Below, piece after piece: positions 1 to 64,000 of a stretch of 64,000 nt of DNA; positions within the stretch are counted from its first letter, which is position 1, and every line of letters starts with the position of its first letter. Source of the DNA: Minisyncoccota bacterium (GTDB taxonomy: Bacteria > Patescibacteriota > Minisyncoccia > Phycocordibacterales > SBAW01). The translations under genes were made by a program, and so were the position numbers. Below the pieces are notes generated by a model, which was not told the DNA's origin, made no database searches, and saw nothing but the letters and a program-made list of their open reading frames with translations. The stretch covers positions 115,741 to 179,740 of the forward strand of contig DASZSF010000005.1 of the NCBI GenBank assembly GCA_035548815.1. The letters run 5' to 3'.

Positions 1-913
1 TGCCGACATCGTCGTCATGGCAGGCTATGGACAGTCGGCCGTCGCATTCCTCAACAACTTGGTGGAAGCAGTCAACAAAGCGATTCCGACACAAGATGTG
101 AGTGCCTCTGAAATCTCCGCATCTCAAACATCAATTGGTTCTGCGCGTAGTGAAGTAGTGTCTGCGCTCTCGAGCTTGGCAACTGCAAAGACCTCGTACG
201 ACAATGCAGTTGCGAGCGCAGCGACGGCAAGCAATACGGCAGGGCAAGGCACGACCAACAGCATCAGTGCCGCACAGGCTCAAGTAACGCAGGCGCAAGG
301 CGCGCTTGACGCAGCACGTTCGGCGCTTGAAAAAACGATCATCCGTTCGCCGATTTCGGGCACTATTGTGAGCCTCCCTATCACGCGCGGGGGCTACATC
401 ATGGCTGGCACGCAGGTCGCTGTTGTTTCAAACCCGAGTGCGCTCCAGGTTGAAGCCTACGTCACGCCAAGCGATGCAAAGACCATTGCCGTTGGCGGCG
501 CGGCAGTGATAGGGCAGGGCACAAAAGGTGTCATCGTATCTATCGCGCCAGCGCTTGACCCGACTATTGGTAAAATTTTGATCAAGATCGGTATCCCTGG
601 CAGTCAGGCATCGCTCACTGATGGCGATACGTTGTCTGTAATGCTGACGCGCGCAAATCCGGCACAAGTTAAAAAGACCGATGCACCTGCGGGGGCAATT
701 CTCATCCCTATTGTTGCGGCAAAAATAACGCCGCAAGGCCCTGTTGTCTTCCAAGTTACGGCGTCATCAACGTTGCAAAGCATCCCTGTGACTCTGGGCA
801 CTATTTTGGGCGAGCAGGTCACGGTCTCAAGCGGGCTCGCGCCAGAGATGGTGATAGTAGATGATGCTCGCGGACTTTCAGATGGCGAAACAGTCGTTGT
901 CGACTCGCAATAA
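1..913 (+). CDS. RND efflux periplasmic adaptor subunit (HlyD/MFP family), 5'-truncated by window edge
   Basis: ORF 17..913 continues upstream of window; C-terminal beta-barrel/MP-proximal motifs (IIRSPISGTIVSL...GTQVAVVSNPSALQVEAYV) typical of membrane-fusion proteins; sits directly upstream of an RND pump. Confidence 0.75.
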   Translation, partial: ADIVVMAGYGQSAVAFLNNLVEAVNKAIPTQDVSASEISASQTSIGSARSEVVSALSSLATAKTSYDNAVASAATASNTAGQGTTNSISAAQAQVTQAQGALDAARSALEKTIIRSPISGTIVSLPITRGGYIMAGTQVAVVSNPSALQVEAYVTPSDAKTIAVGGAAVIGQGTKGVIVSIAPALDPTIGKILIKIGIPGSQASLTDGDTLSVMLTRANPAQVKKTDAPAGAILIPIVAAKITPQGPVVFQVTASSTLQSIPVTLGTILGEQVTVSSGLAPEMVIVDDARGLSDGETVVVDSQ

Positions 914-919
914 AATAGT

Positions 920-3900
920 ATGTTGTGGTTGTGGAACTTCTTCCTTGAACGTAAACAGTTCAGCTATGTGCTCATAGCGACGCTTGTTATCGCCGGTTTT
1001 TATGCGCTCGCAAAAATTCCAAAAGAAAATGCGCCGTCCATCATCATTCCAAACGGCATTGTAACCGCGGCACTTCCGGGCGCATCTGCTGAAGATATTG
1101 AGCGGCTTGTCACTAACAAGCTCGAAGACCAGATCTCGGGGCTTTCTAACCTAGACACAATTTCCTCAAACTCAAGCGATGGCGTCGCTGTAATAAACGT
1201 GCAGTTTAGCGCATCTGCTGATGTAACCCAGTCCATACAGGACTTGCGTGACGCTGTTGCTAAAGCCGTGCCGAACTTGCCGTCTGATGCGACAACGCCG
1301 CAGGTGAGCAAGGTAGACATTACCAATCAGCCCATTCTTGTTATTTCTATTTCTGGCGACCTGCCGCTGCCAGCATTTTCAGCACTTGGGACAGAAGTAT
1401 CCGATGAGTTGAAAGGCATTCCAGGAGTGTCTGAAGTTGATGTTGCTGGTGTGCCCGACCGCGAAGTTGATGTCATCGTCAGCAAAGAAAAACTCGAGCA
1501 GTACGGCTTGCGTTTGGTGGACATCATCGGCGCTATCTCTTCTGCAAACGCTGCGGCGCCTGCAGGCAGCATTTCGATAAACGGCGTTAACTATACGGTC
1601 AACTTTAAAGGCGGGATTGAAGATCCATCCGAGATCCAAAACATCGCGGTCGGCACCAAAACAGGCGTTCCCATTTATGTGCGTGATATTGCGGTTGTGT
1701 CCGACGGGTTAGCGCCTGCCCGAACATATTCGCGCCTTTCGCTTGCTGGAAAACCGAGCAATCAGGCAATGACGCTCATGGTCTTCAAACAATCTGGAGC
1801 AAGTGTGCAGGGAGTTGCGGATGCGTCAAAGAAAAAAATTGATGAGCTCAAAGCAACATCGCTCAAAGGGCTTGATGTGTTCATTTCGCCCTCAACAGAC
1901 CAGGGCGTGCAGGTTTCAAAACAATTAGGCGACTTGGCTGAAACAGGGCTTGAGACTGTCGTGCTCGTGCTCATTGTGTTGCTTGTAACTATCGGGTGGC
2001 GCGAGTCGGTCGTAGCCGGGCTCGCGATTCCGCTGTCGTTCCTCATCGCTTTCATCGGGCTCTACCTTACAGGCAATACGCTCAACTTTATCTCGCTCTT
2101 CGCGCTCATTTTGGCCGTGGGCATCTTGGTCGACTCAGGAATCGTTGTGACAGAGGCCATCCATGCGCGCCGGCCGCTTCATAAAGACTCTATGGATGCT
2201 GCACGCGCGGCGCTTCGCGACTACGCATGGCCGCTCATTGCAGGCACCATGGCAACAGTGGCTGTGTTCGCGCCGCTCTTCTTTATTTCCGGCATCGTCG
2301 GCAAATTCATTGCTGGCATTCCTTACACGCTCATCTTCGTGCTCTTGGCATCCATCTTCGTAGCGCTCGGCATTGTGCCAATAATCGCAGTGCTCTTTTC
2401 GTCGAGCCAGAAGCGAAATCGTCTGGAGGAAGCACAGGAACGATACACGGAAACTGCAACGCATTGGTACAAAGCAAAGCTGCGCACCATATTGGAAAGC
2501 GCTCGCGCACAGCGTCTCTTTTTGCGCGGCTTGGCTATCCTTTTCGTGCTTTCGCTCGCGCTGCCGTTTACGGGTCTTGTACAGACAACATTTTTCCCGC
2601 AGGATGACCAGGACTTCGTCTATATAAATATTCAAAAGCCGGAAGGCACGACGCTCTCACAGACAGACCTTGCGGTGCGTGAAGTTGAAGAGATCTTGTA
2701 CAAGAACCCTGACATCTCGTCGTTTGAAGCAACCGTAGGACAGAGCTCGGGGCTCACCGGTGCAGGCTCCTCGGGCAGCAATCAAGCGAACATTACCGTC
2801 AACCTGCCGCTTGGCCACAAAAAAACAAGCACTGAAATTTCAAATGAGCTGACAGGGCAGCTCGCGGTCGTGACCGATGCCACCGTGCAGGTGCTTCAGG
2901 CAAACAACGGTCCGTCGTCAGGCGCTCCAGTACAGATCCAGTTCAAGGGAGAAAATCTCGATGATTTAATAGTCGCGGCACAAGCAGGGAAGCGTATGCT
3001 TTCGACCATACCTCACGTGCAGAACATTACTGATACAACGCAGAACAACGGCACTGCGTTCGACCTGACAATAGACCGCGGCAAAGCAACAGCGCTTGGC
3101 CTTTCAACACAAATGGTCGCGCAGACATTGCGCGCGGCAATTCAAGGCACCAAGGCAACGAGCATTACACAGCCGCAAAAAGACATCGACGTCATTGTAA
3201 AGCTCAACCTGAACACTAACTACACCGACCCGTCGGACACATCCCGCACAACAATTGATGCAATAAAGAATCTTTCTATCCAAGGGAACAACGGCCCAGT
3301 GCTTTTGGGTTCTGTGTTGGCCGACACCTTGGGTCAAAGCAACGCAGCAATAGCACATAAAGATAAAGTCCGTATTGAAACAGTATCTGCATATCCTGAC
3401 GACAAGACGACAGCGACTGCGGTTGTTTCCGAATTCCAGAAACGAGAGAGCGAACTCAACCTTCCGCCGGGTGTTACTGTTTCGTACGGTGGTGAAACTG
3501 AAGACGTGAATCAGTCGTTCACCGAAATGTTCATCGCGCTCATTGCGGGGCTCGTGCTGATGTTCATGATTCTCATCATTTCGTTCAACTCTATCCGCCA
3601 CACGCTGCAGCTTTTGCTCATCGTACCGCTGTCGCTCATCGGCGTGCTTGATGGTTTGGCGCTCACCGGCCAGCCAGTGTCGTTTACTTCACTTCTTGGC
3701 ATCATCGCGCTTGGCGGCGTCATCATCAACCACGCCATCATCCTTATGGATTCGATGATCCATCAGTTGCATACGTACCCAGAGAAGTCCCTTGTCGATA
3801 TTGTCGTTGACTCATCCGCAACGCGTTTGCGCCCGATCGTGCTCACAACTATCACGACCGTTGTCGGTATGATTCCACTCGCGCTTTCAAACGCAACCTG

Positions 3901-4030
3901 GGGCCCGCTTGCGTATGCCGTCATGTTCGGCCTGGCCTTCGCTATCTGCCTGACGCTTGTGCTCGTGCCCGTACTCTTCTTCCGCTACTGGACCAACATC
4001 CGCGCGAAAAACGTGGCGGCTTCACGCTAG
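920..4030 (+). CDS. RND family efflux transporter permease (AcrB/HAE1-like), 1036 aa, 12 TM
   Basis: N-terminus FFLERKQFSYVLIATLVIAGFYAL..., two large periplasmic loops, paired TM bundles; length and motif layout typical of AcrB family; 7 nt after adaptor gene. Confidence 0.9.
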   Translation: MLWLWNFFLERKQFSYVLIATLVIAGFYALAKIPKENAPSIIIPNGIVTAALPGASAEDIERLVTNKLEDQISGLSNLDTISSNSSDGVAVINVQFSASADVTQSIQDLRDAVAKAVPNLPSDATTPQVSKVDITNQPILVISISGDLPLPAFSALGTEVSDELKGIPGVSEVDVAGVPDREVDVIVSKEKLEQYGLRLVDIIGAISSANAAAPAGSISINGVNYTVNFKGGIEDPSEIQNIAVGTKTGVPIYVRDIAVVSDGLAPARTYSRLSLAGKPSNQAMTLMVFKQSGASVQGVADASKKKIDELKATSLKGLDVFISPSTDQGVQVSKQLGDLAETGLETVVLVLIVLLVTIGWRESVVAGLAIPLSFLIAFIGLYLTGNTLNFISLFALILAVGILVDSGIVVTEAIHARRPLHKDSMDAARAALRDYAWPLIAGTMATVAVFAPLFFISGIVGKFIAGIPYTLIFVLLASIFVALGIVPIIAVLFSSSQKRNRLEEAQERYTETATHWYKAKLRTILESARAQRLFLRGLAILFVLSLALPFTGLVQTTFFPQDDQDFVYINIQKPEGTTLSQTDLAVREVEEILYKNPDISSFEATVGQSSGLTGAGSSGSNQANITVNLPLGHKKTSTEISNELTGQLAVVTDATVQVLQANNGPSSGAPVQIQFKGENLDDLIVAAQAGKRMLSTIPHVQNITDTTQNNGTAFDLTIDRGKATALGLSTQMVAQTLRAAIQGTKATSITQPQKDIDVIVKLNLNTNYTDPSDTSRTTIDAIKNLSIQGNNGPVLLGSVLADTLGQSNAAIAHKDKVRIETVSAYPDDKTTATAVVSEFQKRESELNLPPGVTVSYGGETEDVNQSFTEMFIALIAGLVLMFMILIISFNSIRHTLQLLLIVPLSLIGVLDGLALTGQPVSFTSLLGIIALGGVIINHAIILMDSMIHQLHTYPEKSLVDIVVDSSATRLRPIVLTTITTVVGMIPLALSNATWGPLAYAVMFGLAFAICLTLVLVPVLFFRYWTNIRAKNVAASR

Positions 4031-4072
4031 TGTTGATGACATTTGCGTGAAGGCTCCTATACTAGAAGCAGG

Positions 4073-4672
4073 ATGAATAAGCTACTTGGTATAGCATTAT
4101 TTTTTCTTGCACTTGTGAGTGTGCCTCATCTGTTGAGCGCTGATGATCCTATTCCCACTATTCCCAATGCCGGTACTATTACCGGAACACGTATTGCAAC
4201 GACAACTGCAGCAGTGCAGTCCAAAGCAGAAGTGAAAGCGCCACTTGTGCCGGTGCGCGTGCGCATTCCGGCAATTAAGCTCAACGATAGAATTGTCCCC
4301 GTTGGCAAGACAAAAGACGGCGCCATGGATGTGCCTTCGGGCAACACGAGCGATATTGGGTGGTACAAATATGGCACCACCCCGGGTGACGTGGGCAGTG
4401 CCGTATTTGATGCGCATGTCTTTGCCGCCTTGGCGAATCTCTACAAGCTCAAAGCCGGGGATGACATATACGTCATGATGTCCGACGGCACCGAGCGGCA
4501 CTTTGTCGTTGAGAAAAGTGTCGTCTACAAACTAGCCGACGTGCCTGCGGCAAAACTTTTTGCGCGCGATGACACAGAGCGTTTGAATTTGATTACCTGT
4601 GAGGGCAAGCTTACGCGCGATCATTCAACCTACGACCATCGTCGTGTGGTATACGCAACGCTCGTCCACTAA
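4073..4672 (+). CDS. sortase family transpeptidase
   Basis: N-terminal TM anchor MNKLLGIALFFLALVSV, catalytic-region motifs HV(F)... LNLITCEG ... R; C-terminal TLVH; class typical of small sortases. Confidence 0.8.
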   Translation: MNKLLGIALFFLALVSVPHLLSADDPIPTIPNAGTITGTRIATTTAAVQSKAEVKAPLVPVRVRIPAIKLNDRIVPVGKTKDGAMDVPSGNTSDIGWYKYGTTPGDVGSAVFDAHVFAALANLYKLKAGDDIYVMMSDGTERHFVVEKSVVYKLADVPAAKLFARDDTERLNLITCEGKLTRDHSTYDHRRVVYATLVH

Positions 4673-4929
4673 ACAGTTTTCTTTTGCCGTGCAAGATAGA
4701 GCGTTGCGGCGCCCGCAGCCAGTGCAGCAGCGCCAAGTGCGCTCCATGTTGCTAGTGCGTCACCACCAGCGCCCGTGTTCGGAACGCCTACCGTTGCACC
4801 GGTTGTATCAGTTGTGCTGGTAGTCGTGGTTGTTTGTGCGAGTGCAACACCCGAACCTGCTACAAGTAATGCGAGCGTTGCTGCGGCGCTTCCTGCAATT
4901 GCTTTGTAACGAATGTTTTGAAGAGTCAT
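4669..4929 (-). CDS. minimal sortase substrate: signal peptide + Thr-rich stretch + VPNTG sorting signal + hydrophobic tail + RQKK
   Basis: ATG at 4929 (MTLQNIRYKAIAGSAAATLALLVAGSGVALAQTTTTTSTTDTTGATVGVPNTGAGG...LYLARQKKTV); LPXTG-type tripartite sorting signal; convergent with sortase, stop codons overlap. Confidence 0.55.
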   Translation of the reverse strand: MTLQNIRYKAIAGSAAATLALLVAGSGVALAQTTTTTSTTDTTGATVGVPNTGAGGDALATWSALGAAALAAGAATLYLARQKKTV

Positions 4930-5067
4930 AGTGATATGTTCTAGCTCGTAAATGAACTCACGTAAGTATATGCACGCACTCCTGTAAGCAGGGTGAGGGA
5001 TGATTGACTCATCCAAAATTCTATTGTTGAGCTTGCTTCATCAAACCTACAGAATTATTATGTACGT

Positions 5068-5673
5068 ATGGATAATGACACGACAAAAAAAACTACTACT
5101 AAAAAAATGGAAGCGATTCCGTATTCTGCAATTGAAAGTGCCGTTGCAGAATTGCCGCCGCGCACCCGCACGCTGCGCTACATCGGTTCTGTAACGCGCA
5201 TGATGAACGAACGCGTGATTGGGCAGATCGAAAAAATGCTCGATAAAAACGCTGGCGAAGAGATCGCTTTGTTTATTACCTCGCCTGGGGGTGCCGCGGG
5301 CGTTGCCATGAGCTTTTATGACACCGTGCGGCACGTTTTAAAGCCAAGGCTCGTAACCATTGGCTCGGGCGAAGTCGACTCGTCAGGGATCATCGTTTTT
5401 TTGGCGGGGATGCGCCGTTTTGTTACGAAACGTACAACATTTTTGTTCCACCCCGCAGGCCGCATGTTTGGTAATCAGCGCTACACAACATCTGAAATGG
5501 CCGCAATGCTTGAAGAAGACCGCTTGAAAGATAAGCATTACGCGAGCGTTGTTGCGGAGAATTCAAAAGGAAAACTCACTGTCGAAGATGTACTCCTCAT
5601 GATGGAGCAACATACCGTTCTTTCTGCGGAAGATTTTGTTGCTGCGGGACTTGCTGATGACATCCTAGAATAG
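5068..5673 (+). CDS. ClpP-like serine peptidase (S14/ClpP-crotonase fold), non-canonical
   Basis: motifs ITSPGGAAG (cf. ClpP INSPGG), VDSSGIIVFLAG (Ser), LFHPAG (His) in ClpP order. Confidence 0.55.
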   Translation: MDNDTTKKTTTKKMEAIPYSAIESAVAELPPRTRTLRYIGSVTRMMNERVIGQIEKMLDKNAGEEIALFITSPGGAAGVAMSFYDTVRHVLKPRLVTIGSGEVDSSGIIVFLAGMRRFVTKRTTFLFHPAGRMFGNQRYTTSEMAAMLEEDRLKDKHYASVVAENSKGKLTVEDVLLMMEQHTVLSAEDFVAAGLADDILE

Positions 5674-5753
5674 TCGACTTAACTTTTCCTTAATGTGCAT
5701 GCCGCTACAGTATGCAGGTGGTCGATATTATTGAGCACCTAACGCAAACGTAT

Positions 5754-6005
5754 ATGGAAAACAACAATAATAATCGAAGTGGTCGCGGTTTTGCAGGTAT
5801 GGATCCGGACAAGCAGCGCGAAATTGCAAGCAAAGGCGGCAAAGCCGCACATGAAAAGGGCACAGCGCACGAGTTTGACTCGCAAGAGGCAGCAGAAGCG
5901 GGCGCAAAGGGAGGAAAAGCATCTCACTCAAACGATTCCAACCACAACGGTTCTAACCGTAACCAGGAACGCGACGAGGATGGACGCTTCATGGATGATG
6001 ATTAA
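5754..6005 (+). CDS. KGG-repeat general stress protein (YciG/Con-10 family)
   Basis: repeats SKGGKAAHEKG / GAKGGKASH, Asn/Asp-rich, no TM; start MENNNNN inside ORF 5712..6005. Confidence 0.6.
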   Translation: MENNNNNRSGRGFAGMDPDKQREIASKGGKAAHEKGTAHEFDSQEAAEAGAKGGKASHSNDSNHNGSNRNQERDEDGRFMDDD

Positions 6006-6081
6006 GACGTTTGAGATTAGGAAACCTGACACAAAACGCCCCATTCGGGGCGTTTTGTAGTATAGTTGATACGGTTTTTCT

Positions 6082-7206
6082 ATGGCAAAAAAAAGCACAA
6101 GCGTCCGCCTAATTGTTATCACGGGCTTAGTTGCGTGCGCTGCAGTCGTGTTGTGTGCTGGGCTTGTATATGCAGGCGGCTACAGCATATTGTTTGCTGT
6201 TCGCTATGGTGGTGCGGGCGATGCAGAAGCGTCGAGCACGCCAACGAACGTTGCTGTCGTGCCAACGCTCGACACGCATGCATATGATGTAAAACTTCTT
6301 CAGCTTGCACATGTCGCAACTTCGTCGCCGTGGTACGAATATTTTTTGACTGGTACTACGACTGCGACAACAACCCTAAAAAAATCTTTGTGGCCGGTTA
6401 AAACGACCTACCCAAACTACGGCGCACTGCTGCCGAACAACCGCATCGTCGCCTACTACGGCAACTTCTACTCCAAAGGCATGGGCGTCTTGGGCGAATA
6501 CCCAGAAGATGTGATGTTGCAGAAATTGAAAGACACGGTTGCGCAATGGCAAGCGGCTGACCCGTCGACTCCTGTTATTCCAGCCATCGACTACATCGAT
6601 GTTACAGCGCAGGGGAGTGCGGGGAAGGACGGCAAGTACCGTTTGCGCATGCCGGACTCACAAATTGATAAAGCGCTGGACCTTGCAAGCAAAGTAAATG
6701 GCATCGTGATTTTGGATATACAGGTGGGCTTGAGCAATTTGCAGTCCGAACTCCCACTTATTGAAAAATACTTGGCAATGCCGAATGTACATTTGGCTAT
6801 CGATCCTGAATTTGCCATGCACAATGACACGCCGCCGGGGCGTGTCATTGGCACGATGAGCTCGGCTGATGTGAACTACGCGGCGAACTTCTTGGCAGAT
6901 TTGGTGAAGAGAAATAATCTCCCGCCAAAGATACTCATCGTCCACCGCTTTACCGAAGAAATGGTAACAGGGTATCAAAACATCAAGCCGTTGTCTGAGG
7001 TACAGATCGTCATGGACATGGACGGCTGGGGCTTTGCCGCAAAGAAAATAAATACTTACAACTCTGTTGTGTATTCAGAGCCCGTGCAGTTTACAGGGTT
7101 CAAGCTCTTCTATAAGAACGACTTGAAGCCTCCAAGCACGGCGATGATGACACCCGAACAAGTGTTGAAGCTCACGCCAGCCCCATCGTTTATCCAATAT
7201 CAATAA
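6082..7206 (+). CDS. hypothetical membrane-anchored exported protein (possible TIM-barrel glycoside-hydrolase-like fold)
   Basis: N-terminal TM (LIVITGLVACAAVVLCAGLVYA), 374 aa, no confident family assignment. Confidence 0.5.
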   Translation: MAKKSTSVRLIVITGLVACAAVVLCAGLVYAGGYSILFAVRYGGAGDAEASSTPTNVAVVPTLDTHAYDVKLLQLAHVATSSPWYEYFLTGTTTATTTLKKSLWPVKTTYPNYGALLPNNRIVAYYGNFYSKGMGVLGEYPEDVMLQKLKDTVAQWQAADPSTPVIPAIDYIDVTAQGSAGKDGKYRLRMPDSQIDKALDLASKVNGIVILDIQVGLSNLQSELPLIEKYLAMPNVHLAIDPEFAMHNDTPPGRVIGTMSSADVNYAANFLADLVKRNNLPPKILIVHRFTEEMVTGYQNIKPLSEVQIVMDMDGWGFAAKKINTYNSVVYSEPVQFTGFKLFYKNDLKPPSTAMMTPEQVLKLTPAPSFIQYQ

Positions 7207-7210
7207 TCCT

Positions 7211-7825
7211 ATGACATACGACACGCTCGCATCTGATGATGCAATTGTAGCAACTATTTCTGCGCTCAAGGAGCGAGGAATCGAAGCTGAAGTAGTGAAT
7301 ACGAGAGGAGACGCGCTCGCGAAAGTGAAAGAACTTATCCCAGCCGGCGCATCTGTTAATAACGGCTCATCCACGACGCTCCAGGAGATAGGTTTGGTAG
7401 ATTATTTGAAGGGTGAAACCCCATGGGTGAACTTGCACGCCAAAGTGCTTGCCGAAAGTGATCCTGCCAAACAGAAGCAACTTCGCCAGGAAGCGTATTT
7501 CGCCGACTACTATTTAGGCAGCGTGCATGCGCTCGCGCAAACAGGGGAGATGGTCATCGCATCCAACACATCAAGCCAGCTTCCACCTCTGCTTACGACA
7601 TCGCAGAATGTTATTCTCGTCGTTAGCACACAAAAGATAATGCCAACACTTAATGAAGCGTTAGCGCGTTTGCGCGAATACGTGGTCCCGCTTGAGGACG
7701 CCCGCATGAAGTCGACAGGCGCCTCAGGTACGATTCTTTCCAAGATTGTTATCTTTGAAAAAGAACCGGCGTTCATGGGACGGAAAGTTTGCGTCATCTT
7801 TATAAAAGAAAAGCTCGGATTCTAA
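7211..7825 (+). CDS. LUD-domain protein (LutC/YkgG-like, DUF162)
   Basis: 204 aa; motifs LGSVHALAQTGEMVIASNTSSQ ... ILVVSTQKI typical of LUD domain. Confidence 0.55.
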   Translation: MTYDTLASDDAIVATISALKERGIEAEVVNTRGDALAKVKELIPAGASVNNGSSTTLQEIGLVDYLKGETPWVNLHAKVLAESDPAKQKQLRQEAYFADYYLGSVHALAQTGEMVIASNTSSQLPPLLTTSQNVILVVSTQKIMPTLNEALARLREYVVPLEDARMKSTGASGTILSKIVIFEKEPAFMGRKVCVIFIKEKLGF

Positions 7826-7869
7826 ACGTAAATTGACAAAAACGGCTCAATATATTATTATGTTGGGCA

Positions 7870-9150
7870 ATGGCGTATCACACCCATGCGCGCTCACATA
7901 CAGGGCGCAAGTTCGGAAAAAAGCCCGCACTGGGGCGTTTTTCTGCTACCCGCCCGCACGGAAGCGGTGGCCGTCCTTCGTTTAAGAAGCGCCCGTTTGG
8001 CGGCGGAAACAGGGGAGGCTCAAAAGGCGGATTCAAAGGAGGTTCCTTCTTTGACCTTTCGCAATTCATCAACAAAGCGGTCATCACTGAAGAAGTCGAG
8101 ACGTTTATCCCGGAACACAAGTTCAGCGACTTCCACATCGAGCCGCGTTTGAAAGAAGCGATTGCAGCGAAGGGCTACATCGCGCCGACTCCCATCCAAG
8201 ACCGCGCAATTCCGCACGTGCTCATAGGGCAGGATGTCGTAGGTATTGCAAACACTGGCACCGGCAAGACGGCAACCTTCCTCATCCCGCTCATCAATAA
8301 AATTTTGAAGAATAAAAACGAGCGCGTGCTCGTCATGGTGCCGACGCGCGAACTTGCGGTGCAAATCGGCGACGAGCTTCGCGGTTTTACGCCGGGGCTT
8401 GGCATCTATGCAGCAATCTGCGTGGGTGGTGCAGGCATTGGCCCGCAAATCGGCGCACTTCGCCGCCGCCCGCAGTTTGTTATCGGTACGCCGGGCCGCC
8501 TTAAAGACTTGATCGAGCGCAAAGCATTGAATCTTTCTACGTTTAACACTGCGGTGCTCGATGAGGCAGATCGCATGCTCGACATGGGCTTCATCAATGA
8601 CATGAAGACCATCCTTGCACTCTTGCCGACGCCGCGCCACACGCTCTTTTTCTCGGCAACGCTTTCGCGCGAAATTGAAGCGCTCATTGGCCAATTCTTG
8701 AAAGAGCCCGTCCGTATATCCGTCAAAACACGTGAGACGTCCGCTTCAATTGATCAGGACGTCGTTCGGGTGCCAAAGGGAGCTGACAAACTTAATGTAT
8801 TGCATGATTTGCTGATCACTCCTGAATTTGAAAAGGTGCTGATCTTCGGCCGCACCAAGCATGGGGTAGAGAAGCTTTCAAAAATCTTGAACCAGCGCGG
8901 CTTTAAGTCGGAATCCATTCATGGCAACAAAACACAGGGCGCCCGCCAGCGCGCACTCGACGCATTTAAGAAAGGCCATATGAATATTTTGGTTGCAACA
9001 GACGTTGCAGCGCGCGGTTTGGATATTTCAGGCGTCTCACACGTCATCAACTACGACCTTCCTGCATCGCGTGAAGACTATGTGCACCGCATCGGCCGTA
9101 CCGGCCGGGCAGGGAAGCGCGGAAAGGCTCTAACCTTTATCGAGGCTTAA
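7870..9150 (+). CDS. DEAD-box ATP-dependent RNA helicase with N-terminal Arg/Gly-rich tail
   Basis: Q-motif region GYIAPTPIQ, Walker A TGTGKTATF, DEAD (VLDEADRMLDMGF), SAT, HRIGRTGRAG. Confidence 0.92.
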   Translation: MAYHTHARSHTGRKFGKKPALGRFSATRPHGSGGRPSFKKRPFGGGNRGGSKGGFKGGSFFDLSQFINKAVITEEVETFIPEHKFSDFHIEPRLKEAIAAKGYIAPTPIQDRAIPHVLIGQDVVGIANTGTGKTATFLIPLINKILKNKNERVLVMVPTRELAVQIGDELRGFTPGLGIYAAICVGGAGIGPQIGALRRRPQFVIGTPGRLKDLIERKALNLSTFNTAVLDEADRMLDMGFINDMKTILALLPTPRHTLFFSATLSREIEALIGQFLKEPVRISVKTRETSASIDQDVVRVPKGADKLNVLHDLLITPEFEKVLIFGRTKHGVEKLSKILNQRGFKSESIHGNKTQGARQRALDAFKKGHMNILVATDVAARGLDISGVSHVINYDLPASREDYVHRIGRTGRAGKRGKALTFIEA

Positions 9151-9175
9151 GCCCTGGCCTTCATCGAAGCATAAT

Positions 9176-9454
9176 ATGAACAAGACAAAGAAGACAAAAT
9201 CAAGGGTCGCGCCAAAGAAGGCCGTGAAGGTGATTGTGAAGAAACCTAGTCTAGCCGAGGTGTCAACAACGCCCCGCCCAAACATGCAGCTTCAAGGTCC
9301 GCATAAAACCTTCCAGCAGGACGGCCACTGGATTGAAAAGCCAAACAAAACCGCCATTCTCATCTGCATCTGCGGCAACCGCTATTTGAAGACGCGTCCT
9401 AAACAAGAAAAATGTTTGCGCTGTGTCTCCGCAACGATGACGCTCCGCCGCTAA
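9176..9454 (+). CDS. hypothetical basic protein with C-terminal CxC...CxxC zinc-ribbon-like motif
   Basis: Lys-rich N-terminus, ICICGNRYLKTRPKQEKCLRCV; followed by terminator. Confidence 0.4.
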   Translation: MNKTKKTKSRVAPKKAVKVIVKKPSLAEVSTTPRPNMQLQGPHKTFQQDGHWIEKPNKTAILICICGNRYLKTRPKQEKCLRCVSATMTLRR

Positions 9455-9481
9455 AACTCCCCTACTCTCGGGGAGTTTTTC
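9455..9481 (+). terminator. rho-independent terminator
   Basis: AACTCCCC-TACTCTC-GGGGAGTT stem followed by TTTTT. Confidence 0.6.
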
Positions 9482-9556
9482 GTATCCACACATGTAGAAT
9501 CCTCGAGCTTGCATTATTATGCCCAGTACCTTAATATAAAAAGGTACTAGAAAACT

Positions 9557-9886
9557 ATGACTAACCAGAATGATTTCAGCGCATTGCGCAAAGGCCTGCT
9601 TGAGCTTGTGGTGCTTAAGGTTATTGCTGCACGCAAGTCGTATGCAGCGGAGATCTTGGCGAAGCTTTCCGGCACCGAATTTGCCACGCAGGAAGGCACG
9701 CTCTACCCCCTGCTTTCCAAACTCCGTCGCGACGGTGCTGTTGACTATGAATGGGTTGAATCAGAGCAAGGCCCGCCGCGAAAATATTATTTTCTGACCG
9801 CGAAGGGCAAAGACCGCAGCGACGAACTCGACACCTATTGGAACACATTACACAAAACAATTAATAATTTGAGCAAAAAATCATGA
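9557..9886 (+). CDS. PadR family transcriptional regulator
   Basis: winged-helix motif LELVVLKVI..SYAAEI...TQEGTLYPLLSKLRRDGAVDYEWVESEQGPPRKYYFLTAKG. Confidence 0.85.
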   Translation: MTNQNDFSALRKGLLELVVLKVIAARKSYAAEILAKLSGTEFATQEGTLYPLLSKLRRDGAVDYEWVESEQGPPRKYYFLTAKGKDRSDELDTYWNTLHKTINNLSKKS

Positions 9887-10809
9887 ACAAGGTAGTAACA
9901 ATACATTTGCATGGCACAGCCTTCGAGATCGAAGAAGGCGCCTACGATGCTCTGCGCCGCTACCTCGACGAGGCCGCGCAAAAACTTGAAGGCAATCCTG
10001 ACCGCGACGAAATTGTCGCAGATCTGGAGCAGGCAATTGCCGACAAGTGCGCGCTCTACCGCACACAGCATAAAACGGTCATCACTTCGGCCGACATGGC
10101 AGCCGTGCTCAAAGAAATGGGTGATGTTGATGTAGAAACTGAAAACGAAAGCGGTGAGAAAAAAGGCGAGGGCGACAATGGCAACAAAAGCCACTCGCAT
10201 ACAGGCCCGACACCTAAGCGCCTGTTCCGTTTGGAAGAAGGCAAAGTTTTCTTTGGTGTATGTTCCGGCCTGGCCGCATACTTTGACGTTGATGCCACGC
10301 TCGTGCGTATCCTCTTCATCATCCTCACGATCATCTCACACGGCGCGGGACTCCTGATTTATTTCTTGATGGTGATATTTGTCCCCCGCGCAGCATCACC
10401 CGCTCAAAAGGCGCAGGCCTATGGCACGGTACTTATAAACGCGAGCGAACTTATGCGCCGCGCACGCATGGAATACGAACACTTCAATGCAGAGGACTGG
10501 AAGGAGGGTACGCGCAAACTCAAAGAAGAAGCACAGCAGTGGAAGCGCCAGTGGCGAAAACAGCGCCGCATGCAGGCTAAGATGCATCACACATACAATC
10601 ACAACTATCAATACAAACAGATGTCCCCCTTCTGGCACGCGGTACATTCCCTGCTTGGGATGCTATGGTTCGCGTTCATCATCTTCTGCGGATGGTTCCT
10701 CTATACGCACGTGCCGGGCGCACACCACGCGATGGACTCAGTAGCTATGTGGGTGGCGCATATTTTTGCCAAGATCGGGCACTTTATAGACGCGCACATA
10801 GGTGCATAA
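9883..10809 (+). CDS. PspC-domain membrane protein (PadR-associated)
   Basis: start overlaps padR stop (ATGA); PspC motif KVFFGVCSGLAAYFDVDATLVRILFIILTII; C-terminal TM. Confidence 0.75.
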   Translation: MNKVVTIHLHGTAFEIEEGAYDALRRYLDEAAQKLEGNPDRDEIVADLEQAIADKCALYRTQHKTVITSADMAAVLKEMGDVDVETENESGEKKGEGDNGNKSHSHTGPTPKRLFRLEEGKVFFGVCSGLAAYFDVDATLVRILFIILTIISHGAGLLIYFLMVIFVPRAASPAQKAQAYGTVLINASELMRRARMEYEHFNAEDWKEGTRKLKEEAQQWKRQWRKQRRMQAKMHHTYNHNYQYKQMSPFWHAVHSLLGMLWFAFIIFCGWFLYTHVPGAHHAMDSVAMWVAHIFAKIGHFIDAHIGA

Positions 10810-10847
10810 GTGTAAAAAGACGATTTTTCCTTTGATATCATGGGTTT

Positions 10848-11315
10848 ATGACCCCTGACCAATTGCCTTCGCTGCGCGGACGCGCCACCGTTACTACTGT
10901 CCTCATCGTCGTTATATTGATAGCTCTGTGCCTCGTGTTGTGGATGTACCGCAATACAGAACCTGTCTCCCGCTTCTTTGGTTCGGACACTGAGACGACA
11001 ACGCCGGGTGTTGCCGCAGGCAACACGGTCGTTTCATACTCATGCGACGAAGACAAAAGCTTGAGTGCTGAATATATTGATGGCGGCCCAGCAAGCTCCA
11101 CCCCAGACGGCCGCCCTGTTCCAACAGGCGCAGTCGAGCTTACCTTCTCCGATGGCACGATGCTCCGCTTGCCGCAAACCCTTTCTGCATCTGGCATCCG
11201 CTACGCAAATGCCGACGAGTCGCTTATTTTTTGGAGCAAAGGGGATACTGCGTTCATCCAGCAAGGCATAGGTACAAGCCAGACCGAAACATACTCCAAC
11301 TGCGTCGCACAGTAG
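10848..11315 (+). CDS. MliC-family protein (membrane-bound lysozyme inhibitor of C-type lysozyme)
   Basis: N-terminal TM anchor; YSCDEDKSLSAEYIDG ... SASGIRYANADESLIFWSKGDTAFIQ ... NC, matching MliC/PliC conserved Cys pair and SxSGxRY...W.KGDEA motif. Confidence 0.75.
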   Translation: MTPDQLPSLRGRATVTTVLIVVILIALCLVLWMYRNTEPVSRFFGSDTETTTPGVAAGNTVVSYSCDEDKSLSAEYIDGGPASSTPDGRPVPTGAVELTFSDGTMLRLPQTLSASGIRYANADESLIFWSKGDTAFIQQGIGTSQTETYSNCVAQ

Positions 11316-11345
11316 TAAGTAAAAAAGAAAATCCTGGTTTCAGTA

Positions 11346-11705
11346 ATGTTGCTTCTTCGACGAAACCGAAAAAACTACCTCAAACACAAAGAACTCGCGC
11401 GGGTGTTGGTGCATGCGCGGATTTTATATTTCAACCAGTTCTATAATGTGCCTCTGCGCAAGATCTTCATCAAAAATCACAAGTCGCGCTGGGGGAGTTG
11501 TTCCGAAAAAGGAAATTTAAATTTCAATTACAAACTCGCTTTCCTCCCACCGCATTTGGTCGATTACATTGTTGTGCACGAACTGTGCCATCTGCACCAT
11601 TTCAATCACTCGCCTTCCTTCTGGGCTTTAGTTGCGCAAACTTTGCCAAATCACAAGGCGCTGCGTTTGGAACTTAGAAGGCTTGAGCAACGACGTATTG
11701 CATAA
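11346..11705 (+). CDS. YgjP-like metallopeptidase (DUF45, HExxH), C-terminal half only; possibly truncated
   Basis: KSRWGSCS...NFNYKLAFLPPHLVDYIVVHELCHLHHFNHSPSFW; N-terminal about 100 aa of family missing. Confidence 0.55.
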   Translation: MLLLRRNRKNYLKHKELARVLVHARILYFNQFYNVPLRKIFIKNHKSRWGSCSEKGNLNFNYKLAFLPPHLVDYIVVHELCHLHHFNHSPSFWALVAQTLPNHKALRLELRRLEQRRIA

Positions 11706-11758
11706 AAAGAAAGCGCCGCTCGGGGAGAGCGGCGGGGAAGTTAAGGAAGGTGCAGGGT

Positions 11759-12217
11759 CTAGATCATGGCGTTCAGGATCCAGAGGCACGTGAGCGTGGT
11801 GACCCCGCCTTGTGTGTAGGCGCAGGCATGGGCGTCATATTCACGTAGCTCCTTCGGGAAGTCAGCTGGGACATCCGTCCGGTCGCGGATTTTGGTCTTG
11901 TCGTCGGCCGAGACCCACTTCCGGTTGATCCACGCCTGGATGATGCGAAGGTTCTTGGGATCACGCCGCCAGGTGGTGGGGCGGCACTCACCGTCGTGAC
12001 AGGGACAGTCTTGGTGCGGGAAGTAGTCCTGATAGTGGTCATGCACCCAGTAGTGCATAAACCCGTCGTCCCCCAGCATCCTGCCATCCCTGTCCCTGCC
12101 GGCTCTATCGACCGCCTGTTCGAGGCTCGTCGGCGCCTGCCCCAGCGTGTGGCGGGGCAACATCAGGCCAGGCAGCATCACGGCTGCGGGCAATGCGAGA
12201 AGCGATCTGCGAAGCAT
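11759..12217 (-). CDS. hypothetical secreted protein, high-GC foreign-looking gene (possible Tat/Sec signal, Cys/His cluster)
   Basis: about 62% GC with GC3-rich codons vs roughly 50% background; MLRRSLLALPAAVMLPGLM signal; HYWVHDHYQDYFPHQDCPCHDGEC. Confidence 0.5.
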   Translation of the reverse strand: MLRRSLLALPAAVMLPGLMLPRHTLGQAPTSLEQAVDRAGRDRDGRMLGDDGFMHYWVHDHYQDYFPHQDCPCHDGECRPTTWRRDPKNLRIIQAWINRKWVSADDKTKIRDRTDVPADFPKELREYDAHACAYTQGGVTTLTCLWILNAMI

Positions 12218-12384
12218 GTGCAACTCCCCTGAAATGCGGTTGGTCGGTCTATCCCTCCGTCTGTAAACTGAAGGCCCGTCTTTTTCTGTGTGTGCAGGCT
12301 ATGTTATTTGTACCAAGCTCATCCGTGGCGTCAAATAGCTGGCACTTCACCCTTTCTTTAGCTCAGCAGTAGTACGGTAAAGAG

Positions 12385-12720
12385 ATGGCAGATATCGTCA
12401 CGCGCGACCAATACTATTACCGCGGCTCGTTTATTGCGGGAATCATCAACACGGTGGTTGGAATCATCGAGCTTTTTTTGCTCATACGCATCGTACTCGA
12501 ACTTTTGGGGGCCAATGCCGCATCTCCTATCGTGGCATGGACCTATGCCGTGAGCAGCACATTTATGGGCCCATTTGTCGGAGCATTCCCTGGACTTTAC
12601 CTCACACAGAATTCTATTCTTGATGTTGTGGCAGTTGTTGCGATGATAGGCTACGCGCTTCTAGGCTGGCTCCTCATCGAACTTCTCGGTTTCATCGTCG
12701 GAACAGTGGAGAGGATTTAG
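12385..12720 (+). CDS. YggT-family small membrane protein
   Basis: 111 aa, 2-3 TM, LLIRIVLELLG... pattern of YGGT family; normal GC. Confidence 0.55.
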   Translation: MADIVTRDQYYYRGSFIAGIINTVVGIIELFLLIRIVLELLGANAASPIVAWTYAVSSTFMGPFVGAFPGLYLTQNSILDVVAVVAMIGYALLGWLLIELLGFIVGTVERI

Positions 12721-12850
12721 TCACTGTTTCGGCCTTGCATCCTTGCTATACATAGGAGTACTATCAGATTTAAGAGGAGAGTTTCATTCGCTCAACTCCG
12801 TGATAGTACACAGCCACATCTTTCTTCTCTCGAGCATAGGGGTTACACAG

Positions 12851-13258
12851 ATGACGAAGTTGATGGGACGCGACGCGATCCTGGGCATGGCCACGGCCGC
12901 GCCCACGGTGAGCAACAAGGACATCCTTCTGGCCGCCGCGGCCCTGATCGAGGCCCGCCTGCCCAACCAGCCCGCGTGGTACCGGTTCCACAGCATCGAG
13001 CGTCTCAAGGTCGGCGCGCAGCGCATGCAGCTGATCGAGGGCACCGTCCTGCAGACCCTCGCCGACGCGGCCACCCAGCTGGGTGCTCCGCTGAAGGTCG
13101 GCAAGAAGAGCAAGAAGACCAACGTCGGCCATGTCGTCGATCGCGGTCTGATGACCCTGGAGCAGGTCCATGGCTTCTCCTGTGGCTGCGGCGACGCGAT
13201 CACGGATGCCGACGCGGCCACCGAGATGCGCAAGGTCGCCGACGCCTGCACCACCTGA
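12851..13258 (+). CDS. hypothetical cytoplasmic protein, high-GC foreign-looking gene
   Basis: about 68% GC, nearly every codon ends in G/C; MTKLMGRDAILGMATAAP...; antisense ORF 12784..13365 judged spurious. Confidence 0.5.
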   Translation: MTKLMGRDAILGMATAAPTVSNKDILLAAAALIEARLPNQPAWYRFHSIERLKVGAQRMQLIEGTVLQTLADAATQLGAPLKVGKKSKKTNVGHVVDRGLMTLEQVHGFSCGCGDAITDADAATEMRKVADACTT

Positions 13259-13286
13259 TCGGCTGACGCCGAGATTCGACTTCGAA

Positions 13287-13320
13287 CCCCCGCCTTGCGC
13301 ACCACGCGAGGCGGGGGATC
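13287..13320 (+). terminator. GC-rich hairpin at end of high-GC islet
   Basis: CCCCCGCCTTGCGC-ACCAC-GCGAGGCGGGGG, weak T tract. Confidence 0.4.
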
Positions 13321-13350
13321 ATCATTTGTATAAAAATGTATACTTAGGGT

Positions 13351-13659
13351 ATGTATACACATCACTACGGGTTTGATACGGGCTGGTTTATGAATATTCC
13401 GATTTGGTCGGTTCCGTTTTTGGGATTGGCATTTTTAGCAGCGATTTGGTCGCTCGCATGGAAGGGCATAGCGCTCTGGCATGCAGGGCGCAATAACGAC
13501 GGCTGGTGGTTTATCGCCATTTTGCTCATCAACTCTGTTGGTATTTTGGAAATCGTCTATCTTTTCTTCGTTCTCAAATTGAAGTTCGAAGAAGTGTTCC
13601 CATTCTTAAGACGCGGGCCTCATCACCCTCCGCACCATCACAACCATCCTCACGCATAG
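13351..13659 (+). CDS. small 2-TM membrane protein with His/Pro-rich C-terminus
   Basis: HHPPHHHNHPHA tail; hypothetical. Confidence 0.4.
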   Translation: MYTHHYGFDTGWFMNIPIWSVPFLGLAFLAAIWSLAWKGIALWHAGRNNDGWWFIAILLINSVGILEIVYLFFVLKLKFEEVFPFLRRGPHHPPHHHNHPHA

Positions 13660-13692
13660 CTCTCATCCTCTTATCCACAGAGTGTTGTGTAT

Positions 13693-13713
13693 CTTGTGTA
13701 TTGCACACACAAG
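13693..13713. promoter_or_regulatory. candidate LexA operator / promoter element upstream of lexA
   Basis: CTTGTGT-ATTGCAC-ACACAAG inverted arms overlapping putative -35; TATAGT -10 at 13721. Confidence 0.3.
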
Positions 13714-13732
13714 AACGTGATATAGTTAGTGT

Positions 13733-14413
13733 ATGAACATCCAAAACTTGCTTACCTTTAAGCAGCAGAGGGTATTAAACGCTGTGCGTGAGTATCTATA
13801 TAAGGAAAATGAGTCTCCGACGCTCGAACAGCTTCGTGCGGAGCTCGGCTTCAGCTCACTCCGAACTGTTACGCAGTATTTGGATATCCTTGAACGCAAG
13901 GGTTATATCGTCCGCCGCAAAAATGCCGCGCGAAATATTGAATTGCGCAATGTTGACGGTGCGTGGGGCACGGTCAGCATCCCCGTTATTGCAAATGTTG
14001 GTTGCGACGACTTGTCTGTCTTTGCGCAGAGCTCAAGCGAGGCCGACGAGTTTTTGGAAGTCGACAAACGTATTGTTGAAGAAGACGACGGCGACATCGT
14101 TGCGGTGCGCGCCATCGGCGACAGTATGAATGATGCGGGCATCAACACTGGTGACTACGTGCTCATCCGCTTTACCAACGACGTGTCAAACGGCGACCGT
14201 GTGGCAGCGATAGTCAACGACATGGTCACGGTAAAAAGGTTGGAACGCCGCGAAGGAATGGTCATTTTGTGGCCCGAATCAAAGGACCCAAAGTACAAGC
14301 CCATTATCTTGAAGGATGACTTCACCATAGCGGGCAAAGTGCTGTGCGTTATCCCGAGCTACCAGATGGAGGTTACCGAGGTGGTGCCGCTCCCGGAAGA
14401 GGACTATCAGTAA
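13733..14413 (+). CDS. lexA: LexA repressor (S24 peptidase)
   Basis: N-terminal wHTH (TLEQLRAELGFSSLRTVTQYLDILERKGYI), S24 Ser (AIGDSMNDAGI) and Lys (VTVKRL); longer-than-usual linker. Confidence 0.85.
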   Translation: MNIQNLLTFKQQRVLNAVREYLYKENESPTLEQLRAELGFSSLRTVTQYLDILERKGYIVRRKNAARNIELRNVDGAWGTVSIPVIANVGCDDLSVFAQSSSEADEFLEVDKRIVEEDDGDIVAVRAIGDSMNDAGINTGDYVLIRFTNDVSNGDRVAAIVNDMVTVKRLERREGMVILWPESKDPKYKPIILKDDFTIAGKVLCVIPSYQMEVTEVVPLPEEDYQ

Positions 14414-14444
14414 TTAATTATTAAGTTTGGTATACTAGAGGCAT

Positions 14445-14645
14445 ATGGCAACAGGACAAATCAAAACATTAACGGACCGGGGCTTTGGCTTCATTACACG
14501 TGAGGGAGGTGATAAGGACCTCTTTTTCCACTCAAAAGAATTGAACGGCGTAGCCTTCGATGAGCTTAAGGTTGGAGACACGCTTTCGTTTGAAATAACG
14601 GATGGCCCGAAAGGGCCGAGCGCCGTCAACGTTTCGCGAGCGTAA
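14445..14645 (+). CDS. csp: cold-shock protein (CspA family)
   Basis: GQIKTLTDRGFGFITREGG...DLFFH RNP motifs. Confidence 0.92.
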   Translation: MATGQIKTLTDRGFGFITREGGDKDLFFHSKELNGVAFDELKVGDTLSFEITDGPKGPSAVNVSRA

Positions 14646-14654
14646 CCCCTTTTC

Positions 14655-15344
14655 GTGGTGCGAAAATTTTTCCATTTCAGCGTACTCATCATATTGTTTG
14701 CGGTACTCTGTGCTACCGCAATAGTGGGGTACATTGATGTCACGAGCGAAAAATATATCTATTTATCAAAAAAAGCGCCACCTGCCGAGGTGGCGCTTGT
14801 GCTTGGCGCGTCAGTGACGTCCCGCGGCGTGCTTTCACCGATTTTAAAAGAGCGTGCCGATATGGCGGCTGCGCTGTATCAAAGCGGTACCGTACGAAAG
14901 ATATTGGTGACGGGCGATAACGGCACGCTCACATATGACGAAGTGTACCCGGTGGGCAAATATTTGCTGGCGCTTGGCATCCCGCAGGACGACATATTTT
15001 TAGACTACGCGGGATTTGATACGTACAGCAGTATGTACCGGGCCCGCGACGTGTTCGGCGTTACGTCGGTGCTCATTGTTACGCAAAAATTCCATCTTTC
15101 GCGGGCAGTCTTCATCGCGCGCTCCCTAGGCTTAGAAGCGTATGGCGTGGATGCGGCGGCCCCGGGTGAACGCTTTTTCACCTTGTCGCTGCGCGAAATC
15201 CCCGCTTCGCTTAAGGCTTCATACGATGTGTGGTTCGGCCGCGTGCCTAAGTATCTGGGCGAGCAGTTTCCCGTATCCGGGAGCGGGGTACCTACCTGGG
15301 TTGGCGGCAGCTCACAGATGATATACTTCGGACATGGCCGATGA
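14655..15344 (+). CDS. SanA/YdcF (DUF218) family membrane protein
   Basis: N-terminal TM; KILVTGDNGTLTYDEVYPVGKYLLALGIPQDDIFLDYAGFDTYSSM; LIVTQKFHLSRA. Confidence 0.7.
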   Translation: MVRKFFHFSVLIILFAVLCATAIVGYIDVTSEKYIYLSKKAPPAEVALVLGASVTSRGVLSPILKERADMAAALYQSGTVRKILVTGDNGTLTYDEVYPVGKYLLALGIPQDDIFLDYAGFDTYSSMYRARDVFGVTSVLIVTQKFHLSRAVFIARSLGLEAYGVDAAAPGERFFTLSLREIPASLKASYDVWFGRVPKYLGEQFPVSGSGVPTWVGGSSQMIYFGHGR

Positions 15345-15714
15345 GTGGAAGGAGAAGCTCACACCCCTGCAGTATCGCGTGCTTCGTGAGCGCGGGACCG
15401 AGGCTCCTTTTTCCGGCGAGCTGTTGCACGAAACGCGTGACGGCATGTACCGATGCGCAGCGTGCGGCAACGCTCTGTTCGCCTCTGACGCCAAATTCGA
15501 TTCAGGCACCGGGTGGCCATCGTTTGACCAAGCATTGCCTGGATCGACAAAAATTGTTCCGGACGACAGCCATGGCATGCAGCGCGACGAAGTCGTATGC
15601 GCGCATTGCGGTTCGCATCTAGGACATGTGTTTGCCGATGGTCCGTCGACCACGGGAGAACGTTACTGCATCAATTCAGTATGCTTGGCGCTTGACCCGA
15701 AGGAAAGTAGGTAA
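15334..15714 (+). CDS. msrB: peptide-methionine (R)-S-oxide reductase MsrB
   Basis: CxxC...CxxC zinc motif (CAACGN ... CAHCGSHLGHVF), GTGWPSF, catalytic RYCINS; start overlaps preceding gene. Confidence 0.9.
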   Translation: MADEWKEKLTPLQYRVLRERGTEAPFSGELLHETRDGMYRCAACGNALFASDAKFDSGTGWPSFDQALPGSTKIVPDDSHGMQRDEVVCAHCGSHLGHVFADGPSTTGERYCINSVCLALDPKESR

Positions 15715-15735
15715 TTTACGAGTAACTACATATTT

Positions 15736-16032
15736 ATGTCTACAGTATCGAAATGGATTATTGGGATTTTGTGCCTCGCCGCGCTTGGCTGGCTCGTATG
15801 GTGGAGCGGCTGGTTGAAGAAGCCCGCAACGCAAACTGCGACCGATACAACAACGCAGGCAACAACCACGGCAGAGAATAACGCGCCTATTAACGGCATG
15901 AGTGCCAACAATGACGCGTCTGACACTGCTATTGCACAGGACACTGCGGCAATAGATGCACAGCTCAAGGCGTACTCAACCGACTCGTCAGACGTCGATT
16001 CGAGCATGAATGATAAGCAGGTAACCCAGTAA
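15736..16032 (+). CDS. hypothetical membrane-anchored Thr/Ala-rich protein
   Basis: N-terminal TM; low complexity. Confidence 0.4.
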   Translation: MSTVSKWIIGILCLAALGWLVWWSGWLKKPATQTATDTTTQATTTAENNAPINGMSANNDASDTAIAQDTAAIDAQLKAYSTDSSDVDSSMNDKQVTQ

Positions 16033-16040
16033 TACATCCC

Positions 16041-16880
16041 ATGACTACTATGCAAAAAATAGCCGTACTTCTTTTGACAGTGTTCGGATTCAGTATGGCC
16101 CTTGCTCCGGCCTTCGTATCTGCGCAAACAGGCGCTGCAGCGGATGCAAGTGTAAACGTTACGACGACAGGTGCATCTGCAGGCGTGGGCGTCCAGATGA
16201 GCGCAAAAGCTATGGCAGATGCAAAGACACGCGCCGACAAAGAACTCGACCGCCGCGTCCAGGCGCTAACCTCACTTAATGCGCGTGTACAGGCAATGCA
16301 GAAAGTAACTGACACGTTCAAGACGAGCTTGGCAACCAATATCGATACGCAGATCTCGGCATTTCAGGCACTTAAAACGAAAATTGATGGTGAAACTGAC
16401 GGCACAACTATTAAAGCCGACGTGCAGTCCATCACTGACTCATACCGAGTATACGCGCTCGTGCTTCCGCAAATTCGTATTGCTGCAGCAGCAGACCGTG
16501 AAGTGACCATTTCGTTCATGATGCAAACCTTGGGCAACAAGCTCGCAGCGCGCATCCAAGCTGCAAGTAATGCGGGCGGTGATGTGAAAGCTCTCACCGA
16601 TACCTTGAACGATTTTGCAACGCAGATCTCAACCGCATCTACGAAAGCACAGGCTGCAGTTGAAGTAAGCGCGCCGCTTGCTCCGGACAATGGCGATAAA
16701 GACACCATGGCTAAGAACAAAGCCGCGCTTGCCGAGGCACGCACCGACCTGAATGCGTCTCACACAGCGTTGGTTGCCGGGCGTAAAGACATCGACACCA
16801 TAGTAAAGGCTCTCGTTAAAGTTGAGGCAGCGGTTCGGGCATCCGCAACGGCTTCGAGCACGACAACGGTAGGTCAGTAA
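16041..16880 (+). CDS. hypothetical secreted Ala-rich coiled-coil protein
   Basis: signal peptide MTTMQKIAVLLLTVFGFSMALAPAFVSAQ. Confidence 0.45.
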   Translation: MTTMQKIAVLLLTVFGFSMALAPAFVSAQTGAAADASVNVTTTGASAGVGVQMSAKAMADAKTRADKELDRRVQALTSLNARVQAMQKVTDTFKTSLATNIDTQISAFQALKTKIDGETDGTTIKADVQSITDSYRVYALVLPQIRIAAAADREVTISFMMQTLGNKLAARIQAASNAGGDVKALTDTLNDFATQISTASTKAQAAVEVSAPLAPDNGDKDTMAKNKAALAEARTDLNASHTALVAGRKDIDTIVKALVKVEAAVRASATASSTTTVGQ

Positions 16881-16884
16881 TCGT

Positions 16885-18021
16885 ATGCGGCGATTACTCG
16901 CCATACTTTGCACAGGCGCACTGACATTGTCCGGTGCGTCTGTTGCGTATGCGCAAGCGAATATCGATCCAAGCGACATTGTTACATTCCCAAAAGCACA
17001 AGTCCTACGGGTTTTACATCAAGAGGTGCGTGAAATTCCAGGTACAGGCACTAACACAAATGCCCAGACCATAGAGGCACAGATACTCTCGGGTCCCGAG
17101 ACAGGCAAAGTCGTCACGATAGATAATGACTTTCTGACGCTTAACAAAGGCGATGTATTTTACATGCGACATGAAGTATACGATGCGGAAAGCATTAACA
17201 CGTACGCAGTGCTCGCGCCGTACCGCCTTCCGCAATTGGCATTGATAGTTGGGCTTTTCTTGCTGTGCCTGTTTGTGTTTGGGGGCAAGCAGGGCATACG
17301 CGGCCTTGTAACGCTTGTTGGCAGTCTTTTGTGTATCGGAGTCGTGCTTGTGCCTGGCATCTTGCACGGATTCTCGCCGCTTTTGCTGAGTGCGTGCGTG
17401 GCGGGGCTTATTGTCGTTCTCGGATCGTATATAACCCATGGCTTCAATAGGACAACTACCGCCGCAGTGGTTGGCATGCTATGCACGGTGCTCATTACCG
17501 GATTGCTCGCGTACATGTTCATTCATGCGGCGCGATTGACTGGTTTCTCGAATGAAGAGGCGACGTATTTAAACTTCAACACCGGAGGTTTGATAGATTT
17601 CCAGGGATTATTGCTCGGTGCCATGATAATCGGATTTTTGGGAGTGCTCTATGACGCAGCGATAAGTCAGGCGATTGCCGTCGAAGAGCTGTTTGCGGTA
17701 GGGAAACATCTTCAAAAATGGGATGTATACCGTCGCGCACAGCGCATAGGTCGCGAACATATCGGCGCATTGGTTAATACGCTTGCCATAGCCTATGTAG
17801 CAGTCTCGATGCCTCTACTTCTTCTAGTTGCCTCATCCGCTCAAAATGTCTGGATGACGCTCAACCAGGAACTATTTGCAGAAGAGATAGTCCGCATGAT
17901 GGTGGGTACGATAGGTATTATTCTTGCAGTGCCCATAACGACCGTGGTCGCAGTATATATACGTTCCACCTGGCCACCATCCAAGTTGCCGCGTCATGTG
18001 CACGGCCATTCGCATTCATAA
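16885..18021 (+). CDS. YibE/F-family multi-TM membrane protein
   Basis: signal + large extracytoplasmic domain then 8 TM with LLGAMIIGFLGVLYDAAISQAIAVEEL. Confidence 0.65.
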   Translation: MRRLLAILCTGALTLSGASVAYAQANIDPSDIVTFPKAQVLRVLHQEVREIPGTGTNTNAQTIEAQILSGPETGKVVTIDNDFLTLNKGDVFYMRHEVYDAESINTYAVLAPYRLPQLALIVGLFLLCLFVFGGKQGIRGLVTLVGSLLCIGVVLVPGILHGFSPLLLSACVAGLIVVLGSYITHGFNRTTTAAVVGMLCTVLITGLLAYMFIHAARLTGFSNEEATYLNFNTGGLIDFQGLLLGAMIIGFLGVLYDAAISQAIAVEELFAVGKHLQKWDVYRRAQRIGREHIGALVNTLAIAYVAVSMPLLLLVASSAQNVWMTLNQELFAEEIVRMMVGTIGIILAVPITTVVAVYIRSTWPPSKLPRHVHGHSHS

Positions 18022-18027
18022 AATAAA

Positions 18028-18048
18028 ACCCTCCGCAAAAGCGGAGGG
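18028..18048 (-). terminator. hairpin terminator (T-tract on minus strand)
   Basis: CCCTCCGC-AAAA-GCGGAGGG; revcomp followed by TTTTATTTTA. Confidence 0.55.
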
Positions 18049-18067
18049 GTAGCGGGTTACACGTTGG

Positions 18068-18496
18068 TCAGCAGTCGATATTGATCTGCCAGCGAACCTG
18101 GTCCTCGACGCTCACCTGCACATCCTCCTTGTCAGGGGAAGCGAGGATGCGGCAGCAGTTGGCGAAGCCGAGCGCCATACCGGCCTCGGCGACCATCAGC
18201 GGCCGGGCCGCATCGGTGCCCAGCAACCGGGCGACCTGCTTGCCCACGACCGAGTCGGGGTTGATGTCGACCATGACGCCGCGGCCGCGGCGCTCATGGC
18301 GGAGCACATCATGCCGGTGTTCCGGGGGCAACGCGTTCCTCACCGTGCAGCAGGGGCAGTCGGTCGACGCAGTCGCCGCGGCAGCTGCCATGATGGCCGC
18401 ATAGCCAAGCTTGGTGTCGGTGCGCATCGCATAGGCGAGCGCCGTGTCCGGCGTATCGCCGGCTTTCAGTCGAAGAAGTGCGCTTGGAAAGGACAT
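18068..18496 (-). CDS. hypothetical Cys-rich protein, high-GC foreign-looking gene, downstream of cooC-like ATPase
   Basis: about 63% GC; AGGGAG RBS 6 nt before ATG 18496; motifs DCPCC, FANCC, C-terminal C. Confidence 0.5.
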   Translation of the reverse strand: MSFPSALLRLKAGDTPDTALAYAMRTDTKLGYAAIMAAAAATASTDCPCCTVRNALPPEHRHDVLRHERRGRGVMVDINPDSVVGKQVARLLGTDAARPLMVAEAGMALGFANCCRILASPDKEDVQVSVEDQVRWQINIDC

Positions 18497-18582
18497 GAAC
18501 ATCTCCCTCTGGAGCTTCCGTTTGTTGGCGAACCTGCCAACGTGCCCTCCGCCATATATTTCGGAGGGCACGTTGACAACCT

Positions 18583-19254
18583 CTATATCGCTGCCTCTAT
18601 GTCGCGGGCGGCTTTCGCGGTATCTGCTTCAAGTCCCAATTCTTTATTTTCAACAAGTATGTGCTTGATGCCGGCAAGCTCTAGTTCGTGGCGTATCTGC
18701 TCGGCAACCCGGCGGCTGTTAACGGTCGGTTCGCGAACGATAACTGCCAAGTCCACGCCTGCCAGAATGCCGGTTGCGACAGGATCGGTGCCCGCGCGTT
18801 CGTCTACTATCACAGCTTCGTTTGATTTGAGCTTTAAGAGAGGCAAGTACACCTTGAGCGGCGCAGCCAGCGAATGACTGCATGCCTCTTGGCTGCGAAC
18901 GCGCTGTGTATGAGGCCCGGCGGTCATAATACGTAGACCGCTGTCCACTTCGACAGATATTTGTGCAGTATATGAGTCCGCAGGGAATATGCTGAACAAG
19001 ATGCCGGCTTCGGTGCCTGTGCGCAATGCATCAGCGTACGTTCCTTCGCGCAGAGCGCCAACATGTTCTTTTATTGCATCCGGATCACGGCCTATATACA
19101 CCGAAGGCTCGATTCCGAGACTGTATGTAAGGTCCATATTATGGTCGGCGTCTATCGCAAGAACGCGCATGCCTAGCCCCTGCAAATGCCGCACCATAGC
19201 TGTTGCCATCGTACTTTTGCCCGATCCTCCTTTTCCCAAAAATGCCAATTTCAT
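18583..19254 (-). CDS. CooC/MinD-like P-loop ATPase (CO-dehydrogenase nickel-insertion accessory family)
   Basis: deviant Walker A LGKGGSGKST, AIDADHNMDL, MinD/ParA fold length. Confidence 0.75.
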   Translation of the reverse strand: MKLAFLGKGGSGKSTMATAMVRHLQGLGMRVLAIDADHNMDLTYSLGIEPSVYIGRDPDAIKEHVGALREGTYADALRTGTEAGILFSIFPADSYTAQISVEVDSGLRIMTAGPHTQRVRSQEACSHSLAAPLKVYLPLLKLKSNEAVIVDERAGTDPVATGILAGVDLAVIVREPTVNSRRVAEQIRHELELAGIKHILVENKELGLEADTAKAARDIEAAI

Positions 19255-19334
19255 AAATGCAAATCACTTGCGTTTGTATACTACCTGAGCATCAAACTTA
19301 TTGCAAGTTTATTGCGTTTGTATATACTTGAGGC
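19255..19334. promoter_or_regulatory. divergent promoter region with 13-bp direct repeat TTGCGTTTGTATA x2 and palindromic cores
   Basis: copies at 19267-19279 and 19310-19322; GTATAC / GTATATAC palindromes; candidate Zur operator and promoter (-35 TTGCAA 19299, -10 TATACT 19321). Confidence 0.35.
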
Positions 19335-19664
19335 GTGGATGATTTTGCAGCAAAACTGCGCGCAGCGGGATTTCGGGCCACGCCTGGTCGCGTCAGGCTC
19401 TTGGAAGTGCTGTGGAGAGCGAGCGGTCCTTTAACTGTCGATGAAATAGGACGGAAGTTAGATCTGAATGTGGTCACCGTCTATCGAGCACTACACGATC
19501 TGTCTGGTAAGGGGTTGGTATTGCGGGGTATAGGAGCTGCTGGGGTTGAGGGGGATATGCGGGGCGACATACGTGCAGCGCATTTTTCTTATCCGAAAGC
19601 GACGCATCACCATCACATGGTCTGTAGCGACTGTGGCTTTAGCAGGGGATGTGCGACATGCTAA
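19335..19664 (+). CDS. Fur-family metalloregulator (Zur-like), short form
   Basis: RATPGRVRLLEVL...PLTVDEI...VTVYRALHDLSGKGLV DNA-binding domain; HHHHMVCSDCG metal site. Confidence 0.8.
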   Translation: MDDFAAKLRAAGFRATPGRVRLLEVLWRASGPLTVDEIGRKLDLNVVTVYRALHDLSGKGLVLRGIGAAGVEGDMRGDIRAAHFSYPKATHHHHMVCSDCGFSRGCATC

Positions 19665-19674
19665 TAAAAATCTT

Positions 19675-20406
19675 ATGATACTTACGTTACTTGCAGCAGC
19701 AGCATTTGCAGCCACCATGATAGGAGGCAGCGTTGCACTTAAGCTCCGCGACCGTCTGCATCTCATTCTTGGATTTAGCGCAGGCGCGGTGATCGCAGTG
19801 GCTTTTTTTGATCTGTTGCCTGAATCGCTCGAGCTTGCTGGCGAGAGATATGCTACTTCAGCCATTACTGCATTCGTGGCGCTTGGATTTTTGCTCTATC
19901 TCTTACTCGACCGCTTACTTGTGCTTCATGGTCATGGGCATTCCGATGATGTTCAAGAAGAGCATGGCTCGCATCATCGTGGGCATGTGCGTGCCGGTTC
20001 ACTTTCAATACATAGTTTTCTTGACGGCGTTGGCATAGGTTTGGCATTTCAGGTCTCTCCGACTGTGGGGCTTATTGTTGCGGCCGCTGTGTTAGCCCAT
20101 GATTTCTCTGATGGCATTAATACCGTCAATGTAGTGGTGCGTCATGGGGGTACGCGTACGCAAGCCATGCGCTGGTTGCTTGCCGATGCGGTAGCTCCTG
20201 TCATCGGCATAATAACCGCATCATTTTTTGTAGTGCCTGCGGCAATCCTCGGGCTTTTGCTCGCACTTTTCTGTGGATTTTTTCTCTATATAGGCGCATC
20301 TGACCTTATACCAGAAAGCCACCATGTGCATCCGACATTTTGGACGACATTTATGACACTTGTCGGCGCGGCAGTGCTCTTCGTTGCTATATCAGTAGCA
20401 GGGTAG
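19675..20406 (+). CDS. zupT: ZIP-family zinc transporter (ZupT-like)
   Basis: HSFLDGVGIGLAF...AVLAHDFSDGINT signature; His-rich loop HGHGHSDDVQEEHGSHHRGH; ATG at 19675, 10 nt after zur stop. Confidence 0.85.
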   Translation: MILTLLAAAAFAATMIGGSVALKLRDRLHLILGFSAGAVIAVAFFDLLPESLELAGERYATSAITAFVALGFLLYLLLDRLLVLHGHGHSDDVQEEHGSHHRGHVRAGSLSIHSFLDGVGIGLAFQVSPTVGLIVAAAVLAHDFSDGINTVNVVVRHGGTRTQAMRWLLADAVAPVIGIITASFFVVPAAILGLLLALFCGFFLYIGASDLIPESHHVHPTFWTTFMTLVGAAVLFVAISVAG

Positions 20407-20427
20407 AGGCCGTGCTAAAGTAAAGAC

Positions 20428-20628
20428 ATGAACGAACAGCTTGACCGATTAGAAATGAAGCTCGCAGAACTTGAAGGGAAGGTTGATACTGTTTTTGCCT
20501 CGGTCGAAAAGATGCGGAAGTACACGATGTGGACAGGCATCATCACTGTCGCTGTCATTGTCATTCCACTCTTGCTTTTGCCGCTCTTTGTTCCGTCTTT
20601 TTTGGCCTCGCAAGGTCTAGGTTTGTAA
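20428..20628 (+). CDS. small membrane protein (hypothetical)
   Basis: 66 aa, coiled-coil then TM. Confidence 0.3.
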   Translation: MNEQLDRLEMKLAELEGKVDTVFASVEKMRKYTMWTGIITVAVIVIPLLLLPLFVPSFLASQGLGL

Positions 20629-20726
20629 GTACTTGCGTTTATTTTAATAAGTGGTATGGTAGCTCGGAGCTTCATTTGAAGCTCATGTTTGTTTGTGCAC
20701 TATTAGTCAGAAAACCCTTATTTTAT

Positions 20727-21764
20727 ATGACATTTCGCCGCATAGCTGCGCTCATCATCGCTCCTGCACTCGTAGTAGGGCTTCCTTTGTTTGCATTGGC
20801 ACAGAACGCCCCATACTCGCAGGTCATTATTTCCACACAGACTATCCCGGGAACTCCGGCACCGTCCATCGCGCCGATTGTCTACGTCAACGCGACGACT
20901 CCTTCAATGGCGGGAATACCGAATGTAAACAATTCGACCATCAGCTATGCGTCGGCATTTAACAACGATGTTCGTACAGTAACCTTCACTCCGGGCAGCT
21001 ACAATGTCGTTGCAACGGTTCCTGCGGGATACTACGCAAGCTACTCTCCAGACTGCACTGGCTTTACGCCGCTTTCAGGTGCTATCCGCAGCTGCACCAT
21101 ATTGCTTTCAAATGTCCCTCCGCAGACTGGTCCTGCATGCCCTCAGGGTTGGGTAAGCAACGGCAGTTTCTGCGTACAGCAAAATGTCCAGTACCAGGGC
21201 TCGACAGCTCCTTCGACCTTGAGCTGCGCACCAAGCTACCAGAGCATCGGCGCAGGACAGGCTGCTACCTTTACCGCAACTGGCGGCACGGGTTCGTATA
21301 ACTGGACGACTGCAACCCGCACGAGCTTAAACGTCGGCCCTTCATACACGACTGTCTTCCAGACTAGTGGGCCGCAGACGGTGATTGTTTCGAGCGGCAC
21401 TCAGACTGCAAACTGCACCATCACTGTTGGTTCAGTAAATGGTCCGATAACCTACTCTGGCTCGGGCACATACACGGGCGGCAACACGTACACGTACGCA
21501 AATGGCAATGGCAGCTACACCTACACGAGCGTTGCTCCTACCAACACAACTGTTGCTACGAACTACACGGGCCCAGTTGTTACCTACACGACTGTTTCGA
21601 ACAACCCTTCAGTAACTGCAAGCTACGTTCCTGCATCATTGCCGAACACTGGCTTTGAACCGCAAAACGGCGCTGCGCTTGCCCTTGCCCTTGTCTTCCT
21701 TATCGGTGCTTCTATCTTCGCTGCTCCGTATGTCCGACAAGCATTTGCTGTTGCCCTCCGCTAA
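20727..21764 (+). CDS. LPNTG-anchored surface protein (sortase substrate)
   Basis: signal peptide MTFRRIAALIIAPALVVGLPLFALAQ; Ig-like Thr/Ser-rich body; C-terminal LPNTG + hydrophobic + RQ. Confidence 0.7.
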   Translation: MTFRRIAALIIAPALVVGLPLFALAQNAPYSQVIISTQTIPGTPAPSIAPIVYVNATTPSMAGIPNVNNSTISYASAFNNDVRTVTFTPGSYNVVATVPAGYYASYSPDCTGFTPLSGAIRSCTILLSNVPPQTGPACPQGWVSNGSFCVQQNVQYQGSTAPSTLSCAPSYQSIGAGQAATFTATGGTGSYNWTTATRTSLNVGPSYTTVFQTSGPQTVIVSSGTQTANCTITVGSVNGPITYSGSGTYTGGNTYTYANGNGSYTYTSVAPTNTTVATNYTGPVVTYTTVSNNPSVTASYVPASLPNTGFEPQNGAALALALVFLIGASIFAAPYVRQAFAVALR

Positions 21765-21765
21765 G

Positions 21766-22428
21766 ATGGGCGTTCCTGTTACATCAACAACGCGCCGTGT
21801 GGGCGAATGGATTTTCATCGCGCTCGGTGCTGCAGCCGTACTCTATGGTCTCGTGAATGTGTTGTCTCGTATTTCAGATCGCCTTGATCTTGATTCAAGT
21901 GTCGTACAAACAGCCTTTGCGCCGCTTGGCACCCTGGGTACGAACTCGATATTGCCGCAAACTGCCACCAGCACGACGCCTATCATTCCGACGCGCATCG
22001 TTATTTCTTCGATCGGTGTAAATGCCGCAGTTGAACGCGTGGGTAAAAAGGCCGATGGCTCGATGGCAACCCCGTCGTCGTTTGAGACGACGGGTTGGTA
22101 TGAACTTGGAGCTAAGCCTGGTGAAGCAGGGAATGCAGTCATCGACGGCCACGTCAACAACGCACTCACGAAAGCGGGTGTGTTTGAACATCTCTCTGAC
22201 GTAAAAATAGGGGACACTATTGCCGTATCTGATGCGAGCGGCCGCACTCTTACCTTCGTGGTTTCTGAAACCGACCAATACAATACTGAAAGCGCTCCTG
22301 CGGCAGAGATCTTTACTGCCTCGGGCACATCACAGCTTGTGCTCATTACCTGCGACGGCCAGTGGGATGCCGCTGCGCACTCCTACGACAAGCGCTTTGT
22401 CGTCTACGCAAAGCTGACAACCCGGTAG
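21766..22428 (+). CDS. sortase family transpeptidase (second copy)
   Basis: TM anchor, HVNN... LVLITCDGQW ... R; paralogous to 4073..4672. Confidence 0.8.
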   Translation: MGVPVTSTTRRVGEWIFIALGAAAVLYGLVNVLSRISDRLDLDSSVVQTAFAPLGTLGTNSILPQTATSTTPIIPTRIVISSIGVNAAVERVGKKADGSMATPSSFETTGWYELGAKPGEAGNAVIDGHVNNALTKAGVFEHLSDVKIGDTIAVSDASGRTLTFVVSETDQYNTESAPAAEIFTASGTSQLVLITCDGQWDAAAHSYDKRFVVYAKLTTR

Positions 22429-22561
22429 CCCGGGCCTTACTTGCATTTTCATACGGGAAATGCTCTACTGAGGGCGTTCGAGTAAGTTCTCCATGTGCCA
22501 TTAGGCGTCAGGAGGGTCGCCTTACGAAGGACAGTATTAACCAACTCGTTTTTCGCACACT

Positions 22562-22813
22562 ATGGCACGCAAATTGTTCGTCGGTGGCCTTCCGTACCGC
22601 ACTACGGGGGATGAGCTCCGTGACGCGTTCGCACAGGCAGGCGAAGTCGTTTCAGCATCGATTGTCACCGATCGCGAAACCGGCCGCTCACGCGGTTTCG
22701 GCTTCGTCGAAATGGCAGATGAATCTGCTGATGCAGCTATTTCTATGTGGAATGGCAAGGACTTCGGTGGCCGCATGCTTACCGTCTCCGACGCACGCCC
22801 TAAGGCTCAGTAA
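22562..22813 (+). CDS. RRM (RNP-1) RNA-binding protein
   Basis: KLFVGGLPY (RNP-2) and RGFGFVEM (RNP-1). Confidence 0.88.
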   Translation: MARKLFVGGLPYRTTGDELRDAFAQAGEVVSASIVTDRETGRSRGFGFVEMADESADAAISMWNGKDFGGRMLTVSDARPKAQ

Positions 22814-22837
22814 GACCTATTGAGTCTCGCAAAAACT

Positions 22838-22861
22838 CCGCCCCAGAAGGGCGGTTTTTTT
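22838..22861 (+). terminator. rho-independent terminator
   Basis: CCGCCC-CAGAA-GGGCGG + TTTTTTT. Confidence 0.65.
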
Positions 22862-22923
22862 GTTACCGCTTTTTCTTTTGGTTTGTTTTGTGTACGATTC
22901 CTTACAGACGCTGTTTGTATAAC

Positions 22924-22951
22924 GCCCGATACTCTCGGGCCTTTTTCTTTT
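22924..22951 (+). terminator. rho-independent terminator (second in tandem)
   Basis: GCCCGA-TACTC-TCGGGC + CTTTTTCTTTT. Confidence 0.55.
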
Positions 22952-23033
22952 ATTTTATCGAAATTTTATGATTATTTCAGTAGGTAATTTGCTATTGTAA
23001 GAATGCTCACAGATACCGCTGTGAATTAAGCAA

Positions 23034-23102
23034 GCCAGCAGTACGGTTACAGTAGTAGGATCGGTAACCTAACTACTAAGGGTTCGACTCCCTTTGCTGG
23101 CT
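23034..23102 (+). ncRNA. tRNA-like element: 7-bp acceptor stem and canonical T-arm but non-canonical D/anticodon core; not called as a tRNA
   Basis: GCCAGCA...AAGGG-TTCGACT-CCCTT-TGCTGGC; core replaced by 25-nt hairpin; flanked by imperfect 25-bp inverted repeats 23045-23069 / 23151-23175. Confidence 0.3.
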
Positions 23103-23181
23103 GTAGGAATCTACTTGACTCAATTAGGCTTTGATATATACTAATTTCGAGGTTACCGATTCTACTGTTGTAAACAAAAGT

Positions 23182-23203
23182 CCCGCTTCGGCGGGATTTT
23201 TGT
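23182..23203 (+). terminator. rho-independent terminator
   Basis: CCCGC-TTCG-GCGGG + ATTTTTGTT. Confidence 0.6.
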
Positions 23204-23215
23204 TACCATAGTCTC

Positions 23216-23938
23216 GTGTTACGAGAGCTTAAAAGCTTCTACAAAAAATCCGGCCGCGCGCATTTGCCGTGGAGGAAAACAAAAGATCCGTACAAAATTT
23301 TGGTGTCTGAATTGATGCTCCAGCAGACGCAAGTTGCGCGGGTCATTCCAAAATACACGGCATTTCTAAAAAAGTTCCCAACCTGGAAAGCGCTTGCGAG
23401 CGCCCCACTGTCGGATGTGCTAAAGGAATGGCAGGGCCTAGGCTACAACCGCCGTGCAAAATTCTTGCAGCAAACGGCAAAAATAGTAACAGAAAAATAC
23501 AAAGGGAAGTTTCCAAAACAGGCGAGCGAGATAGAAGAACTGCCTGGCATTGGGCCTTACACCGCTCGCGCCGTCGCAACCTTTGCATTTAACAGCCCCG
23601 AGATATTCATCGAAACCAACATTCGTACCGTCTTTACCCATCACTTTTTTAATGGACGAGGACAGTCCTCGTCAGTGCACGACAAAGAGATTTTGCCGCT
23701 TATTGAGAGGGAATTGAACAAGTCCAAGATGGAGCCGCGAGATTTTTATGCTGCACTCATGGATTACGGCTCGCACTTGAAAGCGAACGGCATTCGGATA
23801 AATAACAAAAGCAAACACTATACCAAACAGTCAAAGTTCGAAGGCTCCCTGCGCCAAAAACGCGCGGCGGCTCTCCGTGTCGCCCTTGCAAAAGGTGTAT
23901 CCGAAGCCGAACTTCTCAAACTCCTAAATACCAAGTAA
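23216..23938 (+). CDS. HhH-GPD base-excision DNA glycosylase (MutY/Nth-like) lacking the 4Fe-4S Cys cluster
   Basis: LPWRKTKDPYKILVSELMLQQTQV, HhH ELPGIGPYTARAV; no C-terminal Cys motif. Confidence 0.75.
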   Translation: MLRELKSFYKKSGRAHLPWRKTKDPYKILVSELMLQQTQVARVIPKYTAFLKKFPTWKALASAPLSDVLKEWQGLGYNRRAKFLQQTAKIVTEKYKGKFPKQASEIEELPGIGPYTARAVATFAFNSPEIFIETNIRTVFTHHFFNGRGQSSSVHDKEILPLIERELNKSKMEPRDFYAALMDYGSHLKANGIRINNKSKHYTKQSKFEGSLRQKRAAALRVALAKGVSEAELLKLLNTK

Positions 23939-24065
23939 TTATACGGGAGGACTCTCCTCCGTATATTTGCAATTGATATTTTTCTGTTACGTTGTATAGT
24001 TGCAATGGCAATAACCTAGGCTCTTTAACAAGTGTTTGTAGAGAGCCGCAACCCGGAGGCAGCAC

Positions 24066-24905
24066 ATGCTGCTCGTTCGCACGGACATCGTCCGCATCCT
24101 CGCCTATATGGTCGGCTTCGCCGTGGGCGCCAAGCTTTCCGAGCTCTTCACCACGAACTTCCAGTGGTGGGCCGCGTGTATCGGCGCCGCCGTGGGTGGC
24201 GCTGTCGCCTACATCGCGTATGACCTGCGCGAAGTCCGCGACGGCCTGCTGCACGCGTACAGGCGCACCATCAACTGGACGCCGTATCGGCCGTACTGGA
24301 GGGCAGTCTTCGCCATGTGCGGAGGTTTTCTGTCCCTCATTTACACTGTGCTGACGGGCGTCATGATTCTGTTCGTCCCTGAGTTCATGCCACTTGGACA
24401 CATGGCCTGGTTCGGTCTCGCCATGTTCGTCTTCGCCACTGTTTTCGGAATCAGTATGGGATTCCTAGTGGTTCGCGATACGAAGCACGATGTTGGCTAC
24501 GTGGAGCATGGCTACTTCCGTCTGTGCAAGCTGGAGAGTGATGGTGTCGAGCTCAGGCGTACCGTTAATCCTGTGACGGCGGTCAGGTTCCTTCTGTCGC
24601 TCCTGAAGATCGTCGTCGTGGAAGCGCCGGGCCTCATCTGGTTCTTCGTGACCGGGACAGCGGGCCGTATGGCGCGCGGCGCTCGCGCAATCGCGCGCTT
24701 CGCCGTCGAGTTCATCGCCTACATCCACTCGAAGAACCGCGCGATCTGCGCGATGGACGTCATGTTCGGCGTCCTCGTCGGCGCTGCTCTGAGCTACACC
24801 TGGCTGGCGTTCGGCGTCGGCCTGCTCGTTGGGCTCGGCTTCGGCATCGTCCACGAACGGTACCTGGCGCCCAAGCTGCTGGCCTGGGCGACGGCGCGCC
24901 GTTAG
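24066..24905 (+). CDS. hypothetical polytopic membrane protein, high-GC foreign-looking gene
   Basis: about 63% GC; 6-8 TM; no family recognised. Confidence 0.5.
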   Translation: MLLVRTDIVRILAYMVGFAVGAKLSELFTTNFQWWAACIGAAVGGAVAYIAYDLREVRDGLLHAYRRTINWTPYRPYWRAVFAMCGGFLSLIYTVLTGVMILFVPEFMPLGHMAWFGLAMFVFATVFGISMGFLVVRDTKHDVGYVEHGYFRLCKLESDGVELRRTVNPVTAVRFLLSLLKIVVVEAPGLIWFFVTGTAGRMARGARAIARFAVEFIAYIHSKNRAICAMDVMFGVLVGAALSYTWLAFGVGLLVGLGFGIVHERYLAPKLLAWATARR

Positions 24906-24928
24906 TCGGCGGCTTCTGCAAACGCGAA

Positions 24929-24959
24929 GGCCCGGAGAAATCCCGGGCCTTTTTCTTTT
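24929..24959 (+). terminator. rho-independent terminator
   Basis: GGCCCGG-AGAAAT-CCGGGCC + TTTTTCTTTT. Confidence 0.6.
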
Positions 24960-25028
24960 CTTTATTTTTATTTATATCGAGGACGGGTCCTTGATAAACC
25001 TCGAAAAAGAAAACGCCTCCGACTTTCG

Positions 25029-25292
25029 TCAGGGCGTTTGTGTCTGGTCAGCGTAGAGGACGTCCATTTGGACACGGCCGACGTCGACCTGGTTAGTCAC
25101 TTTTGTCGAAATGCGGCCGATTTCCTCCATGGTCATCCCATCGGGAAATTTGATGAAAACGCACGTGAAGTGCTTGCGCGCGTCTCCCATTGTGGCGACT
25201 GCTTTTGGCCCCAGGCCGGTAACAGTACAGCCATAGGGCTCGACTACTGCAGTGACCGCGTCCCACAACTCTTTGTCGTCGGTTTCTCCCAT
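25029..25292 (-). CDS. hypothetical small protein downstream of rnj
   Basis: 87 aa, no family recognised. Confidence 0.4.
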   Translation of the reverse strand: MGETDDKELWDAVTAVVEPYGCTVTGLGPKAVATMGDARKHFTCVFIKFPDGMTMEEIGRISTKVTNQVDVGRVQMDVLYADQTQTP

Positions 25293-25334
25293 CGACAGAA
25301 GCCCTCCTTAGCTTCTACTTGGACTATAGCAACG

Positions 25335-27209
25335 CTATACTCCGAGGACAACGGGGATAACGATTGGGCGTTTGTTTGTCTTTTCGAAGAGGAAGCGGGC
25401 GACGGCGTCGGTGACGTTGTTTTTAACGTAGTCGAAGTTGATAGGCTGCATGCCGCGGGTCGTGTCTTCGATGGTCTTTTTAACAATGAGGCGCGTTTGC
25501 GAAAGCAATTCCTGATTTTCGCGCAAATAGACGAAACCACGCGAGATGATGTCCGGACTCTTGCGCAGGCGGCCGTTTTTCGGGTTGACCGTCGCAATAA
25601 TGACGAACATGCCTTCCTGTGCGAGCACGCTTCTGTCGCGAATGACCACCTCTTGGATGTCGCCGATAGAAAAGCCATCTACCAAACGCAGGCTGTTAGG
25701 GGCATGCTCTTTGAGTCGAGTGATGGTCTGGCCCTCATCGCGGATTTCAATGACGGTGCCATTGTCTGGAATGATGACGTCTTCTTCGCGGCGGCCGCAG
25801 GCTTTCGCGATTTCACCATGCGTGCGGAGCATGTAGTGATAGCCGTGCATTGGCATAAAGAAGCGCGGGTTGACATGCATGTGGATCCACACAAGCTCAT
25901 CCCGGTTTGCGTGGCCCGATGCATGGATGTCCATCGTTTTGCGGTGGATTATCTTAGCGCCTTGGCGCGAAATGTTGTCTTTGAGTTTTTGCACCGAGCG
26001 TTCGTTGCCCGGGATGACCGACGAGGAAAGCAGCACGATGTCGGTCGGTTTTATCTTGATGTATTTGTGCGTCTTCATCGCTATGCGCATGAGCGCGGCG
26101 AATTCGTCACCCTGTGCGCCCGTCGCCAAAACAATAATCTTGCTGTCAGGGAGACTTTCAAGTTCTTGCGGACCGATGAAGGTCTTTTCCGGCAGTTTGA
26201 GCATGCCGAGCTGTTTGACGATGTCGATGTTGACCTTCATTGAGCGCCCTTCGACAAGCACGTGCTTGCCGGCGTTGGCTGCAGTTTCGATGATATGGAT
26301 GAGACGCTCAAGCTGTGACGAGAAGGTGCCAATGATAAGGCGGCCTTTGGTCGACGTGATGACCTCTTCCATGTTCTTGCGAACGGTGCGTTCTGGAAGT
26401 GAGAATCCAGGCTCTTCGCAGTTAGTCGAGTCTGCCATGAGCATCAAGACGTTCATGTCTTTGAAAATTGCCCACTCCTTTTCTTCCGTCTCGGTCGGAA
26501 CGCCGTTGATGTGGTCGAGTTTCAAGTCGCCGGTTGCAACGATGTTGCCGTGCGGGGTTTCGATGATGATACCCATCGAGTCGGGGATGGTGTGCGTCAC
26601 AGAGAAGAAGCGCACTTTTATTTTGCCTGCGCGGACGGTCTCATTCTTTTCAACCTCGTGCATGGTCAAAGGCTTCAGGTTAGGAAATTCCTCCTGGCGC
26701 TTCTTGATCATTATTGATGTTAAAAGGCGTGTGTATACAGGCGGGTAGCCGATACGGTCGATGATATAGGGGATGCCGCCGATGTGATCGAGGTGGCCGT
26801 GGGTGATGAACATGCCGCGGATTTTGTCGCGACGTTCTTCGAGGTAGCGCGTGTTAGGCAAGATGTAGTCGATGCCCGGGGTATCGTCTTCTCGGAATTG
26901 GAAACCGCAGTCGATGATCAAAATGTCATCGCCGTATTCAACGGCCGTCATGTTGCGGCCGATTTCCTCGACGCCGCCAAGCGGAATGATGCGGATATTG
27001 CCTGCTTCAAGCTGTGGAACTGGCTTTTCGTCGCCATTGCCTGCAGTTTGCGGCTCACCATCTTTTATTTCGCGTACCGGGTGAGGTTGATGAGGTTTTG
27101 GACCGCCGCGTCGGTTAAAGTCGTTGCGTCGGCCTCTGTTACGGCCTGCGCCTCTTGCGTGATTTCTTCCCTCGCCGTGCCCCGCTTTGCGGGGTTTCTT
27201 TTCTTCCAT
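25335..27209 (-). CDS. rnj: ribonuclease J (metallo-beta-lactamase/beta-CASP) with N-terminal Arg/Gly-rich extension
   Basis: ITHGHLDHIGG motif, beta-CASP and C-terminal domain order; 80-aa RG-rich N-terminus. Confidence 0.92.
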   Translation of the reverse strand: MEEKKPRKAGHGEGRNHARGAGRNRGRRNDFNRRGGPKPHQPHPVREIKDGEPQTAGNGDEKPVPQLEAGNIRIIPLGGVEEIGRNMTAVEYGDDILIIDCGFQFREDDTPGIDYILPNTRYLEERRDKIRGMFITHGHLDHIGGIPYIIDRIGYPPVYTRLLTSIMIKKRQEEFPNLKPLTMHEVEKNETVRAGKIKVRFFSVTHTIPDSMGIIIETPHGNIVATGDLKLDHINGVPTETEEKEWAIFKDMNVLMLMADSTNCEEPGFSLPERTVRKNMEEVITSTKGRLIIGTFSSQLERLIHIIETAANAGKHVLVEGRSMKVNIDIVKQLGMLKLPEKTFIGPQELESLPDSKIIVLATGAQGDEFAALMRIAMKTHKYIKIKPTDIVLLSSSVIPGNERSVQKLKDNISRQGAKIIHRKTMDIHASGHANRDELVWIHMHVNPRFFMPMHGYHYMLRTHGEIAKACGRREEDVIIPDNGTVIEIRDEGQTITRLKEHAPNSLRLVDGFSIGDIQEVVIRDRSVLAQEGMFVIIATVNPKNGRLRKSPDIISRGFVYLRENQELLSQTRLIVKKTIEDTTRGMQPINFDYVKNNVTDAVARFLFEKTNKRPIVIPVVLGV

Positions 27210-27248
27210 GAATCTGGTGAATCTATCTTCTAATGAATAAAATATTTT

Positions 27249-29000
27249 TTATCGTGCAAACAGCGGCCACACCTGGTCCGTCTCTTTGTGCCAGAGCTGC
27301 GCGCTTAAGAATCTATCGCTAGGTGTCTCGACAAGTCCGAGCGTCACTCCGCGTAGGTCGTTAGGTACAATATACACGAAATCCGGTGCATAGAGAAATA
27401 CGGCAGGAATGTCTTTTTTGAGCTCCGTATTGAACTGTGTATAGAGCGTTGCGCGCTTGCCTTGGTCGCTTGTCTGGCGAAGCTGCTCAAGCAGAGTGTC
27501 GGCAGTTGAGTTTGCGTAGCCGGCAATGTTGAGCCCTGGGTCATTGCGCTGGCTTGAGTGCCAGAAGGCGAACAGGTCGAGCTCACGGCCCACAACTTCG
27601 CCAAACAACAGCGCGTCGTATTTGCGCGGGCGGATGATATTCTGTGAGAGGTCGCCTTGATCGTAAATTTGAATAGTAACGTCGGCGCCTACGCGGCCCC
27701 AGATGGTCTTTACGTAGTCAGCGGCAGCGCGGAGTTCCGGTACGTTGCCTGTGGCAAGCGTAAACTCCAAACGTTCCGTCTTTGCTGTTTTGCCAGAGCC
27801 GGTCGTCTTAATCATGATGCCGTCGGGTCCAAGCTTCCATCCTGCTTTTATGAGCTCGTCCTGCGCTTTGGCAATTGCCATATCAATATCGGTGGTCGTG
27901 CTTTCAGCTTGGCGGCCCAAGATGCTTGGAGGGACGGGGCCGTCAAGCGGCGTGCCGAATCCACCCAGTATTTTTTGCACTAAATCGTCGCGGTCTATCG
28001 CATCGTTCAAGGCTCTTCGTACGGCTGTTTCGCGCAAGACTACAGATTGGTTTTGATTAAAGAAGACACCAAATACGCGGTTGAGCGACGAATGTTCAAC
28101 GCGGAATGCTGAAAGGGCCGACAGTGCTGCGGGCGAGATACCGCTCGCAGCTTCGACTGCGCCGCTTTTGAGGGCGCTGATAAGGTCGCTCTCGTTTTGA
28201 TAAAAGCGGAATGTGATGTCATCCATGTACGGTTTGCCGAGCGCGTATCCGTTGAACGCCACAAGTTTGTACGAAGAGGGGACGCCCGACGATGTGCGCT
28301 CTATTGAGGTAACGCGGAAAGGGCCGGAACCCACAGGCGAGACGTTCAACTCGCTGAACGGAAATTCGTCATCGCTGATATTTTGCCAGAGATTTTTCGG
28401 CAAAATACCAAGCGTTGCATTTTCGATAAACGGAGCATATGGACCTTTGAGCACGAATGTCACGGTGTACGGATCAGAAGAGGATACGACGACACCATCC
28501 CAATTAGCACGGACAGGGCTTTTGAGCGCGGCATCTTGGGTCTTTTGAATAGTAAATATGACATCGTCTGCGGTGATGGGCGTACCGTCATGAAAGGTTG
28601 TATCGTGGCGCAGGTGGAAGGTGTAGGTGCGGCCATCGGATGAAATGTCATAACTTTCTGCGATGTCAGGCACATAGGAACCTTCGGGCGTTGCTTTGAG
28701 GAGGCCTGAATAGACCAAGGCAGAAAGGTCGCGGTCTGCGTCAGAAATTGCCAATACCGGATTTATAAAACGAGGTGCGCCAACGATGCCTTCTGCAAGC
28801 GAGCCGCCATGCGCGGGGACATTTACAAGTAGAGACTGGTTAAGCAAAAATACGAGGCCGACGGCGCTTACGACAAGTAGGGATGCAAAAAATATGAACA
28901 AGGCCCGGCCGCTTGCTGAAAACGAACGGTAGGTATCTTCCGCTTTTTGGATGAACGTGAATCGAGAACGACCCTGTTGTGTGTGCCAAAACGCACGCAT
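27249..29000 (-). CDS. ABC transporter substrate-binding protein, family 5 (peptide/nickel type), orphan
   Basis: N-terminal TM anchor; PEGSYVPDIAESYDISSDGRTYTFHLRHDTTFHDGTPITADDV signature; no adjacent permease genes. Confidence 0.85.
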   Translation of the reverse strand: MRAFWHTQQGRSRFTFIQKAEDTYRSFSASGRALFIFFASLLVVSAVGLVFLLNQSLLVNVPAHGGSLAEGIVGAPRFINPVLAISDADRDLSALVYSGLLKATPEGSYVPDIAESYDISSDGRTYTFHLRHDTTFHDGTPITADDVIFTIQKTQDAALKSPVRANWDGVVVSSSDPYTVTFVLKGPYAPFIENATLGILPKNLWQNISDDEFPFSELNVSPVGSGPFRVTSIERTSSGVPSSYKLVAFNGYALGKPYMDDITFRFYQNESDLISALKSGAVEAASGISPAALSALSAFRVEHSSLNRVFGVFFNQNQSVVLRETAVRRALNDAIDRDDLVQKILGGFGTPLDGPVPPSILGRQAESTTTDIDMAIAKAQDELIKAGWKLGPDGIMIKTTGSGKTAKTERLEFTLATGNVPELRAAADYVKTIWGRVGADVTIQIYDQGDLSQNIIRPRKYDALLFGEVVGRELDLFAFWHSSQRNDPGLNIAGYANSTADTLLEQLRQTSDQGKRATLYTQFNTELKKDIPAVFLYAPDFVYIVPNDLRGVTLGLVETPSDRFLSAQLWHKETDQVWPLFAR

Positions 29001-29036
29001 AAGTTGTAGGCGCCGGGAGGCGCGAATAAGCTCTAG

Positions 29037-29285
29037 TTAGTGTATGACGAGCGCGAGGAGTGCGCACAGTGCGAAGAGCACCGCGATTACAATAGACGTC
29101 CAGAAGAGATATTTCTCCATGCCGCGGCGCGTATGATATGCCGCACTGAAGTTGTCTCCGCCAAACGCGCCGCCCAAGGACGCACCTGTCTGCTGGAGCA
29201 GGATACATATAATGAGGGCGACCGAAAGCACTATCTGTATGTAGGGCAACACGCCCGCTATCGTCATTACCAATAACGCTACCAT
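29037..29285 (-). CDS. secG: preprotein translocase subunit SecG
   Basis: LLQQTGASLGGAFGGDNFSAAYHTRRGMEKYL with two TM. Confidence 0.7.
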   Translation of the reverse strand: MVALLVMTIAGVLPYIQIVLSVALIICILLQQTGASLGGAFGGDNFSAAYHTRRGMEKYLFWTSIVIAVLFALCALLALVIH

Positions 29286-29352
29286 AGAGAAAGGTGGCCT
29301 GCAATAGCGGCGTTCTTGATTTCCAAGCCTTTTGTAGTAGAGTATTTCCACT

Positions 29353-29739
29353 ATGGCAAAAGCTAAAAACAAGAAAAAAGCCCGTTCGACAAGCTCAGGG
29401 CAAGCAGCAAAAAAGAAGGTTAAGGCTCCTGCAAAAGCGTCTGTAAAAAAGAGCGCGTTGGGAACCCCCTATGGCAACCGCGTGCTGGTGAAGCCTGCAA
29501 AAGTTGAGCAGACGACATCATTCGGTCTTATCTTGCCTGACTCGGGCAAGCTCACTCCAGAGACTGGTGTTGTTGTGGCAGTTGGAAACGGCCGACGCAC
29601 GAGCGACGGAAACCTCACTCCTATTGATGTGAACGTTGGCGACACTATTATGTTCAATAAGTACGGCTACGACGAAGTAAAGATCAACGGGGAAGAATAC
29701 TTCCTGATAAGCGAAGACAGTGTCACCTACATATTTTAG
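29353..29739 (+). CDS. groES: co-chaperonin GroES with about 35-aa Lys/Ala-rich N-terminal extension
   Basis: core PYGNRVLVKPAKVEQTTSFGLILPDSGK...VVAVGNG; no in-frame ATG nearer the core (TTG at 29458 possible). Confidence 0.85.
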   Translation: MAKAKNKKKARSTSSGQAAKKKVKAPAKASVKKSALGTPYGNRVLVKPAKVEQTTSFGLILPDSGKLTPETGVVVAVGNGRRTSDGNLTPIDVNVGDTIMFNKYGYDEVKINGEEYFLISEDSVTYIF

Positions 29740-29753
29740 TTCGCCCGAATTAA

Positions 29754-31421
<1,668 letters not shown>

Positions 31422-31449
31422 CATTCCTTATATATAGAAAAGAAGAAGG

Positions 31450-31475
31450 CTCGCGATGGACTCGCGGGCCTTTTG
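31450..31475. terminator. weak bidirectional hairpin between groEL and convergent NYN gene
   Basis: CGCGA-TGGAC-TCGCG then GGCCTTTT. Confidence 0.4.
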
Positions 31476-32003
31476 CTACGACTGCACGTAGCGGAGTGCG
31501 GGGAAGAACGGTTTCATGTCGACCCAGGTGAAGAGGCCGCATGTCAGAAAACGCCGCAGTGTCTTCCCGATGCTAGGAAAGCCTTTGGCGTTGACGCTGT
31601 CGGCTATGAACCAACAAATGCTGACGCCTTCCTTGTGCTGCTCCCACAACGGGCGCAGGTAGCGATGATCAGCGCCAACCATCACTATCCGGCCAACCTT
31701 TGACCGATCCACGGCGTCAATTCTCCTGCATAAATGATGATCATCCTCTTCGCTCAAGGTCCCGGAAGGGATAACCTCAAACCCCTTCTTTCTAAATGCT
31801 TCGCCAATCGGGTTATCGGCCAAATGTGGAAGCATAGTTATGACCGGCGGCAATAGGCGTTTTGACTGAGTTTTGGTATGCAAAAGCGTATAGAGGACGG
31901 CTGCGTCGATTTGGGTTATGCCGTGTTGGGCTGCACATTTGTGCAGAGACGCGCCATCAATGAGCGCGAGGGTTTTACGATCGTCCATAGTCTTGCTCCC
32001 CAT
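31476..32003 (-). CDS. NYN-domain (LabA/DUF88-like) putative nuclease
   Basis: LALIDGASLH ... RIVMVGADHRYLRPL acidic-residue pattern of NYN/PIN-like fold. Confidence 0.6.
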   Translation of the reverse strand: MGSKTMDDRKTLALIDGASLHKCAAQHGITQIDAAVLYTLLHTKTQSKRLLPPVITMLPHLADNPIGEAFRKKGFEVIPSGTLSEEDDHHLCRRIDAVDRSKVGRIVMVGADHRYLRPLWEQHKEGVSICWFIADSVNAKGFPSIGKTLRRFLTCGLFTWVDMKPFFPALRYVQS

Positions 32004-32141
32004 TACTGTTGAGGAATTTCAACTTTCTAGACGCTCTTACTCAACGTACTACGCACCTGCGGCAACCATACTCCTTCATGAAGATAGGATTTATTTGAAA
32101 TGTGGATAAGTTGAAGTAGATGAGGTAACTTGGTACGTATT

Positions 32142-32229
32142 GGAGGCGTCGCATAGTGGTCTAGTGCACACGCTTGGAAAGCGTGCAACCCGCAAGGGTT
32201 CGAGAGTTCGAATCTCTCCGCCTCCGCCA
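32142..32229 (+). tRNA. tRNA-Ser(GGA): tRNA-Ser (anticodon GGA), type II with long variable arm, CCA encoded
   Basis: acceptor GGAGGCG/CGCCTCC, anticodon arm CACGC-TTGGAAA-GCGTG, variable arm AACCC-GCAA-GGGTT, T-arm GAGAG-TTCGAAT-CTCTC, G73, CCA. Confidence 0.88.
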
Positions 32230-32292
32230 GAAGGTTTTAGTATCGGAGGTATGCGAGAGCATACCTCTTTAGAGTACTGCGAAGGCTTACCA

Positions 32293-32322
32293 TTGAACTT
32301 CTAATGTCTTCCACACTATAAT
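32293..32322 (+). promoter_or_regulatory. sigma70-like promoter for DUF4238 gene (leaderless-type spacing)
   Basis: -35 TTGAAC (32293-98), 18-bp spacer, -10 TATAAT (32317-22) 6 nt before GTG start at 32329. Confidence 0.4.
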
Positions 32323-32328
32323 CACGGC

Positions 32329-33297
32329 GTGGCTAAGAAGAATAAAAAGAAAAACAAAGGGCCGCGCGACCAGCATTTTGTCCCGCGTTGTTATCTATCT
32401 GAATTCACCGATCCCAACACCCCTTTAGGCCAAGAGCCTTACGTGTGGGTGTTCGACAAGGACGGCAAGAATCCGCGTAAGCGGGCTCCTAAAAACGTAT
32501 TTACCGAGACCCATTTATATACCTTCGAGTTCAATGGTGAAAAGGATTTCTCCATGGAACAAAGTCTCTCTACTATCGAGGCCAAGTACGCATATATCTT
32601 TAGGCATAAAATCAAACAAAAGAAGCCTCTGACCGAAACGGAACACGCCTACCTATGTGCGTTCGTCGCGGCTCAGATGGTCCGTACGCCGCGCTTTAAG
32701 GAGAACCAAGAGAACTTCATCCAGCAGCTCATCGACCATGGCACTCAGATGGCGCTCGCGCACGGCGTAACCAATTCGCCGCAGGTGCGCCAGTGGCGGG
32801 AGTACAAAAAGGACGCACACAAGATCCAAATGGTGGATAGCATCCCGTACATCGCGAACATACTGCTGCAAATGAGCGTGGCATTTCTCTGCATCAAAGG
32901 TCCGAGCAAACACTGGTTCATTACTTCGGACGACCCTTGCGTATTTTTCAATCCGGATCTTCAATGGCAGCGGTTTTATGGCCCCGGCTTCGGTCAACAA
33001 AACGTGCAGCTCACACTCGCACTCAGTCCGGAGGTAACAGTGATGTTTACGTGGGCGAACTTTCGCGGCTACTCGTATGTGAGCGGCGGCAACGTCGAGA
33101 GTATGCTCAACCGTATGACACGCTTTCACTCAAACAAAGAATTTATATCTCCATACCCCAAGAAAAAGTGGGTCTGGTTTAGTCGCGTGCCGCTCGACCC
33201 GTTCTTCCTCTGGAAGGTAGTGAAGAATGAGACGAAAATACGGCTTCACAAGCTCCGCAACCGATGGCGCTACCGCAAAATGTATGCCAAACGATAA
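32329..33297 (+). CDS. DUF4238-family protein (Rst_DUF4238-type anti-phage defence candidate), GTG start
   Basis: N-terminal HFVPRCYLSEF matches DUF4238 signature; Lys-rich N-tail. Confidence 0.7.
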   Translation: MAKKNKKKNKGPRDQHFVPRCYLSEFTDPNTPLGQEPYVWVFDKDGKNPRKRAPKNVFTETHLYTFEFNGEKDFSMEQSLSTIEAKYAYIFRHKIKQKKPLTETEHAYLCAFVAAQMVRTPRFKENQENFIQQLIDHGTQMALAHGVTNSPQVRQWREYKKDAHKIQMVDSIPYIANILLQMSVAFLCIKGPSKHWFITSDDPCVFFNPDLQWQRFYGPGFGQQNVQLTLALSPEVTVMFTWANFRGYSYVSGGNVESMLNRMTRFHSNKEFISPYPKKKWVWFSRVPLDPFFLWKVVKNETKIRLHKLRNRWRYRKMYAKR

Positions 33298-34171
33298 CAT
33301 CGAACAAAATATAAAAGATATTGTCGAGTCTGGCGCGACCCCAGATGAGAAGATCTCCTCGCTTAACGACCTGATTGCGGGACTCAGCTTTGTGCATCAG
33401 GTCGCAGAAGCTCGACGTGTCGCGGAAGCAGGTGCGCTTATTGCTGCAAAGGCTGGTAAGACGGAAATGGCAGCACAATTTTGCTTTATGCGTGCAAAGG
33501 CGGAGATTGCAGAAGCAGGCAAATTCATCGGCGAGATGAAAAACATTACTATGGCGATCAACTGGTTCGAGTTCGGGCTTGAGGCAGAGAAAAAACGATT
33601 TAAAGAACTTGATGCAAAACTGCAAACCAACTGGGGCATCACTCAAAAGGTTATGAATATGGGGTATGATTTTATCAATAAAAAACCCTACATTGGCGCT
33701 GGTGCTTATTGCCAGCGAACCGCCGGACAGATATATGGCACTTATTACCTCCAGCTAAAGCTACACTATTTCACAACCGGTCATCCGTGGCGCGCGCGTT
33801 TCGGGAATTATGCGCTGTCTCGTTGGGTCGGCATAGATGACTTGTTCATTCTCAGTAAGAAATCTCGCGCTCACCTGCGAAGTGTTAAACGAGACTGTCT
33901 CAAGTCTCTCCATCAAGCAAAGCGTCTGTTTAAACAAATAAAAGCATATGATTACCTTGTTGAGACATACTTTGACCTCGCGCTGGAACACCATTCATTC
34001 AATGACTCTCTCCGCAGTAAGTTTTATCTCTGGTGGGGATGGTTGTTAATGAAATGGCACCGACTTCAGGAGCCACGCCTCGCAGAAAGCTTCGCGTCAC
34101 TTCGCGAATTGCCACTCATCGGAAGCAATCGTGACGGCAGACCTATGGATGAGCTGCAACCGCAGCTGTAA
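33284..34171 (+). CDS. hypothetical alpha-helical protein translationally coupled to DUF4238 gene
   Basis: ATG 33284 overlaps upstream stop by 14 nt; 295 aa, no recognisable domain. Confidence 0.5.
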   Translation: MPNDNIEQNIKDIVESGATPDEKISSLNDLIAGLSFVHQVAEARRVAEAGALIAAKAGKTEMAAQFCFMRAKAEIAEAGKFIGEMKNITMAINWFEFGLEAEKKRFKELDAKLQTNWGITQKVMNMGYDFINKKPYIGAGAYCQRTAGQIYGTYYLQLKLHYFTTGHPWRARFGNYALSRWVGIDDLFILSKKSRAHLRSVKRDCLKSLHQAKRLFKQIKAYDYLVETYFDLALEHHSFNDSLRSKFYLWWGWLLMKWHRLQEPRLAESFASLRELPLIGSNRDGRPMDELQPQL

Positions 34172-34175
34172 TCTT

Positions 34176-35543
34176 CTAATTGTCTTGGTCTATCGTCACA
34201 ATTCCTTTTGTGATTTTGAGCTTTGATTTGAAACATCCCATCAACTCGCGCTTCTCCTGGTCCGTCCCTTCCTTCAGCGTGTACTTCGCATAGGTTTTGA
34301 GATCTACTTCGTCGTGCGTTTTTGAGGCGCTGGACATACCCAACACTGCTCGTTGGAATTTGTTAAAGCGCTTTAGCTCTTCCTCAAACTTGTGCTGAAT
34401 GCCGATGCCATTGAGGTCGATTTGGTCGAGTGCTTTTATCATCTGGTCGATTAGTTCCTCCTCGCGCAGGTAGGTATTCTTGCAGTGCAGATTACGCGCT
34501 CGCCCGCAGCCGTAATAGATATACTTTCGCATCGTACCGTCTTTGAGCTGTTTGTACTTTTCCTCCGCGCTGAACATTGATCCGCACAGTCCGCAGGTGA
34601 CGAGCTTGGTAAACGCGAACTCGTGGCTTTGGCGCACAATGCTATCGCGCTTGAGTTGGGCCTGCACCGCATCAAAGAGTTCTTTGGTGATGAGCGGCTC
34701 GTGCTTGCCCTGATACCAATTGCCGGAGTTTTTCGGGTACTCGAACGTGCCGTAATAGAAATGATTGGTGAGCGTGCGATATACGTTGCCGCAGGTAAGC
34801 GGCTTGTTGCCGGTTGTATGAAAGTTTAAGTCGAACCTAAGCCAGTGGTAGACGCGACGGCCCGACCACTTTTCGTAAGCAACCTTCTCAAACATTTTCT
34901 TGATAACTGGTCCTCGCTCCGGATCGACAATCACCTGACATTTTTTGTCCATCATTTTTTGTGTCAGATATCCAGTGGGCGGCGTAGTTGGCCACAAGCC
35001 CATTTCGACCCTCGTTCGCAAACCGCGCTTAACATTGATTCCACGATTATCGTTTTCGAGCTTCGCTTGTGACCCGAGAATCATCAACAGGAACTTCTCG
35101 TTCGGGTTATTGCGGAAGCTCTGGCTGTATGTCCGAATTTCCTGCAAGCCTCCGGAGTCCATCAAATCCACGACCTTGCCGAGGTCGCCTGCGTTGCGCG
35201 AAATTCTATCAGCTGCCCATGTCAAAATTCCGTTGTATTTGCCAGCTTTGATCTCCTCGATAACTTCATTGAAGACTGGTCGCTGACCCGTCTCTTTTGC
35301 AGAGTGCGATTCGCGCTTCATCGCGACCACCTCTAGGCCTTCTCGCTCGGAGAGCTGTAGCATTTCCTTTATCTGCGAATCAATCGAAAGCACCTGTCGC
35401 TCTTCCGATTCGGTGCTCTTTCTCGCATAGAGGCAATACCTCACTTTTACCGCCTCTGGTACGACCTGTTTGCCAATAATACCCACGGCCCTTGTTGTAG
35501 TTTCCATACCCCAAGGGATGACGCTGACGCCTATGGGAGTCAA
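34176..35543 (-). CDS. large serine recombinase (resolvase/integrase family with recombinase domain and zinc ribbon)
   Basis: catalytic region YARKSTESEERQVLSIDSQ, ...RISRN; C-terminal CGLCGS...YYGCGRARNLHC. Confidence 0.85.
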   Translation of the reverse strand: MTPIGVSVIPWGMETTTRAVGIIGKQVVPEAVKVRYCLYARKSTESEERQVLSIDSQIKEMLQLSEREGLEVVAMKRESHSAKETGQRPVFNEVIEEIKAGKYNGILTWAADRISRNAGDLGKVVDLMDSGGLQEIRTYSQSFRNNPNEKFLLMILGSQAKLENDNRGINVKRGLRTRVEMGLWPTTPPTGYLTQKMMDKKCQVIVDPERGPVIKKMFEKVAYEKWSGRRVYHWLRFDLNFHTTGNKPLTCGNVYRTLTNHFYYGTFEYPKNSGNWYQGKHEPLITKELFDAVQAQLKRDSIVRQSHEFAFTKLVTCGLCGSMFSAEEKYKQLKDGTMRKYIYYGCGRARNLHCKNTYLREEELIDQMIKALDQIDLNGIGIQHKFEEELKRFNKFQRAVLGMSSASKTHDEVDLKTYAKYTLKEGTDQEKRELMGCFKSKLKITKGIVTIDQDN

Positions 35544-35595
35544 GAGCGTCCCCAGAACCTAGCTGTTGGTAACTTAAACAAGCTGGAGCCTATAT

Positions 35596-36123
35596 TTAAA
35601 GATTCTTCAATATAAAATCTGCCCGCTCTTCCGGCGGCAGTACAGGCACGTGTACAACCGGTGATGGCAGTGATTCATAAACTTCAGTAATGAAGTCGTG
35701 GATTTGCTTCTGTGCGGCCGCGTCTTCGGTGCGGGCGTAGTCATTCACTAGCGGCAATGGATCTAAAATGAAAACCTTTTTATATGATGCCTTCCTCATC
35801 GCCAACAGGATTTTGCCGTCTTCGGGGAGATTAGTAAATCGATAATATGCTAAAGCGTCAGGGATTGCCCGATCAAGAAAAACGACTTCGTTCGGTGAAA
35901 GTTCCCGCTCTTGTGCGATCTGCATACCAAGCACACCTTGCTGAAAAGCCAGCTGGTTTTGCCTAATCTCTTCTACAGTTTTACCCGTGATTCGTTGTGT
36001 ATCAATAAAATGCCGTGCATGCTCAATCGTGGTCTTGTAGCCACGTTCTTTGAGAAGGTTTACCGTAGTTGTCTTACCGGAGCCCGGGCCTCCAGTTATT
36101 ACGTACCAGTTCGTTGCGTCCAT
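35596..36123 (-). CDS. P-loop NTPase / predicted kinase (AAA_28/NadR-like)
   Basis: Walker A ITGGPGSGKTT, Walker B VVFLD. Confidence 0.55.
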   Translation of the reverse strand: MDATNWYVITGGPGSGKTTTVNLLKERGYKTTIEHARHFIDTQRITGKTVEEIRQNQLAFQQGVLGMQIAQERELSPNEVVFLDRAIPDALAYYRFTNLPEDGKILLAMRKASYKKVFILDPLPLVNDYARTEDAAAQKQIHDFITEVYESLPSPVVHVPVLPPEERADFILKNL

Positions 36124-36392
36124 TAGCCGATTTTATGTGATCCACTCCAGTTATAGCAATGCGCGAAGCAATATCCCAATACAAAACCAAAAATGACACT
36201 GGCAATAATGCCTTCAACCCACGCCTGTACTGAACCAAGAGGGGCGGCCGTGAACAGAGCGAGCCACATATGTGTGAACTGTGCCCCAGGCAAAATAATC
36301 TGTGCAATGGCACATAGTACGAACGCGACAACCAAGGTGCCAGCGAGTGCGATACCAGTCCGAACCGTCGACAATCGAGTAATGTTTTCCAT
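36123..36392 (-). CDS. small 2-TM membrane protein
   Basis: 89 aa hydrophobic; start overlaps kinase. Confidence 0.4.
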   Translation of the reverse strand: MENITRLSTVRTGIALAGTLVVAFVLCAIAQIILPGAQFTHMWLALFTAAPLGSVQAWVEGIIASVIFGFVLGYCFAHCYNWSGSHKIG

Positions 36393-36424
36393 AAAATTTA
36401 TTAATTTCTAAATAATGTCGGCAA

Positions 36425-36553
36425 CTACTTCTTAGAAATCTGCTGCCAGAGCCAGATTCCCACTAGCACTAGATCAACGAGGACAACAATCCACGTGAGT
36501 AGGCCGAAGACACCTGCGCCGCCCATCATCCCCTCATATCCATAACCCATCAT
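36425..36553 (-). CDS. tiny glycine-zipper membrane peptide (42 aa), below ORF-track cutoff
   Basis: MMGYGYEGMMGGAGVFGLLTWIVVLVDLVLVGIWLWQQISKK read from minus strand. Confidence 0.25.
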   Translation of the reverse strand: MMGYGYEGMMGGAGVFGLLTWIVVLVDLVLVGIWLWQQISKK

Positions 36554-36624
36554 AATATGTAATTGTTATTTTTTTAATAATCTCGACCTAAGCACATGGT
36601 ACCGCTGACGGCCACTTTACACAA

Positions 36625-36641
36625 ATACCCCATGGGGGTAT
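36625..36641. promoter_or_regulatory. CsoR operator (GC-rich pseudo-palindrome) 10 nt upstream of csoR
   Basis: ATACCCC-ATG-GGGGTAT near-perfect inverted repeat, resembling known CsoR operators (TACCC...GGGTA). Confidence 0.6.
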
Positions 36642-36650
36642 CATAAGGTC

Positions 36651-36923
36651 ATGAAAGTAGACGCGAAAAGAAAGGTACTCCGTCGCCTCAGTCTAATCCG
36701 GGGCCAACTCAACGGCCTTATCAAAATGGTAGATGCTGAACGCTACTGCGTCGACATCATTACGCAATCGAGCGCGATTAAGGAGGCACTTTCAGGAGTG
36801 GAAGACGTCATGCTCGAAAACCATCTCACGACGCACGTTATAGACCAGATCAAATCAGGGAGGAGTAAGAAGGCGGTCGAAGAGATATTGAAAGTTTATA
36901 AGTTAGCACAAAAGAAAAAGTGA
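36651..36923 (+). CDS. csoR: copper-sensing repressor CsoR (CsoR/RcnR DUF156 family)
   Basis: VLRRLSLIRGQLNGLIKMVDAERYCVDIITQSSAIKEAL...HLTTH; conserved Cys and His ligands. Confidence 0.85.
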   Translation: MKVDAKRKVLRRLSLIRGQLNGLIKMVDAERYCVDIITQSSAIKEALSGVEDVMLENHLTTHVIDQIKSGRSKKAVEEILKVYKLAQKKK

Positions 36924-36924
36924 T

Positions 36925-37131
36925 ATGAAAAATACCACCGTGCGTTGGGTAATTATTGGTCTACTTATAGTCGCAGGAGTTTATCTCGCTGTTGACCACG
37001 GTCAGCATATTGCGCCCTATTTGCCATTTGCTTTTTTGTCAGGCTGCCTTTTTATGCACCTGTTCGGCCACGGAGCACATGGTCATCATGGGAACCATGG
37101 CGGGCATGAGCATGAAGACGCAAAACAATGA
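36925..37131 (+). CDS. DUF2933-like small membrane protein with His-rich tail (metal-resistance associated)
   Basis: TM then CLFMHLFGHGAHGHHGNHGGHEHED. Confidence 0.5.
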   Translation: MKNTTVRWVIIGLLIVAGVYLAVDHGQHIAPYLPFAFLSGCLFMHLFGHGAHGHHGNHGGHEHEDAKQ

Positions 37132-37967
37132 AAAATATTTTAATCACCAAAGCATCTGGCGAACGTGAGGCATTTTCGGAGTCGAAATTGCGCCGCTCTC
37201 TACAGCGCGTGCACGCACCTTCAAATCTTGTAGACGAAATCGTCGCCCAGATCGAGACTGAATTGAGCGAAGGTATGAATACGTCGGAGATATATCGGAA
37301 AGCGTTTTCTCTGCTCAGGAAAAAAGCGAGACCTGTCGCGGCACGCTACAGTCTTAGAAGCGCACTAATGGAATTGGGACCGACCGGCAGGCCATTCGAG
37401 CGCTTTGTGGGTGAGCTTTTGAAGTCGGAGGGATTTGCCGTAGAAGTAGCGAAGATTGTGCCAGGAGTCTGCATCAAGCATGAAGTTGATGTCGTCGGCA
37501 CCAAAGGAGATCGACATATTATGGTGGAATGCAAATTTCATAATCAACCCGGATTGCGATCGGACGTAAAAATATCGCTCTATGTACAGGCTCGATTTGA
37601 GGATATCGAGCGCCAATGGAAGAAACAACTGCATCACGGAGAGAAATTCCACGAAGTATGGCTTGTCACTAATACGAAACTTACTTCTGATGCCACTGAT
37701 TATGCGAAATGCGTCGGGATGCATGCTATTGGCTGGAATTATCCTGCCACTGGCAGCTTGGAAGAGCTAATTGAGCAGCATAATCTCCATCCTTTGACAT
37801 GTCTAACGCGTCTGAATCGTTTACAGAAACAAGAACTTTTAAAACAAGGGCTCATTCTTTGCACTGATCTCCTAGAGGAACGAGACACTTTGCAGAAAAT
37901 TGTTGGAACTTCCGTGCGTGTAGATGAAATAGTGCAAGAGGTAAAGAAGCTACTAAAAATCGTATGA
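37128..37967 (+). CDS. ATP-cone domain fused to Mrr-like (restriction endonuclease-fold) nuclease domain
   Basis: N-terminal KASGEREAFSESKLRRSLQRV (ATP-cone); central ERFVGELLKSEGFAVEVAKIVPG...HEVDVVGTKGDRHIMVECKFH (Mrr_cat D-x-E-x-K). Confidence 0.65.
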   Translation: MKNILITKASGEREAFSESKLRRSLQRVHAPSNLVDEIVAQIETELSEGMNTSEIYRKAFSLLRKKARPVAARYSLRSALMELGPTGRPFERFVGELLKSEGFAVEVAKIVPGVCIKHEVDVVGTKGDRHIMVECKFHNQPGLRSDVKISLYVQARFEDIERQWKKQLHHGEKFHEVWLVTNTKLTSDATDYAKCVGMHAIGWNYPATGSLEELIEQHNLHPLTCLTRLNRLQKQELLKQGLILCTDLLEERDTLQKIVGTSVRVDEIVQEVKKLLKIV

Positions 37968-38215
37968 AAGAATTAGAACGCCGATCCTTCAATAATTTCA
38001 TGCAGGCGGGGCTCGTTGGATTTACGATGCTCGGCTTCTTACTTACGTCGCTTAAGATGCCCCAATATGGCGTCGTTGCGAATTTAATCTCAGAAGTCTT
38101 CTGGCTATACAGCACGTACAAGGCGTGGAAAGAAGCAAATCAGGTTGGCATGTTTATAAACACCCTGATTGTGACGGCAATCCTCATTTTTGGAGTTATC
38201 AACTATTGGCTCTAG
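37964..38215 (+). CDS. small 2-TM membrane protein
   Basis: 83 aa, overlaps neighbours by 4 nt. Confidence 0.4.
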   Translation: MKELERRSFNNFMQAGLVGFTMLGFLLTSLKMPQYGVVANLISEVFWLYSTYKAWKEANQVGMFINTLIVTAILIFGVINYWL

Positions 38216-38226
38216 CAATATAAATT

Positions 38227-40428
38227 ATGAATCACGACGACCACAAAAATCACAAACACAGAGCCCATGGCATGGAGCAATACACCTGCCCGATGCATCC
38301 TGAAGTAATAAAACATGAGCCGGGCAAATGTCCGGGATGCGGCAAGGATTTGATTCCCAAGGAAAAGGGGGTAGGCGGTGAACATGCCGGGCACGATATG
38401 TCGAAAATGAGCCACATGGATCACGAGGCAGCGATGACGAACCCACAGATGGCGAAGGCAATGGAGGCCGATATGCGCCGCCGGTTCTGGATTTCATTCG
38501 TACTCTCGATACCCATTTTCTTGTATTCGCCCGTCGGCGTGAACCTGTTGAAGCTCCATCTGCCCGCGCCGATACCGGTCAGCTGGATACTCTTCATCCT
38601 CACGACACCGATAGTTTTCTGGACCGGCTCCATATTCATCACGGGCACGTACTACTCGCTCAAAGCCAAGAAGCTCAACATGGCGGTCTTGATCGCGACA
38701 GGCGTCCTTGCCGCGTACCTCTTTAGCGTGCTTCTCACGCTGATACAGCCTGCGAGCGAGACGTTCTACGAAGCCGCCGCGCTTCTTGTCACCTTCGTTC
38801 TTTTTGGGCATTGGATGGAGATGAAATCCCGCAAAGGCACATCGGACTCGCTCCGAGCCCTCTTTGATCTGGTACCGCCTCAGGCCCGAGTCATCCGCGA
38901 CGGAAAAGAGATGAGCATACCGAGCGCGGAAATAATCAAGGGGGACGTCGTCGTGTTGCGTCCTGGCGACAAAGTGCCGGTTGACGGAGAAATCATTGAG
39001 GGTGATTCATCGATCGATGAATCACTTGTGACCGGCGAATCCATCCCTGTCTCGAAGGCGAAAGGAGACAAAATAGTGGGAGGTTCGGTCAACCTCACCG
39101 GCGCGGTGCAATTCAAGGCGACAAAAGTCGGCGCGGATACTGTCTTGGCACAGATCATCAAGATGGTAGAGACTGCACAGAACTCCAAAGCGCCCGGGCA
39201 GCGTATCGCCGACAAGGCTGCCGCCATTCTGGTGGTGGTCGCCATTGGCTCCGGACTTGCCGCATTCTTTGGCTGGTATTTCTTCGGAGGTGCGGGACTT
39301 CTCGCCGCCCTTACCTTTGCCGTATCGACTGTTGTCATTGCATGCCCTGATGCATTAGGGCTCGCGACGCCAACAGCCGTTGCGGTGGGCACCGGCTTGG
39401 GTGCCAAGCACAACATTCTCATCAAAGATGCCGCAACGCTTGAAAATACTTCCAAACTCAATGCTATCGTGCTTGATAAGACAGGTACGCTCACCGAAGG
39501 GAAACCGAAAGTAACCGAGGTTGTTTCCACAAATTCTTATACCAAAGAGGACGTGCTTGCATACGCGTCTGCCGTTGAGCGGAACTCGAATCATCCCATT
39601 AGTCTCGCGATTATCAACGAAGCATCGAAGCGTAGCGTGTCCATCGAGAAGAAAGTCGAGAAATTTGAATCAATCGGCGGTCATGGCGTGCGTGCTGTTG
39701 CCGATGGCAAGACGGTCATTGCGGGCACTGAGCGCTTGATGAAGCAAAGCACTATTGATCTCTCACCACTCAAAAAGGAAATCGACCGTCTGCTTGGCAC
39801 AGGCAACACCATCAGCATCGTCGCGATTGACGGCAAGGTGGCGGGTGCCATCGGCGTCGCAGACACGGTACGTGAATCCGCACAGAAAACAGTATCCAAA
39901 CTAAAAGATATGGGTTTGGAAGTCGTCATGATCACTGGCGATCACGAACAGGTCGCTAAGGCAGTTGCAGGACAGCTTGGGATTGAACGCTACTTCGCAC
40001 AAGTGCTTCCTGAGGAGAAAGCGAAGTACGTGAAGAAGTTGCAAGACGAAGGTAAAAACGTAGCAATGGTCGGTGACGGCATCAACGATGCACCTGCCTT
40101 GGCGCAATCCGATATCGGCATCGCGATTGGTGCAGGCACCGACGTCGCCATCGAGACCGGCAACATCGTCCTGATGAAGTCCGATCCTTACGACATCGTG
40201 GCCGCCATCCGATTGTCTAAAGCAACTGTCACGAAGATGAAACAGAATCTATTTTGGGCTGCTATCTACAATGTTCTCGCAATTCCCGTGGCCGCAGGAG
40301 TTTTCTACTCAAGCTTGGGTTGGTCATTGCGACCTGAAATTTCCGCACTCCTCATGTCCGCTTCCTCAATCATCGTTGCTACAAACGCGGTTCTGCTCAA
40401 ACGGGTGGAGCCGCGCTTGAAGGAATGA
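38227..40428 (+). CDS. copA: heavy-metal (probably copper) P1B-type ATPase; TM6 motif CPD instead of CPC; N-terminal TRASH/YHS-like CPMHP...CPGCG
   Basis: TGES, IACPDALGLATP, DKTGTLT, GDGINDAPAL, 8 TM. Confidence 0.9.
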   Translation: MNHDDHKNHKHRAHGMEQYTCPMHPEVIKHEPGKCPGCGKDLIPKEKGVGGEHAGHDMSKMSHMDHEAAMTNPQMAKAMEADMRRRFWISFVLSIPIFLYSPVGVNLLKLHLPAPIPVSWILFILTTPIVFWTGSIFITGTYYSLKAKKLNMAVLIATGVLAAYLFSVLLTLIQPASETFYEAAALLVTFVLFGHWMEMKSRKGTSDSLRALFDLVPPQARVIRDGKEMSIPSAEIIKGDVVVLRPGDKVPVDGEIIEGDSSIDESLVTGESIPVSKAKGDKIVGGSVNLTGAVQFKATKVGADTVLAQIIKMVETAQNSKAPGQRIADKAAAILVVVAIGSGLAAFFGWYFFGGAGLLAALTFAVSTVVIACPDALGLATPTAVAVGTGLGAKHNILIKDAATLENTSKLNAIVLDKTGTLTEGKPKVTEVVSTNSYTKEDVLAYASAVERNSNHPISLAIINEASKRSVSIEKKVEKFESIGGHGVRAVADGKTVIAGTERLMKQSTIDLSPLKKEIDRLLGTGNTISIVAIDGKVAGAIGVADTVRESAQKTVSKLKDMGLEVVMITGDHEQVAKAVAGQLGIERYFAQVLPEEKAKYVKKLQDEGKNVAMVGDGINDAPALAQSDIGIAIGAGTDVAIETGNIVLMKSDPYDIVAAIRLSKATVTKMKQNLFWAAIYNVLAIPVAAGVFYSSLGWSLRPEISALLMSASSIIVATNAVLLKRVEPRLKE

Positions 40429-40488
40429 GTCGTACCCGGTCGAGGTACGATGAAGGTAGAGATTAAAAAAAAATAAACCAATCAACAT

Positions 40489-40707
40489 ATGAAATTCTCA
40501 AAATTAATGCATGTAGCCAGCGTTGTAGTGGGGTTTGCAGGCGTGTTCGTGTTCATCGTTACCGTTGTCGGGGGCGATGCTAACATCTTCGGTATTACAA
40601 AAATGGACGCACTCGCTTGTGCCGCCATTCTTATACTCATCGCAACTTGGACTCAGATCGCGACTATCCATCACATGATGCTTGAACGCAAAGGTGAACT
40701 TATCTAG
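40489..40707 (+). CDS. small membrane protein
   Basis: 72 aa, 2 TM. Confidence 0.35.
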   Translation: MKFSKLMHVASVVVGFAGVFVFIVTVVGGDANIFGITKMDALACAAILILIATWTQIATIHHMMLERKGELI

Positions 40708-40709
40708 CC

Positions 40710-41354
40710 ATGTGCTTCTCGGCCACAGCAAGCTTCGTAGCAGGTGGAACGTTGTCGGCAGCAGGGGCTCTTACTCTTACTCAAGCGAAAACTAAGAAAG
40801 AGCTCCCATTCGCCGCAATACCGCTCTTGTTTGGCGTGCAACAGACTATCGAAGGATTCGTGTGGCTCTCATTCGGCTCTGCATTCTGGAATGTCGCACT
40901 GACATACGCGTACTCGATGTTCTCGCACGTATTGTGGCCGATATTCGTTCCCATTTCAGTTTTGCTACTAGAGACAGACCCAACCCGAAAGAAGATCCTG
41001 CGATCCTTTTCGGTTATTGGTGCGGCGGTGGGACTATACCTTCTATACTTCATCATCGTTGATCCGGTGACGGCGCATGTCGTTAACCACAGCATCGCGT
41101 ATCACTCGCCGCACTTTTATGCTCTTCCGACAATGTTTCTTTATTTGATCGCGACATGTGGTAGCTGTCTTGCGTCGAGCCATAAAATCATCAAAGTGTT
41201 CGGGGTCGTGCTTCTTACTTCGTTCGCTATCGCCGCGTGGTTCTACACCGAAACATTCTTCTCGGTTTGGTGTTTCTTCGCAGCAATTCTTAGCGTTATC
41301 GTCTGCTGGTATTTCAGGAATAAAAATATGCAAAAATCTCACGTTTCGGTATAA
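40710..41354 (+). CDS. hypothetical 6-TM membrane protein
   Basis: 214 aa hydrophobic. Confidence 0.45.
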   Translation: MCFSATASFVAGGTLSAAGALTLTQAKTKKELPFAAIPLLFGVQQTIEGFVWLSFGSAFWNVALTYAYSMFSHVLWPIFVPISVLLLETDPTRKKILRSFSVIGAAVGLYLLYFIIVDPVTAHVVNHSIAYHSPHFYALPTMFLYLIATCGSCLASSHKIIKVFGVVLLTSFAIAAWFYTETFFSVWCFFAAILSVIVCWYFRNKNMQKSHVSV

Positions 41355-41361
41355 TCGATCT

Positions 41362-41772
41362 ATGCGAAGTTTTTACCCGTATCTAAAGATATTCATTGCG
41401 ACCGCGCTCCTCGCATTTCTTCTCTTTGGCTCTGCGGGAGCGATGCATTTTGGCATGAATATGGGAGCAGATGGCAAGATGGCTCCTTGCCCGTTCTCTG
41501 GCGAAGGGGCGATTTGCACCATGAATCCGCTTGAGCACATCGCCGCATGGCAGAATGCATTTACCACGACAGTCCAAAACGAGCGCGATATTGCTTTTCT
41601 CCTCATCGCCCTCACACTCCTTTTCACCGTCGGCTTTTGGCGAGAGCTTTTTACAAAACGAGACTTACGCTCGTTGCAGAAGTGGCATAGCGTCCTGCGC
41701 GAGGAGTTCAGTATCTTCGACCCGCTCCAAGAAGCGTTTTCAAACGGCATCCTAAATCCAAAAGTATTTTAG
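41362..41772 (+). CDS. hypothetical small membrane/exported protein with CPFSGEGAIC motif
   Basis: ATG 41362 in-frame within ORF 41158..41772. Confidence 0.4.
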   Translation: MRSFYPYLKIFIATALLAFLLFGSAGAMHFGMNMGADGKMAPCPFSGEGAICTMNPLEHIAAWQNAFTTTVQNERDIAFLLIALTLLFTVGFWRELFTKRDLRSLQKWHSVLREEFSIFDPLQEAFSNGILNPKVF

Positions 41773-41812
41773 GTAGGCACTCCTCGCCGCGTCATTCGTC
41801 GCGGATTATTCG

Positions 41813-42547
41813 GTGCTATCTAATCTACTCATGGAAACAACACAAGAATCTAAAAGTATCGTATCGACTCCTGTCGCTATTATCATCGCAGGAGTCATCA
41901 TCGCTGGCGCGGTCATCTTCGCGACAAAGCAACCCGCCGCTCAACCGGCCGCGGCTAACGCTCAACCGCAAGCCCCAGTCGCCGTCGATGTAAGTAAAGT
42001 TAAAACCGACAGCGAGCCGTTCATCGGCAACGCCAATGCGCCCGTAACCATGGCCTACTGGTACGATTACCAATGCCCATTCTGCCAGCGCAACGAAGAG
42101 GATACGATGCCGCAGATCGTTAAAAATTATGTCGATACCGGCAAGCTCAAGGTCGTGTTCAAGGATTACGAATTTCTTGGCCCCGACTCGCAAACGCTCG
42201 GACAGTTTTCCCGCGCCGTATGGGCCGTCGCTCCCGACAAATTCTATCAATGGCACAAAGCCATCTACGACAACCAGGGTACCGAGAATACCGGCTGGGC
42301 GACGCAGAACAAGATTCTCTCGATTACTACTAGTGTGCTTGGTGCCGGCGACACAGCAAAAGTGGCTGCGTTCGTGAAGAGCAATGGAGCCGAGTATCAG
42401 AAAGCAATGGATGCGGATAAAGCTGAAGGCACGGCCATGGGCATCAGCGGCACTCCCGGCGCAATCATCGGCAAGCAGTTAATCTCCGGAGCGCAGCCAT
42501 ACGCGGCATTCCAAGCGGCGATAGATGCGGCTCTGAAAAACCAGTAG
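41813..42547 (+). CDS. DsbA-family thiol:disulfide oxidoreductase (thioredoxin fold)
   Basis: N-terminal TM; CPFC active site in YDYQCPFCQRNEE. Confidence 0.75.
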   Translation: MLSNLLMETTQESKSIVSTPVAIIIAGVIIAGAVIFATKQPAAQPAAANAQPQAPVAVDVSKVKTDSEPFIGNANAPVTMAYWYDYQCPFCQRNEEDTMPQIVKNYVDTGKLKVVFKDYEFLGPDSQTLGQFSRAVWAVAPDKFYQWHKAIYDNQGTENTGWATQNKILSITTSVLGAGDTAKVAAFVKSNGAEYQKAMDADKAEGTAMGISGTPGAIIGKQLISGAQPYAAFQAAIDAALKNQ

Positions 42548-42551
42548 ACCT

Positions 42552-43214
42552 ATGCGTACTCAATATGTTCCTGTCCTCATCATCGCTCTCGCGGTGCTCG
42601 TAGGCGGATATCTTATCGCAAGATCGCATACGCCGGTCGCCAATGCGGAAGTTGCCGCAGAGTATGCAAAGATCCCGACAGCGAGCGGCAAAGCGCTCTT
42701 CATGGCGCAGAGCAAAAATCTGACAGAGAGTGTCGACCCAACCATTGTCGATCTCGATTCCCAGCTCATCACCTGCGCTCCGAATGTTGATAGCTTGCTC
42801 TCAACAAATCCTTCAATCGGCGGCAGTTGTGTTGCGGACGGCATGAATCTTGCTTCGACCACTGGTATGTATTTAGGCGGTCAGTGCTGCGGTCCCATGA
42901 AAGACCTTACGGAGTACAACGAAGAATTAAAAAATCTACAGCAGTACAAAGACATTCCCGACGTGCCGATGAATCCGTACAAGACATCGATTGGGATTGC
43001 GAAGAAATGGATCGACTACGACAACGCCACCATGCTCACACCGCAAGAACAAGTGGTCATGGATCAGGCGATGAAAACGTCGAAAGAAGGTCCGTGCTGC
43101 TGCAAGTGTTGGCACTACTTCGTCAATGAGGGCATCGCAAAAAAAATGATCAAAGATTACCACTACAGTGCGCAGCAAATCGCCGCGTATTGGGATACGT
43201 CGAGTATCTGTTAA
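42552..43214 (+). CDS. hypothetical secreted Cys-rich protein
   Basis: GGQCCGPMKD, EGPCCCKCWHY motifs; in copper cluster. Confidence 0.45.
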   Translation: MRTQYVPVLIIALAVLVGGYLIARSHTPVANAEVAAEYAKIPTASGKALFMAQSKNLTESVDPTIVDLDSQLITCAPNVDSLLSTNPSIGGSCVADGMNLASTTGMYLGGQCCGPMKDLTEYNEELKNLQQYKDIPDVPMNPYKTSIGIAKKWIDYDNATMLTPQEQVVMDQAMKTSKEGPCCCKCWHYFVNEGIAKKMIKDYHYSAQQIAAYWDTSSIC

Positions 43215-43226
43215 CTAAATAACATT

Positions 43227-43682
43227 ATGAAAACAATCATTATTACTACCGCAGCCGCGGTACTGCTTCTTGTTGGCGGCACGTTGTGGTCGAAGAGTAT
43301 CTCAAACAGCGACCCTAATGTCGTCGCCTCAGGCGGCATACATTGGCACCCGCAGCTCACGATCTATATCAAGGGCGTGAAGCAAGATATTCCAGCGAAC
43401 CTCGGCATCGGTCCGCAATTCGCGGGCACCAACGGTTACGATCCGCAAATGCAGATGGCGGCTGTACACACCCACGAGGATCTTCCGCTCATTCATCTCG
43501 AATTCATGAGCGGTCCCGTACGCAAAGAAGATGTCACGCTCGGCCAATTCTTCAAGATATGGGGCAAGGACATGCATTCACTTGGTACGAACATGCGCAT
43601 GATGGTCAACGGTAAAGCGAACACCGATTACGAGAATTACGTCATGCATGATGGAGATAAGATAGAATTGAATTATGACTAA
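43227..43682 (+). CDS. hypothetical membrane-anchored protein (His-containing, possible metal binding)
   Basis: IHWHP, HTHED; no family recognised. Confidence 0.4.
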   Translation: MKTIIITTAAAVLLLVGGTLWSKSISNSDPNVVASGGIHWHPQLTIYIKGVKQDIPANLGIGPQFAGTNGYDPQMQMAAVHTHEDLPLIHLEFMSGPVRKEDVTLGQFFKIWGKDMHSLGTNMRMMVNGKANTDYENYVMHDGDKIELNYD

Positions 43683-45255
43683 GAAATATCTCTACATTGC
43701 CATAATTGCTGTGGTAGTCATTGCCGGCATCGTTCTCTACCAAAAATCTCCGCTTGCCGTATCAGCGTATGTCAGTACCGATGTCGTCGGACTGTCGGAG
43801 GTAAAAGCGCCCGAGACTGTTGAGCTAAAGAATGGCGATACCTACACACTCACAGCAAGTTATGTCTCAAAAAACATCAACGGCATGAACTACCGAATGC
43901 TTGCGTACAATGGATCGATTCCTGGGCCTGTAATCAAAGTTCCGCAAGGAGCACGGGTAACCATCAACTTCAAGAACGATACCGACATGCCGACCCTGCT
44001 CCACTCGCACGGCGTGCGGATGGATAATCAATTTGACGGCTCGCAGACATCGCAAGACCCGATACCGCCGGGCGGCTCGTTCGCGTACACGCTCAAATTC
44101 CCAGACGCTGGTATGTACTGGTACCACCCGCATGTGCGCGAGGACCTTGAGCAGGAACTTGGTCTCTACGGCAACTTTCTGGTCGTGCCAACCGATGGCA
44201 ATTATTGGGACCCTGTAAATCAGGAGGTGCCGCTTACGCTCGATGACATTCTCATCCAGAACGGCAAGATTGATTTGAGCAAACAAGCAGCTGACCACAC
44301 GCTCATGGGCCGCTACGGCAATGTCATGCTCGTGAATGGGCAGACAGATTACTCACTTTCAGCAAAGAAAGGAGAAATCGTCCGCTTCTACATCACTAAC
44401 GTGGCAAACGCTCGGCCGTTCAACTTTGCGATTGAGAGCGCGAAACTCAAGCTGGTCGGTTCTGACGGCGGTGCGTATGAGCAAGACCAATGGAAGGACT
44501 CGGTAGTCATTGGGCCCTCGGAGCGCGCCATCGTCGAAGTCCTTTTTGACAAAAGCGGCACGTTCGCCATCGAAAACAAAACACCGGACCAAACCTATAC
44601 AATTGGCTCCGTAGCGGTGTCTAATGAGTCAGCGTCCGTCTCGTACGCAAAGGAGTTCTCCGTGCTCAAAACGCATACTGCAACAGTAACGAGCATCGAC
44701 CCTCTACGTTCCTACTTCGACAAAGCGCCTGACAAGAAAATTGCCATCTCAATCACCATGAACGGAGCACCCGCACAAATGCAGATGAGTATGGGAGGAG
44801 GCCACATGATGCCGGACGGCACCATGATGGGTGGCTCGATGATGAGCACGAGCCCCGATGGTATCGAATGGAACGACACAAACATGATGTCTGGTGGCAT
44901 GTCTACAACTGATAACGTGAAGTGGACAATCACCGATCAGGATACGGGGAAGGTGAACAGCGATATCAAGTGGACGTTCAAAAAGAATCAACCGGTGAAG
45001 ATTGAAATATACAATGACCCGCATTCAATGCACCCGATGCAGCATCCCATTCACTTCCACGGCCAGCAGTTCTTGGTACTCTCAGTCAACGGAGTAAAAC
45101 AAACAGACTTGGTGTGGAAAGACACCGTGCTCGTGCCGTCTGGTCAAACGGTCGACATTCTTCTATATCCGACAAATCCGGGCACATGGATGGCACACTG
45201 CCACATCGCCGAGCATTTGGAGGACGGGATGATGTTCACGTATACGGTGGAATAG
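43675..45255 (+). CDS. multicopper oxidase (CueO/laccase-like) with Met-rich insert
   Basis: Cu sites HSHG, HPHV, HPIHFHG, HCHIAEHLEDGMM; Met-rich MQMSMGGGHMMPDGTMMGGSMMS. Confidence 0.9.
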   Translation: MTKKYLYIAIIAVVVIAGIVLYQKSPLAVSAYVSTDVVGLSEVKAPETVELKNGDTYTLTASYVSKNINGMNYRMLAYNGSIPGPVIKVPQGARVTINFKNDTDMPTLLHSHGVRMDNQFDGSQTSQDPIPPGGSFAYTLKFPDAGMYWYHPHVREDLEQELGLYGNFLVVPTDGNYWDPVNQEVPLTLDDILIQNGKIDLSKQAADHTLMGRYGNVMLVNGQTDYSLSAKKGEIVRFYITNVANARPFNFAIESAKLKLVGSDGGAYEQDQWKDSVVIGPSERAIVEVLFDKSGTFAIENKTPDQTYTIGSVAVSNESASVSYAKEFSVLKTHTATVTSIDPLRSYFDKAPDKKIAISITMNGAPAQMQMSMGGGHMMPDGTMMGGSMMSTSPDGIEWNDTNMMSGGMSTTDNVKWTITDQDTGKVNSDIKWTFKKNQPVKIEIYNDPHSMHPMQHPIHFHGQQFLVLSVNGVKQTDLVWKDTVLVPSGQTVDILLYPTNPGTWMAHCHIAEHLEDGMMFTYTVE

Positions 45256-45580
45256 TCCTCCTATCCCACCTCAAGACCCTTAAGAGCCTCCTTGTTGGCA
45301 AACCCCCTTCGCAAATCCCTGGGGTCTGCTAGGGTGCAAAGCGATAGCATAAAGTGCTATCATGTTCGTGCACAACTAAATATAAGCCGACCTAACCCCT
45401 CAGGCCTCAAAACCTCAGGATATGGTCGCAAATCCCGCTAGAGATCAAAGGACTCCTGGTCAGAGTCACTCTAGCGGGTCGTATCGGGAAACCGGTACGG
45501 GCTCGGCCGAAAGGTCGGGTCGCGATGGCCAGGAGCCTTTTGATTAGGGCTCACTCCGTCGATAAAACCCGCTAGAATTC

Positions 45581-46516
45581 ATGGAAGAAATCGCCCCCAA
45601 GAAAAAGGGTAACGTTCTCAAATGGATAGGTATCGTGTTAGGCGTTTTGGTACTTCTCGCCATTATCAGCGCAGCTGGTTCCAGTTCCTCGTCTTCGGGC
45701 GGAAGTGCTACTGTGCCGTCCGATACGGGGATTTGTGGTACTAATCCGCAGGCGCTAAAAAAAGAAGCGTTTGTTCCAAATTATAAACAGCTCGCAAAGG
45801 ATCCGAGCGTATCTCAAGGCACCGTTGCCACGTTCACCGGTCAGATAGTGCAGATTGAGCAAAGCGGCAATGAAGGCATCATGCGTCTTTCCGTCACGAA
45901 AGAATCGTACGGTTGGAGTCTTAGCGATATCGTGTACGTAACGTATCATCAGGCGACGAATGCCGTCGACGGTGACGTTGTCTCCGTTACGGGGAAATTA
46001 ACCGGAAGCCAAACATATACGTCGCAGGCAAACTTTCAGATCACTATACCGAGCATTGATGTTTGCACCGTCGATACAAAACCGGTCGTATCAGCTCAAA
46101 CGACAACTCCCAAATCAAAGACGACCACACCGACTCCAAACACTTCTTCAAATCAGTCGAGCCAGCAAACTTACACTACTCCGAGTGGCGCGACAGTGAA
46201 CAATAGCGGTAATGTCGTCACGCCGCCGCCTGCGCCTCCGGCATCGTGGCACACGGTACAGACTTTCAGCGGCCAGACGCAAAAGAACACCGCTCCATTT
46301 ACCATTCAAGGGTCGCAGTGGCGAATTAGCTGGCAAGAAACGGGCGATGGTTACTTTGGTGCCAACGCGCAGAGTCCCGATGGAAGCAACTATTGCTCCA
46401 TCGCCAATCTGGTCGGTTCCGGCTCCGACTCTACGTACTGCTATGGCTCTGGGACGTATTACGTCTCGGTCAATACCGCAAATTCTTGGACGATCACCGT
46501 CGAAGACTACTACTAG
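45581..46516 (+). CDS. hypothetical membrane-anchored Thr/Pro-rich protein
   Basis: TM after Lys-rich N-terminus; low-complexity linker. Confidence 0.45.
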   Translation: MEEIAPKKKGNVLKWIGIVLGVLVLLAIISAAGSSSSSSGGSATVPSDTGICGTNPQALKKEAFVPNYKQLAKDPSVSQGTVATFTGQIVQIEQSGNEGIMRLSVTKESYGWSLSDIVYVTYHQATNAVDGDVVSVTGKLTGSQTYTSQANFQITIPSIDVCTVDTKPVVSAQTTTPKSKTTTPTPNTSSNQSSQQTYTTPSGATVNNSGNVVTPPPAPPASWHTVQTFSGQTQKNTAPFTIQGSQWRISWQETGDGYFGANAQSPDGSNYCSIANLVGSGSDSTYCYGSGTYYVSVNTANSWTITVEDYY

Positions 46517-48231
46517 TGTCCTCGCACTCGCTGTCGCATAAGTTGGCCGTACACCTGTAGATTGTATTGGCTCATTCGTCTCGCCTCATCCTCGGCTTCT
46601 TTGCGTCTCTGTTCGCGGATGACAGCCGTCTCGAGATCAATCTTGCGCTTGCGCCATTGCTCTTGTGCGGAGAACCATTCCTGATTCGGAATCCGTCCTT
46701 GCATCCACGCCTGTCTGACATCGGCGAGCCACAGATCATTCTTTCGCAATTCGTTTTCATCTGCGGTGCCTGATAACGCGGGCTGCGACGGGAATACAAA
46801 TCCCGGCTCTGTGATTTTCGACATTATCATGTGTGCCGCGATGGCGAACGCATCGACAAGATCGTCGTGTCGTTCCGCACCGAAGTTCACGAGTTGGAGA
46901 ATTAGCTCCTCGCACCCGTGCTCGGGGAAAACGATAATACCTTCTTGAATAAGGTGCGTGATGAGCGTCAATCGCTGGCGCTTATCCTGTCCATATACCT
47001 TGAATTCTTCGGCAGGAAAACCGTCATGCCGCAGGTCCTGCGGCATTGCTCTTTGATATTGCACGGATTCGATATAGAGCGAGGTCGGGTGGCCGTTCCC
47101 CAGATAGCGCGAAAGCATTTTGAGCTTCGCACGCGCCTCGGGGAATAGGAGGCGGTCGTTGAGCGGGTATTGGTGTACGTACGCTTTCCACGCGCCTTCT
47201 CTGTTGCGGAAAAGCGAAATTGAGACGGCGGCCGTGCAATCCGCCTTCGTATCTTCCGTGATGGCTAGATCGACGCCGGTTAAAGTGACGAAGAAATCAG
47301 GGTTGCCCTCAATCGAGGGCATGTCCGCGTAGCGTTGAATCCACTCGCGCTTCACGACCGATTCTTCGTCGTCGATGATTTTCAGAAGATACTCTCGCGA
47401 CCACGTCTGTATGCTGGGCACCGTTTTACGAAGGGCTTCAATCGCCGCCGTATCAGGGAATTTCGAGAACCATGCGATCTTGCCATCCTCGATCAACGGA
47501 TACGACTTGAAAATGCCATCAAGCTGATCCTCGTCGATATCACGCCGCAAGCGCATGATGATCCCGTCGTCATGCAATCGTGTGCCGATCACGACGACTC
47601 TGGTGCCAAGGTCGCCCATAGGCACGATGTCTCCAAAAAGTTGTGTGTACAGCTTGTCCCGATTTTCTTTTACCTTCACCGACGTGAGGTCTTCGAGGTC
47701 GTCGAACACCATCAGGTCCGGCCGGAATGAGCCGTGCTTGATGCCACGAATCGATGTGTCGAGCGACACGGCGGTGATACGCGCGTCGTACTTTGGAATG
47801 ACGATGGACGTCTGCCGCCACTCGTCGTCTGGCTCATCGAACGGTCCCAGTTCGCTTTTGAGCAATTCGTTGTCAGTGAGTTCATCGGTGATGTTTTTCA
47901 TCGTTTGTCGCGCCTGCTGCTGCGTCTTGCAGACGATGAGCACGAATTTTTTCTGCTGGACGCCGATGATCGACCAGATAGGAAGGCTCGTGGCCATGAT
48001 CGTGCTTTTGGCGCTGCCACGGAACGCCTCGACGACCAGAAATTTCTTACCTTGATCCTGTGTGAGCGCGAAGAGTTCCTTTTGAAACGGCGCGGTCTTG
48101 TACTTGGCGTGGTGGCCGAGAAATGCATGGAAGAAGAACAGATGACTACGCCGCGCCGCCTCCCGACGCAGCTTCTTGTTCGTTCTGATTTGCTCCAACT
48201 CCGTCGGAGCCTTTTGCTGAATCTTTTTCAT
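46513..48231 (-). CDS. phage terminase large subunit
   Basis: Walker A EAFRGSAKST, Walker B LMVFDDLED, C-terminal RNase-H-like nuclease acidic residues (DLAITEDT ... HDDLVDAF); ATG 48231 preferred over TTG 48285. Confidence 0.8.
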   Translation of the reverse strand: MKKIQQKAPTELEQIRTNKKLRREAARRSHLFFFHAFLGHHAKYKTAPFQKELFALTQDQGKKFLVVEAFRGSAKSTIMATSLPIWSIIGVQQKKFVLIVCKTQQQARQTMKNITDELTDNELLKSELGPFDEPDDEWRQTSIVIPKYDARITAVSLDTSIRGIKHGSFRPDLMVFDDLEDLTSVKVKENRDKLYTQLFGDIVPMGDLGTRVVVIGTRLHDDGIIMRLRRDIDEDQLDGIFKSYPLIEDGKIAWFSKFPDTAAIEALRKTVPSIQTWSREYLLKIIDDEESVVKREWIQRYADMPSIEGNPDFFVTLTGVDLAITEDTKADCTAAVSISLFRNREGAWKAYVHQYPLNDRLLFPEARAKLKMLSRYLGNGHPTSLYIESVQYQRAMPQDLRHDGFPAEEFKVYGQDKRQRLTLITHLIQEGIIVFPEHGCEELILQLVNFGAERHDDLVDAFAIAAHMIMSKITEPGFVFPSQPALSGTADENELRKNDLWLADVRQAWMQGRIPNQEWFSAQEQWRKRKIDLETAVIREQRRKEAEDEARRMSQYNLQVYGQLMRQRVRGH

Positions 48232-48649
48232 GGTTATTTTCTTTATCGTTAGTAACGCTGGTAATCTCCACTGTCTCGCTTTCAAGCATCGCGAGCCCGC
48301 GTTCTACGAGCGCATCCTGCTCAGCGTCCAACGCCTCACGCTCTTCTGGGGTACGCGCGGTGATCTCGAGTTTGTCTTTGAACTTCGGGTTGCGGTGCCG
48401 CAGCCAGAATTGGATCGATGGATAATGGCGCTCCAACATGAGGGAATACAGTTGATTCTCGCCGAGGTCGTTCAGCATCGCCTCGCCCTCGGCGAGCGCG
48501 TCTTCCATTGCTTTGCGGAATTCCTCGTCTTCATCGCGCCACTTGTACACGGTCGAGCGTGCGACGCCAACTTGCTCGACGGCGGCCTGAATATTCGGGA
48601 TCTTTTTCAGATGTTCGAGAAACAAGTCTTTGATGCGATCTTTTTTCAT
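48146..48649 (-). CDS. putative terminase small subunit / HTH DNA-binding protein
   Basis: MKKDRIKDLFLEHLKKIPNIQAAVEQVGVARSTVYKWRDEDEEF HTH; immediately upstream of large terminase, 3' overlap. Confidence 0.5.
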   Translation of the reverse strand: MKKDRIKDLFLEHLKKIPNIQAAVEQVGVARSTVYKWRDEDEEFRKAMEDALAEGEAMLNDLGENQLYSLMLERHYPSIQFWLRHRNPKFKDKLEITARTPEEREALDAEQDALVERGLAMLESETVEITSVTNDKENNHEKDSAKGSDGVGANQNEQEAASGGGAA

Positions 48650-49917
48650 ACACGTTTTGCCTTCAGCTTTGTAAGTGCTTCCCATCGGCGGATGGTGAGG
48701 TCCGCAAAAAGCGGTTCGAGCTCGACCACATATGCACGACGCTTCAACATTTCCGCACTTATCAACGTGCTGCCCGACCCCGAAAAGGAATCGAGAATTA
48801 TGTCGTTCACCTTCGTGCAACGCCTAATTGCTTTCTGGTGGAGTGTCGGGGGCTTCGCGGTTGCGTGCGTGTACTCTTTGCCCGCGAGGCGCTTCACAAG
48901 CCACACGTTGAAGTGGTCGATGATGTCTTCGATGAGGCGATTGCCGGTTCCGATTTCCTTGTTCAGTACCTCGTTGAGGTTCGTGATGTTTTTAGTGAGA
49001 TGAGGTTTGCCGCGCGTCGCGTAGATGCAAGGCTCGTATGCTTTTGAAAACGCGACGCCCGGCGTCGGGTTTTGCCCGTTCTTGATCCACAGGCATACGC
49101 GACGATTTGTGAGCCCCAGTTCGGCGAAGAGTCCCTGCACGAGGCCGATCTGTGATTCATCGTTCCAATAGAAAACATGGGCGTCGTCTTTTGTGACGGC
49201 TAGAGCCGCTTCCATGCTTTGTTTCAAGAATGCGCGGTACTCGTCCGGCGTGCGCGTGTCGTTGACCTCGCCACCGTAATTCGCGCGACCGCCGACGCCG
49301 CGCGAATAATCGATCGAGAGATTATAAATCGGGTCGGAATAAACCATGGAGGCACGCTCGGAGCCGAAGAGTTTTTTGAGTACCGACGGGTCAGTCGCGT
49401 CCCCAACTGCGAGACGGTGAGGTCCGAGTTGATATACCTCACCGACCTTGCTTTTCGGTTTCTTGATGCGAGCGATTTCTTTTTCAACATCGAATCCGTC
49501 ATCTTGCGTCTCCAAAGTGCTGTCCCATGCCGCCGCGATGACCGCATCATCGACGCCGATATCCATGAGGAGTTTTGCGTCGAATGCTTTGAGCTTCTCG
49601 AAATCCCACGATCCGCCGAGAGCGTTAGACGCGACGAGGTAACGGCGCGCCTCGGCTTCGGAGAGCTGGCGCGATGGAATACGGACCGGAATCTTCTCCT
49701 CGCCGCGCCCGAGGAGTTGGAGCGCCTTGATGCGCTGGTGGCCCGCAAGGATGCGGCCATCGCTATTTATTGCGGGAATTTCCGCGAGATTGAAGCGCTC
49801 GATATTGCGCTTCAAGTCTTCGAGCTGCTTGGATGAAATTCTCCTCGGATTTTCATCATGGGGTACGAGATCGTTTACGGTGCGCTCGACCGTGGACCAG
49901 AATAATTTTTTAGCCAT
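48646..49917 (-). CDS. ParB-like nuclease domain fused to N6A/N4C DNA methyltransferase
   Basis: ParB N-domain (RISSKQLEDLKRNIERFNL...GHQRIKAL); MTase motif IV SDPIYN and motif I ILDSFSGSGST. Confidence 0.8.
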   Translation of the reverse strand: MAKKLFWSTVERTVNDLVPHDENPRRISSKQLEDLKRNIERFNLAEIPAINSDGRILAGHQRIKALQLLGRGEEKIPVRIPSRQLSEAEARRYLVASNALGGSWDFEKLKAFDAKLLMDIGVDDAVIAAAWDSTLETQDDGFDVEKEIARIKKPKSKVGEVYQLGPHRLAVGDATDPSVLKKLFGSERASMVYSDPIYNLSIDYSRGVGGRANYGGEVNDTRTPDEYRAFLKQSMEAALAVTKDDAHVFYWNDESQIGLVQGLFAELGLTNRRVCLWIKNGQNPTPGVAFSKAYEPCIYATRGKPHLTKNITNLNEVLNKEIGTGNRLIEDIIDHFNVWLVKRLAGKEYTHATAKPPTLHQKAIRRCTKVNDIILDSFSGSGSTLISAEMLKRRAYVVELEPLFADLTIRRWEALTKLKAKRV

Positions 49918-50008
49918 AGCGGGTATGTGCTAGCGAATAAGCAGGAAGGCAGTACTCCCTCCTACTTACATTGGACGTAGGGTGAACCCGATTTTGGTTG
50001 CGGCCTGT

Positions 50009-50287
50009 TTAATTCAATACGTACGAGGGAAGCTCGTATGCGTACATCTCGTATCGCTCGCGCACGCCAGCCTTCCTCAGCAGGTCCTTTATGCGGTTTT
50101 TCAGGATAGCGCGAACGTAGGTTTTGAGGGACGCCCCATTCTTTCCCTTGAAGTTGATCTTGCGGGTGAGAAGAGTGAGGGCAAGTTCGTCTTTGATGTC
50201 GTCCGCGGTCATCTCCGGAATCCACGTATGTTTCGCGATTCGGTCGATCAGAGGGAGAAATTCAAGACACAGTTCGTTATTCGACAT
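50009..50287 (-). CDS. small sigma-factor-like / phage transcriptional regulator (hypothetical)
   Basis: 92 aa, helical, weak sigma region-4-like. Confidence 0.35.
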   Translation of the reverse strand: MSNNELCLEFLPLIDRIAKHTWIPEMTADDIKDELALTLLTRKINFKGKNGASLKTYVRAILKNRIKDLLRKAGVRERYEMYAYELPSYVLN

Positions 50288-50386
50288 AGCGGGTGGGGCA
50301 GATGATGGTACATGCCCTTACTATAATTATATGAGAAAAACAGCAATTTTATTTAGGCGTCATCAGTTATAGTATGATTACGAATC

Positions 50387-50593
50387 ATGAATGAATCAGC
50401 AACGAGTTCCGGTGAAGGCAGTCCGGCGGTCGAACAGGCGGAAAAGCAAGTGCTGGGAAACCAGAACTACCAGAAGGTAGAAGTCGTACATCGTTTTGCC
50501 GATTCTCATCCGTGGGTCCATCCAGCCCTGTTGGGTGGAATCGCGTTGATCGCTGCGGCTGCAATCATCTTCGTTGTTCGTCGTTCACGCTAG
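50387..50593 (+). CDS. small membrane protein
   Basis: 68 aa, C-terminal TM. Confidence 0.3.
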   Translation: MNESATSSGEGSPAVEQAEKQVLGNQNYQKVEVVHRFADSHPWVHPALLGGIALIAAAAIIFVVRRSR

Positions 50594-51188
50594 TAATAAC
50601 ATGAATCACAACCAACTTTTGCAAAGAGGCCTTCTCCTCGAATATATAACTCTCGCCTGGAACGTAGTTGGCACGGCCGTCGCGGTTTGGGCTGGGATAC
50701 AGGCGGCCTCGCTTTCTTTGTTCGGTTTCGGCATTGATTCAGCCATAGAGATTTTTGCTTCGATAGTTGTCGTGTGGCAACTGAAGGCTATCAACAAAAA
50801 CAACGAGAGATTCGCCCTAAAGCTCATTGGAGGTGCATTCATGGCCCTCTCTCTTTATCTATTGGTGCGGGCGCTTCAGGTTCTCGTTGCAGGAGTGCAT
50901 CCGCAGCCTTCCGTGCTCGGAGCTGCCTGGTTGTTTATAACTGCAATCGCGATGCTCTTGCTGGCCTACGGAAAGCGCAAAATTGGGAAGCAGATACCAA
51001 ATAGGACGCTCATGGAAGAAGCGATCGTGACGTTGATAGACGGCCTGCTTGCTTTAGCACTTCTTGTCGGGGTACTGCTCGATATGTATTTCGGTTTTTG
51101 GTGGGCAGATCCGGTTGCAAGTCTGATTCTTGTATTCTTGGGTGCTCGCGAGGCACTCCATATTTTCAACGGAGAGCATAATCATTAG
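50574..51188 (+). CDS. cation diffusion facilitator family protein, TM domain only
   Basis: DSAIEIFASIVVVW metal-site motif; about 200 aa, lacks cytoplasmic CTD. Confidence 0.6.
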   Translation: MFVVHASNNMNHNQLLQRGLLLEYITLAWNVVGTAVAVWAGIQAASLSLFGFGIDSAIEIFASIVVVWQLKAINKNNERFALKLIGGAFMALSLYLLVRALQVLVAGVHPQPSVLGAAWLFITAIAMLLLAYGKRKIGKQIPNRTLMEEAIVTLIDGLLALALLVGVLLDMYFGFWWADPVASLILVFLGAREALHIFNGEHNH

Positions 51189-51457
51189 GGTCTAATGGCC
51201 TCTCAGAAAACGGACACATGAATGTCCGATTCTTGTGTCTGATTTGTCTACTTTTCAAAAAATAACCCCTTGCTGTCGAGGGCTCGACTCTCCACCGCAA
51301 AAGCAGCTAAAATATCCTTACGGTTACTAGACGATGGGGTACTAACTGCTGACTGCCCGCTGAGATTTTTAAAGAGTGTTTCTATTGACAAAATAGAAAA
51401 TAGTAAGTATTGTTTATTTGATTGGTACAAGTTTGGAATCAACTGCAGGAGTGTGCG

Positions 51458-52009
51458 ATGGCAATTTTCTCAAGAAACGAAGCCAACCGGAACGGCCACA
51501 CCGTTCTGCAAGTGACGAGCCTCGACAGCCGTACGGGCGAGGAAGAACTCGAGCAACTCAAGAAAGCCGGCGTGCCCGTTGAAGGGCCTGTGACGGCCTG
51601 CTTGCAGGCACGCCATTACCGCTATCACAAGCTCGCCGAGGACCACGAGTACACGGTTGTCATCATCCCTGGCTCAAACGTCCCACCGGAGGCGGGGAGT
51701 ACTGTCGAAGGCTTGGCGACATGGGCGTCCAAAACCTACAAGTATGCGCGGGCAAGGGCAGGTATTGCCCTCCGGCTTCGCGACCTGCTCTCGGTTTCGC
51801 CCGAGCTCATGGAAAAGCTGAAGCTGGAGCGGATTATCGTTGTACATGACCCAACTGATACCCGCAAAGAAGGTGCGCGTGTCTTCGGTGTTAGGGTCGA
51901 GGGTGCTGAAGGGTTCCTCGATGCGTATGCCGAGGACGAGACGGCTTATGGCGAAGGCACGGGTTTCGCCTTCATCGACCTCCACCATGTCTGGAGCAAG
52001 CGCTCGTAG
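51458..52009 (+). CDS. hypothetical protein, elevated GC (about 59%)
   Basis: MAIFSRNEANRNGHTVLQVTSLD...; no family recognised. Confidence 0.4.
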   Translation: MAIFSRNEANRNGHTVLQVTSLDSRTGEEELEQLKKAGVPVEGPVTACLQARHYRYHKLAEDHEYTVVIIPGSNVPPEAGSTVEGLATWASKTYKYARARAGIALRLRDLLSVSPELMEKLKLERIIVVHDPTDTRKEGARVFGVRVEGAEGFLDAYAEDETAYGEGTGFAFIDLHHVWSKRS

Positions 52010-52128
52010 TTTTCTCGCTCGACAGTTCTCGGGCTCCGCTATGGCGCGGGGCCTTTTCTTTTTGTGAACCCTTCCAGATTTCTTCAGCGTAAGAAAACCG
52101 CAACACTCGAGTCTTCGTATACATAAGT

Positions 52129-53043
52129 ATGAACAAAACTCTTCTGTGGTACAAACAGCGTGCACGGAGAAATTTTGGCGTGGTAAGCACTACCATGGGC
52201 ATGCTCTTGTTGCTTGTTTCACCGCTTGCTGCATTTGCACAAACCTCACGCACCTCTGCAGGAGATGCAGCACCAGCGTTCGTCGCGGCACAAGGTGCTG
52301 ATGCATCACTCAACTGGGCAGGGTATGTTGCGAACAAAAAGGGGAGTACATATACATCGGTGTCTGCGACATGGACAGTGCCAAAAATTTCAACCGCAAG
52401 CACAACAGGCAACTCCGCTGATGCAACATGGGTCGGCATCGGCGGAGTTTCGTCAGACGATTTGATTCAGGCGGGGACGCAAGCACTCGTAAACAACAAT
52501 CGCGTCACGTATCAAGCGTGGTACGAATTGTTGCCCGACTATCAGACACCAATCGCACTTGCTGTGCATGCAGGCGACTCGGTGAGTGTCTCCATACACG
52601 AAGTATCTGCCAACAATTGGGAAGTGATTTTTATAAACAACACTACGGGTCAAAAATATCAAAAAACATTTTCATACGAATCAGCACGATCGTCTGCTGA
52701 GTGGATACAAGAGATGCCGGTCGGAGGCAGCTCACGTCATCTCAGCTACATTCCCTTGGATGACTTTGGCAGCGTCACATTTGTCGGAGCGAACGCGGTC
52801 GTGGACGGAGTTGCTCATTTGCTTGGCGACCTCGAGGCCACTCCGCTCACAATGCTCGGCACTCGTTCGCAAACGCTCGCAGTGCCATCGAAATTGCATG
52901 CCGACGGATCGAGCTTCTCTGTTGCTCGCACACAAGGAAATAATTTTTCATCAACTGTGCGTACACGTAGTGCGCATCCCATCGATCGAGATGTATATCA
53001 AACCAGCAACGGTACCACTGTCATCAAAGTGATGGTATGGTAA
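52129..53043 (+). CDS. secreted peptidase G1 (eqolisin / scytalidoglutamic peptidase-like)
   Basis: signal peptide; SLNWAGYV, WVGIGG, LIQAGT, YQAWYELLPD, AEWIQEMP in family order. Confidence 0.6.
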   Translation: MNKTLLWYKQRARRNFGVVSTTMGMLLLLVSPLAAFAQTSRTSAGDAAPAFVAAQGADASLNWAGYVANKKGSTYTSVSATWTVPKISTASTTGNSADATWVGIGGVSSDDLIQAGTQALVNNNRVTYQAWYELLPDYQTPIALAVHAGDSVSVSIHEVSANNWEVIFINNTTGQKYQKTFSYESARSSAEWIQEMPVGGSSRHLSYIPLDDFGSVTFVGANAVVDGVAHLLGDLEATPLTMLGTRSQTLAVPSKLHADGSSFSVARTQGNNFSSTVRTRSAHPIDRDVYQTSNGTTVIKVMVW

Positions 53044-53047
53044 CTGC

Positions 53048-53533
53048 ATGAAGCAGAAGAATATACTCATCATATTTGTTTCTCTTGCGGTCATTGTGTG
53101 TGCTGGAATTTTTCTTGCATATTATGTTTCGCATAGAAGCGAACACAGAGGTGTAGTAAACTCGGGACTACCTATGGAAACTGTCAGCATTGGTGGTGTC
53201 CTCATTGACGTCGAAATCGCATCGAACGATGAGCAGCGCGAACTTGGACTTTCCAACCGTGCATCGTTGGCAGAGGGGAAGGGAATGTTGTTTGTATTTG
53301 ATCCGCCTCGGGATGTCGGATTTTGGATGAAGGATATGAACTTTTCGCTCGATATGATTTTTGCAAATACGGACGGCGTGATCCTCAATATTGCGCATGA
53401 TGTATCGCCAGACACCTATCCAAACCAGTTATTCCACTCCGCAGGGGAGGTCAGATACGTTCTTGAGGTACCAGCCGGCTATGCAGAAAAAGAGGGCATT
53501 GCCGTCGGTCAGGTGATTGAAGTTCGAAAGTAA
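53048..53533 (+). CDS. DUF192 (COG1430) family protein
   Basis: MLFVFD...PLDMIFANTDGVILNI...EVRYVLEVPAG signature. Confidence 0.75.
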   Translation: MKQKNILIIFVSLAVIVCAGIFLAYYVSHRSEHRGVVNSGLPMETVSIGGVLIDVEIASNDEQRELGLSNRASLAEGKGMLFVFDPPRDVGFWMKDMNFSLDMIFANTDGVILNIAHDVSPDTYPNQLFHSAGEVRYVLEVPAGYAEKEGIAVGQVIEVRK

Positions 53534-53566
53534 ATTCTCTTTAATATTCTATCTCGAATTGCCGAG

Positions 53567-53607
53567 ATATATTGCAAAATAAAACTTTTTCATAAAAATC
53601 TCGGCAA
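53567..53607. repeat. 10-bp inverted repeat TTGCCGAGAT / ATCTCGGCAA with 21-bp AT-rich spacer upstream of giant gene
   Basis: seen directly; possible operator or hairpin. Confidence 0.3.
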
Positions 53608-53767
53608 CGATAGCGAATAGCGCGTATATATATATTTATCACAGTCCAGGTTCAGAATTCCGACGGGTTTTGTATTCACAGAAGCTATTCATGAAATCTT
53701 AAAAATTTTATCCACATGAAAAGTAGAAAATAGTGTTAAACCATAGGGTTATTTTGTCGTATACTGT

Positions 53768-56700
53768 TTGCAACAGGGCAATCGCGATCGCGATATGCCT
53801 TTTTCTTTTTTACAACCAACAAAAAACACTGTCCCGCATGCGGGACGTTCTTTGTTGTACAAGGGAATAATTCTTGTACTCATGTGCGCACTCACATGTT
53901 CGTCTTTTTCAATTCCTGCACGTGCAGCGGGCGCTCCTCCGACGATTATTTCGTACCAAGGCCGTCTCACCGATGGAAGTGGAAATTTACTTGGAGATTT
54001 GGGCACAACGTACTATCTGAAATTTTCTATTTGGGATAGTCCGACCGTGGGTGCGGGTAATCGTGTGTGGCCAACGACAACAAGCGTTGCAACGACGAGC
54101 GTTACGGTGACGCAAGGCCTCTTCACCGTTAACATTGGCGACACTGCGAACGGATATCCAACTGCGCTTAACTTGAACGTCGCAAACAATACGCAGCTCT
54201 ATTTGCAGGTGGAAGTTTCTGCGGATAACAATTCGTCTGAAACGTTGTCTCCACGCCAGCAACTCACATCGTCCGTATTCTCGCTCCTTTCGAGTGCAGT
54301 TGTCGGTACAACGACACCGTCGCTCTTTGGAACCACAACCCCGATAGGTTCATCGTTCATCACAGCGCAAGCAACAAGCGCGACGTCCATCCCACTGACA
54401 CTTGCAGGCACTTCAGGACAGACAGCGAATCTTTTCCAAGTTTTGAATAATTCTCTTTCGAACTTGTTTTCGATATCCAGCAACGGTACTGTCACCTTTG
54501 CGACGCTGACGTCAGGTTTGCATGCAGCATCACCAAGCGGTGCTGTGTACTCTGCGGCGACATCATCGCTTTCACTGTCGGGACCGTTCTCCGGGTTTGC
54601 ATCGCTCGGCGCACTTGTCGGCGGTTCGAACTCAACGATAACGTGGACCGGCCTTGCAACGACATCACAACCATCATCAAGCAACCTGCTTGTTTCAAAC
54701 GGAGGAGCGGGTGTGTACGGCGTCGCAACATCGACGCTCACTGCGTCGTCGCCACTCACTGGATCATTCACTGTGCTGGGAAGCGGCGGAAGTTTGGGAT
54801 GCCAAACTGCAAACGGTTCGCAAGCAGGATGTCTTTCGTCGGCAGACTGGACGACATTCAACAGCAAATCGAGTTTTGCATACCCGTTCAACATTGCCGG
54901 AAATGCAACCTCAACACTGACACAGTTCAACGGGGGACTTACTGCGTACGCGTCAACAACCATCGGCAACGGCGGCCAAGGCAGTGGCTTGACCATCAAC
55001 GGAGGCGCGACGACAACAGGAAATGCATACGTGAACGGGAACCTTACGGTGGGCACTACGGGAGCACTCGTTGCAAGTGCAGGTAATATAGTTCATCAAG
55101 TTGGTAACTTCCAATTCTACAATTCTACCATTGTCGTTCCAAGCGGTGCCTCTATTATTCCAAGCAACAACATCAGAACGTTTACGTTCTATGGGAACCC
55201 AACCTATTCAACCGGCAACGGTCTGGATTTTACGGCAGGGGACCCGGGTAATGCAGTGACTGTAAGCGCTTCGACAAACTATGGTTCGCCCGATATGAAT
55301 GTATCCATCGCGTTCCTCCCTAAAGGTGCGGGCAACATCGGTATTGCTACCTCCTCGCCCTTCGCCAAACTTTCGGTCGCGGGTTCAGCATACATCGGAG
55401 GCAATCTGACCGCGACGGGCACTCTCGCGGTTGCTGGCATCAGCACGTTTTCGAGCAATATCGGCGTGGGCACGACCTCACCGTGGAAGATGTTGTCAGT
55501 GGGCACGGGCACCACCGGCACTTTCGTCATTGCAACCTCAACCGCAGGCTGCGCACAGTTCAGTGCTTTTGGTGAACTCTACTCGACGGGTTCAAACTGT
55601 GGTGGAGGATCGCTTACAGGTACCACCGGTCAGATTCCGTGGTTCAGCGGCACGAACACCGCAGTGGGCACATCATCGTTGTTCCTCAACTCGTCTACAG
55701 GGAACTTCGGCATTGGAACCACATCGCCGCTTGCGAAACTTGATGTTTTTGGCAACGTAACCTTGTCTGGCTCAAGTCGCTATTTGAACTTCGGCGCGAC
55801 CTCGACCGCCGGTATTGGTTCAACTGGCTATGGTCTTCGTGATAATGCCGGTGTCCTTGAGTTCAAGAACTCCGGTGGTTCATGGCAAGGTGTGTCATCG
55901 GTTGCAACAAGCGGACCGGCCTTCTCCGTGGATAAAAATGGCACTGACCAAACAATTTCAACAGCCACATATACACCTCTCACTTGGTCTCACGAAATCT
56001 TCGACACCAACAACAACTTCGACACGGGGACCGGCCGATTCACTCCAACAGTGCCGGGCAAGTATCTCATTAAGCTCAATGTGTACTGTGGCGCAGTTTC
56101 TAGCTGCTACGCAGGTATCGCAAAAAACGGTTCTGCCCTGGCAAACATAGTTTCGCAGACAGGCTCCCAAGGGAACGTCACCATTGCGACGGCGGTCGCT
56201 ATCGTCGACATGAATGGTACGACGGACTACATCGTAGGCGACGGCTATTCGGATGTAAGCACAACTATTGTTGGTACGGTTATCAATACCAACTTCTCAG
56301 GTGCTCTCATTGCCCCCGTCAGCGCGGGTACGGTCAACGGCACAGGTTCAAATGGTCAGATCACCTTCTGGAACAGTGCAAACTCAGCAACAGGCGACGC
56401 CGACTTCGTCTGGGACAGCACCAACAGCCGCCTTGGCATCGGCACCTCATCGCCATGGGCAAAGCTTTCGGTTGTTACGGATGCAACTACTGGTCCAGGC
56501 AGTGTCGTCGATGCAAGTTCAATCACGGACGGAGTGGGTCTGCGCCTTGAGTTCAATAGCTCAACGATGACCACCAACGGCCGTGTCTTCAGCATTGTCG
56601 ACAAAGCTTTCAACAGCACCTTCTTCGAAGTCAACGAAAACGGTCAGACCGGCATCCGCACCTTCGGCAACCTCGGTAGCAACTTCTCATCACTCACGGT

Positions 56701-58828
56701 TGCAACGGGCTTCGACAGCTTCACGGGCATCTCAGTGCGCGCCAACAGCGGTTCGCAGACTGGCAACTTGCAAGAATGGCAGGATTCGTCAGGCAATCCG
56801 CTGGTGGTTGTGGACCCGACGGGAAAGGTTGGCGTCGGTACCTCAACTCCTCACTGGAACCTCCAAGTCGCCGGCACGCGTCCGTCATTCGCGCTCTCAG
56901 ACACATCGGCAGGCACAAACTTGAAACACTGGGTCTTCTCATCGATGGGCGGCAACCTCTACATCGGTACCTCAACCGATGCGTTCGGCACGTCGAGCCC
57001 TGCAGTCTTCTCAATCTCAAGCACGGGTTCAACGACTGCAGCAAACGGCATCAACATCAACAACGGCTGCTTTGCTATCAAAGGTGCGTGTATCGGCTAC
57101 ACGGTGAAGCTTGCAGCTGTATATGCGACTTCGACTGCGGGTACGAATGCAACAGTCCAGTTCACCGGCGCACCAGGCAGTGCTCCGAGCTTTGCTACAG
57201 GGGCGCCGGGCACGCTCACCCTTCCATCCAACACCTCATATATTGTTGTTGAAACCCGCGGTGGTGGTGGCGGTGGTGGTAACAACGGTAGCACGAGCGC
57301 AATCAAAGCAGCCGGCGGCGGCGGCCAAGGTGGATACTCGCGCGCACTTATCAAAGCGCCTACCGGCACCTACAAGTACACCGTTGGCTTGGGCGGCGCT
57401 GGCGGTACAGGTACCGGAGCAGTAACAGGCACCGCAGGCGGCGCAAGCTGCTTTGGCACTAACGCAACCGCATGTACGTCGTCTTCAGTGCAAGCAGCGG
57501 GCGGTTCAGGAGGCGTTGGAACTAACTCTGCAGGAGCAATTTCAGGGGGCGCTGGCGGTTCGTCGGCAGCGGTAGGTACTGTCGGTGATTACGAAGAAGA
57601 CGGTGCTCCCGGAGGTGACAGCAGTGCAGCAACAAACGGTATCCAAAGCGGTGCCGGAGGCGGCCAAGGCGGAGGTCTCGGACGCACTACTTCAGGCAAT
57701 GGTAACCCTGGTATAAACGGCGGCGGCGGCTCAGGCGGCTTGCTTACAGCAGCAGCTGCTACACAAGAAACCGGCGGCAAGGGCGGCGACGGCGTCCTTA
57801 TCATATCCGTCTACGCAACGTCGTCTGCAAACGCAACAGGCAACGACTATGCTGAAATGTTCCCAGTTTCCGACTCGTCAATTTCTTCAGGCGACATCGT
57901 CGCAGTCGACAACACGACTCCAGTTTCGATGCGCATGGCACGAGGAGGCGAGCATGCGTCGCTTGCAGGCATCGTCTCAACTGCACCAGGCCAGATCCTT
58001 GGCGATGCGTCAGCACCAGGTCAAAAACCGATCGCGTTCTCTGGTCGCGTTCCGACCAAGGTCAACCTGGAGAACGGTCCTATTCATGTCGGTGACCGCA
58101 TCGCGCCGTCATTCGTTGCTGGGGTTGGTAAGAAGGCGGGTCCTCTGGATGACTCGGTCGGTATCGCGCTTGAAGCATACGATGGCACATCTGATTCCAA
58201 TCAGATATTGGTATTCCTCGATCTTCACCAAGGTATTGATATAAGCTCGCTTGCAGGACAGCTCTTCTCGTCCGAAGTGCTTCAGAATATATCAAGCTCT
58301 CTCCCTATTGATTCGACATCAACTTCTGCATCGATGCTCATGGGTACGACTAGCCCTGAAACAGGCACGGACTTTGTTGGCGCCATCTTTGGCGCCATCA
58401 TCGCTCGCATGCAAAACTTCGGGATCTTTATTACAAAAACGGCAACCCACATCACGACCCTTATGGTGAGTCACTTTACGGTCGGCTCGTCTGATGCGCC
58501 TGAAGGGATCACCATTTACGACAGACAAGGCCGCGCAGGGTGTCTTATTGCTGATGATGTAACAACAGGCAAGATGCAATTGCTTGAAGGCATGTGCGGT
58601 ACACAAACCGCGAGCGTAGGAAATGCTACATTGCAAGATGGCGGAGGAAATGACAACGATACTGGCACCAGCACGCCTGCTGTGGAGCCTATTGGCCAAA
58701 ACAGCAGCGACACCGCTACGAGCACGTCTTCTGATATAGGCGCTGGAAGCGACGAGCCTGCGACACCAGACACTCCAAGCGACACGGGCAACTCTGACAT
58801 GGCATCATCAACTGACACCGGAGTCTAG
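53768..58828 (+). CDS. giant (1686 aa) secreted surface protein with Thr/Ser/Gly-rich beta-repeats and phage tail-fibre-like glycine-rich domain
   Basis: signal peptide; YIVVETRGGGGGGGNNG...AAGGGGQGG...GLGGAGGTG glycine-rich segment; conserved C-terminal globular domain. Confidence 0.75.
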   Translation: MQQGNRDRDMPFSFLQPTKNTVPHAGRSLLYKGIILVLMCALTCSSFSIPARAAGAPPTIISYQGRLTDGSGNLLGDLGTTYYLKFSIWDSPTVGAGNRVWPTTTSVATTSVTVTQGLFTVNIGDTANGYPTALNLNVANNTQLYLQVEVSADNNSSETLSPRQQLTSSVFSLLSSAVVGTTTPSLFGTTTPIGSSFITAQATSATSIPLTLAGTSGQTANLFQVLNNSLSNLFSISSNGTVTFATLTSGLHAASPSGAVYSAATSSLSLSGPFSGFASLGALVGGSNSTITWTGLATTSQPSSSNLLVSNGGAGVYGVATSTLTASSPLTGSFTVLGSGGSLGCQTANGSQAGCLSSADWTTFNSKSSFAYPFNIAGNATSTLTQFNGGLTAYASTTIGNGGQGSGLTINGGATTTGNAYVNGNLTVGTTGALVASAGNIVHQVGNFQFYNSTIVVPSGASIIPSNNIRTFTFYGNPTYSTGNGLDFTAGDPGNAVTVSASTNYGSPDMNVSIAFLPKGAGNIGIATSSPFAKLSVAGSAYIGGNLTATGTLAVAGISTFSSNIGVGTTSPWKMLSVGTGTTGTFVIATSTAGCAQFSAFGELYSTGSNCGGGSLTGTTGQIPWFSGTNTAVGTSSLFLNSSTGNFGIGTTSPLAKLDVFGNVTLSGSSRYLNFGATSTAGIGSTGYGLRDNAGVLEFKNSGGSWQGVSSVATSGPAFSVDKNGTDQTISTATYTPLTWSHEIFDTNNNFDTGTGRFTPTVPGKYLIKLNVYCGAVSSCYAGIAKNGSALANIVSQTGSQGNVTIATAVAIVDMNGTTDYIVGDGYSDVSTTIVGTVINTNFSGALIAPVSAGTVNGTGSNGQITFWNSANSATGDADFVWDSTNSRLGIGTSSPWAKLSVVTDATTGPGSVVDASSITDGVGLRLEFNSSTMTTNGRVFSIVDKAFNSTFFEVNENGQTGIRTFGNLGSNFSSLTVATGFDSFTGISVRANSGSQTGNLQEWQDSSGNPLVVVDPTGKVGVGTSTPHWNLQVAGTRPSFALSDTSAGTNLKHWVFSSMGGNLYIGTSTDAFGTSSPAVFSISSTGSTTAANGININNGCFAIKGACIGYTVKLAAVYATSTAGTNATVQFTGAPGSAPSFATGAPGTLTLPSNTSYIVVETRGGGGGGGNNGSTSAIKAAGGGGQGGYSRALIKAPTGTYKYTVGLGGAGGTGTGAVTGTAGGASCFGTNATACTSSSVQAAGGSGGVGTNSAGAISGGAGGSSAAVGTVGDYEEDGAPGGDSSAATNGIQSGAGGGQGGGLGRTTSGNGNPGINGGGGSGGLLTAAAATQETGGKGGDGVLIISVYATSSANATGNDYAEMFPVSDSSISSGDIVAVDNTTPVSMRMARGGEHASLAGIVSTAPGQILGDASAPGQKPIAFSGRVPTKVNLENGPIHVGDRIAPSFVAGVGKKAGPLDDSVGIALEAYDGTSDSNQILVFLDLHQGIDISSLAGQLFSSEVLQNISSSLPIDSTSTSASMLMGTTSPETGTDFVGAIFGAIIARMQNFGIFITKTATHITTLMVSHFTVGSSDAPEGITIYDRQGRAGCLIADDVTTGKMQLLEGMCGTQTASVGNATLQDGGGNDNDTGTSTPAVEPIGQNSSDTATSTSSDIGAGSDEPATPDTPSDTGNSDMASSTDTGV

Positions 58829-59815
58829 TTACATGTTTTGGTATGCGAGCGATGATAGATCCTCGATAATTGAAAGAAGGGACTCAAAATTTGAACCTTG
58901 AGTCATGACGCAGATGATATATGGGTTCGGGTCTTTGTATACGATGCCACAGTCATGAAGTTCGCGGATTGGTCCTGCCGACGATATGGTTTCGCGTTCG
59001 CCAAATTTGTGAGATACGATCACATCTTGCGGCAGCAACGCAGCAAGTCCTTTAAAGGAAGAGCTGCTCATAAGCGAAAGTACCGCCTGCGATGAGTCGC
59101 GATTAAGGTACGAAGCATTATAAAGTATGCGCAGTATACCTGCATACGTCTTGGCGGTCATGTAGTCGACCGTATTTTGGTTGACAGGCAGCGTAATGCC
59201 AAGGTCGACGATTGTTTGCTTGAAAATATCTGGATTTATTTGTGACTGTAAAAGAGTTGCTGCGGCATTGTCCGAGTCTACCATCATCCGCGTAAGAAGA
59301 TCAGATACGGTGTAGGTGCCAGGGCTCAGTGTTTCTGGCGCTGCAAAGTGCTCTATATATTGTGACTTTGCGCCATTGTATGAAAGTTTTGCCGAAAATA
59401 TCGACGGGTCGAGGCTGCGTATTTTGTAGTAGGTGATAAGCAGTGGCAGCTTCATCAGCGAGGCTGGCGTATAGGTTTCGTTTTCGTTACTTGCTGCCCA
59501 CTGCTGGCTTACAAGATCACGAATGAAGATTGAAATGCGTTTTGCTTTGCCTTCTTTTACATACAGATCAGTTGTGGAATCGAGCAATATGTCGAGCGAA
59601 CGCAGACGTTCCGTCGTATCGTCGAGCGTGACACAGCCGATACTGCGACTGATAAGAGGATATTGGTCATGACAGTTATCGCGCGCACGTTTTGCAACGA
59701 CATAGGCGCGCGTGCCGGTTACGACATAGATAAAAAAAAGCAGACCGGCGCCGGCGACAACACCAAGCACGACATAGCGCCAATGAGACTTAATACCACG
59801 TGAGAACTCCTTCAT
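58829..59815 (-). CDS. class A beta-lactamase-like serine hydrolase, membrane-anchored
   Basis: SxxK (ASLMK), SDN (VDSDNAAA), xxG triad (HKFG); N-terminal TM. Confidence 0.75.
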   Translation of the reverse strand: MKEFSRGIKSHWRYVVLGVVAGAGLLFFIYVVTGTRAYVVAKRARDNCHDQYPLISRSIGCVTLDDTTERLRSLDILLDSTTDLYVKEGKAKRISIFIRDLVSQQWAASNENETYTPASLMKLPLLITYYKIRSLDPSIFSAKLSYNGAKSQYIEHFAAPETLSPGTYTVSDLLTRMMVDSDNAAATLLQSQINPDIFKQTIVDLGITLPVNQNTVDYMTAKTYAGILRILYNASYLNRDSSQAVLSLMSSSSFKGLAALLPQDVIVSHKFGERETISSAGPIRELHDCGIVYKDPNPYIICVMTQGSNFESLLSIIEDLSSLAYQNM

Positions 59816-59843
59816 TGGTCTTCAATATACTATACTGTTTAGT

Positions 59844-60890
59844 ATGTCGAGGTTGTTCTTTGCTCTATATATAGTGTTTGCGCTTGTTGCTACGTACACC
59901 GCGAGCGTCCCAGCATATGCGGATGTAACTTCAACGCACTATAGAATTGAAAATCCAACAATTAGTCCCGGCGGCACAGGTTCGTCAGCAAGCTACAAAC
60001 TTTCAGGCACGGCAGGCGAGACTGCGCACAATGGTGGGTCAGCTTCAAGTTATCGATTACAGCTCGGGTTCTTCTCGTTCCCGGTCGTAACAGCGCCGGT
60101 ACTATCGGTGCAGGTCGGAAATGCGAACGGCCGGGCGGATCTTTCGTGGAGCGCCGCCATTCCATATTTGGGATACACGGTTTCGGCGTATAAAGTCGGC
60201 TACGCAACCGCGTCGGGAGGACCCTACACATATATATCGGTAGGCAATGTGCTTGCGTACGATGTGGGGTCGCTGGTGAACGGTACGCCATACTACTTTA
60301 TTGTTACTGCGCTCGACAATGCGAGCATCACAATAGCGACCTCAAGCGAGGTGACCGCGACACCAGTGGCGCCGTCCCTTACATTTGTTATAGACTCAGG
60401 CACTCAAGCATTGCCAAACTTAACGCCAGGCACGCTCACGTCGACCTCGAGTATTTTGAGTATCAAAACGAATAACCCGACAGGCTTTGTCACGACCCTT
60501 GCACGTTCAAACGTAAATAACACGCTGTTATTAAACACGGATTCGAGCGTTGCGATACCCGACAAGACTGACTGGACTGCACCACCAGCCACGACGACAA
60601 ACGGCTCCGCATCGGCGTCAACAACCCAGCCTCTGACACTTCAATTCCGCCTATGGAAGGCTATGACCGATTCGGCAAACTATTCAACAAACTGGTGGGG
60701 AGCTGACGACACAACATCGGGTGCATTATTTGCGGGCATACCATCAACAACGCAAGCGATTTCGAATCGTTCAGTGTCAGCAGTGTCGACGACTACCACT
60801 CGTGTGTTGTATGACCTGAACGTTCCAAACAGCCAAAAGAACGGCACCTATAGCGGCGATGTTGTATATACCGTTACCGTCAATCCATGA
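59844..60890 (+). CDS. secreted protein: FN3-like domain + C-terminal WxL-like domain (paralogue 1)
   Basis: signal peptide; C-terminal TNWWGADD...LFAGI...GTYSGDVVYTVTVNP shared with next gene. Confidence 0.45.
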   Translation: MSRLFFALYIVFALVATYTASVPAYADVTSTHYRIENPTISPGGTGSSASYKLSGTAGETAHNGGSASSYRLQLGFFSFPVVTAPVLSVQVGNANGRADLSWSAAIPYLGYTVSAYKVGYATASGGPYTYISVGNVLAYDVGSLVNGTPYYFIVTALDNASITIATSSEVTATPVAPSLTFVIDSGTQALPNLTPGTLTSTSSILSIKTNNPTGFVTTLARSNVNNTLLLNTDSSVAIPDKTDWTAPPATTTNGSASASTTQPLTLQFRLWKAMTDSANYSTNWWGADDTTSGALFAGIPSTTQAISNRSVSAVSTTTTRVLYDLNVPNSQKNGTYSGDVVYTVTVNP

Positions 60891-60966
60891 TGACATATGG
60901 GGATAAGCAGAATGTGTGAAATAGCTTGTGATATATACTTAATAGGCGATTGAACGTAATGAAATT

Positions 60967-61671
60967 TTGATGAACCCCTTTTCGATTTCTTTTTCATATG
61001 TGCATCGAATTGATAGGACAGACTTTGCCAAGTCGTTTATAGCAACAGCGCTTCTTTTTGGCGTTTTCGTATTAGCCATTCAGGCGTACGCATCGACGGT
61101 AACCCTTTCAGTTGTAGTTCAAACCTCCCTTACCTTTACAAGTACGACCGACAACTTCACCACCATAACGCCAGGGACTCCCGTATACGCCACGACGACT
61201 CTTTCAGTGCTCACGAACGATTCAAGCGGTTATAACGTTACGCTTTCGGGCGACAATAAGAGCACGAGCAATAACAACTTGCAGCTATCGGGCAACACAT
61301 CGGTGCAGATCACCGACCAGACCGAATGGGTACCGAACGCTGCCACATCAAGTCCGGGCAATGCCGTCGCTGTTGCTAGCTTCACGAACTCGGGCAATGT
61401 ACTTGCATTCCGAGTCATGAGCGCTTCGTCGACAAATGGTGCGGGCTTCCTTTCGACGTCATGGTGGGGAACGGCCGACTACTCTTCCTCAAACTCGCTG
61501 TGGGCAGGTATTTCAAGCTCAACTGTAGCTCGTCGTATTGGCAATGCGGGCTCAGGCACGTATAGTTCATCTGCGCATTTAAACAGCGTTCAATACTACT
61601 TGAATGTCTCAAGCAGCCAACAGACCGGTACCTACAACGCACCTATTACCTATACCGCCACAGGCAATTAA
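60967..61671 (+). CDS. secreted WxL-like domain protein (paralogue 2)
   Basis: STSWWGTAD...LWAGI...GTYNAPITYTATGN; signal peptide. Confidence 0.45.
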   Translation: MMNPFSISFSYVHRIDRTDFAKSFIATALLFGVFVLAIQAYASTVTLSVVVQTSLTFTSTTDNFTTITPGTPVYATTTLSVLTNDSSGYNVTLSGDNKSTSNNNLQLSGNTSVQITDQTEWVPNAATSSPGNAVAVASFTNSGNVLAFRVMSASSTNGAGFLSTSWWGTADYSSSNSLWAGISSSTVARRIGNAGSGTYSSSAHLNSVQYYLNVSSSQQTGTYNAPITYTATGN

Positions 61672-61675
61672 CGCT

Positions 61676-62587
61676 ATGGTACTGCGGCGACTGGCATATA
61701 TAACCGCTACAGGCGTCGCCCTCCTTCTATATGGATTTTCATTTGTGCCTGCGCTTGCAGCAACGGGCCTTTCTATACAACCGGTCAAGATAGATCAAAC
61801 ACTTAACCCAGGCGACGTGCTCGATGGCAGCATTTTGCTTTCCAATGCAAGCGATGGTCCGGTAAATGTTGAACTGAGCCTACAGGATTTCGTGCCCACA
61901 GCGGGAGCTGATGGTATTCAGTTCATCGGCCGCACGGAGGGAGTGACGAGTGTCATCGATTGGATCCATGTCGAGACCAAACCAACGTTCTCTCTGGATG
62001 TCGGCGAACAGATTAGCATCCCGTACACCATTACAGCGCCTCAAAATGCTGAACCAGGTAGCCACTTGGGAGTTATTTTGTTCAAAGCTGCACCAAAAAA
62101 CGCTGTGGCAGGCAGTCTTAAGGTTGGTACGCAGGTTGGAACGCTTGTAATGATCGCAATTCCGGGCAACCACCTTGAAAAAGGAAATATACTCGACTTT
62201 ACAGTGCCTCTATTTTCTCAAAAAGGGCCGATCCCATTTGATATAAAATTCCAAAACACCGGCACCGTCCATTTCGAGCCGAAAGGATCGATTGTCATCC
62301 GCAATATGTTTGGGCAGAAGGCTGGCGAAGTGCCCATTACTGGTCAAGTTGCACTTCCAACGAGCGTAAAAGAACTTAAATTCGCATGGAATCCGGGAGC
62401 GTTTGCGCTTGGGCGTTACACTGCGAGCGCAACTATCTACGACGGCGAAGGAGATGCGCTTACGTCCCGTGAAGTGAGTTTCTACGTAGTTCCTGTGTGG
62501 TATATCATCGGATTCCTCGTAGTAATTACATTGATCTACCTCCTCTTGCGCTACCTCAAACGACACGTACGTCTGACCTTGCAATAG
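61676..62587 (+). CDS. DUF916/DUF3324-like cell-surface protein with C-terminal TM anchor (CscA-like)
   Basis: GLSIQPVKIDQTLNPGDVLDGSILLSNASDGPVNVELSLQDF; C-terminal VWYIIGFLVVITLIYLLLRYLKRH. Confidence 0.55.
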   Translation: MVLRRLAYITATGVALLLYGFSFVPALAATGLSIQPVKIDQTLNPGDVLDGSILLSNASDGPVNVELSLQDFVPTAGADGIQFIGRTEGVTSVIDWIHVETKPTFSLDVGEQISIPYTITAPQNAEPGSHLGVILFKAAPKNAVAGSLKVGTQVGTLVMIAIPGNHLEKGNILDFTVPLFSQKGPIPFDIKFQNTGTVHFEPKGSIVIRNMFGQKAGEVPITGQVALPTSVKELKFAWNPGAFALGRYTASATIYDGEGDALTSREVSFYVVPVWYIIGFLVVITLIYLLLRYLKRHVRLTLQ

Positions 62588-62593
62588 ACTGCC

Positions 62594-63181
62594 ATGAATG
62601 GCCCACGCCTTGGCACAGCAATTCTTATTGGTCTGGCATTATGCCTCATGGCATATGGATTTCGCATCATTACAGCGACGGGCACTGTTGATGTTCGGCA
62701 TCTATTGTCGGCCACCGATATGCTGGTGGTATATGTATCTAACCCAAGCTGTGAAGCAAATGCAGGAACCGTGTGCCAGTCAGATCAAAACATGTGTGGG
62801 CAGATCAATTCAGGAATCTTTTTGTGCGACGGGACATGCTCGGCAGTGACTCCGCCTGATTCGCAGTGTCCGGTTGAACCTCCACCAAACACTGGAGGTG
62901 GCGGAGGCGGGGGTGGCGGAGGCCCGATAGTTGCCGTCACACCTCCTACGCCTACTCCTATGACGCCCGAAGATGAAACAGCGCTTCGGTGCACTGAGCG
63001 AAGAAAAATCGGCGACTTTAACTGCAGCGGCAGGGTAGACATACAGGACTTCAGCATCCTTGCATATTGGTTTAAACGACCGCTTACAGACCTGGCATAT
63101 GCGACGGGGGTGGACTTAAATCATGACCAAAAAGCGACTCTCGCGGATTTCAGCATCCTCGCATATTATTGGGGGAAATAG
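62594..63181 (+). CDS. secreted Cys-rich protein with poly-Gly linker and two dockerin-type Ca-binding repeats
   Basis: DFNCSGRVDIQDFSILAYWF and DLNHDQKATLADFSILAYYW match type-I dockerin repeat pattern. Confidence 0.6.
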   Translation: MNGPRLGTAILIGLALCLMAYGFRIITATGTVDVRHLLSATDMLVVYVSNPSCEANAGTVCQSDQNMCGQINSGIFLCDGTCSAVTPPDSQCPVEPPPNTGGGGGGGGGGPIVAVTPPTPTPMTPEDETALRCTERRKIGDFNCSGRVDIQDFSILAYWFKRPLTDLAYATGVDLNHDQKATLADFSILAYYWGK

Positions 63182-63184
63182 AGT

Positions 63185-63736
63185 ATGAAGATATACAGCA
63201 TTTTTGCCACCGTTGCGCTATTCATTCCCGCCGTTGCGTCTGCGGCGACGCTTTCGTTTGATCCGCCTCATGCGCATGTGAAAGCAGGGGACGCTATTTC
63301 GTTTAGCGTTATGTTGAGCGCAGACGACAGTATTAATGCTGTAGGAACTGCGGTGCAGGTCCCTGCGGGACTCTCATTTATTTCCTCTTCCAAGGGAAAT
63401 GTATTTACGCAATGGGTAGAAACTCCCAGTTTTGATGCGAAGACGAGCACTGTTGAATTTTCGGGGATAATGACAGGAGGTTGGACAGGCAAAGACCAAG
63501 TGCTCGCAACTATTACCCTGAAGGCACAGCAGGATGGGGACTATACGCTTGTGTATGACCCTTCGCAGACAGAATTGTATAAGAACGATGGAAAGGCGAC
63601 TCCGGATACGGTGACGTTCGGCACTATAGCGACACCCCTTGCGGGCCGTGTACTTCTTGGCTTGGTCGCTGCGTTCGCCGCCGTACTCTTGTTCTTCTTA
63701 CTGCTGCGACGAAAAGTAATGGTACGATTTGTCTAA
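63185..63736 (+). CDS. cohesin-like domain protein with C-terminal TM anchor
   Basis: ATLSFDPPHAHVKAGDAISFSVMLSADDSINAVGTAVQVPAGLSFIS beta-sandwich pattern; C-terminal TM + RRK. Confidence 0.55.
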   Translation: MKIYSIFATVALFIPAVASAATLSFDPPHAHVKAGDAISFSVMLSADDSINAVGTAVQVPAGLSFISSSKGNVFTQWVETPSFDAKTSTVEFSGIMTGGWTGKDQVLATITLKAQQDGDYTLVYDPSQTELYKNDGKATPDTVTFGTIATPLAGRVLLGLVAAFAAVLLFFLLLRRKVMVRFV

Positions 63737-64000
63737 TGCGATTTCTTCGGCATGCCTGTTTTTGTCTTGTGTTGCTGCTGGCACTGCCAGTTGCGGCACA
63801 CGCTGCAACGCTGACGTTTGGCGGCCCTGTTCAGGTGATGGTCGGCGACATGGTGAGCGTGCCGGTATTGCTTTCAACTTCCGGAAGTGAGAGCGCGAAT
63901 GCCGTCTCTGCAACCATTAGCTACTCGACCAACCTGCTGACACTCGTCTCTATTTCCAAAGCTCAAAGTATTATCACGCTGTGGGCTCAAGAGCCCACTA
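63736..64000 (+). CDS. second cohesin-like protein, 3'-truncated by window end
   Basis: ATG overlaps previous stop (TAATG); ATLTFGGPVQVMVGDMVSVPVLLSTSGSESANAVSATISYSTNLLTLVSIS. Confidence 0.45.
   Translation, partial: MRFLRHACFCLVLLLALPVAAHAATLTFGGPVQVMVGDMVSVPVLLSTSGSESANAVSATISYSTNLLTLVSISKAQSIITLWAQEPT

Follow-up and report, generated by a model that had tools for sequence, protein, structure and literature searches.

What does a gene of some 5 kb do in the genome of an ultrasmall bacterium, and is its product a cell-surface protein or a piece of a phage? The open reading frame at 53768-58828 (forward strand), read from a TTG, encodes 1686 amino acids; as the preliminary description had stated, none in the window (the whole 64-kb stretch of DNA analysed here) is longer, the runner-up having 1036 amino acids. 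We propose that the product is exported by the Sec route and forms a fibre, probably a homotrimer, on the cell surface of a Candidatus Paceibacterota (Patescibacteria/CPR) bacterium, that it is assembled from modules shared with phage tail fibres, and that it carries a putative ligand-binding tip followed by a folding module predicted to cut itself off; we regard this reading as reasonably likely. The gene is divided as follows (residues are those of the maximal open reading frame).

53795-53926, forward strand: start codon and Sec-type signal peptide (MPFSF...GIILVLMCALTCSSFSIPARA), from alignment with relatives.
53936-54307, forward strand: N-terminal beta-sandwich, strongly conserved; in relatives, no other domain comes between it and the signal peptide.
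54308-55918, forward strand: first stalk (residues 181-717), beta-repeats rich in Ser/Thr/Gly/Ala/Asn with G(I/V)(G/A)T(S/T)(S/T)P...KL.V units.
55919-56320, forward strand: C1q/TNF-like jelly-roll (residues ~718-851), from Pfam and PDB matches.
56321-57190, forward strand: second stalk (residues 852-1141), with two further GxGTxxP units.
57191-57817, forward strand: TNF-like/glycine-rich domain (residues 1142-1350), from matches to Gly_rich_2 and Pam3 gp24 and from GGGGxGG motifs.
57842-57856, forward strand: putative autocleavage site N1359/D1360-Y-A-E1363, from alignment to gp12.
57845-58237, forward strand: autochaperone beta-domain of the phi29 gp12 type (MEROPS G2-like; residues 1360-1490), from the gp12 match.
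58238-58828, forward strand: C-terminal extension (residues 1491-1686), comprising a Ser/Thr linker, an amphipathic helix (FVGAIFGAIIARMQNFGIFI), a beta module, a tail and the stop codon.

The true start is most likely the ATG at 53795 (residue 10 of the maximal frame), which would give a protein of 1677 rather than 1686 amino acids; in the N-terminal alignment, the relatives P0003 and P0063 share the opening motif MPF(S/L/F)F at this position. The signal peptide noted earlier is of the Sec type, and in the alignment all relatives carry 30-55 amino acids of signal peptide ahead of a conserved xPPxIxSYQGRL. Cleavage is predicted after A-R-A, between A53 and A54, the n, h and c regions having been read off the sequence by eye. 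The NCBI gene model P0001 (100% identical, labelled “Candidatus Paceibacterota,” on a 291-kb contig) starts at M39 and has 1648 amino acids. This start is doubtful, since it would truncate the hydrophobic core of the signal peptide. At the DNA level, the 64-kb window contains no direct repeats of at least 35 nt involving the gene, and neither tandem repeats nor slippage tracts were found within it. A diversity-generating retroelement target was considered and rejected, as no template/variable repeat pair was found in the 64-kb window.

The whole protein is rich in Thr, Ser, Gly and Ala, in agreement with the composition and glycine runs reported earlier, and Gly peaks at 31 per 100 amino acids in residues 1201-1300. 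It does not dissolve into generic low-complexity repeats, the outcome that had been named as fatal to the first interpretation; conserved domains are present. We propose that the N-terminal beta-sandwich is the cell-proximal end of the fibre. Pfam searches with five sub-segments at E ≤ 10 left the N-terminal domain, the stalks and the C-terminal tail without a match, and PDB sequence searches with both stalks and the tail gave nothing meaningful. Copies of the first-stalk motif lie at residues 525, 566 and 648, and the segment of residues 205-400 is found again in 39 relatives, often in several copies. Within the second stalk, a unit of approximately 90 amino acids (residues 1005-1095) is a mobile repeat module that reaches 9 copies in relatives. 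Between the stalks lies the C1q-like domain, identified by Pfam (C1q, PF00386; residues 718-815; 28.2 bits, above the gathering cutoff of 23.7) and by PDB matches to C1q-related factor, C1QL3 and collagen X NC1 (E 6e-6 to 1e-4); one relative (P0035) has four such domains. The likeness is to metazoan C1q/TNF heads (C1QL3, collagen X NC1, adiponectin), but these terminate a collagen stalk, whereas the domain here sits in the middle of the fibre. To our knowledge, the C1q/TNF jelly-roll is trimeric in every characterised member. JGI names the relatives P0004 and P0092 trimeric autotransporter adhesins. We rejected this identity: Pfam and NCBIfam searches found no YadA-type domains, and the chain ends in an acidic low-complexity tail of Ser, Thr and Asp, not in an outer-membrane anchor of the autotransporter type.

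The glycine-rich segment had been compared with phage tail fibres, and the comparison holds. Residues 1149-1348 match Pfam Gly_rich_2 (PF21722) over profile positions 7-225 of 226, at 31.7 bits against a gathering score of 24.3, and the sequence contains the motifs RGGGGGGGNNG, AAGGGGQGG, AGGGQGGG and NGGGGSGG. A second match is to the tail fibre gp24 of cyanophage Pam3 (PDB 7yfw/7ypx; E 1.3e-5; residues 1142-1350 against chain residues 82-276 of 280), although the alignment, over 195 chain residues, carries a large glycine/compositional bias term. [quoted passage not shown] The two proteins differ in their setting: gp24 has 280 amino acids and relies on a separate chaperone, gp25, while here the tip caps a stalk of approximately 1100 amino acids and continues, in the same chain, into a domain resembling an intramolecular chaperone. 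The literature searched yielded no mention of PF21722 or of peptidase family G2.

What is the domain that follows the tip? The conserved globular domain expected at about 57850-58250 is found at 57845-58237, and its best match in both structure and sequence is the autochaperone of the phi29 pre-neck appendage (tailspike) gp12 (3gqh, 3suc, 6qz9; MEROPS G2; PF11962), one of the closest known systems. The match is in register with the gp12 cleavage site, and the segment has the fold of the released C-terminal fragment of gp12, against which it was compared. D1360 aligns with D692 of gp12, the first residue of the released fragment (PDB 3gqh begins at the same Asp), mature gp12 terminating at residue 691 (PMC6542822); E1363 aligns with E695, where the uncleaved 3suc chain has Gln. 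In the alignment of relatives, the Asp is invariant and the Glu at least 90% conserved, and the motif D-x-[AG]-E occurs in 323 of 342 domain copies (94%). The idea of an autoprocessing module is thus supported by homology, since the invariant D1360, together with E1363, falls on the cleavage-site residues of gp12; its supposed position at the C-terminus is wrong, as 196 residues follow. We infer that the chain may cut itself between N1359 and D1360. Peptidase_S74, suggested earlier as the module family, is replaced by the G2 (phi29) type: PF13884 has no match in the C-terminal region even at E ≤ 10, and Big- and collar-type families are likewise absent from Pfam searches with the five sub-segments at E ≤ 10.

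Would the domain really be removed? The same exported fibre might instead keep it, uncleaved, as a permanent trimerisation knob or a clamp resembling decoration proteins, in which D-x-A-E would be structural. Several features agree with a permanent module, beginning with its internal position: in 188 relatives a median of 239 residues follows the last domain copy, and in only 3 are there fewer than 60. Most of the top-scoring family members have two or three tandem copies; ranking by summed score biases this set. The match to Pfam Peptidase_G2 (PF11962) is below threshold (18.2 and 19.7 bits against a gathering score of 25) and covers only profile positions 40-102 of 228; of 31 family members, 11 match at E < 0.1 (best 5.7e-5), and all 31 are under the gathering score. 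Moreover, the phi29 fragment is released in a step that, according to what Xiang et al. 2009 are said to have found, requires ATP, and ATP is absent outside the cell. ATP-dependent release as in phi29 is therefore unlikely for a Sec-exported protein. We nevertheless find a permanent module doubtful, because the gp12 autochaperone itself gives the best match, aligned so that the cleavage site falls in register, because the Asp and Glu are nearly invariant over the 342 copies, and because cleavage would make the glycine-rich tip the end of the chain, as it is in Pam3 gp24. A further argument against it comes from sister proteins in which the same architectural slot is held by Peptidase_S74, a known self-cleaving chaperone. 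Among 120 listed relatives, 35 conserve the domain of residues 1360-1490 and 24 have Peptidase_S74, 13 of the latter with the same N-terminal domain; the 54 relatives that share the N-terminal domain include 20 with the G2-like domain and these 13 with Peptidase_S74 instead, a split that fits interchangeable C-terminal folding modules. Bacterial “tail fiber domain-containing proteins” with Peptidase_S74 (endosialidase/T5 pb1-type) are built on the same plan, with a folding module at the C-terminal end of a long fibre, but Peptidase_S74 is a helical/tentacle Ser-Lys protease whose fold is unrelated to the G2-like domain.

The self-cleaving fibre that we favor also departs from gp12 in its surroundings. 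Its module sits in a Sec-exported cellular protein with an extension behind it, and the part upstream is a glycine-rich tip rather than the beta-helix with teichoic-acid-degrading activity found in gp12. The extension is conserved in some relatives; its small beta module carries a conserved VGS..P.GIT(I/L)YD...C...G.C and has an AF2 confidence of 75-86, with low values elsewhere. On cleavage, the extension would depart together with the cleaved fragment. For a terminal chaperone that is simply discarded, tandem domain copies are surprising.

It is tempting to order these elements into a working model. The precursor would be exported via its N-terminal signal peptide. The phi29 gp12-type domain would fold first and align three chains, acting as an intramolecular chaperone, and after trimerisation the chains would cut themselves at N1359/D1360 through the conserved D-x-A-E motif. 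The last 327 residues would then be lost, leaving the Pam3 gp24-like domain as a free distal tip, which, possibly aided by the C1q-like head inside the fibre, might bind a ligand on a host cell or a substrate. The strongly conserved N-terminal beta-sandwich would keep the fibre on the producer cell, and binding specificity would be set by the variable centre and the tip within a conserved locus. Observed domain homologies, motif conservation, cellular syntenic context and modular swapping underlie this model, from which we infer trimer formation, the orientation on the cell and the adhesin function. As the protein is built from phage tail-fibre parts (the tip and the phi29-type module), its most likely role is that of a fibre for attachment to a host or a surface. 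Counting against the model are the non-terminal position of the module, the sub-threshold Peptidase_G2 score and the glycine bias in the Pam3 match.

Is the fibre, then, simply a phage or prophage tail fibre, or the fibre of a phage-tail-like particle? Both the glycine-rich tip and the autochaperone have phage fibres as their nearest characterised relatives, and distant relatives of the C-terminal domain are found on IMG/VR viral contigs; a phage tail-fibre-like open reading frame in L008 has the same NDYAEFFP...ALAGRVP domain at its very end. The family of this domain is large (28,825 clusters at 50% identity with E ≤ 1e-3; 24,345 with E ≤ 1e-10). That the gene belongs to a phage, a prophage or such a particle is nonetheless very improbable, given the Sec signal peptide conserved in all relatives. 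The neighbours encode a cation efflux protein, Peptidase_A4, DUF192, Beta-lactamase2 and cohesin/dockerin-like proteins, and no phage structural family was matched among the ten neighbouring genes. This chromosomal neighbourhood is syntenic in two further lineages, hence in three MAG lineages in total. PHROGs and NCBIfam searches with the whole protein returned 0 matches, and the close relatives in GTDB genomes are all from Patescibacteria except for one 3-kb contig labelled Rhodoplanes. For the genes downstream, a WxL/DUF916-like identity suspected from C-terminal motifs was dropped, as Pfam gave no support.

Comparative genomics, which had been recommended for locating variable regions, reveals a swapped centre. 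The giant genes at the syntenic loci encode 2191, 1235 and 1677 amino acids. The flanking genes of L003 show 46-84% identity, but its giant gene matches only over the first 380 amino acids (69%) and one 74-amino-acid unit. In L001/L002, the N-terminal domain matches at 53% and the glycine-rich plus C-terminal domain at 60%. Related Paceibacteria have retained the N- and C-terminal parts and exchanged the centre, with the locus fixed.

Such a protein might also be secreted and released, e.g., as a soluble lectin-like or toxin-delivery fibre, instead of serving as an adhesin attached to the cell. The cleavable AxA signal peptide agrees with release, and the protein contains no anchor motif (LPXTG or C-terminal transmembrane helix), a point against the cell-attached fibre. 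However, Pfam and NCBIfam searches found no toxin or enzymatic domains, and the very strong conservation of the N-terminal domain, whatever centre it is joined to, favors a conserved partner on the producer cell to which it docks. We therefore judge release, and with it the effector delivery suggested earlier, improbable and retain the cell-attached fibre.

Published work that we found on how ultrasmall Patescibacteria recognise and hold their hosts concerns type IV pili, and the gene described here is a testable candidate for a second attachment system besides them. As a broader and tentative suggestion, Patescibacteria may have widely adopted the receptor-binding toolkit of phages, fusing a polyglycine/TNF-like tip and a self-cleaving chaperone of the gp12 or S74 type to a Sec signal and a cell-docking domain. 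Swappable fibres might then determine the host of the episymbiont; the gp12-like domain might work extracellularly without ATP, and the C-terminal extension or tandem duplication could be a new adaptation for folding and release outside the cell. If this is true, self-cleaving folding, known from phage assembly in the cytoplasm, extends to exported bacterial proteins, and Xiang et al. 2009 reportedly raised the possibility of such a mechanism in bacterial adhesins. Since this protein and the 31 scanned members all score under the Peptidase_G2 gathering threshold, the family is probably largely annotated as “hypothetical.” With a dedicated family model, thousands of giant CPR proteins would probably gain an annotation.

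Two features lie upstream of the gene.

53559-53607, forward strand: inverted repeat TTGCCGAGAT-N29-ATCTCGGCAA, 26 nt past the DUF192 stop codon and ~190 nt before the ATG.
53708-53794, forward strand: probable own promoter and short leader, from islands conserved across three syntenic loci.

The 10-bp inverted repeat once placed at 53567-53607 does exist, with its left boundary 8 nt off: the perfect arms lie at 53559-53568 and 53598-53607. Folded as RNA, it has a free energy of -16.7 kcal/mol (z = -3.6). It is not unique, since the window holds about 10 separate loci with 10-bp inverted repeats (19 overlapping arm pairs, against about 3 in block shuffles). Its core CCGAGAT..ATCTCGG recurs at a comparable distance (-238/-213) before the orthologous gene in L001/L002 and is missing in L003. 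The repeat may be a hairpin of the terminator kind that lacks a T-tail, or else an operator. Rfam matched nothing near the gene in the window, and a scan for sigma-70 promoters upstream of it gave no match. In the otherwise diverged intergenic DNA of the three syntenic loci, TTATCCACA (53708-53716) is conserved, a -10-like GTATACT lies at about 53756-53762, and a conserved ACAGGGCA (53773-53780) is followed by a small hairpin (53781-53794) that touches the start codon; this pattern suggests that 53708-53794 acts as a promoter.

The giant gene is a single open reading frame of 1686 amino acids with a TTG start (53768-58828, forward strand). The ORF listing bears out the preliminary description in making it the largest in the window, the next-longest ORFs reaching at most 1036 amino acids. 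Three start codons are candidates:

53768, forward strand: TTG, start of the maximal ORF (used for residue numbering)
53795, forward strand: ATG
53882, forward strand: ATG, start of the NCBI model

The TTG is probably not the true start. Two relatives (P0003 and P0063) start at the position equivalent to ATG 53795 and share its MPF(S/L/F)F peptide; in every relative a signal peptide of 30-55 residues (basic n-region, hydrophobic core, AxA) precedes the conserved xPPxIxSYQGRL. The 100% identical public record (P0001; 1648 amino acids, “hypothetical protein,” from a 291-kb contig of a Candidatus Paceibacterota MAG) starts at ATG 53882, at the cost of the n-region and of half the hydrophobic core. 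Because the relatives begin at the MPF.F motif and a complete signal peptide needs the upstream residues, this model probably starts 29 codons too late. Given the N-termini of P0003 and P0063, the relatives' signal peptides and the truncation in the NCBI model, we adopt ATG 53795 as the probable start (gene 53795-58828, 1677 amino acids). At 53830-53847, within the signal-peptide coding region and between this ATG and the NCBI start, lies GTCCCGCATGCGGGAC, a perfect palindrome of 16 bp that is flanked on both strands by T-rich sequence.

Thr, Ser, Gly and Ala predominate over the entire protein, with Gly peaking at 31 per 100 residues (amino acids 1201-1300); this count confirms the composition and the glycine-rich segment first described. 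Placing 119 relatives on the query reveals three conserved blocks with variable sequence between them:

amino acids 40-200: block 1, in approximately 54 relatives
amino acids 280-380: block 2
amino acids 1350-1490: block 3, in approximately 36 relatives

With these blocks and the Pfam domains below, the protein is more than generic low-complexity repeats. The unit G(I/V)(G/A)T(S/T)(S/T)P..(K/N)L.V is present five times, and a unit of approximately 90 amino acids (1005-1095) has up to nine copies in relatives. A DNA-level search found no direct or tandem repeats within the gene, which suggests that the protein repeats are old, diverged modules. The architecture is modular and fibre-like.

Two Pfam matches to the whole protein exceed their gathering scores: C1q (amino acids 718-815; 28.2 bits versus 23.7) and Gly_rich_2 (amino acids 1149-1348; 31.7 bits versus 24.3). 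With E-values of 6e-6 to 1e-4, the C1q region is similar to C1q-related factor, C1QL3 and collagen X NC1. The glycine-rich region matches the cyanophage Pam3 tail fibre gp24 (7yfw/7ypx; residues 82-276 of 280) at E 1.3e-5, a value with a large HMMER bias term, which is therefore to be weighed together with the Pfam result and not alone. The receptor-recognising tip of gp24, its distal part, is a TNF-like domain whose strands run on into six loops rich in glycine and bearing GGGGxGG motifs; gp38 of phage S16 has a similar polyglycine tip (PMC9608196). The giant protein also has GGGGxGG motifs. The Gly_rich_2 and gp24 matches uphold the proposal that the segment is of the phage tail-fibre type, and they argue for a phage-type receptor-binding tip.

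The segment DYAEMFPVSD...GDIVAV..., in which an intramolecular chaperone or autoprocessing module had been suspected, corresponds to a domain with sharp conservation. When 31 copies are aligned, the invariant columns are D1360, a Gly, the GR of ALAGRVP, three further Gly and an Ala; further columns, A1362 and E1363 among them, reach at least 90% conservation. The Pfam match, to Peptidase_G2 (“IMC autoproteolytic cleavage domain”), is only sub-threshold (18-20 bits versus a cutoff of 25). When a profile built from these 31 copies is run against every PDB sequence, the top match is the phi29 pre-neck appendage protein gp12 (6qz9, E 2.8e-5; 3gqh; 3suc). D1360 aligns on the residue with which 3gqh, the crystallised C-terminal fragment (DFAEYFES...), begins, and E1363 on a position occupied by Gln in 3suc, the uncleaved chain; mature virion gp12 ends at residue 691 (PMC6542822). 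The best BFVD matches are viral “preneck appendage protein” and tail-fibre-like proteins. An IMG/VR scan gave 53 viral loci with copies 27-38% identical, and in one of them (L008) the domain (…NDYAEFFP…ALAGRVPV…) is the very end of a 499-amino-acid tail-fibre-like ORF adjoining baseplate-like genes. Since independent tests, including the PDB profile search and the BFVD matches, support it, we are confident of homology to Peptidase_G2/phi29 gp12. D-x-[AG]-E is retained in 323 of 342 domain copies, and the domain here carries this cleavage motif. The suspected function thus gains support, with the type being phi29/G2 and not Peptidase_S74, which Pfam did not find in the giant protein.

We favor, as reasonably probable, an exported fibre whose trimer would be nucleated from the C-terminus; self-cleavage at N1359|D1360 would make the glycine-rich tip the free distal end, and the fibre would attach to a host cell or substrate. 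The Pam3 gp24 chain likewise stops a few residues beyond its tip, as a cleaved fibre would. In phage fibres the attachment end is conserved and the distal end varies; by this analogy, and from the conservation pattern, the N-terminal domain may be the cell-proximal end.

Unlike in phi29 gp12, the domain is not terminal. After it come 196 residues: first a Ser/Thr linker, then an amphipathic helix and a small beta module that bears the conserved signature VGS..P.GIT(I/L)YD..C...G.C, and last an acidic tail, none with a Pfam or PDB match. Among 188 relatives, the stretch beyond the last copy has a median length of 239 residues. Most of the best-scoring family members have two or three tandem copies; since scores add up, this sample is skewed in favor of proteins with several copies. 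Such copies are spaced by 150-300 residues, and every one has a D-x-A-E of its own (e.g., P0121, P0126, P0137, P0171 and P0189, the last, of 6814 amino acids, sharing the window protein's N-terminal domain). Relative P0067 (2717 amino acids) has two gp12-like domains (amino acids 1596-1741 and 2226-2376) and Peptidase_S74, and thus unites both chaperone types in one chain. The cleaved phi29 fragment is reportedly released in an ATP-dependent manner, which cannot apply to an exported protein, being outside the cell. The non-terminal position, the tandem copies and this last point leave room for a permanent, uncleaved knob, which we consider a rather unlikely alternative to the cleaved fibre.

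The products of the ten neighboring genes include a cation-efflux protein, Peptidase_A4 (eqolisin-type), DUF192, a member of the Beta-lactamase2 family and several secreted proteins, some of them weakly cohesin- or dockerin-like. No phage structural family is matched by any of the ten. Synteny of the locus extends to other Patescibacteria MAGs. L003 has the same gene order (Peptidase_A4, giant gene, Beta-lactamase2 on the opposite strand, five small genes) and its flank proteins are 46-84% identical, while its giant gene (2191 amino acids) matches only in the first 380 residues (69%), one 74-amino-acid unit and the C-terminal domain. The giant gene of L001/L002 (1235 amino acids) retains the N-terminal domain (53%) and the Gly-rich and C-terminal domains (60%); the centre is missing. 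The signal peptide and this cellular synteny argue for an exported precursor; a phage gene or a released protein takes the small probability left by the cleaved fibre and the knob.

Two flanking features were also recorded:

52129-53043, forward strand: secreted Peptidase_A4 (eqolisin, glutamic peptidase family G1), a short way upstream of the giant gene; its L003 counterpart (4952-5812), likewise upstream, is 54% identical
59844-63736, forward strand: conserved five-gene cluster downstream (L003 13596-17524) of small secreted or membrane-anchored proteins (348, 234, 327, 195 and 183 amino acids; 46-84% identical in L003)

The first two cluster proteins are paralogues (about 37% identity), the 195- and 183-amino-acid proteins have weak, sub-threshold dockerin-like and cohesin-like Pfam matches, and the 327- and 183-amino-acid proteins end with a hydrophobic helix. 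The cluster may form a surface complex working with the fibre.

As for the C-terminal domain, its close relatives in the GTDB species set are all from Patescibacteria (Paceibacterota, Kaiserbacteria, “Saccharibacteria,” Veblenbacteria) except one (L059, DASUPI010000357.1; 66% identity), labelled Rhodoplanes sp., probably a binning error since the contig is tiny (3.2 kb). With the domain profile, representatives of 28,825 clusters (50% identity) are found at E<=1e-3, and of 24,345 clusters at E<=1e-10; most of the best 150 are in proteins of roughly 1000-6800 amino acids. Among 54 relatives sharing the N-terminal domain, 20 end with this C-terminal domain, 13 with Peptidase_S74 and 21, including some partial sequences, with neither. 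The parts have precedents in phages, and the principle has reportedly been foreseen for bacterial adhesins. In the literature searched, no description was found of the combination, of its setting outside the cell, of the additional extension at the C-terminus or of how large this unannotated Patescibacteria family is.

The inverted repeat noticed upstream does exist: TTGCCGAGAT-N29-ATCTCGGCAA at 53559-53607, 26 nt past the DUF192 stop, folds better than shuffles (z -3.6). Approximately ten loci in the window have such 10-bp inverted repeats. Its core, CCGAGAT..ATCTCGG, recurs at near-equal distance upstream of the orthologue in L001/L002 despite a different upstream gene, and is absent from L003. 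It may terminate the upstream transcript or serve as an operator. Closer to the gene (window 53708-53794; L001 4384-4484; L002 4092-4192; L003 5911-6000), all three syntenic loci share short conserved islands, three in number, in DNA that has otherwise diverged:

53708: island 1, TTATCCACA, identical to the E. coli DnaA-box consensus (ATATCCACA in L003)
island 2: -10-like GTATACT (GTAT.. across loci)
53773: island 3, ACAGGGCA, then a hairpin abutting the ATG

In L002 the hairpin has a GC-rich 11-bp stem and a T-run, 8 nt before the ATG. These islands suggest that the giant gene is transcribed from a promoter of its own, with a leader that is structured and very short. Elsewhere in the window, a full-length Rfam match to LOOT RNA (RF03000; 45389-45521, forward strand; 73.3 bits versus a gathering score of 46.4) overlaps a 10-bp inverted repeat (45434-45478).

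Follow-up and report, generated by a model that had tools for sequence, protein, structure and literature searches.

Organization of the locus

The window analysed here, a stretch of 64,000 nucleotides, comes from a metagenome-assembled genome of Candidatus Paceibacterota, an ultrasmall bacterium of the CPR. Three open reading frames on the forward strand, all found where the initial annotation had placed them, form the locus under study:

59844..60890, + strand: ORF1, large subunit of 348 aa, read as a PamT-like tip or cargo subunit
60970..61671, + strand: ORF2, small subunit of 233 aa, the proposed polymerising shaft subunit
61676..62587, + strand: ORF3, membrane-anchored two-domain protein of 303 aa, WxLIP-like and PapD-like, the proposed assembly chaperone and anchor

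The true start of ORF2 is the ATG at 60970, as opposed to the TTG at 60967 in the ORF list, and its 233-aa product is identical to database protein P0001. For ORF3, the true start is the ATG at 61676 instead of 61604, which yields a 303-aa product identical to P0121. The ORF2 stop codon occupies 61669-61671 and the ORF3 ATG follows 4 nt further on; the close adjacency described initially therefore stands, with the reported spacing of 5 nt corrected to 4 nt. From ORF2 onwards, the intergenic gaps measure 3-6 nt, an operon-like arrangement for which a scan for promoters and terminators returned nothing useful. Each of the three genes is conserved; their relatives in the database number 345, 299 and 45, respectively, and every named relative belongs to the CPR. 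The operon itself is also conserved, and the placement of one small and one large subunit gene beside the partner gene is kept in the related loci L076, L077 and L078.

Domain architecture of ORF1 and ORF2

ORF1 and ORF2 are paralogues, alike in a domain of about 180 aa at their C-termini. Residues 175-347 of ORF1 align with residues 51-234 of ORF2 at 39% identity (E=4e-21), far beyond chance, which bears out the earlier description of two adjacent secreted proteins with a common C-terminal domain. The motifs quoted for it are all present, paired between ORF1 and ORF2 as NWWGADD / SWWGTAD, LFAGI / LWAGI and GTYSGDVVYTVTVNP / GTYNAPITYTATGN. The two proteins comprise the following parts, ORF2 opening with a signal peptide ahead of its strand:

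59844..59921, + strand: ORF1 signal peptide, residues 1-26 (...VPAYA before D, cleavage read from sequence; helix 2-20 in the AF2 model)
59922..60098, + strand: ORF1 N-terminal module, residues 27-85, with a repeated S-x-x-Y-x-L hairpin-like motif
60102..60353, + strand: ORF1 fibronectin type III (Fn3) domain, residues 87-170
60366..60887, + strand: pilin-like domain at the C-terminus of ORF1, residues 175-348, with the Pro-rich linker TATPVAP and no donor strand ahead of it
61093..61122, + strand: ORF2 candidate donor strand, residues 42-51, STVTLSVVVQ, at the mature N-terminus
61123..61668, + strand: ORF2 pilin-like C-terminal domain, residues 52-233, running to the protein C-terminus

Small and large family members differ at the site of the strand. 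In the small ones, an alternating V-T-L-S-V-x-V pattern directly follows the signal peptide; of 120 relatives, at least 106 keep each of the ORF2 residues V44, L46 and V50, and position 48 is V in 82 and A in 34 of them. Large members carry Ala/Gly-rich linkers instead, which are Pro-rich in the ORF1 group, and in ORF1 itself TATPVAP occupies the site of the ORF2 N-terminal strand.

The pilin-like domain family comprises 552 representatives at 50% clustering and is borne by proteins of up to 3569 aa, with the domain ending 0-4 residues from the C-terminus in all 136 of 136 representatives. Its presence on proteins of this size range is also consistent with a purely anchoring domain. The AF2 model of the C-terminal domain is of moderate confidence only (pLDDT 56-86), and chaperone-usher (CU) pilin-like folds are among its structure matches. 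The N-terminal module of ORF1 is modelled at pLDDT below 50 despite its sequence conservation.

ORF3, a membrane-anchored remote relative of WxLIP

The AF2 model of ORF3 (mean pLDDT 87.5) contains an N-terminal signal helix, two Ig-like beta-sandwich domains and a C-terminal helix, and two of its elements are central to the interpretation:

61862..61963, + strand: ORF3 conserved beta-hairpin, residues 63-96 (...DFVPTAGADGIQFIGRTEGVTSVIDW), a candidate strand-donating element
62495..62566, + strand: transmembrane helix at the C-terminus of ORF3, hydrophobic (VWYIIGFLVVITLIYLLL), placed at residues 274-297 by the AF2 model

The model and the hydrophobic sequence agree with the C-terminal transmembrane anchor attributed to this protein initially. 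Its description as DUF916/DUF3324-like finds family-level support in its first half: DUF916 (PF06030, WxLIP_PGBD) gives weak matches in 48 of 120 ORF3 relatives (best E=5e-4), and DUF3324 (PF11797) gives no sequence signal in ORF3 or in these relatives. In profile alignments by hhalign, ORF3 matched WxLIP with 97% probability and E=1e-10 when the signal peptide and transmembrane (TM) helix were included, and with 82% and E=1e-5 when they were trimmed, the initial E-value being due in part to these two segments. The N-domain alone reached 88%, compared with 4% for the C-domain alone and 0.2% for a reversed control. The structural comparison proposed with the initial annotation pointed the same way, as a Foldseek search of the ORF3 model against 350,542 PDB chains placed Enterococcus faecium WxLIP chains as the top three matches (263-264 aligned columns). 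The evidence thus supports ORF3 as a remote relative of WxLIP (DUF916-DUF3324-TM).

The densest run of invariant or near-invariant residues falls in the hairpin of ORF3 (D71, F72, P74, G77, F83, R86, G89, T91, V93, D95 and W96), where pLDDT is locally reduced to 72-75. By hhalign, the hairpin aligns with a WxLIP segment inside PGBD/DUF916, and in WxL clusters the predicted role of the PGBD/DUF916 hairpin is completion of the sandwich formed by WxL (PMC10599100). From this correspondence, we infer a strand-donating role for the ORF3 hairpin, which would be a further likeness of the two partner proteins.

Likeness to chaperone-usher pili

The Foldseek matches of ORF3 that follow WxLIP are chaperones of chaperone-usher systems, namely CfaA, Caf1M, FimC, SafB, CsuC and PapD. 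Likeness to these systems (especially archaic Csu and class 5 CFA/I; CsuA/B, CsuC, CfaA, FimC/FimH) covers the PapD-like two-domain chaperone fold and the pilin-like Ig fold, a proposed shaft subunit with an N-terminal extension, a putative two-domain tip that would accept a strand but not donate one, and strict conservation of the subunit C-terminus. A canonical chaperone-usher or sortase-dependent pilus would account for the matches to PapD-like chaperone folds and CU pilin-like folds, but several observations speak against it. No Pfam match to an usher was found among the called genes of L001, the locus that contains ORF1-3, or of related loci, and none to a sortase among the called genes flanking ORF1-3 in L001. 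ORF1 and ORF2 show neither LPXTG, nor a cell-wall sorting signal, nor a hydrophobic tail, ORF2 ending in ...YTATGN and ORF1 in ...YTVTVNP. Furthermore, the putative chaperone is tethered by a TM helix, and there is no PapD_N Pfam signal in 120 ORF3 relatives. Chaperone-usher and sortase pili were rejected because the called genes show neither usher nor sortase and the subunits no LPXTG, and a pilus of either kind can hardly be the right description. In contrast to chaperone-usher systems, there is here no outer membrane, and similarity at the sequence level is lacking; the likeness is likely to reflect analogy or very deep homology only.

Comparison with WxL/Csc clusters

WxL clusters combine two WxL proteins, one small and one large, with a WxLIP built as DUF916-DUF3324-TM (PMC1534035, PMC10599100; PDB 9i1y, 9i25). 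The window locus has the same layout, with large and small secreted proteins that share a domain and a membrane-anchored two-Ig partner (PMC10599100), so the Csc-like arrangement noted earlier is real. In both systems, the shared domain is C-terminal to variable N-terminal payloads, and the partner consists of a pair of Ig-like domains between a signal peptide and a TM helix, its N-domain here being remotely homologous to DUF916.

This resemblance could be explained by a static surface complex of Csc/WxL type that does not polymerise. The shared domain would be a non-covalent cell-wall anchor, ORF1 would display an adhesive payload, ORF2 would serve as platform partner, and ORF3 would stabilise the complex at the interface of membrane and peptidoglycan. 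Besides the layout, this explanation draws on WxLIP as the closest structures to ORF3, together with its DUF916 and hhalign matches, and on the domain's use at the C-terminus of highly varied proteins, up to 3569 aa long, which recalls large WxL proteins. The order of motifs is also the same, GWx[LV] followed by a C-terminal Y...T[Y/F] in the shared domain as against Y...TW in WxL, and the first site reads GWx[LV] in 89 of 120 relatives (consensus GWNV) and in 52 of 80 WxL domains.

By sequence, the shared domain cannot be shown to be homologous to WxL. Pfam searches of the window proteins gave no match to WxL (PF13731), DUF916 or DUF3324 at E<=1, NCBIfam searches with the single proteins gave none either, and the DUF916 signal emerged only in the family-wide scan. 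WxL is not among the 25 most-matched Pfam families listed for 120 relatives (E<=10) or for 73 representatives (E<=1). When the domain was compared by hhalign, using three profiles, with an alignment of 80 WxL domain sequences, probabilities were 0.5-16%, and in HMM searches run in both directions with reversed-sequence controls, the WxL HMM scored the domain no better than reversed sequences. The dual Trp-x-Leu signature is absent, ORF2 having GYNVTL and ITYTAT and ORF1 having GFVTTL and VVYTVT, and the terminal site is Y or F, never W, in 108 of 108 relatives, in contrast to W in 48 of 48 WxL domains. Sequence searches of a PDB copy that apparently lacks the PamA/PamB models of the Pam preprint retrieved no Pam pilin, WxLIP or WxL, whether the query was a single protein or one of the profiles A1, A2 and A5, and an Enterococcus WxL query gave no match at all. 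Membership of the two secreted proteins in the WxL family was accordingly dropped, as the hhalign and HMM tests lay at or near control level, and the term WxL-like is kept only for a resemblance of motifs and context. The two systems also differ in phylum, Lactobacillales and Bacillales as against CPR, and WxL has been described as a peptidoglycan-binding platform, not as a pilin.

Two further observations weigh against the static complex: the N-terminal strand occurs only in small subunits and has no role in a platform, and the domain matches a different family, that of the Pam pilins. Together with the missing DUF3324 signal, these observations make such a complex unlikely.

Comparison with the Pam pilus

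The Pam pilus of Candidatus Mycosynbacter amalyticus comprises the pilins PamA and PamB, the tip PamT and, as chaperones anchored in the membrane, PamC and PamD, and its pilins form donor-strand filaments by cryo-EM (bioRxiv 10.64898/2026.03.03.709456). PamA and PamB have a nine-strand N-terminal domain and paired cysteines, and PamC and PamD are described as two Ig-like domains with a TM helix (bioRxiv 10.64898/2026.03.03.709456). NCBIfam holds the Pam models NF058581 (CPR_Pam_pilin_C, curated cutoff 55 bits) and NF058579.

ORF2 matches NF058581 over profile positions 3-147 of 148 with 20.3 bits (E=4.5e-4), below the curated cutoff of 55, and ORF1 has no match to this model. At the family level, CPR_Pam_pilin_C matches occur in 110 of 120 ORF2 relatives (best E=1.7e-8). 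The proteins P0277 and P0279 reach 67.6 and 69.5 bits, above the cutoff, and share the N-terminal module and Fn3 domain with ORF1 (E=4e-18 and 2e-15). At L072, the locus of P0279, a protein of the ORF3 family (HMM E=1.5e-42) adjoins a cutoff-passing Pam pilin, and the gene order runs giant protein, pilin, pilin, chaperone, dockerin-like, cohesin-like. For the putative tip subunit, a link to Pam runs through orthologues: ORF1 itself does not match the NCBIfam PamT model, and P0249 and P0257, which are orthologous to it, match that model in its N-terminal region (profile positions 7-92, E=2e-6). ORF1 is read as a PamT-like tip or cargo subunit that could accept but not donate a strand. ORF3 matches no NCBIfam Pam chaperone model, and its AF2 model has the two beta domains and C-terminal TM helix of a Pam-type, membrane-anchored PapD/FimC-like chaperone, PamC and PamD being compared by description.

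The window locus and the Pam pilus have in common a CPR host and Sec-exported subunits, with no usher or sortase among the called genes of the window locus, in addition to a C-terminal domain that matches the Pam pilin model at family level, a putative tip-like subunit with no donor strand, and a two-Ig-domain chaperone-like protein with a TM helix. They differ in that the main subunit, ORF2, has one domain preceded by a candidate donor strand instead of the NTD-linker-CTD build of a pilin, and lacks the nine-strand N-terminal domain; a donor-strand role for residues 42-51 is suggested by analogy with the Pam linker strand. The window locus further has a single chaperone gene and no more than two genes for subunits, ORF1 and ORF2 without paired cysteines, scores below the curated cutoffs, and dockerin-like and cohesin-like genes where an RbmA-like PamR would be expected. 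The shared domain matches the Pam pilin C family, and synteny connects the locus with Pam-type loci; a Pam-type pilus locus with a WxLIP-like chaperone is a better label for it than a Csc cluster.

Dockerin-like and cohesin-like genes downstream

Directly after ORF3, a second group of genes continues the run of short gaps:

62594..63181, + strand: dockerin-like protein of 195 aa, Pfam Dockerin_1 E=0.004, below cutoff, 6-nt gap after ORF3
63185..63736, + strand: cohesin-like protein of 183 aa, membrane helix at its C-terminus, match to Pfam Cohesin below cutoff (E=0.0027)
63736..64000, + strand: beginning of a second cohesin-like gene, truncated where the window ends and encoding 315 aa in the source contig

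The second cohesin-like gene (L001 12061-13008) has a weak Cohesin match and counterparts in L072, L076 and L077. The dockerin-like gene has counterparts that occupy its position in both L072 and L076, and one more distant downstream in L077; for the first cohesin-like protein, L076 has a counterpart in that protein's position and L077 one that again lies more distant downstream. This order, kept in L072 and L076 with gaps of 3-6 nt at the window locus, and the fusion of ORF1-type N-module and Fn3 to dockerins in other CPR proteins, would fit a cellulosome-like scaffold that involves no strand exchange, where the downstream cohesin-like membrane proteins serve as docking sites for ORF1-3 as accessory proteins of Ig-like fold. 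Such a scaffold is nevertheless very improbable, as ORF1, ORF2 and ORF3 have no dockerin or cohesin signal in Pfam, the downstream matches are below Pfam cutoffs, and L078 has pilin and chaperone genes but no evident cohesin gene. It would also leave the similarities to Pam pilin, WxLIP and chaperones unexplained.

A proposed model for pilus assembly

ORF1-3 probably constitute the core of a minimal Pam-type pilus, or surface-fibre, locus that is assembled by strand complementation with neither usher nor sortase. In this model, all three proteins would be exported by Sec, and ORF3 would be retained in the membrane via its C-terminal helix. The hairpin of its first Ig domain would then fill the open groove in the pilin-like domain of newly exported subunits. 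ORF2 would polymerise head-to-tail into the shaft, each subunit donating its N-terminal strand to the preceding one. ORF1, with an acceptor domain and Pro-rich linker in place of a donor strand, would be confined to the distal end as tip or cargo, carrying its PamT-like N-module and Fn3 domain. The last subunit would be capped by membrane-anchored ORF3 or by a downstream anchor, tethering the fibre to the cell. Strand exchange, subunit order, polymer length and a function in attachment to hosts or cells are our inferences.

Implications for CPR bacteria and WxL clusters

CPR bacteria depend on attachment to host cells, and to our knowledge their surface fibres are mostly unannotated. A pilus at this locus would extend the just-described Pam system to the large class Paceibacteria, in a simpler form that curated models miss, with one tip or cargo subunit, one single-domain shaft subunit and one chaperone. 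Since the family is broad, always a C-terminal tag and attached to payloads of up to 3569 aa, the pilin-like domain may be a general way for these cells to display adhesins.

WxL clusters are important in virulence and in adhesion to the gut, and how they assemble is not understood. The kinship of ORF3 with WxLIP may connect two surface systems so far described separately, and it leads to a strand-complementation hypothesis for the WxL clusters that enterococci, listeriae and lactobacilli carry. Pam pili of CPR and WxL/Csc clusters of Firmicutes could even be one ancient monoderm system, an idea to which we give somewhat less than an even chance. PamC/PamD and WxLIP would then be equivalent in strand-complementing an incomplete C-terminal beta-sandwich, and the window locus would represent a minimal intermediate form, with a single-domain donor-strand subunit and acceptor-only cargo proteins. 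If so, WxL proteins would also be held, and perhaps polymerised, by donor-strand complementation, not by peptidoglycan binding alone.

The wider gene neighbourhood

The pilin genes have a conserved upstream neighbour:

53768..58828, + strand: giant secreted fibre-like protein of 1686 aa, Gly/Ser/Thr-rich

This protein has weak C1q and Gly_rich_2 matches and no PHROGs match. Its counterpart upstream of the pilin genes in L072 is 39% identical at the N-terminus (E=9e-19), and in L076 a 4892-aa protein with no detected sequence similarity takes its position. The Pam neighbourhood contains a 'tail fibre-like protein' and ATP synthase (bioRxiv 10.64898/2026.03.03.709456). The giant protein may correspond to the former, and an ATP synthase operon lies downstream in the related locus L076, as in the Pam preprint (bioRxiv 10.64898/2026.03.03.709456).

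Gene arrangement and domain architecture

The locus encodes two secreted subunits and a membrane-anchored protein, listed here together with the neighbouring genes:

53768-58828, + strand: giant protein of 1686 aa, Gly/Ser/Thr-rich, secreted, upstream of the pilin genes
58829-59815, - strand: gene for a class A beta-lactamase-like protein (Beta-lactamase2, E=3.5e-29), situated between ORF1 and the gene of the giant protein
59844-60890, + strand: ORF1, large subunit, 348 aa
60970 (ATG) to stop 61669-61671, + strand: ORF2, small subunit, 233 aa, identical from the ATG to the database protein P0001
61676 (ATG) to 62587, + strand: ORF3, membrane-anchored protein, 303 aa, product identical to the database protein P0121
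62594-63181, + strand: dockerin-like gene, downstream of ORF3
63185-63736, + strand: cohesin-like gene 1, membrane-anchored
63736-64000 (within the window), + strand: cohesin-like gene 2, membrane-anchored

The listed start of ORF2, TTG 60967, lies one codon upstream of its ATG, and its stop is followed after 4 nt, rather than the 5 nt initially annotated, by the ATG of ORF3. Gaps of 3-6 nt or overlaps join ORF2 and the genes that follow it, so that a single operon is probable; the dockerin-like and two cohesin-like genes after ORF3, with gaps of 3-6 nt, keep their order in two loci of relatives, L072 and L076. ORF1 and ORF2 are, as had been proposed, adjacent secreted proteins with a common C-terminal domain (39% identity, E=4e-21, residues 175-347 of ORF1 versus 51-234 of ORF2), in which the quoted motifs WWG..D, L.AGI and GTY.....YT.T.N[P] are found; the predicted model of the C-terminal domain is of moderate confidence only. 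ORF1 additionally carries a signal peptide, an N-terminal module of about 60 residues that is conserved yet modelled at pLDDT <50, and an Fn3 domain (residues 87-170; match to PDB 3mpc, E=1.4e-5; pLDDT >90). In the AF2 model of ORF3 (mean pLDDT 87.5), the signal peptide is followed by two beta-sandwich domains, and residues 274-297 form a C-terminal helix, consistent with the membrane anchor previously assigned to it.

The exact ORF1-3 proteins are found in a 'Candidatus Paceibacterota bacterium' MAG (GCA_964570245.1; locus tags VG984_01815, 01820 and 01825), Paceibacterota being placed in the phylum Minisyncoccota, within CPR/Patescibacteria. Database relatives (345 for ORF2, 299 for ORF3, 45 for ORF1) have as their named sources Paceibacterota, Kaiserbacteria, Parcubacteria, Taylorbacteria, Sungbacteria and Nomurabacteria. 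Without exception they bear the annotation 'hypothetical', and those of ORF2 and ORF3 carry no Pfam domain.

A probable divergent Pam-type pilus locus

Pam pili were described by cryo-EM of two filaments from the CPR parasite Ca. Mycosynbacter amalyticus, whose Pam pilin domain takes up a linker strand from the subunit that follows, by donor-strand exchange (2026 preprint 10.64898/2026.03.03.709456). Further products of the Pam operon are PamT, a tip subunit that lacks the linker strand, the FimC/PapD-like chaperones PamC and PamD, each with a C-terminal TM helix, and PamR, a membrane-anchored terminator. Genes for ATP synthase and for a tail-fibre-like protein lie in its neighbourhood; homologues were reported mainly from Saccharimonadia and Microgenomatia, and the text names neither Paceibacteria/Parcubacteria nor WxL/DUF916 (10.64898/2026.03.03.709456).

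By its defining domains, the locus in the window is not the Csc/WxL cluster first annotated, whose genomic context it nevertheless shares. It is best described as a divergent Pam-type locus, and its membership in the Pam family is highly probable. The NCBIfam model NF058581 (CPR_Pam_pilin_C) was matched by 110 of 120 ORF2-family members (best E=1.7e-8) and by ORF2 itself (E=4e-4, profile positions 3-147 of 148). Two ORF1 relatives, P0277 and P0279, which have the N-module and Fn3 domain in common with ORF1 (E=4e-18 and 2e-15), score 67.6 and 69.5 bits on NF058581 with their C-terminal domain, above the curated cutoff of 55 bits, and P0263 and P0282 fall slightly under it. The ORF1 orthologues P0249 and P0257 also matched the PamT model, in its N-terminal third (E=2e-6). 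Because the scores of the window locus itself lie below the curated NCBIfam cutoffs, automatic annotation stays 'hypothetical'.

Synteny also ties the window locus to Pam. In L072, the P0279 locus, a giant protein, a small gene, P0279, a second pilin, a 333-aa ORF3-family protein (E=1.5e-42 against the family HMM), a dockerin-like gene and two cohesin-like genes, both with TM helices, follow one another in the gene order of the window. On the Nomurabacteria contig L074, two pilins precede an ORF3-family protein (E=6e-22). L076 has a giant protein, large subunit, small subunit, chaperone and dockerin/cohesin-like genes, directly followed by the ATP synthase operon, as in the neighbourhood described for Pam (10.64898/2026.03.03.709456); this F-type operon is complete (L076, 12633-18633).

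Judged by NCBIfam models and the preprint description, the window locus differs from the described Pam operon in its single-domain main subunit with an N-terminal putative donor strand, its one chaperone, the absence of cysteine pairs, the dockerin-like and cohesin-like genes downstream, and its occurrence in Paceibacteria.

Relationship to WxL and WxLIP

Pfam scans of the single proteins returned no WxL, DUF916 or DUF3324 match at E<=1 in ORF1, ORF2 or ORF3, and so would seem to dispose of the initial annotation; scans across the families alter that outcome. PF06030 (now WxLIP_PGBD, formerly DUF916) was weakly matched by 48 of 120 ORF3-family sequences (best E=5e-4), and no other family comparably often, while WxL was absent among the matched families listed for the ORF2 family. 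For comparison, 55 WxLIP sequences and 80 WxL domains were taken from 68 loci of Firmicutes in which the motif NQIDKxxxYFDLK marks WxLIP.

hhalign comparisons of the ORF3 family with WxLIP (probability and E-value)
Full length: 240 columns, 97%, E=9.6e-11
Minus signal peptide and TM helix: 202 columns, 82%, E=1.1e-5
N-domain alone: 88%, E=3.2e-6
C-domain alone: 4%, E about 0.01
Reversed control: 0.2%, E=0.34

On these comparisons, the DUF916-like assignment of ORF3 holds as remote homology to WxLIP at the sequence level; for its DUF3324-like part, the resemblance is one of fold and architecture only. The best structural matches of ORF3 were PDB 9i1y and 9i25, released 2026-01-28, which show E. 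faecium WxLIP by itself and in complex with a long WxL protein.

The WxL-like assignment of the secreted domain is weakly supported. Three profiles compared with WxL gave hhalign probabilities of 0.5-16% (E=0.0016-0.11; controls 0.1-0.6%), and the WxL HMM performed no better on real sequences of the domain than on reversed ones. Besides genomic context, what remains is a common motif order, 's-L-T-F...F-G', then GWx[LV] (89 of 120 family members, 52 of 80 WxL domains), then C-terminal 'Y-x3-4-[LIV]-T-aromatic', the aromatic being Y or F in 108/108 family members and W in 48/48 WxL domains.

The main rival, a static wall-bound complex of the WxL type, draws on the WxLIP homology of ORF3 and the similar context, and is unlikely given the divergence of the secreted domain and its Pam matches. 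The two readings would converge if WxL clusters themselves use strand complementation. A hairpin of the WxLIP PGBD/DUF916 domain is predicted to complete the incomplete WxL sandwich (PMC10599100), which is chaperone-type strand complementation, although that paper does not use the term. The most conserved stretch of ORF3, a hairpin at residues 63-96 (D71, F72, P74, G77, F83, R86, G89, T91, V93, D95, W96) with locally reduced pLDDT (72-75), aligns inside this WxLIP domain, and no other part of ORF3 is as good a candidate for supplying the complementing strand. In the literature searched, no paper tied WxL to donor-strand systems, and one review names both separately. Tentatively, Pam pili and WxL clusters may be homologous, both being strand-complementation systems of monoderms.

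Candidate donor strands and proposed fibre assembly

When 1.84 billion representatives were searched with the profile, 552 proteins with the pilin-like domain were recovered at E<=1e-3. Among the best 148 of the 552, about 200 to 3569 aa long, the profile end was reached by 136, each of which has at most 4 residues (0-4) between the end of the domain and its C-terminus. The domain is a strictly C-terminal tag (P0286-P0433), with payloads that include one beta-propeller (DUF5122). Small proteins (<=270 aa, n=58) have an alternating strand directly after the signal peptide, such as TLTVTVNT, VTLSVQVQN or ESLSVTVQA, which in the ORF2 family is conserved at V44 (106 of 120), T45 (108), L46 (118) and V50 (115). 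Large proteins (n=78) instead have an Ala/Gly-rich linker (...TTAAAA|SLTFVVS) immediately preceding the domain; in ORF1, TATPVAP occupies the strand position. This dichotomy follows chaperone-usher logic, in which shaft subunits donate an N-terminal extension and tip adhesins combine a payload with an acceptor-only pilin domain, and is consistent with PamT, described as having no linker strand. The N-module and Fn3 domain (ORF1 residues 27-170, 59922-60353) are also fused to dockerin C-termini that replace the pilin-like domain (P0265-P0281), so one payload seems to be displayed via two different attachment domains.

A Pam-type strand-exchange fibre is, as a whole, the probable model. ORF1, ORF2 and ORF3 would be exported by Sec, and ORF3, anchored by its TM helix, would cap the groove of new subunits. 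ORF1, with its payload and no donor strand, would form the distal start; each ORF2 added would insert residues 42-51 into the previous subunit, and the proximal subunit would be kept on ORF3 or on a downstream anchor. What the analysis shows directly is the paralogy, the architectures, the family links, the split between small and large proteins and the synteny, whereas strand exchange, the order of subunits, the length of the polymer and its part in host-cell attachment are inferred. An extended filament is somewhat favoured, and the fibre may serve in host-cell attachment.

Neighbouring genes

The giant protein probably corresponds to the 'tail fibre-like protein' described near the Pam genes. 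L072 and L076 each have a giant protein in this position too, of 1211 aa in L072, with an N-terminus 39% identical to that of the window protein, and of 4892 aa in L076. The window protein gave no PHROGs match, and C1q and Gly_rich_2 were weakly matched. The dockerin-like and cohesin-like genes may provide a fibre anchor or a second display system. The beta-lactamase-like gene, flanked by spacers of 0 and 28 nt, has a similar gene near L077, another locus of relatives; that it remodels the cell wall for the fibre is speculative. Downstream, the window's own contig carries TPR, MurJ and LepA genes, not ATP synthase. Additionally, a full-model match to LOOT RNA (Rfam RF03000; 73.3 bits, where the gathering score is 46.4) lies at 45389-45521 on the + strand, directly upstream of an ORF at 45581-46516.

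Follow-up and report, generated by a model that had tools for sequence, protein, structure and literature searches.

The window analysed here is a stretch of 64,000 nt (DASZSF010000005.1, positions 115,741-179,740; assembly GCA_035548815.1) from a CPR bacterium of the Paceibacteria, and the feature under study is located at 62594-64000. A dockerin gene and two cohesin genes were found in this region, where they form the 3' half of a six-gene operon with the order pilin-like, pilin-like, membrane-anchored chaperone, dockerin, cohesin and cohesin (Table 1). The gap between pil1 and pil2 is about 80 nt and the last four junctions of the operon are spaced by 4, 6, 3 and -1 nt. A previous sequence-only reading of the window had described start codons overlapping stop codons at both cohesin genes. 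Such an overlap was observed at the cohesin 1-cohesin 2 junction (1 nt, TAATG) but not between the dockerin and cohesin 1 genes, which are 3 nt apart. A promoter and terminator scan of the locus was uninformative. The end of the operon beyond the window was read from orthologous loci, and a contig with identical genes (L001) ends at approximately the same point, just past the cohesin 1 gene.

Gene order was counted in 39 related loci that extend 3.5 kb or more downstream of the chaperone gene, almost all of them from species-representative genomes. The order chaperone, dockerin, cohesin, cohesin was observed in 33 of the 39, and the dockerin gene lies directly 3' of the chaperone gene in 34. 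The same operon order is present in Logan contigs L002, L004, L005 and L006, while the dockerin-cohesin-cohesin triad also occurs in one WWE3 genome (L068). The dockerin and both cohesins are jointly missing from the two exceptions that were inspected (L021 and L028). Genes located downstream in the relatives encode a TPR protein, MurJ and LepA. The six genes make one tightly spaced operon that is kept across the Paceibacteria, and the proposal that the last three constitute a self-contained module therefore has to be abandoned. Its placement outside a cellulosome was correct, as no CAZyme, glycoside hydrolase, carbohydrate-binding module or multi-cohesin scaffoldin was found in the operon and its neighbours, which rules out a cellulosome context.

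Table 1. Positions of the operon genes and of features of the dockerin protein in the window
Feature	Position	Strand	Evidence
pil1, candidate tip subunit, 348 aa	59844..60890	+	ORF; PamT matches in orthologues; BLASTP
pil2, candidate shaft subunit, 233 aa	60970..61671	+	NF058581 match; strand conservation
Membrane-anchored chaperone-like protein, 303 aa	61676..62587	+	AlphaFold2; Foldseek
Dockerin protein, 195 aa	62594..63181	+	ORF; Pfam; alignment to solved dockerins
N-terminal hydrophobic segment, aa 5-29	62606..62680	+	Hydropathy scan
Strand-like motif DMLVVYVSNP, aa 41-50, candidate donor strand	62714..62743	+	L-x-V-x-V spacing
Cys-rich head, 6 Cys at 53/61/68/78/82/92	62750..62869	+	Sequence
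Poly-Gly linker, 10 Gly, aa 101-110	62894..62923	+	Sequence
Dockerin domain, aa 139-195	63008..63178	+	Pfam; solved dockerins
Loop 1, 12 residues, DFNCSGRVDIQD, aa 141-152	63014-63049	+	
Loop 2, 12 residues, DLNHDQKATLAD, aa 174-185	63113-63148	+	
Cohesin 1, 183 aa	63185..63736	+	Pfam Cohesin; AlphaFold; Foldseek; family profile; BLASTP
Cohesin 2, first 88 aa only	63736..64000	+	Pfam Cohesin; orthologue comparison

The dockerin protein and the membrane-anchored cohesins

The ORF at 62594-63181 encodes a secreted protein with the Cys-rich head and 10-Gly linker that the sequence-only reading had assigned to it. Its hydrophobic segment may be an uncleaved anchor or else a signal peptide, for which cleavage at A-T-G|T is possible as judged by eye. 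The Cys-rich head is conserved in the close clade of the window only and not in the wider dockerin-protein family. A long Gly run was observed in 34 of the 39 family members, and many relatives carry variable N-terminal modules (Cys-rich modules of the CxDGxDNDxD type, FN3) together with Ig-like stalk domains.

The C-terminal domain contains two tandem loop-helix segments, as Pfam PF00404 requires, and the subfamily is characterised by the signature FSILAYWFKRPLT. The helices that follow the loops are near-identical (DFSILAYWF and DFSILAYYW), while Cys133 and Cys144 flank loop 1. Dockerin_1 was the only Pfam match of the window protein (E 0.0043, 17.6 bits), which falls short of the gathering score of 22.9 bits. 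Orthologues and relatives were observed to pass this threshold (L002, 24.0 bits; L024, 30.4; P0004, 36.2; P0006, 42.6; P0003, 45.2), with P0003-P0006 scoring 30-45 bits. A search of the PDB with the 60-aa dockerin segment returned solved dockerins only, with both loops aligned (2vn5_B at E 0.001, 4wi0_B and 2y3n_B), and the family profile matched 2y3n_B at 6e-7. The dockerin chain of 2vn6, an entry that is also listed among the fold matches of cohesin 1 and whose dockerin has a dual binding mode, aligns with the window domain as well. The two dockerin repeats that had been proposed are thus upheld by the alignment of both loops with solved dockerins and by the scores of the relatives.

Ligand positions 1, 3, 5, 9 and 12 are occupied by D, N, S, D and D in loop 1 and by D, N, D, T and D in loop 2, where position 6 is Gln instead of the usual Gly. 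Ser and Thr are tolerated as ligands in EF-hands. Because of the Ser at position 5 of loop 1 and the Thr and Gln in loop 2, the loops are likely to be compatible with Ca2+ but are not canonical.

Cohesin 1 consists of a signal peptide (aa 1-20), a cohesin-fold domain (aa ~21-135), a C-terminal hydrophobic or TM helix at ~150-175 (hydrophobic stretch aa ~147-183) and a short basic tail. Both window cohesins match Pfam Cohesin (PF00963) under its gathering score of 24.1 bits, cohesin 1 at E 0.0027 and 18.3 bits over positions 8-137 of the 139 in the model, and the fragment of cohesin 2 at E 6.6e-4 and 20.3 bits. The AlphaFold model of cohesin 1, made from an alignment of 4 sequences, has a domain pLDDT of 80-94, and nearly all of its best 30 matches in the PDB are cohesins, with 2xdh at the top (E 8.6e-5, TM 0.66, rmsd 3.7) followed by type II cohesins. 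The cohesin fold suggested from sequence is therefore supported by the structure prediction. In addition, the family profile of cohesin 1 matched solved R. flavefaciens cohesins (5aoz, 2.7e-5), BLASTP aligned the protein with the cohesin domain of the second cohesin of L002 (E 3e-12), and an identical protein is named 'cohesin domain-containing protein' at NCBI. A search of the PDB with the single sequence of cohesin 1 gave only noise. Pfam Cohesin was matched at E<0.01 by just 2 of 38 cohesin-1 proteins, which typically comprise two sandwiches and a C-terminal TM helix.

Only the signal peptide and the start of the cohesin domain of cohesin 2 are present, since the end of the window cuts the protein after 88 aa and its membrane anchor is not visible there. 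This fragment is 53% identical to the 389-aa orthologue in L002, and all eight cohesin 2 orthologues tested pass the Cohesin gathering score (26.3-38.3 bits). In the orthologues from L002, L004, L005 and L006 (226-389 aa) a membrane anchor is present, and the orthologues have a linker, a TM helix and, on the cytoplasmic side, a conserved coiled-coil tail. Of the C-terminal TM anchors claimed for both proteins, that of cohesin 1 is found in the window, while that of cohesin 2 lies outside it and is seen in the orthologues. Genes 5 and 6 encode cohesins that are fixed in the membrane by C-terminal helices, and the succession of a non-cellulosomal dockerin and two membrane-anchored cohesins is genuine. 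Among the relatives from an exhaustive search, 41 of 100 match Pfam Cohesin.

The pilin-like proteins and the chaperone

In the secreted protein pil1, a PamT-like N-terminal region and an FN3-like domain are followed by a C-terminal domain of the pilin type, without the strand that stands before this domain in pil2. Three of the four pil1 orthologues scanned match NF058579 (CPR_pilus_PamT) with E values of 1.6e-8 to 7.6e-7, where the matches cover the N-terminal ~100 aa and fall far under the 240-bit cut-off. No NCBIfam match was found for pil1, the chaperone, the dockerin protein or the cohesins of the window. A BLASTP alignment of pil1 with pil2 begins at pil2 residue 51 and shows 39% identity (E 4e-21). 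In pil2, which is also secreted, the signal peptide precedes a strand at the mature N-terminus (STVTLSVVV) and a domain like the C-terminal one of Pam pilins. Conservation of the strand is high, with L in 43 and V/I in all of the 44 family members. With an E value of 4.5e-4 and 20.3 bits, under the cut-off of 55 bits, the domain matches positions 3-147 of the 148 in the model NF058581 (CPR_Pam_pilin_C). This model was matched at E<=0.01 by 32 of the 44 pil2 family members (best 7.8e-7), all below the cut-off.

As judged from these matches, pil1 and pil2 appear to be pilin-like, with a weak but consistent similarity to the "Pam" pilins of CPR bacteria. Two observations count against a Pam-like fibre: pil2 has no counterpart of the N-terminal sandwich of PamA/B, and every match of the operon proteins and their relatives to a Pam model is under the NCBI cut-offs. 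Neither pil1, pil2 nor the chaperone matched Pfam WxL or WxLIP. Searches of the PDB gave only noise with the single sequence of pil2 and nothing with its family profile; sequence comparison thus detects no Pam or WxL relative of known structure.

The third gene encodes a protein with a signal peptide, two beta-sandwich domains and a C-terminal TM helix (aa 274-297), which was modelled by AlphaFold2 with 80 sequences at a pLDDT of 86.9. Foldseek matched the model to PDB entries of the WxLIP protein of E. faecium (9i25_C, 4.8e-11) and of CfaA (4y2o, 2.9e-10), followed by Caf1M, CsuC, FimC and RbmA. The predicted structure identifies gene 3 as a membrane-tethered chaperone of the PapD/WxLIP fold. 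A word-index search found 299 homologues, with no Pfam domain among the matches listed, and non-CPR relatives match Pfam WxLIP_PGBD weakly (E 2e-3 to 5e-3).

Most dockerin proteins were observed to start with strands of the TLTVTV type directly past the signal peptide, which resemble the N-terminus of pil2. This short donor-like strand is the sole N-terminal element kept across the family. Over the first 80 aa, the median score of a matrix built on the pil2 strand was 4.7 bits in 39 dockerin proteins, against medians of -3.8 bits in cohesin 1 (p 2e-8) and -2.6 bits in the chaperone (p 2e-10). In L068, a pilin of PamA-like layout has an internal linker, AVSLTVDPSLSFTV, that is similar to the mature N-terminus of the dockerin protein next door, TVSFSVSVPDTRVTF. 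Some signal was also observed in cohesin 2 N-termini (median 1.5 bits), and beta-rich proteins often have alternating hydrophobic strands, both of which count against reading this element as a donor strand. The strand of the window protein is divergent, its distance from the likely site of cleavage is ~15 residues and its score with the pil2 matrix is poor, which also counts against this reading. No protein that fuses a pilin domain to a dockerin was found; the pil1 signal in the dockerin protein of L016 apparently comes from an FN3 domain and not from the pilin domain, as judged by eye from the sequences.

A candidate anchor for a surface fibre

One of the closest known systems is the Pam pilus of Ca. 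Mycosynbacter amalyticus, first described in 2026 (Troman et al., bioRxiv 10.64898/2026.03.03.709456), whose pilins are found mostly in Saccharimonadia and Microgenomatia rather than in the Paceibacteria considered here. Both loci contain an operon of secreted Ig-like pilins, which in the Pam pilus polymerise by donor-strand exchange, a PapD/FimC-like chaperone with a C-terminal TM helix (seen here in the predicted structure), a tip subunit without a donor strand (here the candidate pil1) and a large tail-fibre-like gene nearby. In both, the proposed base anchor would put an N-terminal strand into the last pilin. The operon differs in having a single chaperone gene and only sub-threshold matches to the NCBIfam Pam models. 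A Pam major pilin is composed of an N-terminal nine-strand sandwich, a strand that acts as linker and a domain at the C-terminus; the shaft candidate pil2 lacks the sandwich, whereas pilins at distant loci (L068) have all three. In Saccharimonadia, PamR is the proposed base anchor, with an N-terminal strand and its own TM helix (bioRxiv 10.64898/2026.03.03.709456). PamR is described as having two FnIII domains in addition to the strand and the C-terminal TM helix. A protein of this type appears to be missing here, where the dockerin protein and the two cohesins occur instead; the cohesins are the only TM-anchored sandwich proteins of the operon. The Pam preprint makes no mention of cohesin or dockerin.

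We consider there to be an even chance that the dockerin protein and the two cohesins serve to attach a Pam-like surface fibre, assembled by a chaperone, at its cell-proximal end. If the polarity of strand donation is taken from the Pam pilus (bioRxiv 10.64898/2026.03.03.709456), pil1, with an acceptor domain and no donor strand, would sit at the tip, and pil2, which has both, would form the shaft. The dockerin protein, with a putative donor strand and no acceptor domain, would thus cap the base of the fibre, where its N-terminal strand would enter the C-terminal domain that the last pilin leaves open. The dockerin would bind one or both cohesins, presumably with Ca2+, as the genetic linkage suggests, and the dockerin protein would consequently be held at the membrane, with the poly-Gly and Ig-like spacers bridging the envelope. 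The job proposed for PamR may therefore be split here between a soluble adaptor and membrane cohesins. The long, multi-domain dockerin proteins of some species (1473 aa in L023) count against a base adaptor, as they could be adhesins themselves. A wider form of the proposal is possible but more tentative: that in Paceibacteria and at least one WWE3 genome a non-covalent cohesin-dockerin joint holds a donor-strand pilus to the cytoplasmic membrane, with the dockerin protein as the terminator and cohesin 2 as the link from the base of the fibre to a conserved coiled coil in the cytoplasm.

This logic is that of chaperone-usher pili, in which the tip has no donor strand, the shaft subunits complement themselves and a terminator sits at the base. 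Fold matches of the chaperone are found among these systems (Pap/Fim, CFA/I, Caf1 and Csu, with PapH as a terminator), but an usher and an outer membrane are both absent here, the chaperone is tethered to the membrane and the proposed terminator would be held by a cohesin-dockerin joint. Cohesin-dockerin pairs are best known from cellulosomes, whose anchoring scaffoldins use SLH repeats or sortase. In the type II pairs of C. thermocellum SdbA and A. cellulolyticus ScaB, as proposed here, a cell-bound cohesin holds a dockerin-bearing extracellular assembly, and cohesin 1 has type II cohesins among its best structural matches. The present locus differs in its TM-helix anchor, in the absence of enzymes, carbohydrate-binding module, multi-cohesin scaffoldin and X-module, and in its cargo, which is apparently a fibre and not an enzyme complex. 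Single cohesin modules outside a cellulosome are also known from Archaeoglobus fulgidus (2xdh) and Clostridium perfringens (2jh2 and 2vo8), but, by their entry titles, these neither come from pilus or chaperone operons nor form TM-anchored pairs beside a dockerin.

The membrane cohesins might instead display the dockerin protein as an adhesin, with its head outward to a host or surface, while the pilin and chaperone genes are merely co-expressed neighbours. The confirmed identities of the cohesins and dockerin fit this arrangement, as do the variable N-terminal modules and Ig-like stalks of many family members, which are also features of fibrillar adhesins, and the epibiont Southlakia has an essential protein with a dockerin domain (PMC10633639). 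We regard it as unlikely, because the only N-terminal element common to the family resembles the donor strand of a pilin, the Cys-rich head is confined to the clade of the window, and the invariant position of the dockerin after the chaperone gene (34 of 39 loci) argues for shared assembly. A role in host or surface adhesion, which the sequence-only reading had raised, is nevertheless plausible, more likely through the pilus-like fibre than through the Cys-rich head, given the poor conservation of the latter. It is very improbable that the likeness to dockerin and cohesin is one of fold alone, with no binding between the domains; in that case the EF-hand pair might, for example, sense Ca2+ or bind the wall, and the sandwiches might be an assembly platform or spacers like PamR. 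The sub-threshold Pfam scores of all three window domains, the scarcity of Cohesin matches among cohesin-1 proteins, their PamR-like layout and the non-canonical loops would agree with this. Set against these are the joint gain and loss of dockerin and cohesins, the near-identical dockerin helices, as in 2vn6, and the dominance of cohesin folds among the structural matches.

The WxL clusters of Firmicutes offer a non-polymeric model, in which the WxLIP-like protein would hold pil2 and pil1 by hairpin insertion and the cohesin-dockerin pair would add a tethered component, with no pilus formed. WxLIP is a DUF916-DUF3324-TM protein, and the clusters combine a small domain-only protein, a large protein with the domain at its C-terminal end and a two-domain TM protein (PMC10599100); the abstract of this paper mentions no cohesin or dockerin. 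This three-gene logic is shared with the window, the best structural match of the chaperone is the E. faecium WxLIP (9i25_C, 9i1y) and its non-CPR relatives show the weak WxLIP_PGBD matches given above. However, the likeness to WxLIP is at the level of the fold only, and the window proteins have no WxL motif; pil1 and pil2 match Pam pilin models and not Pfam WxL, and the conserved free strand and acceptor-type domain of pil2 are the layout of a self-polymerising subunit. Polymerisation of Pam pilins by strand donation has been shown by cryo-EM (bioRxiv 10.64898/2026.03.03.709456). Such a complex is therefore considered quite improbable, although less so than a likeness in fold only.

A literature search on cohesin or dockerin with CPR, Parcubacteria or Patescibacteria found nothing on this operon. 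To our knowledge, no cohesin-dockerin pair was known before as a pilus anchor, and, if the fibre-anchor proposal is true, this pair would be the first and a modular replacement for PamR. CPR/Patescibacteria are thought to be host-attached, with surface fibres as prime candidates for host contact, and Paceibacteria are the largest CPR class. The locus suggests that a related chaperone-assembled fibre system is widespread in this class and that it took on the cohesin-dockerin pair as a fixed component. Such pairs may serve generally as plug-in anchors for surface fibres in bacteria without an outer membrane. The proposal also provides a concrete candidate function for the large family of CPR cohesin proteins, which comprises 4,559 cluster representatives at E<=1e-3.

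A six-gene operon and its conservation

Six closely spaced genes occupy the last 4.2 kb of the window on the + strand. They encode two secreted, Pam-pilin-like proteins (Pil1 and Pil2), a membrane-anchored chaperone-like protein, a dockerin protein and two cohesins. The last four junctions are spaced by 4, 6, 3 and -1 nt. The sequence-only reading had both cohesin genes start within the preceding stop; this is the case at the final junction (TAATG) but not between the dockerin and cohesin 1 genes, where the 3 nt gap lies. Of the identical proteins at NCBI, those for the dockerin gene and the chaperone gene carry the label 'hypothetical protein', and the one for cohesin 1 is called a 'cohesin domain-containing protein'.

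Features of the operon, its dockerin protein and its surroundings (positions within the window unless a locus or protein is named)
Feature	Position	Strand	Size or match
Pil1	59844-60890	+	348 aa
Pil2	60970-61671	+	233 aa
Chaperone-like gene	61676-62587	+	303 aa
Dockerin gene	62594-63181	+	195 aa
N-terminal hydrophobic segment	aa 5-29 of dockerin protein
Six Cys	between aa 53 and 92 of dockerin protein
Ten Gly	aa 101-110 of dockerin protein		Pro/Thr linker also present
Loop 1	aa 141-152 of dockerin protein		DFNCSGRVDIQD
Loop 2	aa 174-185 of dockerin protein		DLNHDQKATLAD
Cohesin 1	63185-63736	+	183 aa
Cohesin 2	63736-64000	+	first 88 codons only (window end)
Cohesin 2 orthologues with coiled-coil tail	L005 5872-6813; L006 6400-7347; L002 8803-9972; L068 9781-11460
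Three-domain multicopper oxidase	43675-45255	+
LOOT RNA	45389-45521	+	Rfam RF03000, 73.3 bits (gathering score 46.4)
Terminase-like protein near N6/N4 DNA methylase	46513-48285, 48646-49917	-	Terminase_6C, 22.5 bits (cut-off 22.6)
Peptidase_A4 (eqolisin-type) protein	52129-53043	+	1.1e-39
1686-aa surface protein	53768-58828	+	Pfam Gly_rich_2 (2e-7), C1q (2.5e-6)
Class A beta-lactamase-like protein, N-terminal membrane segment	58829-59815	-	PF13354, 3.5e-29

The order of the six genes was found to be identical in four metagenomic contigs, flanked upstream by a giant surface-protein gene and a beta-lactamase-like gene and downstream by TPR, MurJ and LepA genes. A census with a chaperone alignment against one genome per GTDB species gave 78 loci, 52 of them with a close chaperone (E<1e-80), and genes were called with local HMMs made from orthologues. 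Among the 39 of these 52 loci with at least 3.5 kb downstream, the dockerin gene directly follows the chaperone in 34, and dockerin, cohesin, cohesin follow it in 33. By record title, these loci belong to Adler-, Kaiser-, Taylor-, Sung-, Ryan- and Portnoybacteria and further Parcubacteria/Paceibacterota; chaperone, dockerin and cohesin are also present in a WWE3 genome (L068). In two exceptions the operon stops after the chaperone, and dockerin and cohesins are both absent. At one of them, L021, the gene that follows the chaperone (8916-9473) encodes a type IV pilin-like protein with a GFTLIELLVV N-terminus and stands where the dockerin and cohesin genes would be.

Dockerin repeats and cohesin domains

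The two dockerin-type repeats proposed by the sequence-only reading were borne out. A solved-structure search with the 60-residue dockerin segment alone recovered no structures other than dockerins, to which both loops aligned in register, and a profile of 39 operon-encoded relatives reached the B. cellulosolvens dockerin 2y3n_B (6e-7). The only Pfam match was Dockerin_1, at 17.6 bits for the window copy (below the gathering score of 22.9), 24.0 bits for a 55%-identical orthologue and 30-45 bits for remoter relatives, which have the FSILAYWFKRPLT signature in common. The loops are slightly degenerate, with Ser at position 5 of loop 1 and Gln at 6 and Thr at 9 of loop 2. Near-identical helices (DFSILAYWF and DFSILAYYW) trail them, a similarity that would fit a dual binding mode or the use of both cohesins.

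Loop 1 has Cys-Ser where x-Asp is usual, and Cys133 and Cys144 (window 62990-63025) form a C-x10-C pair around it. This pair is kept in the window clade (Logan contigs L002, L005 and L006) and missing from other members of the dockerin-protein family. A putative disulfide between the two residues may substitute for part of the metal site.

Cohesin 1 aligns with almost the full length of Pfam Cohesin, at just 18.3 bits, and shares 29% identity (E 3e-12) with the cohesin domain of L002 cohesin 2. Its AlphaFold model, from a 4-sequence input (mean pLDDT 75; domain 80-94), has a beta-sandwich and ends in a long helix at the C-terminus. Foldseek matches of this model in the PDB are almost all cohesins, led by the non-cellulosomal A. 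fulgidus 2xdh (E 8.6e-5, TM 0.66) with type II cohesins next, and a 38-orthologue profile found R. flavefaciens cohesins (5aoz, 2.7e-5). The window fragment of cohesin 2 is 53% identical to its L002 orthologue, and the Pfam Cohesin threshold was exceeded by 8 of the 8 cohesin 2 orthologues scanned (26-38 bits). An exhaustive cohesin profile search gave 4,559 cluster representatives (E<=1e-3); Cohesin was the commonest Pfam family among 100 relatives scanned, occurring in 41 (E<=0.001). Because Foldseek and the scans of orthologues and relatives all point to Cohesin, the cohesin fold, on which the sequence-only reading was to be decided, stands. Many relatives of 600-900 aa (P0138, P0139, P0142-P0146 and others) align to the cohesin profile twice, in distinct regions; they thus contain two cohesin domains and may be natural fusions of the two adjacent cohesin genes.

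Pilin-like proteins and a proposed pilus base

Pil2 weakly matches the NCBIfam model NF058581 ('Pam pilus system pilin subunit'), with almost all of the model covered. The model is matched by 32 of the 44 Pil2 orthologues (best 7.8e-7), all under the 55-bit cut-off, and that of PamT by the N-terminal ~100 residues of 3 of the 4 Pil1 orthologues scanned (E down to 1.6e-8); all matches to Pam models fall under NCBI cut-offs. Pil2 is 39% identical to the C-terminal domain of Pil1. In remoter CPR loci, the genes beside the chaperone homologue show stronger matches to the Pam pilin model (E 1e-10 to 1e-6) and resemble PamA in length.

The chaperone matched no family in Pfam or NCBIfam; 299 homologues of it were found. 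Its AlphaFold model, built with 80 homologues (pLDDT 86.9), comprises a signal peptide, two beta-sandwich domains and a TM helix, the same layout as in PamC and PamD, the FimC/PapD-like chaperones with C-terminal TM helix of the CPR Pam pilus (Troman et al., bioRxiv 10.64898/2026.03.03.709456). The PDB structures closest to it are E. faecium WxLIP (4.8e-11) and, among pilus chaperones, CfaA, Caf1M, CsuC and FimC; RbmA is also among them. Non-CPR homologues hint at one superfamily for the CPR Pam-type chaperones and the WxLIP proteins of Firmicutes. With 25-27% identity, they occur in a Clostridia MAG (L071 7102-12555) and in Actinomycetota MAGs (L072 and L074), and show a weak Pfam WxLIP_PGBD match. 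L071 contains two chaperone homologues, and the gene for a weakly cohesin-like protein (E 0.0038) is found ~1.4 kb downstream of the second one.

Members of the dockerin-protein family share a plan: a signal peptide and a short strand come first, then variable modules and a poly-Gly run, in most cases two Ig-like domains, and last the dockerin. The strand is of the type TLTVTV, NLTVTI or VLSVTV; the mature N-terminus of Pil2, immediately ahead of its Pam-type domain, reads A-V-T-L-T-V-T-V and is the most conserved short stretch in Pil2. Scored with a matrix of the Pil2 strand, the first 80 residues of dockerin proteins reach a median of 4.7 bits, against -3.8 for cohesin 1 (p 2e-8), -2.6 for the chaperone (p 2e-10) and 1.5 for cohesin 2 (p 6e-3). 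The strand of the dockerin protein in the window, DMLVVYVSNP, is divergent, with just the L-x-V-x-V spacing kept, and lies ~15 residues past the probable cleavage site. The L068 pilin has the PamA layout, and the linker inside it, AVSLTVDPSLSFTV, is similar to TVSFSVSVPDTRVTF, the mature N-terminus of the dockerin protein encoded next to it.

The linker strand of a Pam pilin occupies the C-terminal domain of the next pilin on the distal side, and the proposal for PamR, which sits in the membrane, is that it terminates and anchors the pilus through insertion of an N-terminal strand (bioRxiv 10.64898/2026.03.03.709456). A protein with a donor strand and no acceptor domain could only be the last, cell-proximal subunit, hence the base-adaptor role that we propose for the dockerin protein. 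Pil1 would form the tip and Pil2 the shaft, into which the dockerin protein would insert its strand, and the two cohesins would bind its dockerin as membrane sockets.

The WxLIP match of the chaperone bears on another reading, a non-polymeric WxL-type complex at the surface, which we consider unlikely beside the Pam-like matches of Pil1 and Pil2. That the dockerin protein is a plain adhesin displayed by the cohesins, with the same pairing and no physical tie to the pilins, is somewhat easier to entertain but still doubtful.

In the nearest relatives, cohesin 2 (313-389 aa) consists of a cohesin, a Ser/Thr/Pro linker, a TM helix and a conserved ~70-aa cytoplasmic coiled coil, and in the tabulated orthologues the tail after the TM helix reads IHExFxELRDAVxKEMLAFQKAKTKRxLTEEEExFLERFKKLLDKTEKSIEKE. 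Its conservation suggests a possible link between the fibre base and something intracellular.

Cohesins and dockerins outside cellulosomes have been described before, and the NCBI annotation of cohesin 1 already calls it a cohesin. The Pam preprint (bioRxiv 10.64898/2026.03.03.709456) does not mention cohesin or dockerin, and our literature search found nothing connecting either with a CPR pilus operon.

Other genes in the window

A tail-fibre-like protein is a constant neighbour of pam operons (bioRxiv 10.64898/2026.03.03.709456), and a giant gene was observed at the position of the 1686-aa surface protein in related loci L001-L006. In most syntenic loci the beta-lactamase-like gene runs in the opposite direction to the operon; it is duplicated in L002. 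The terminase-like protein and the methylase may be a prophage remnant. The window also encodes a Peptidase_A4 protein and a multicopper oxidase, which we take to be unusual for a reduced CPR genome.
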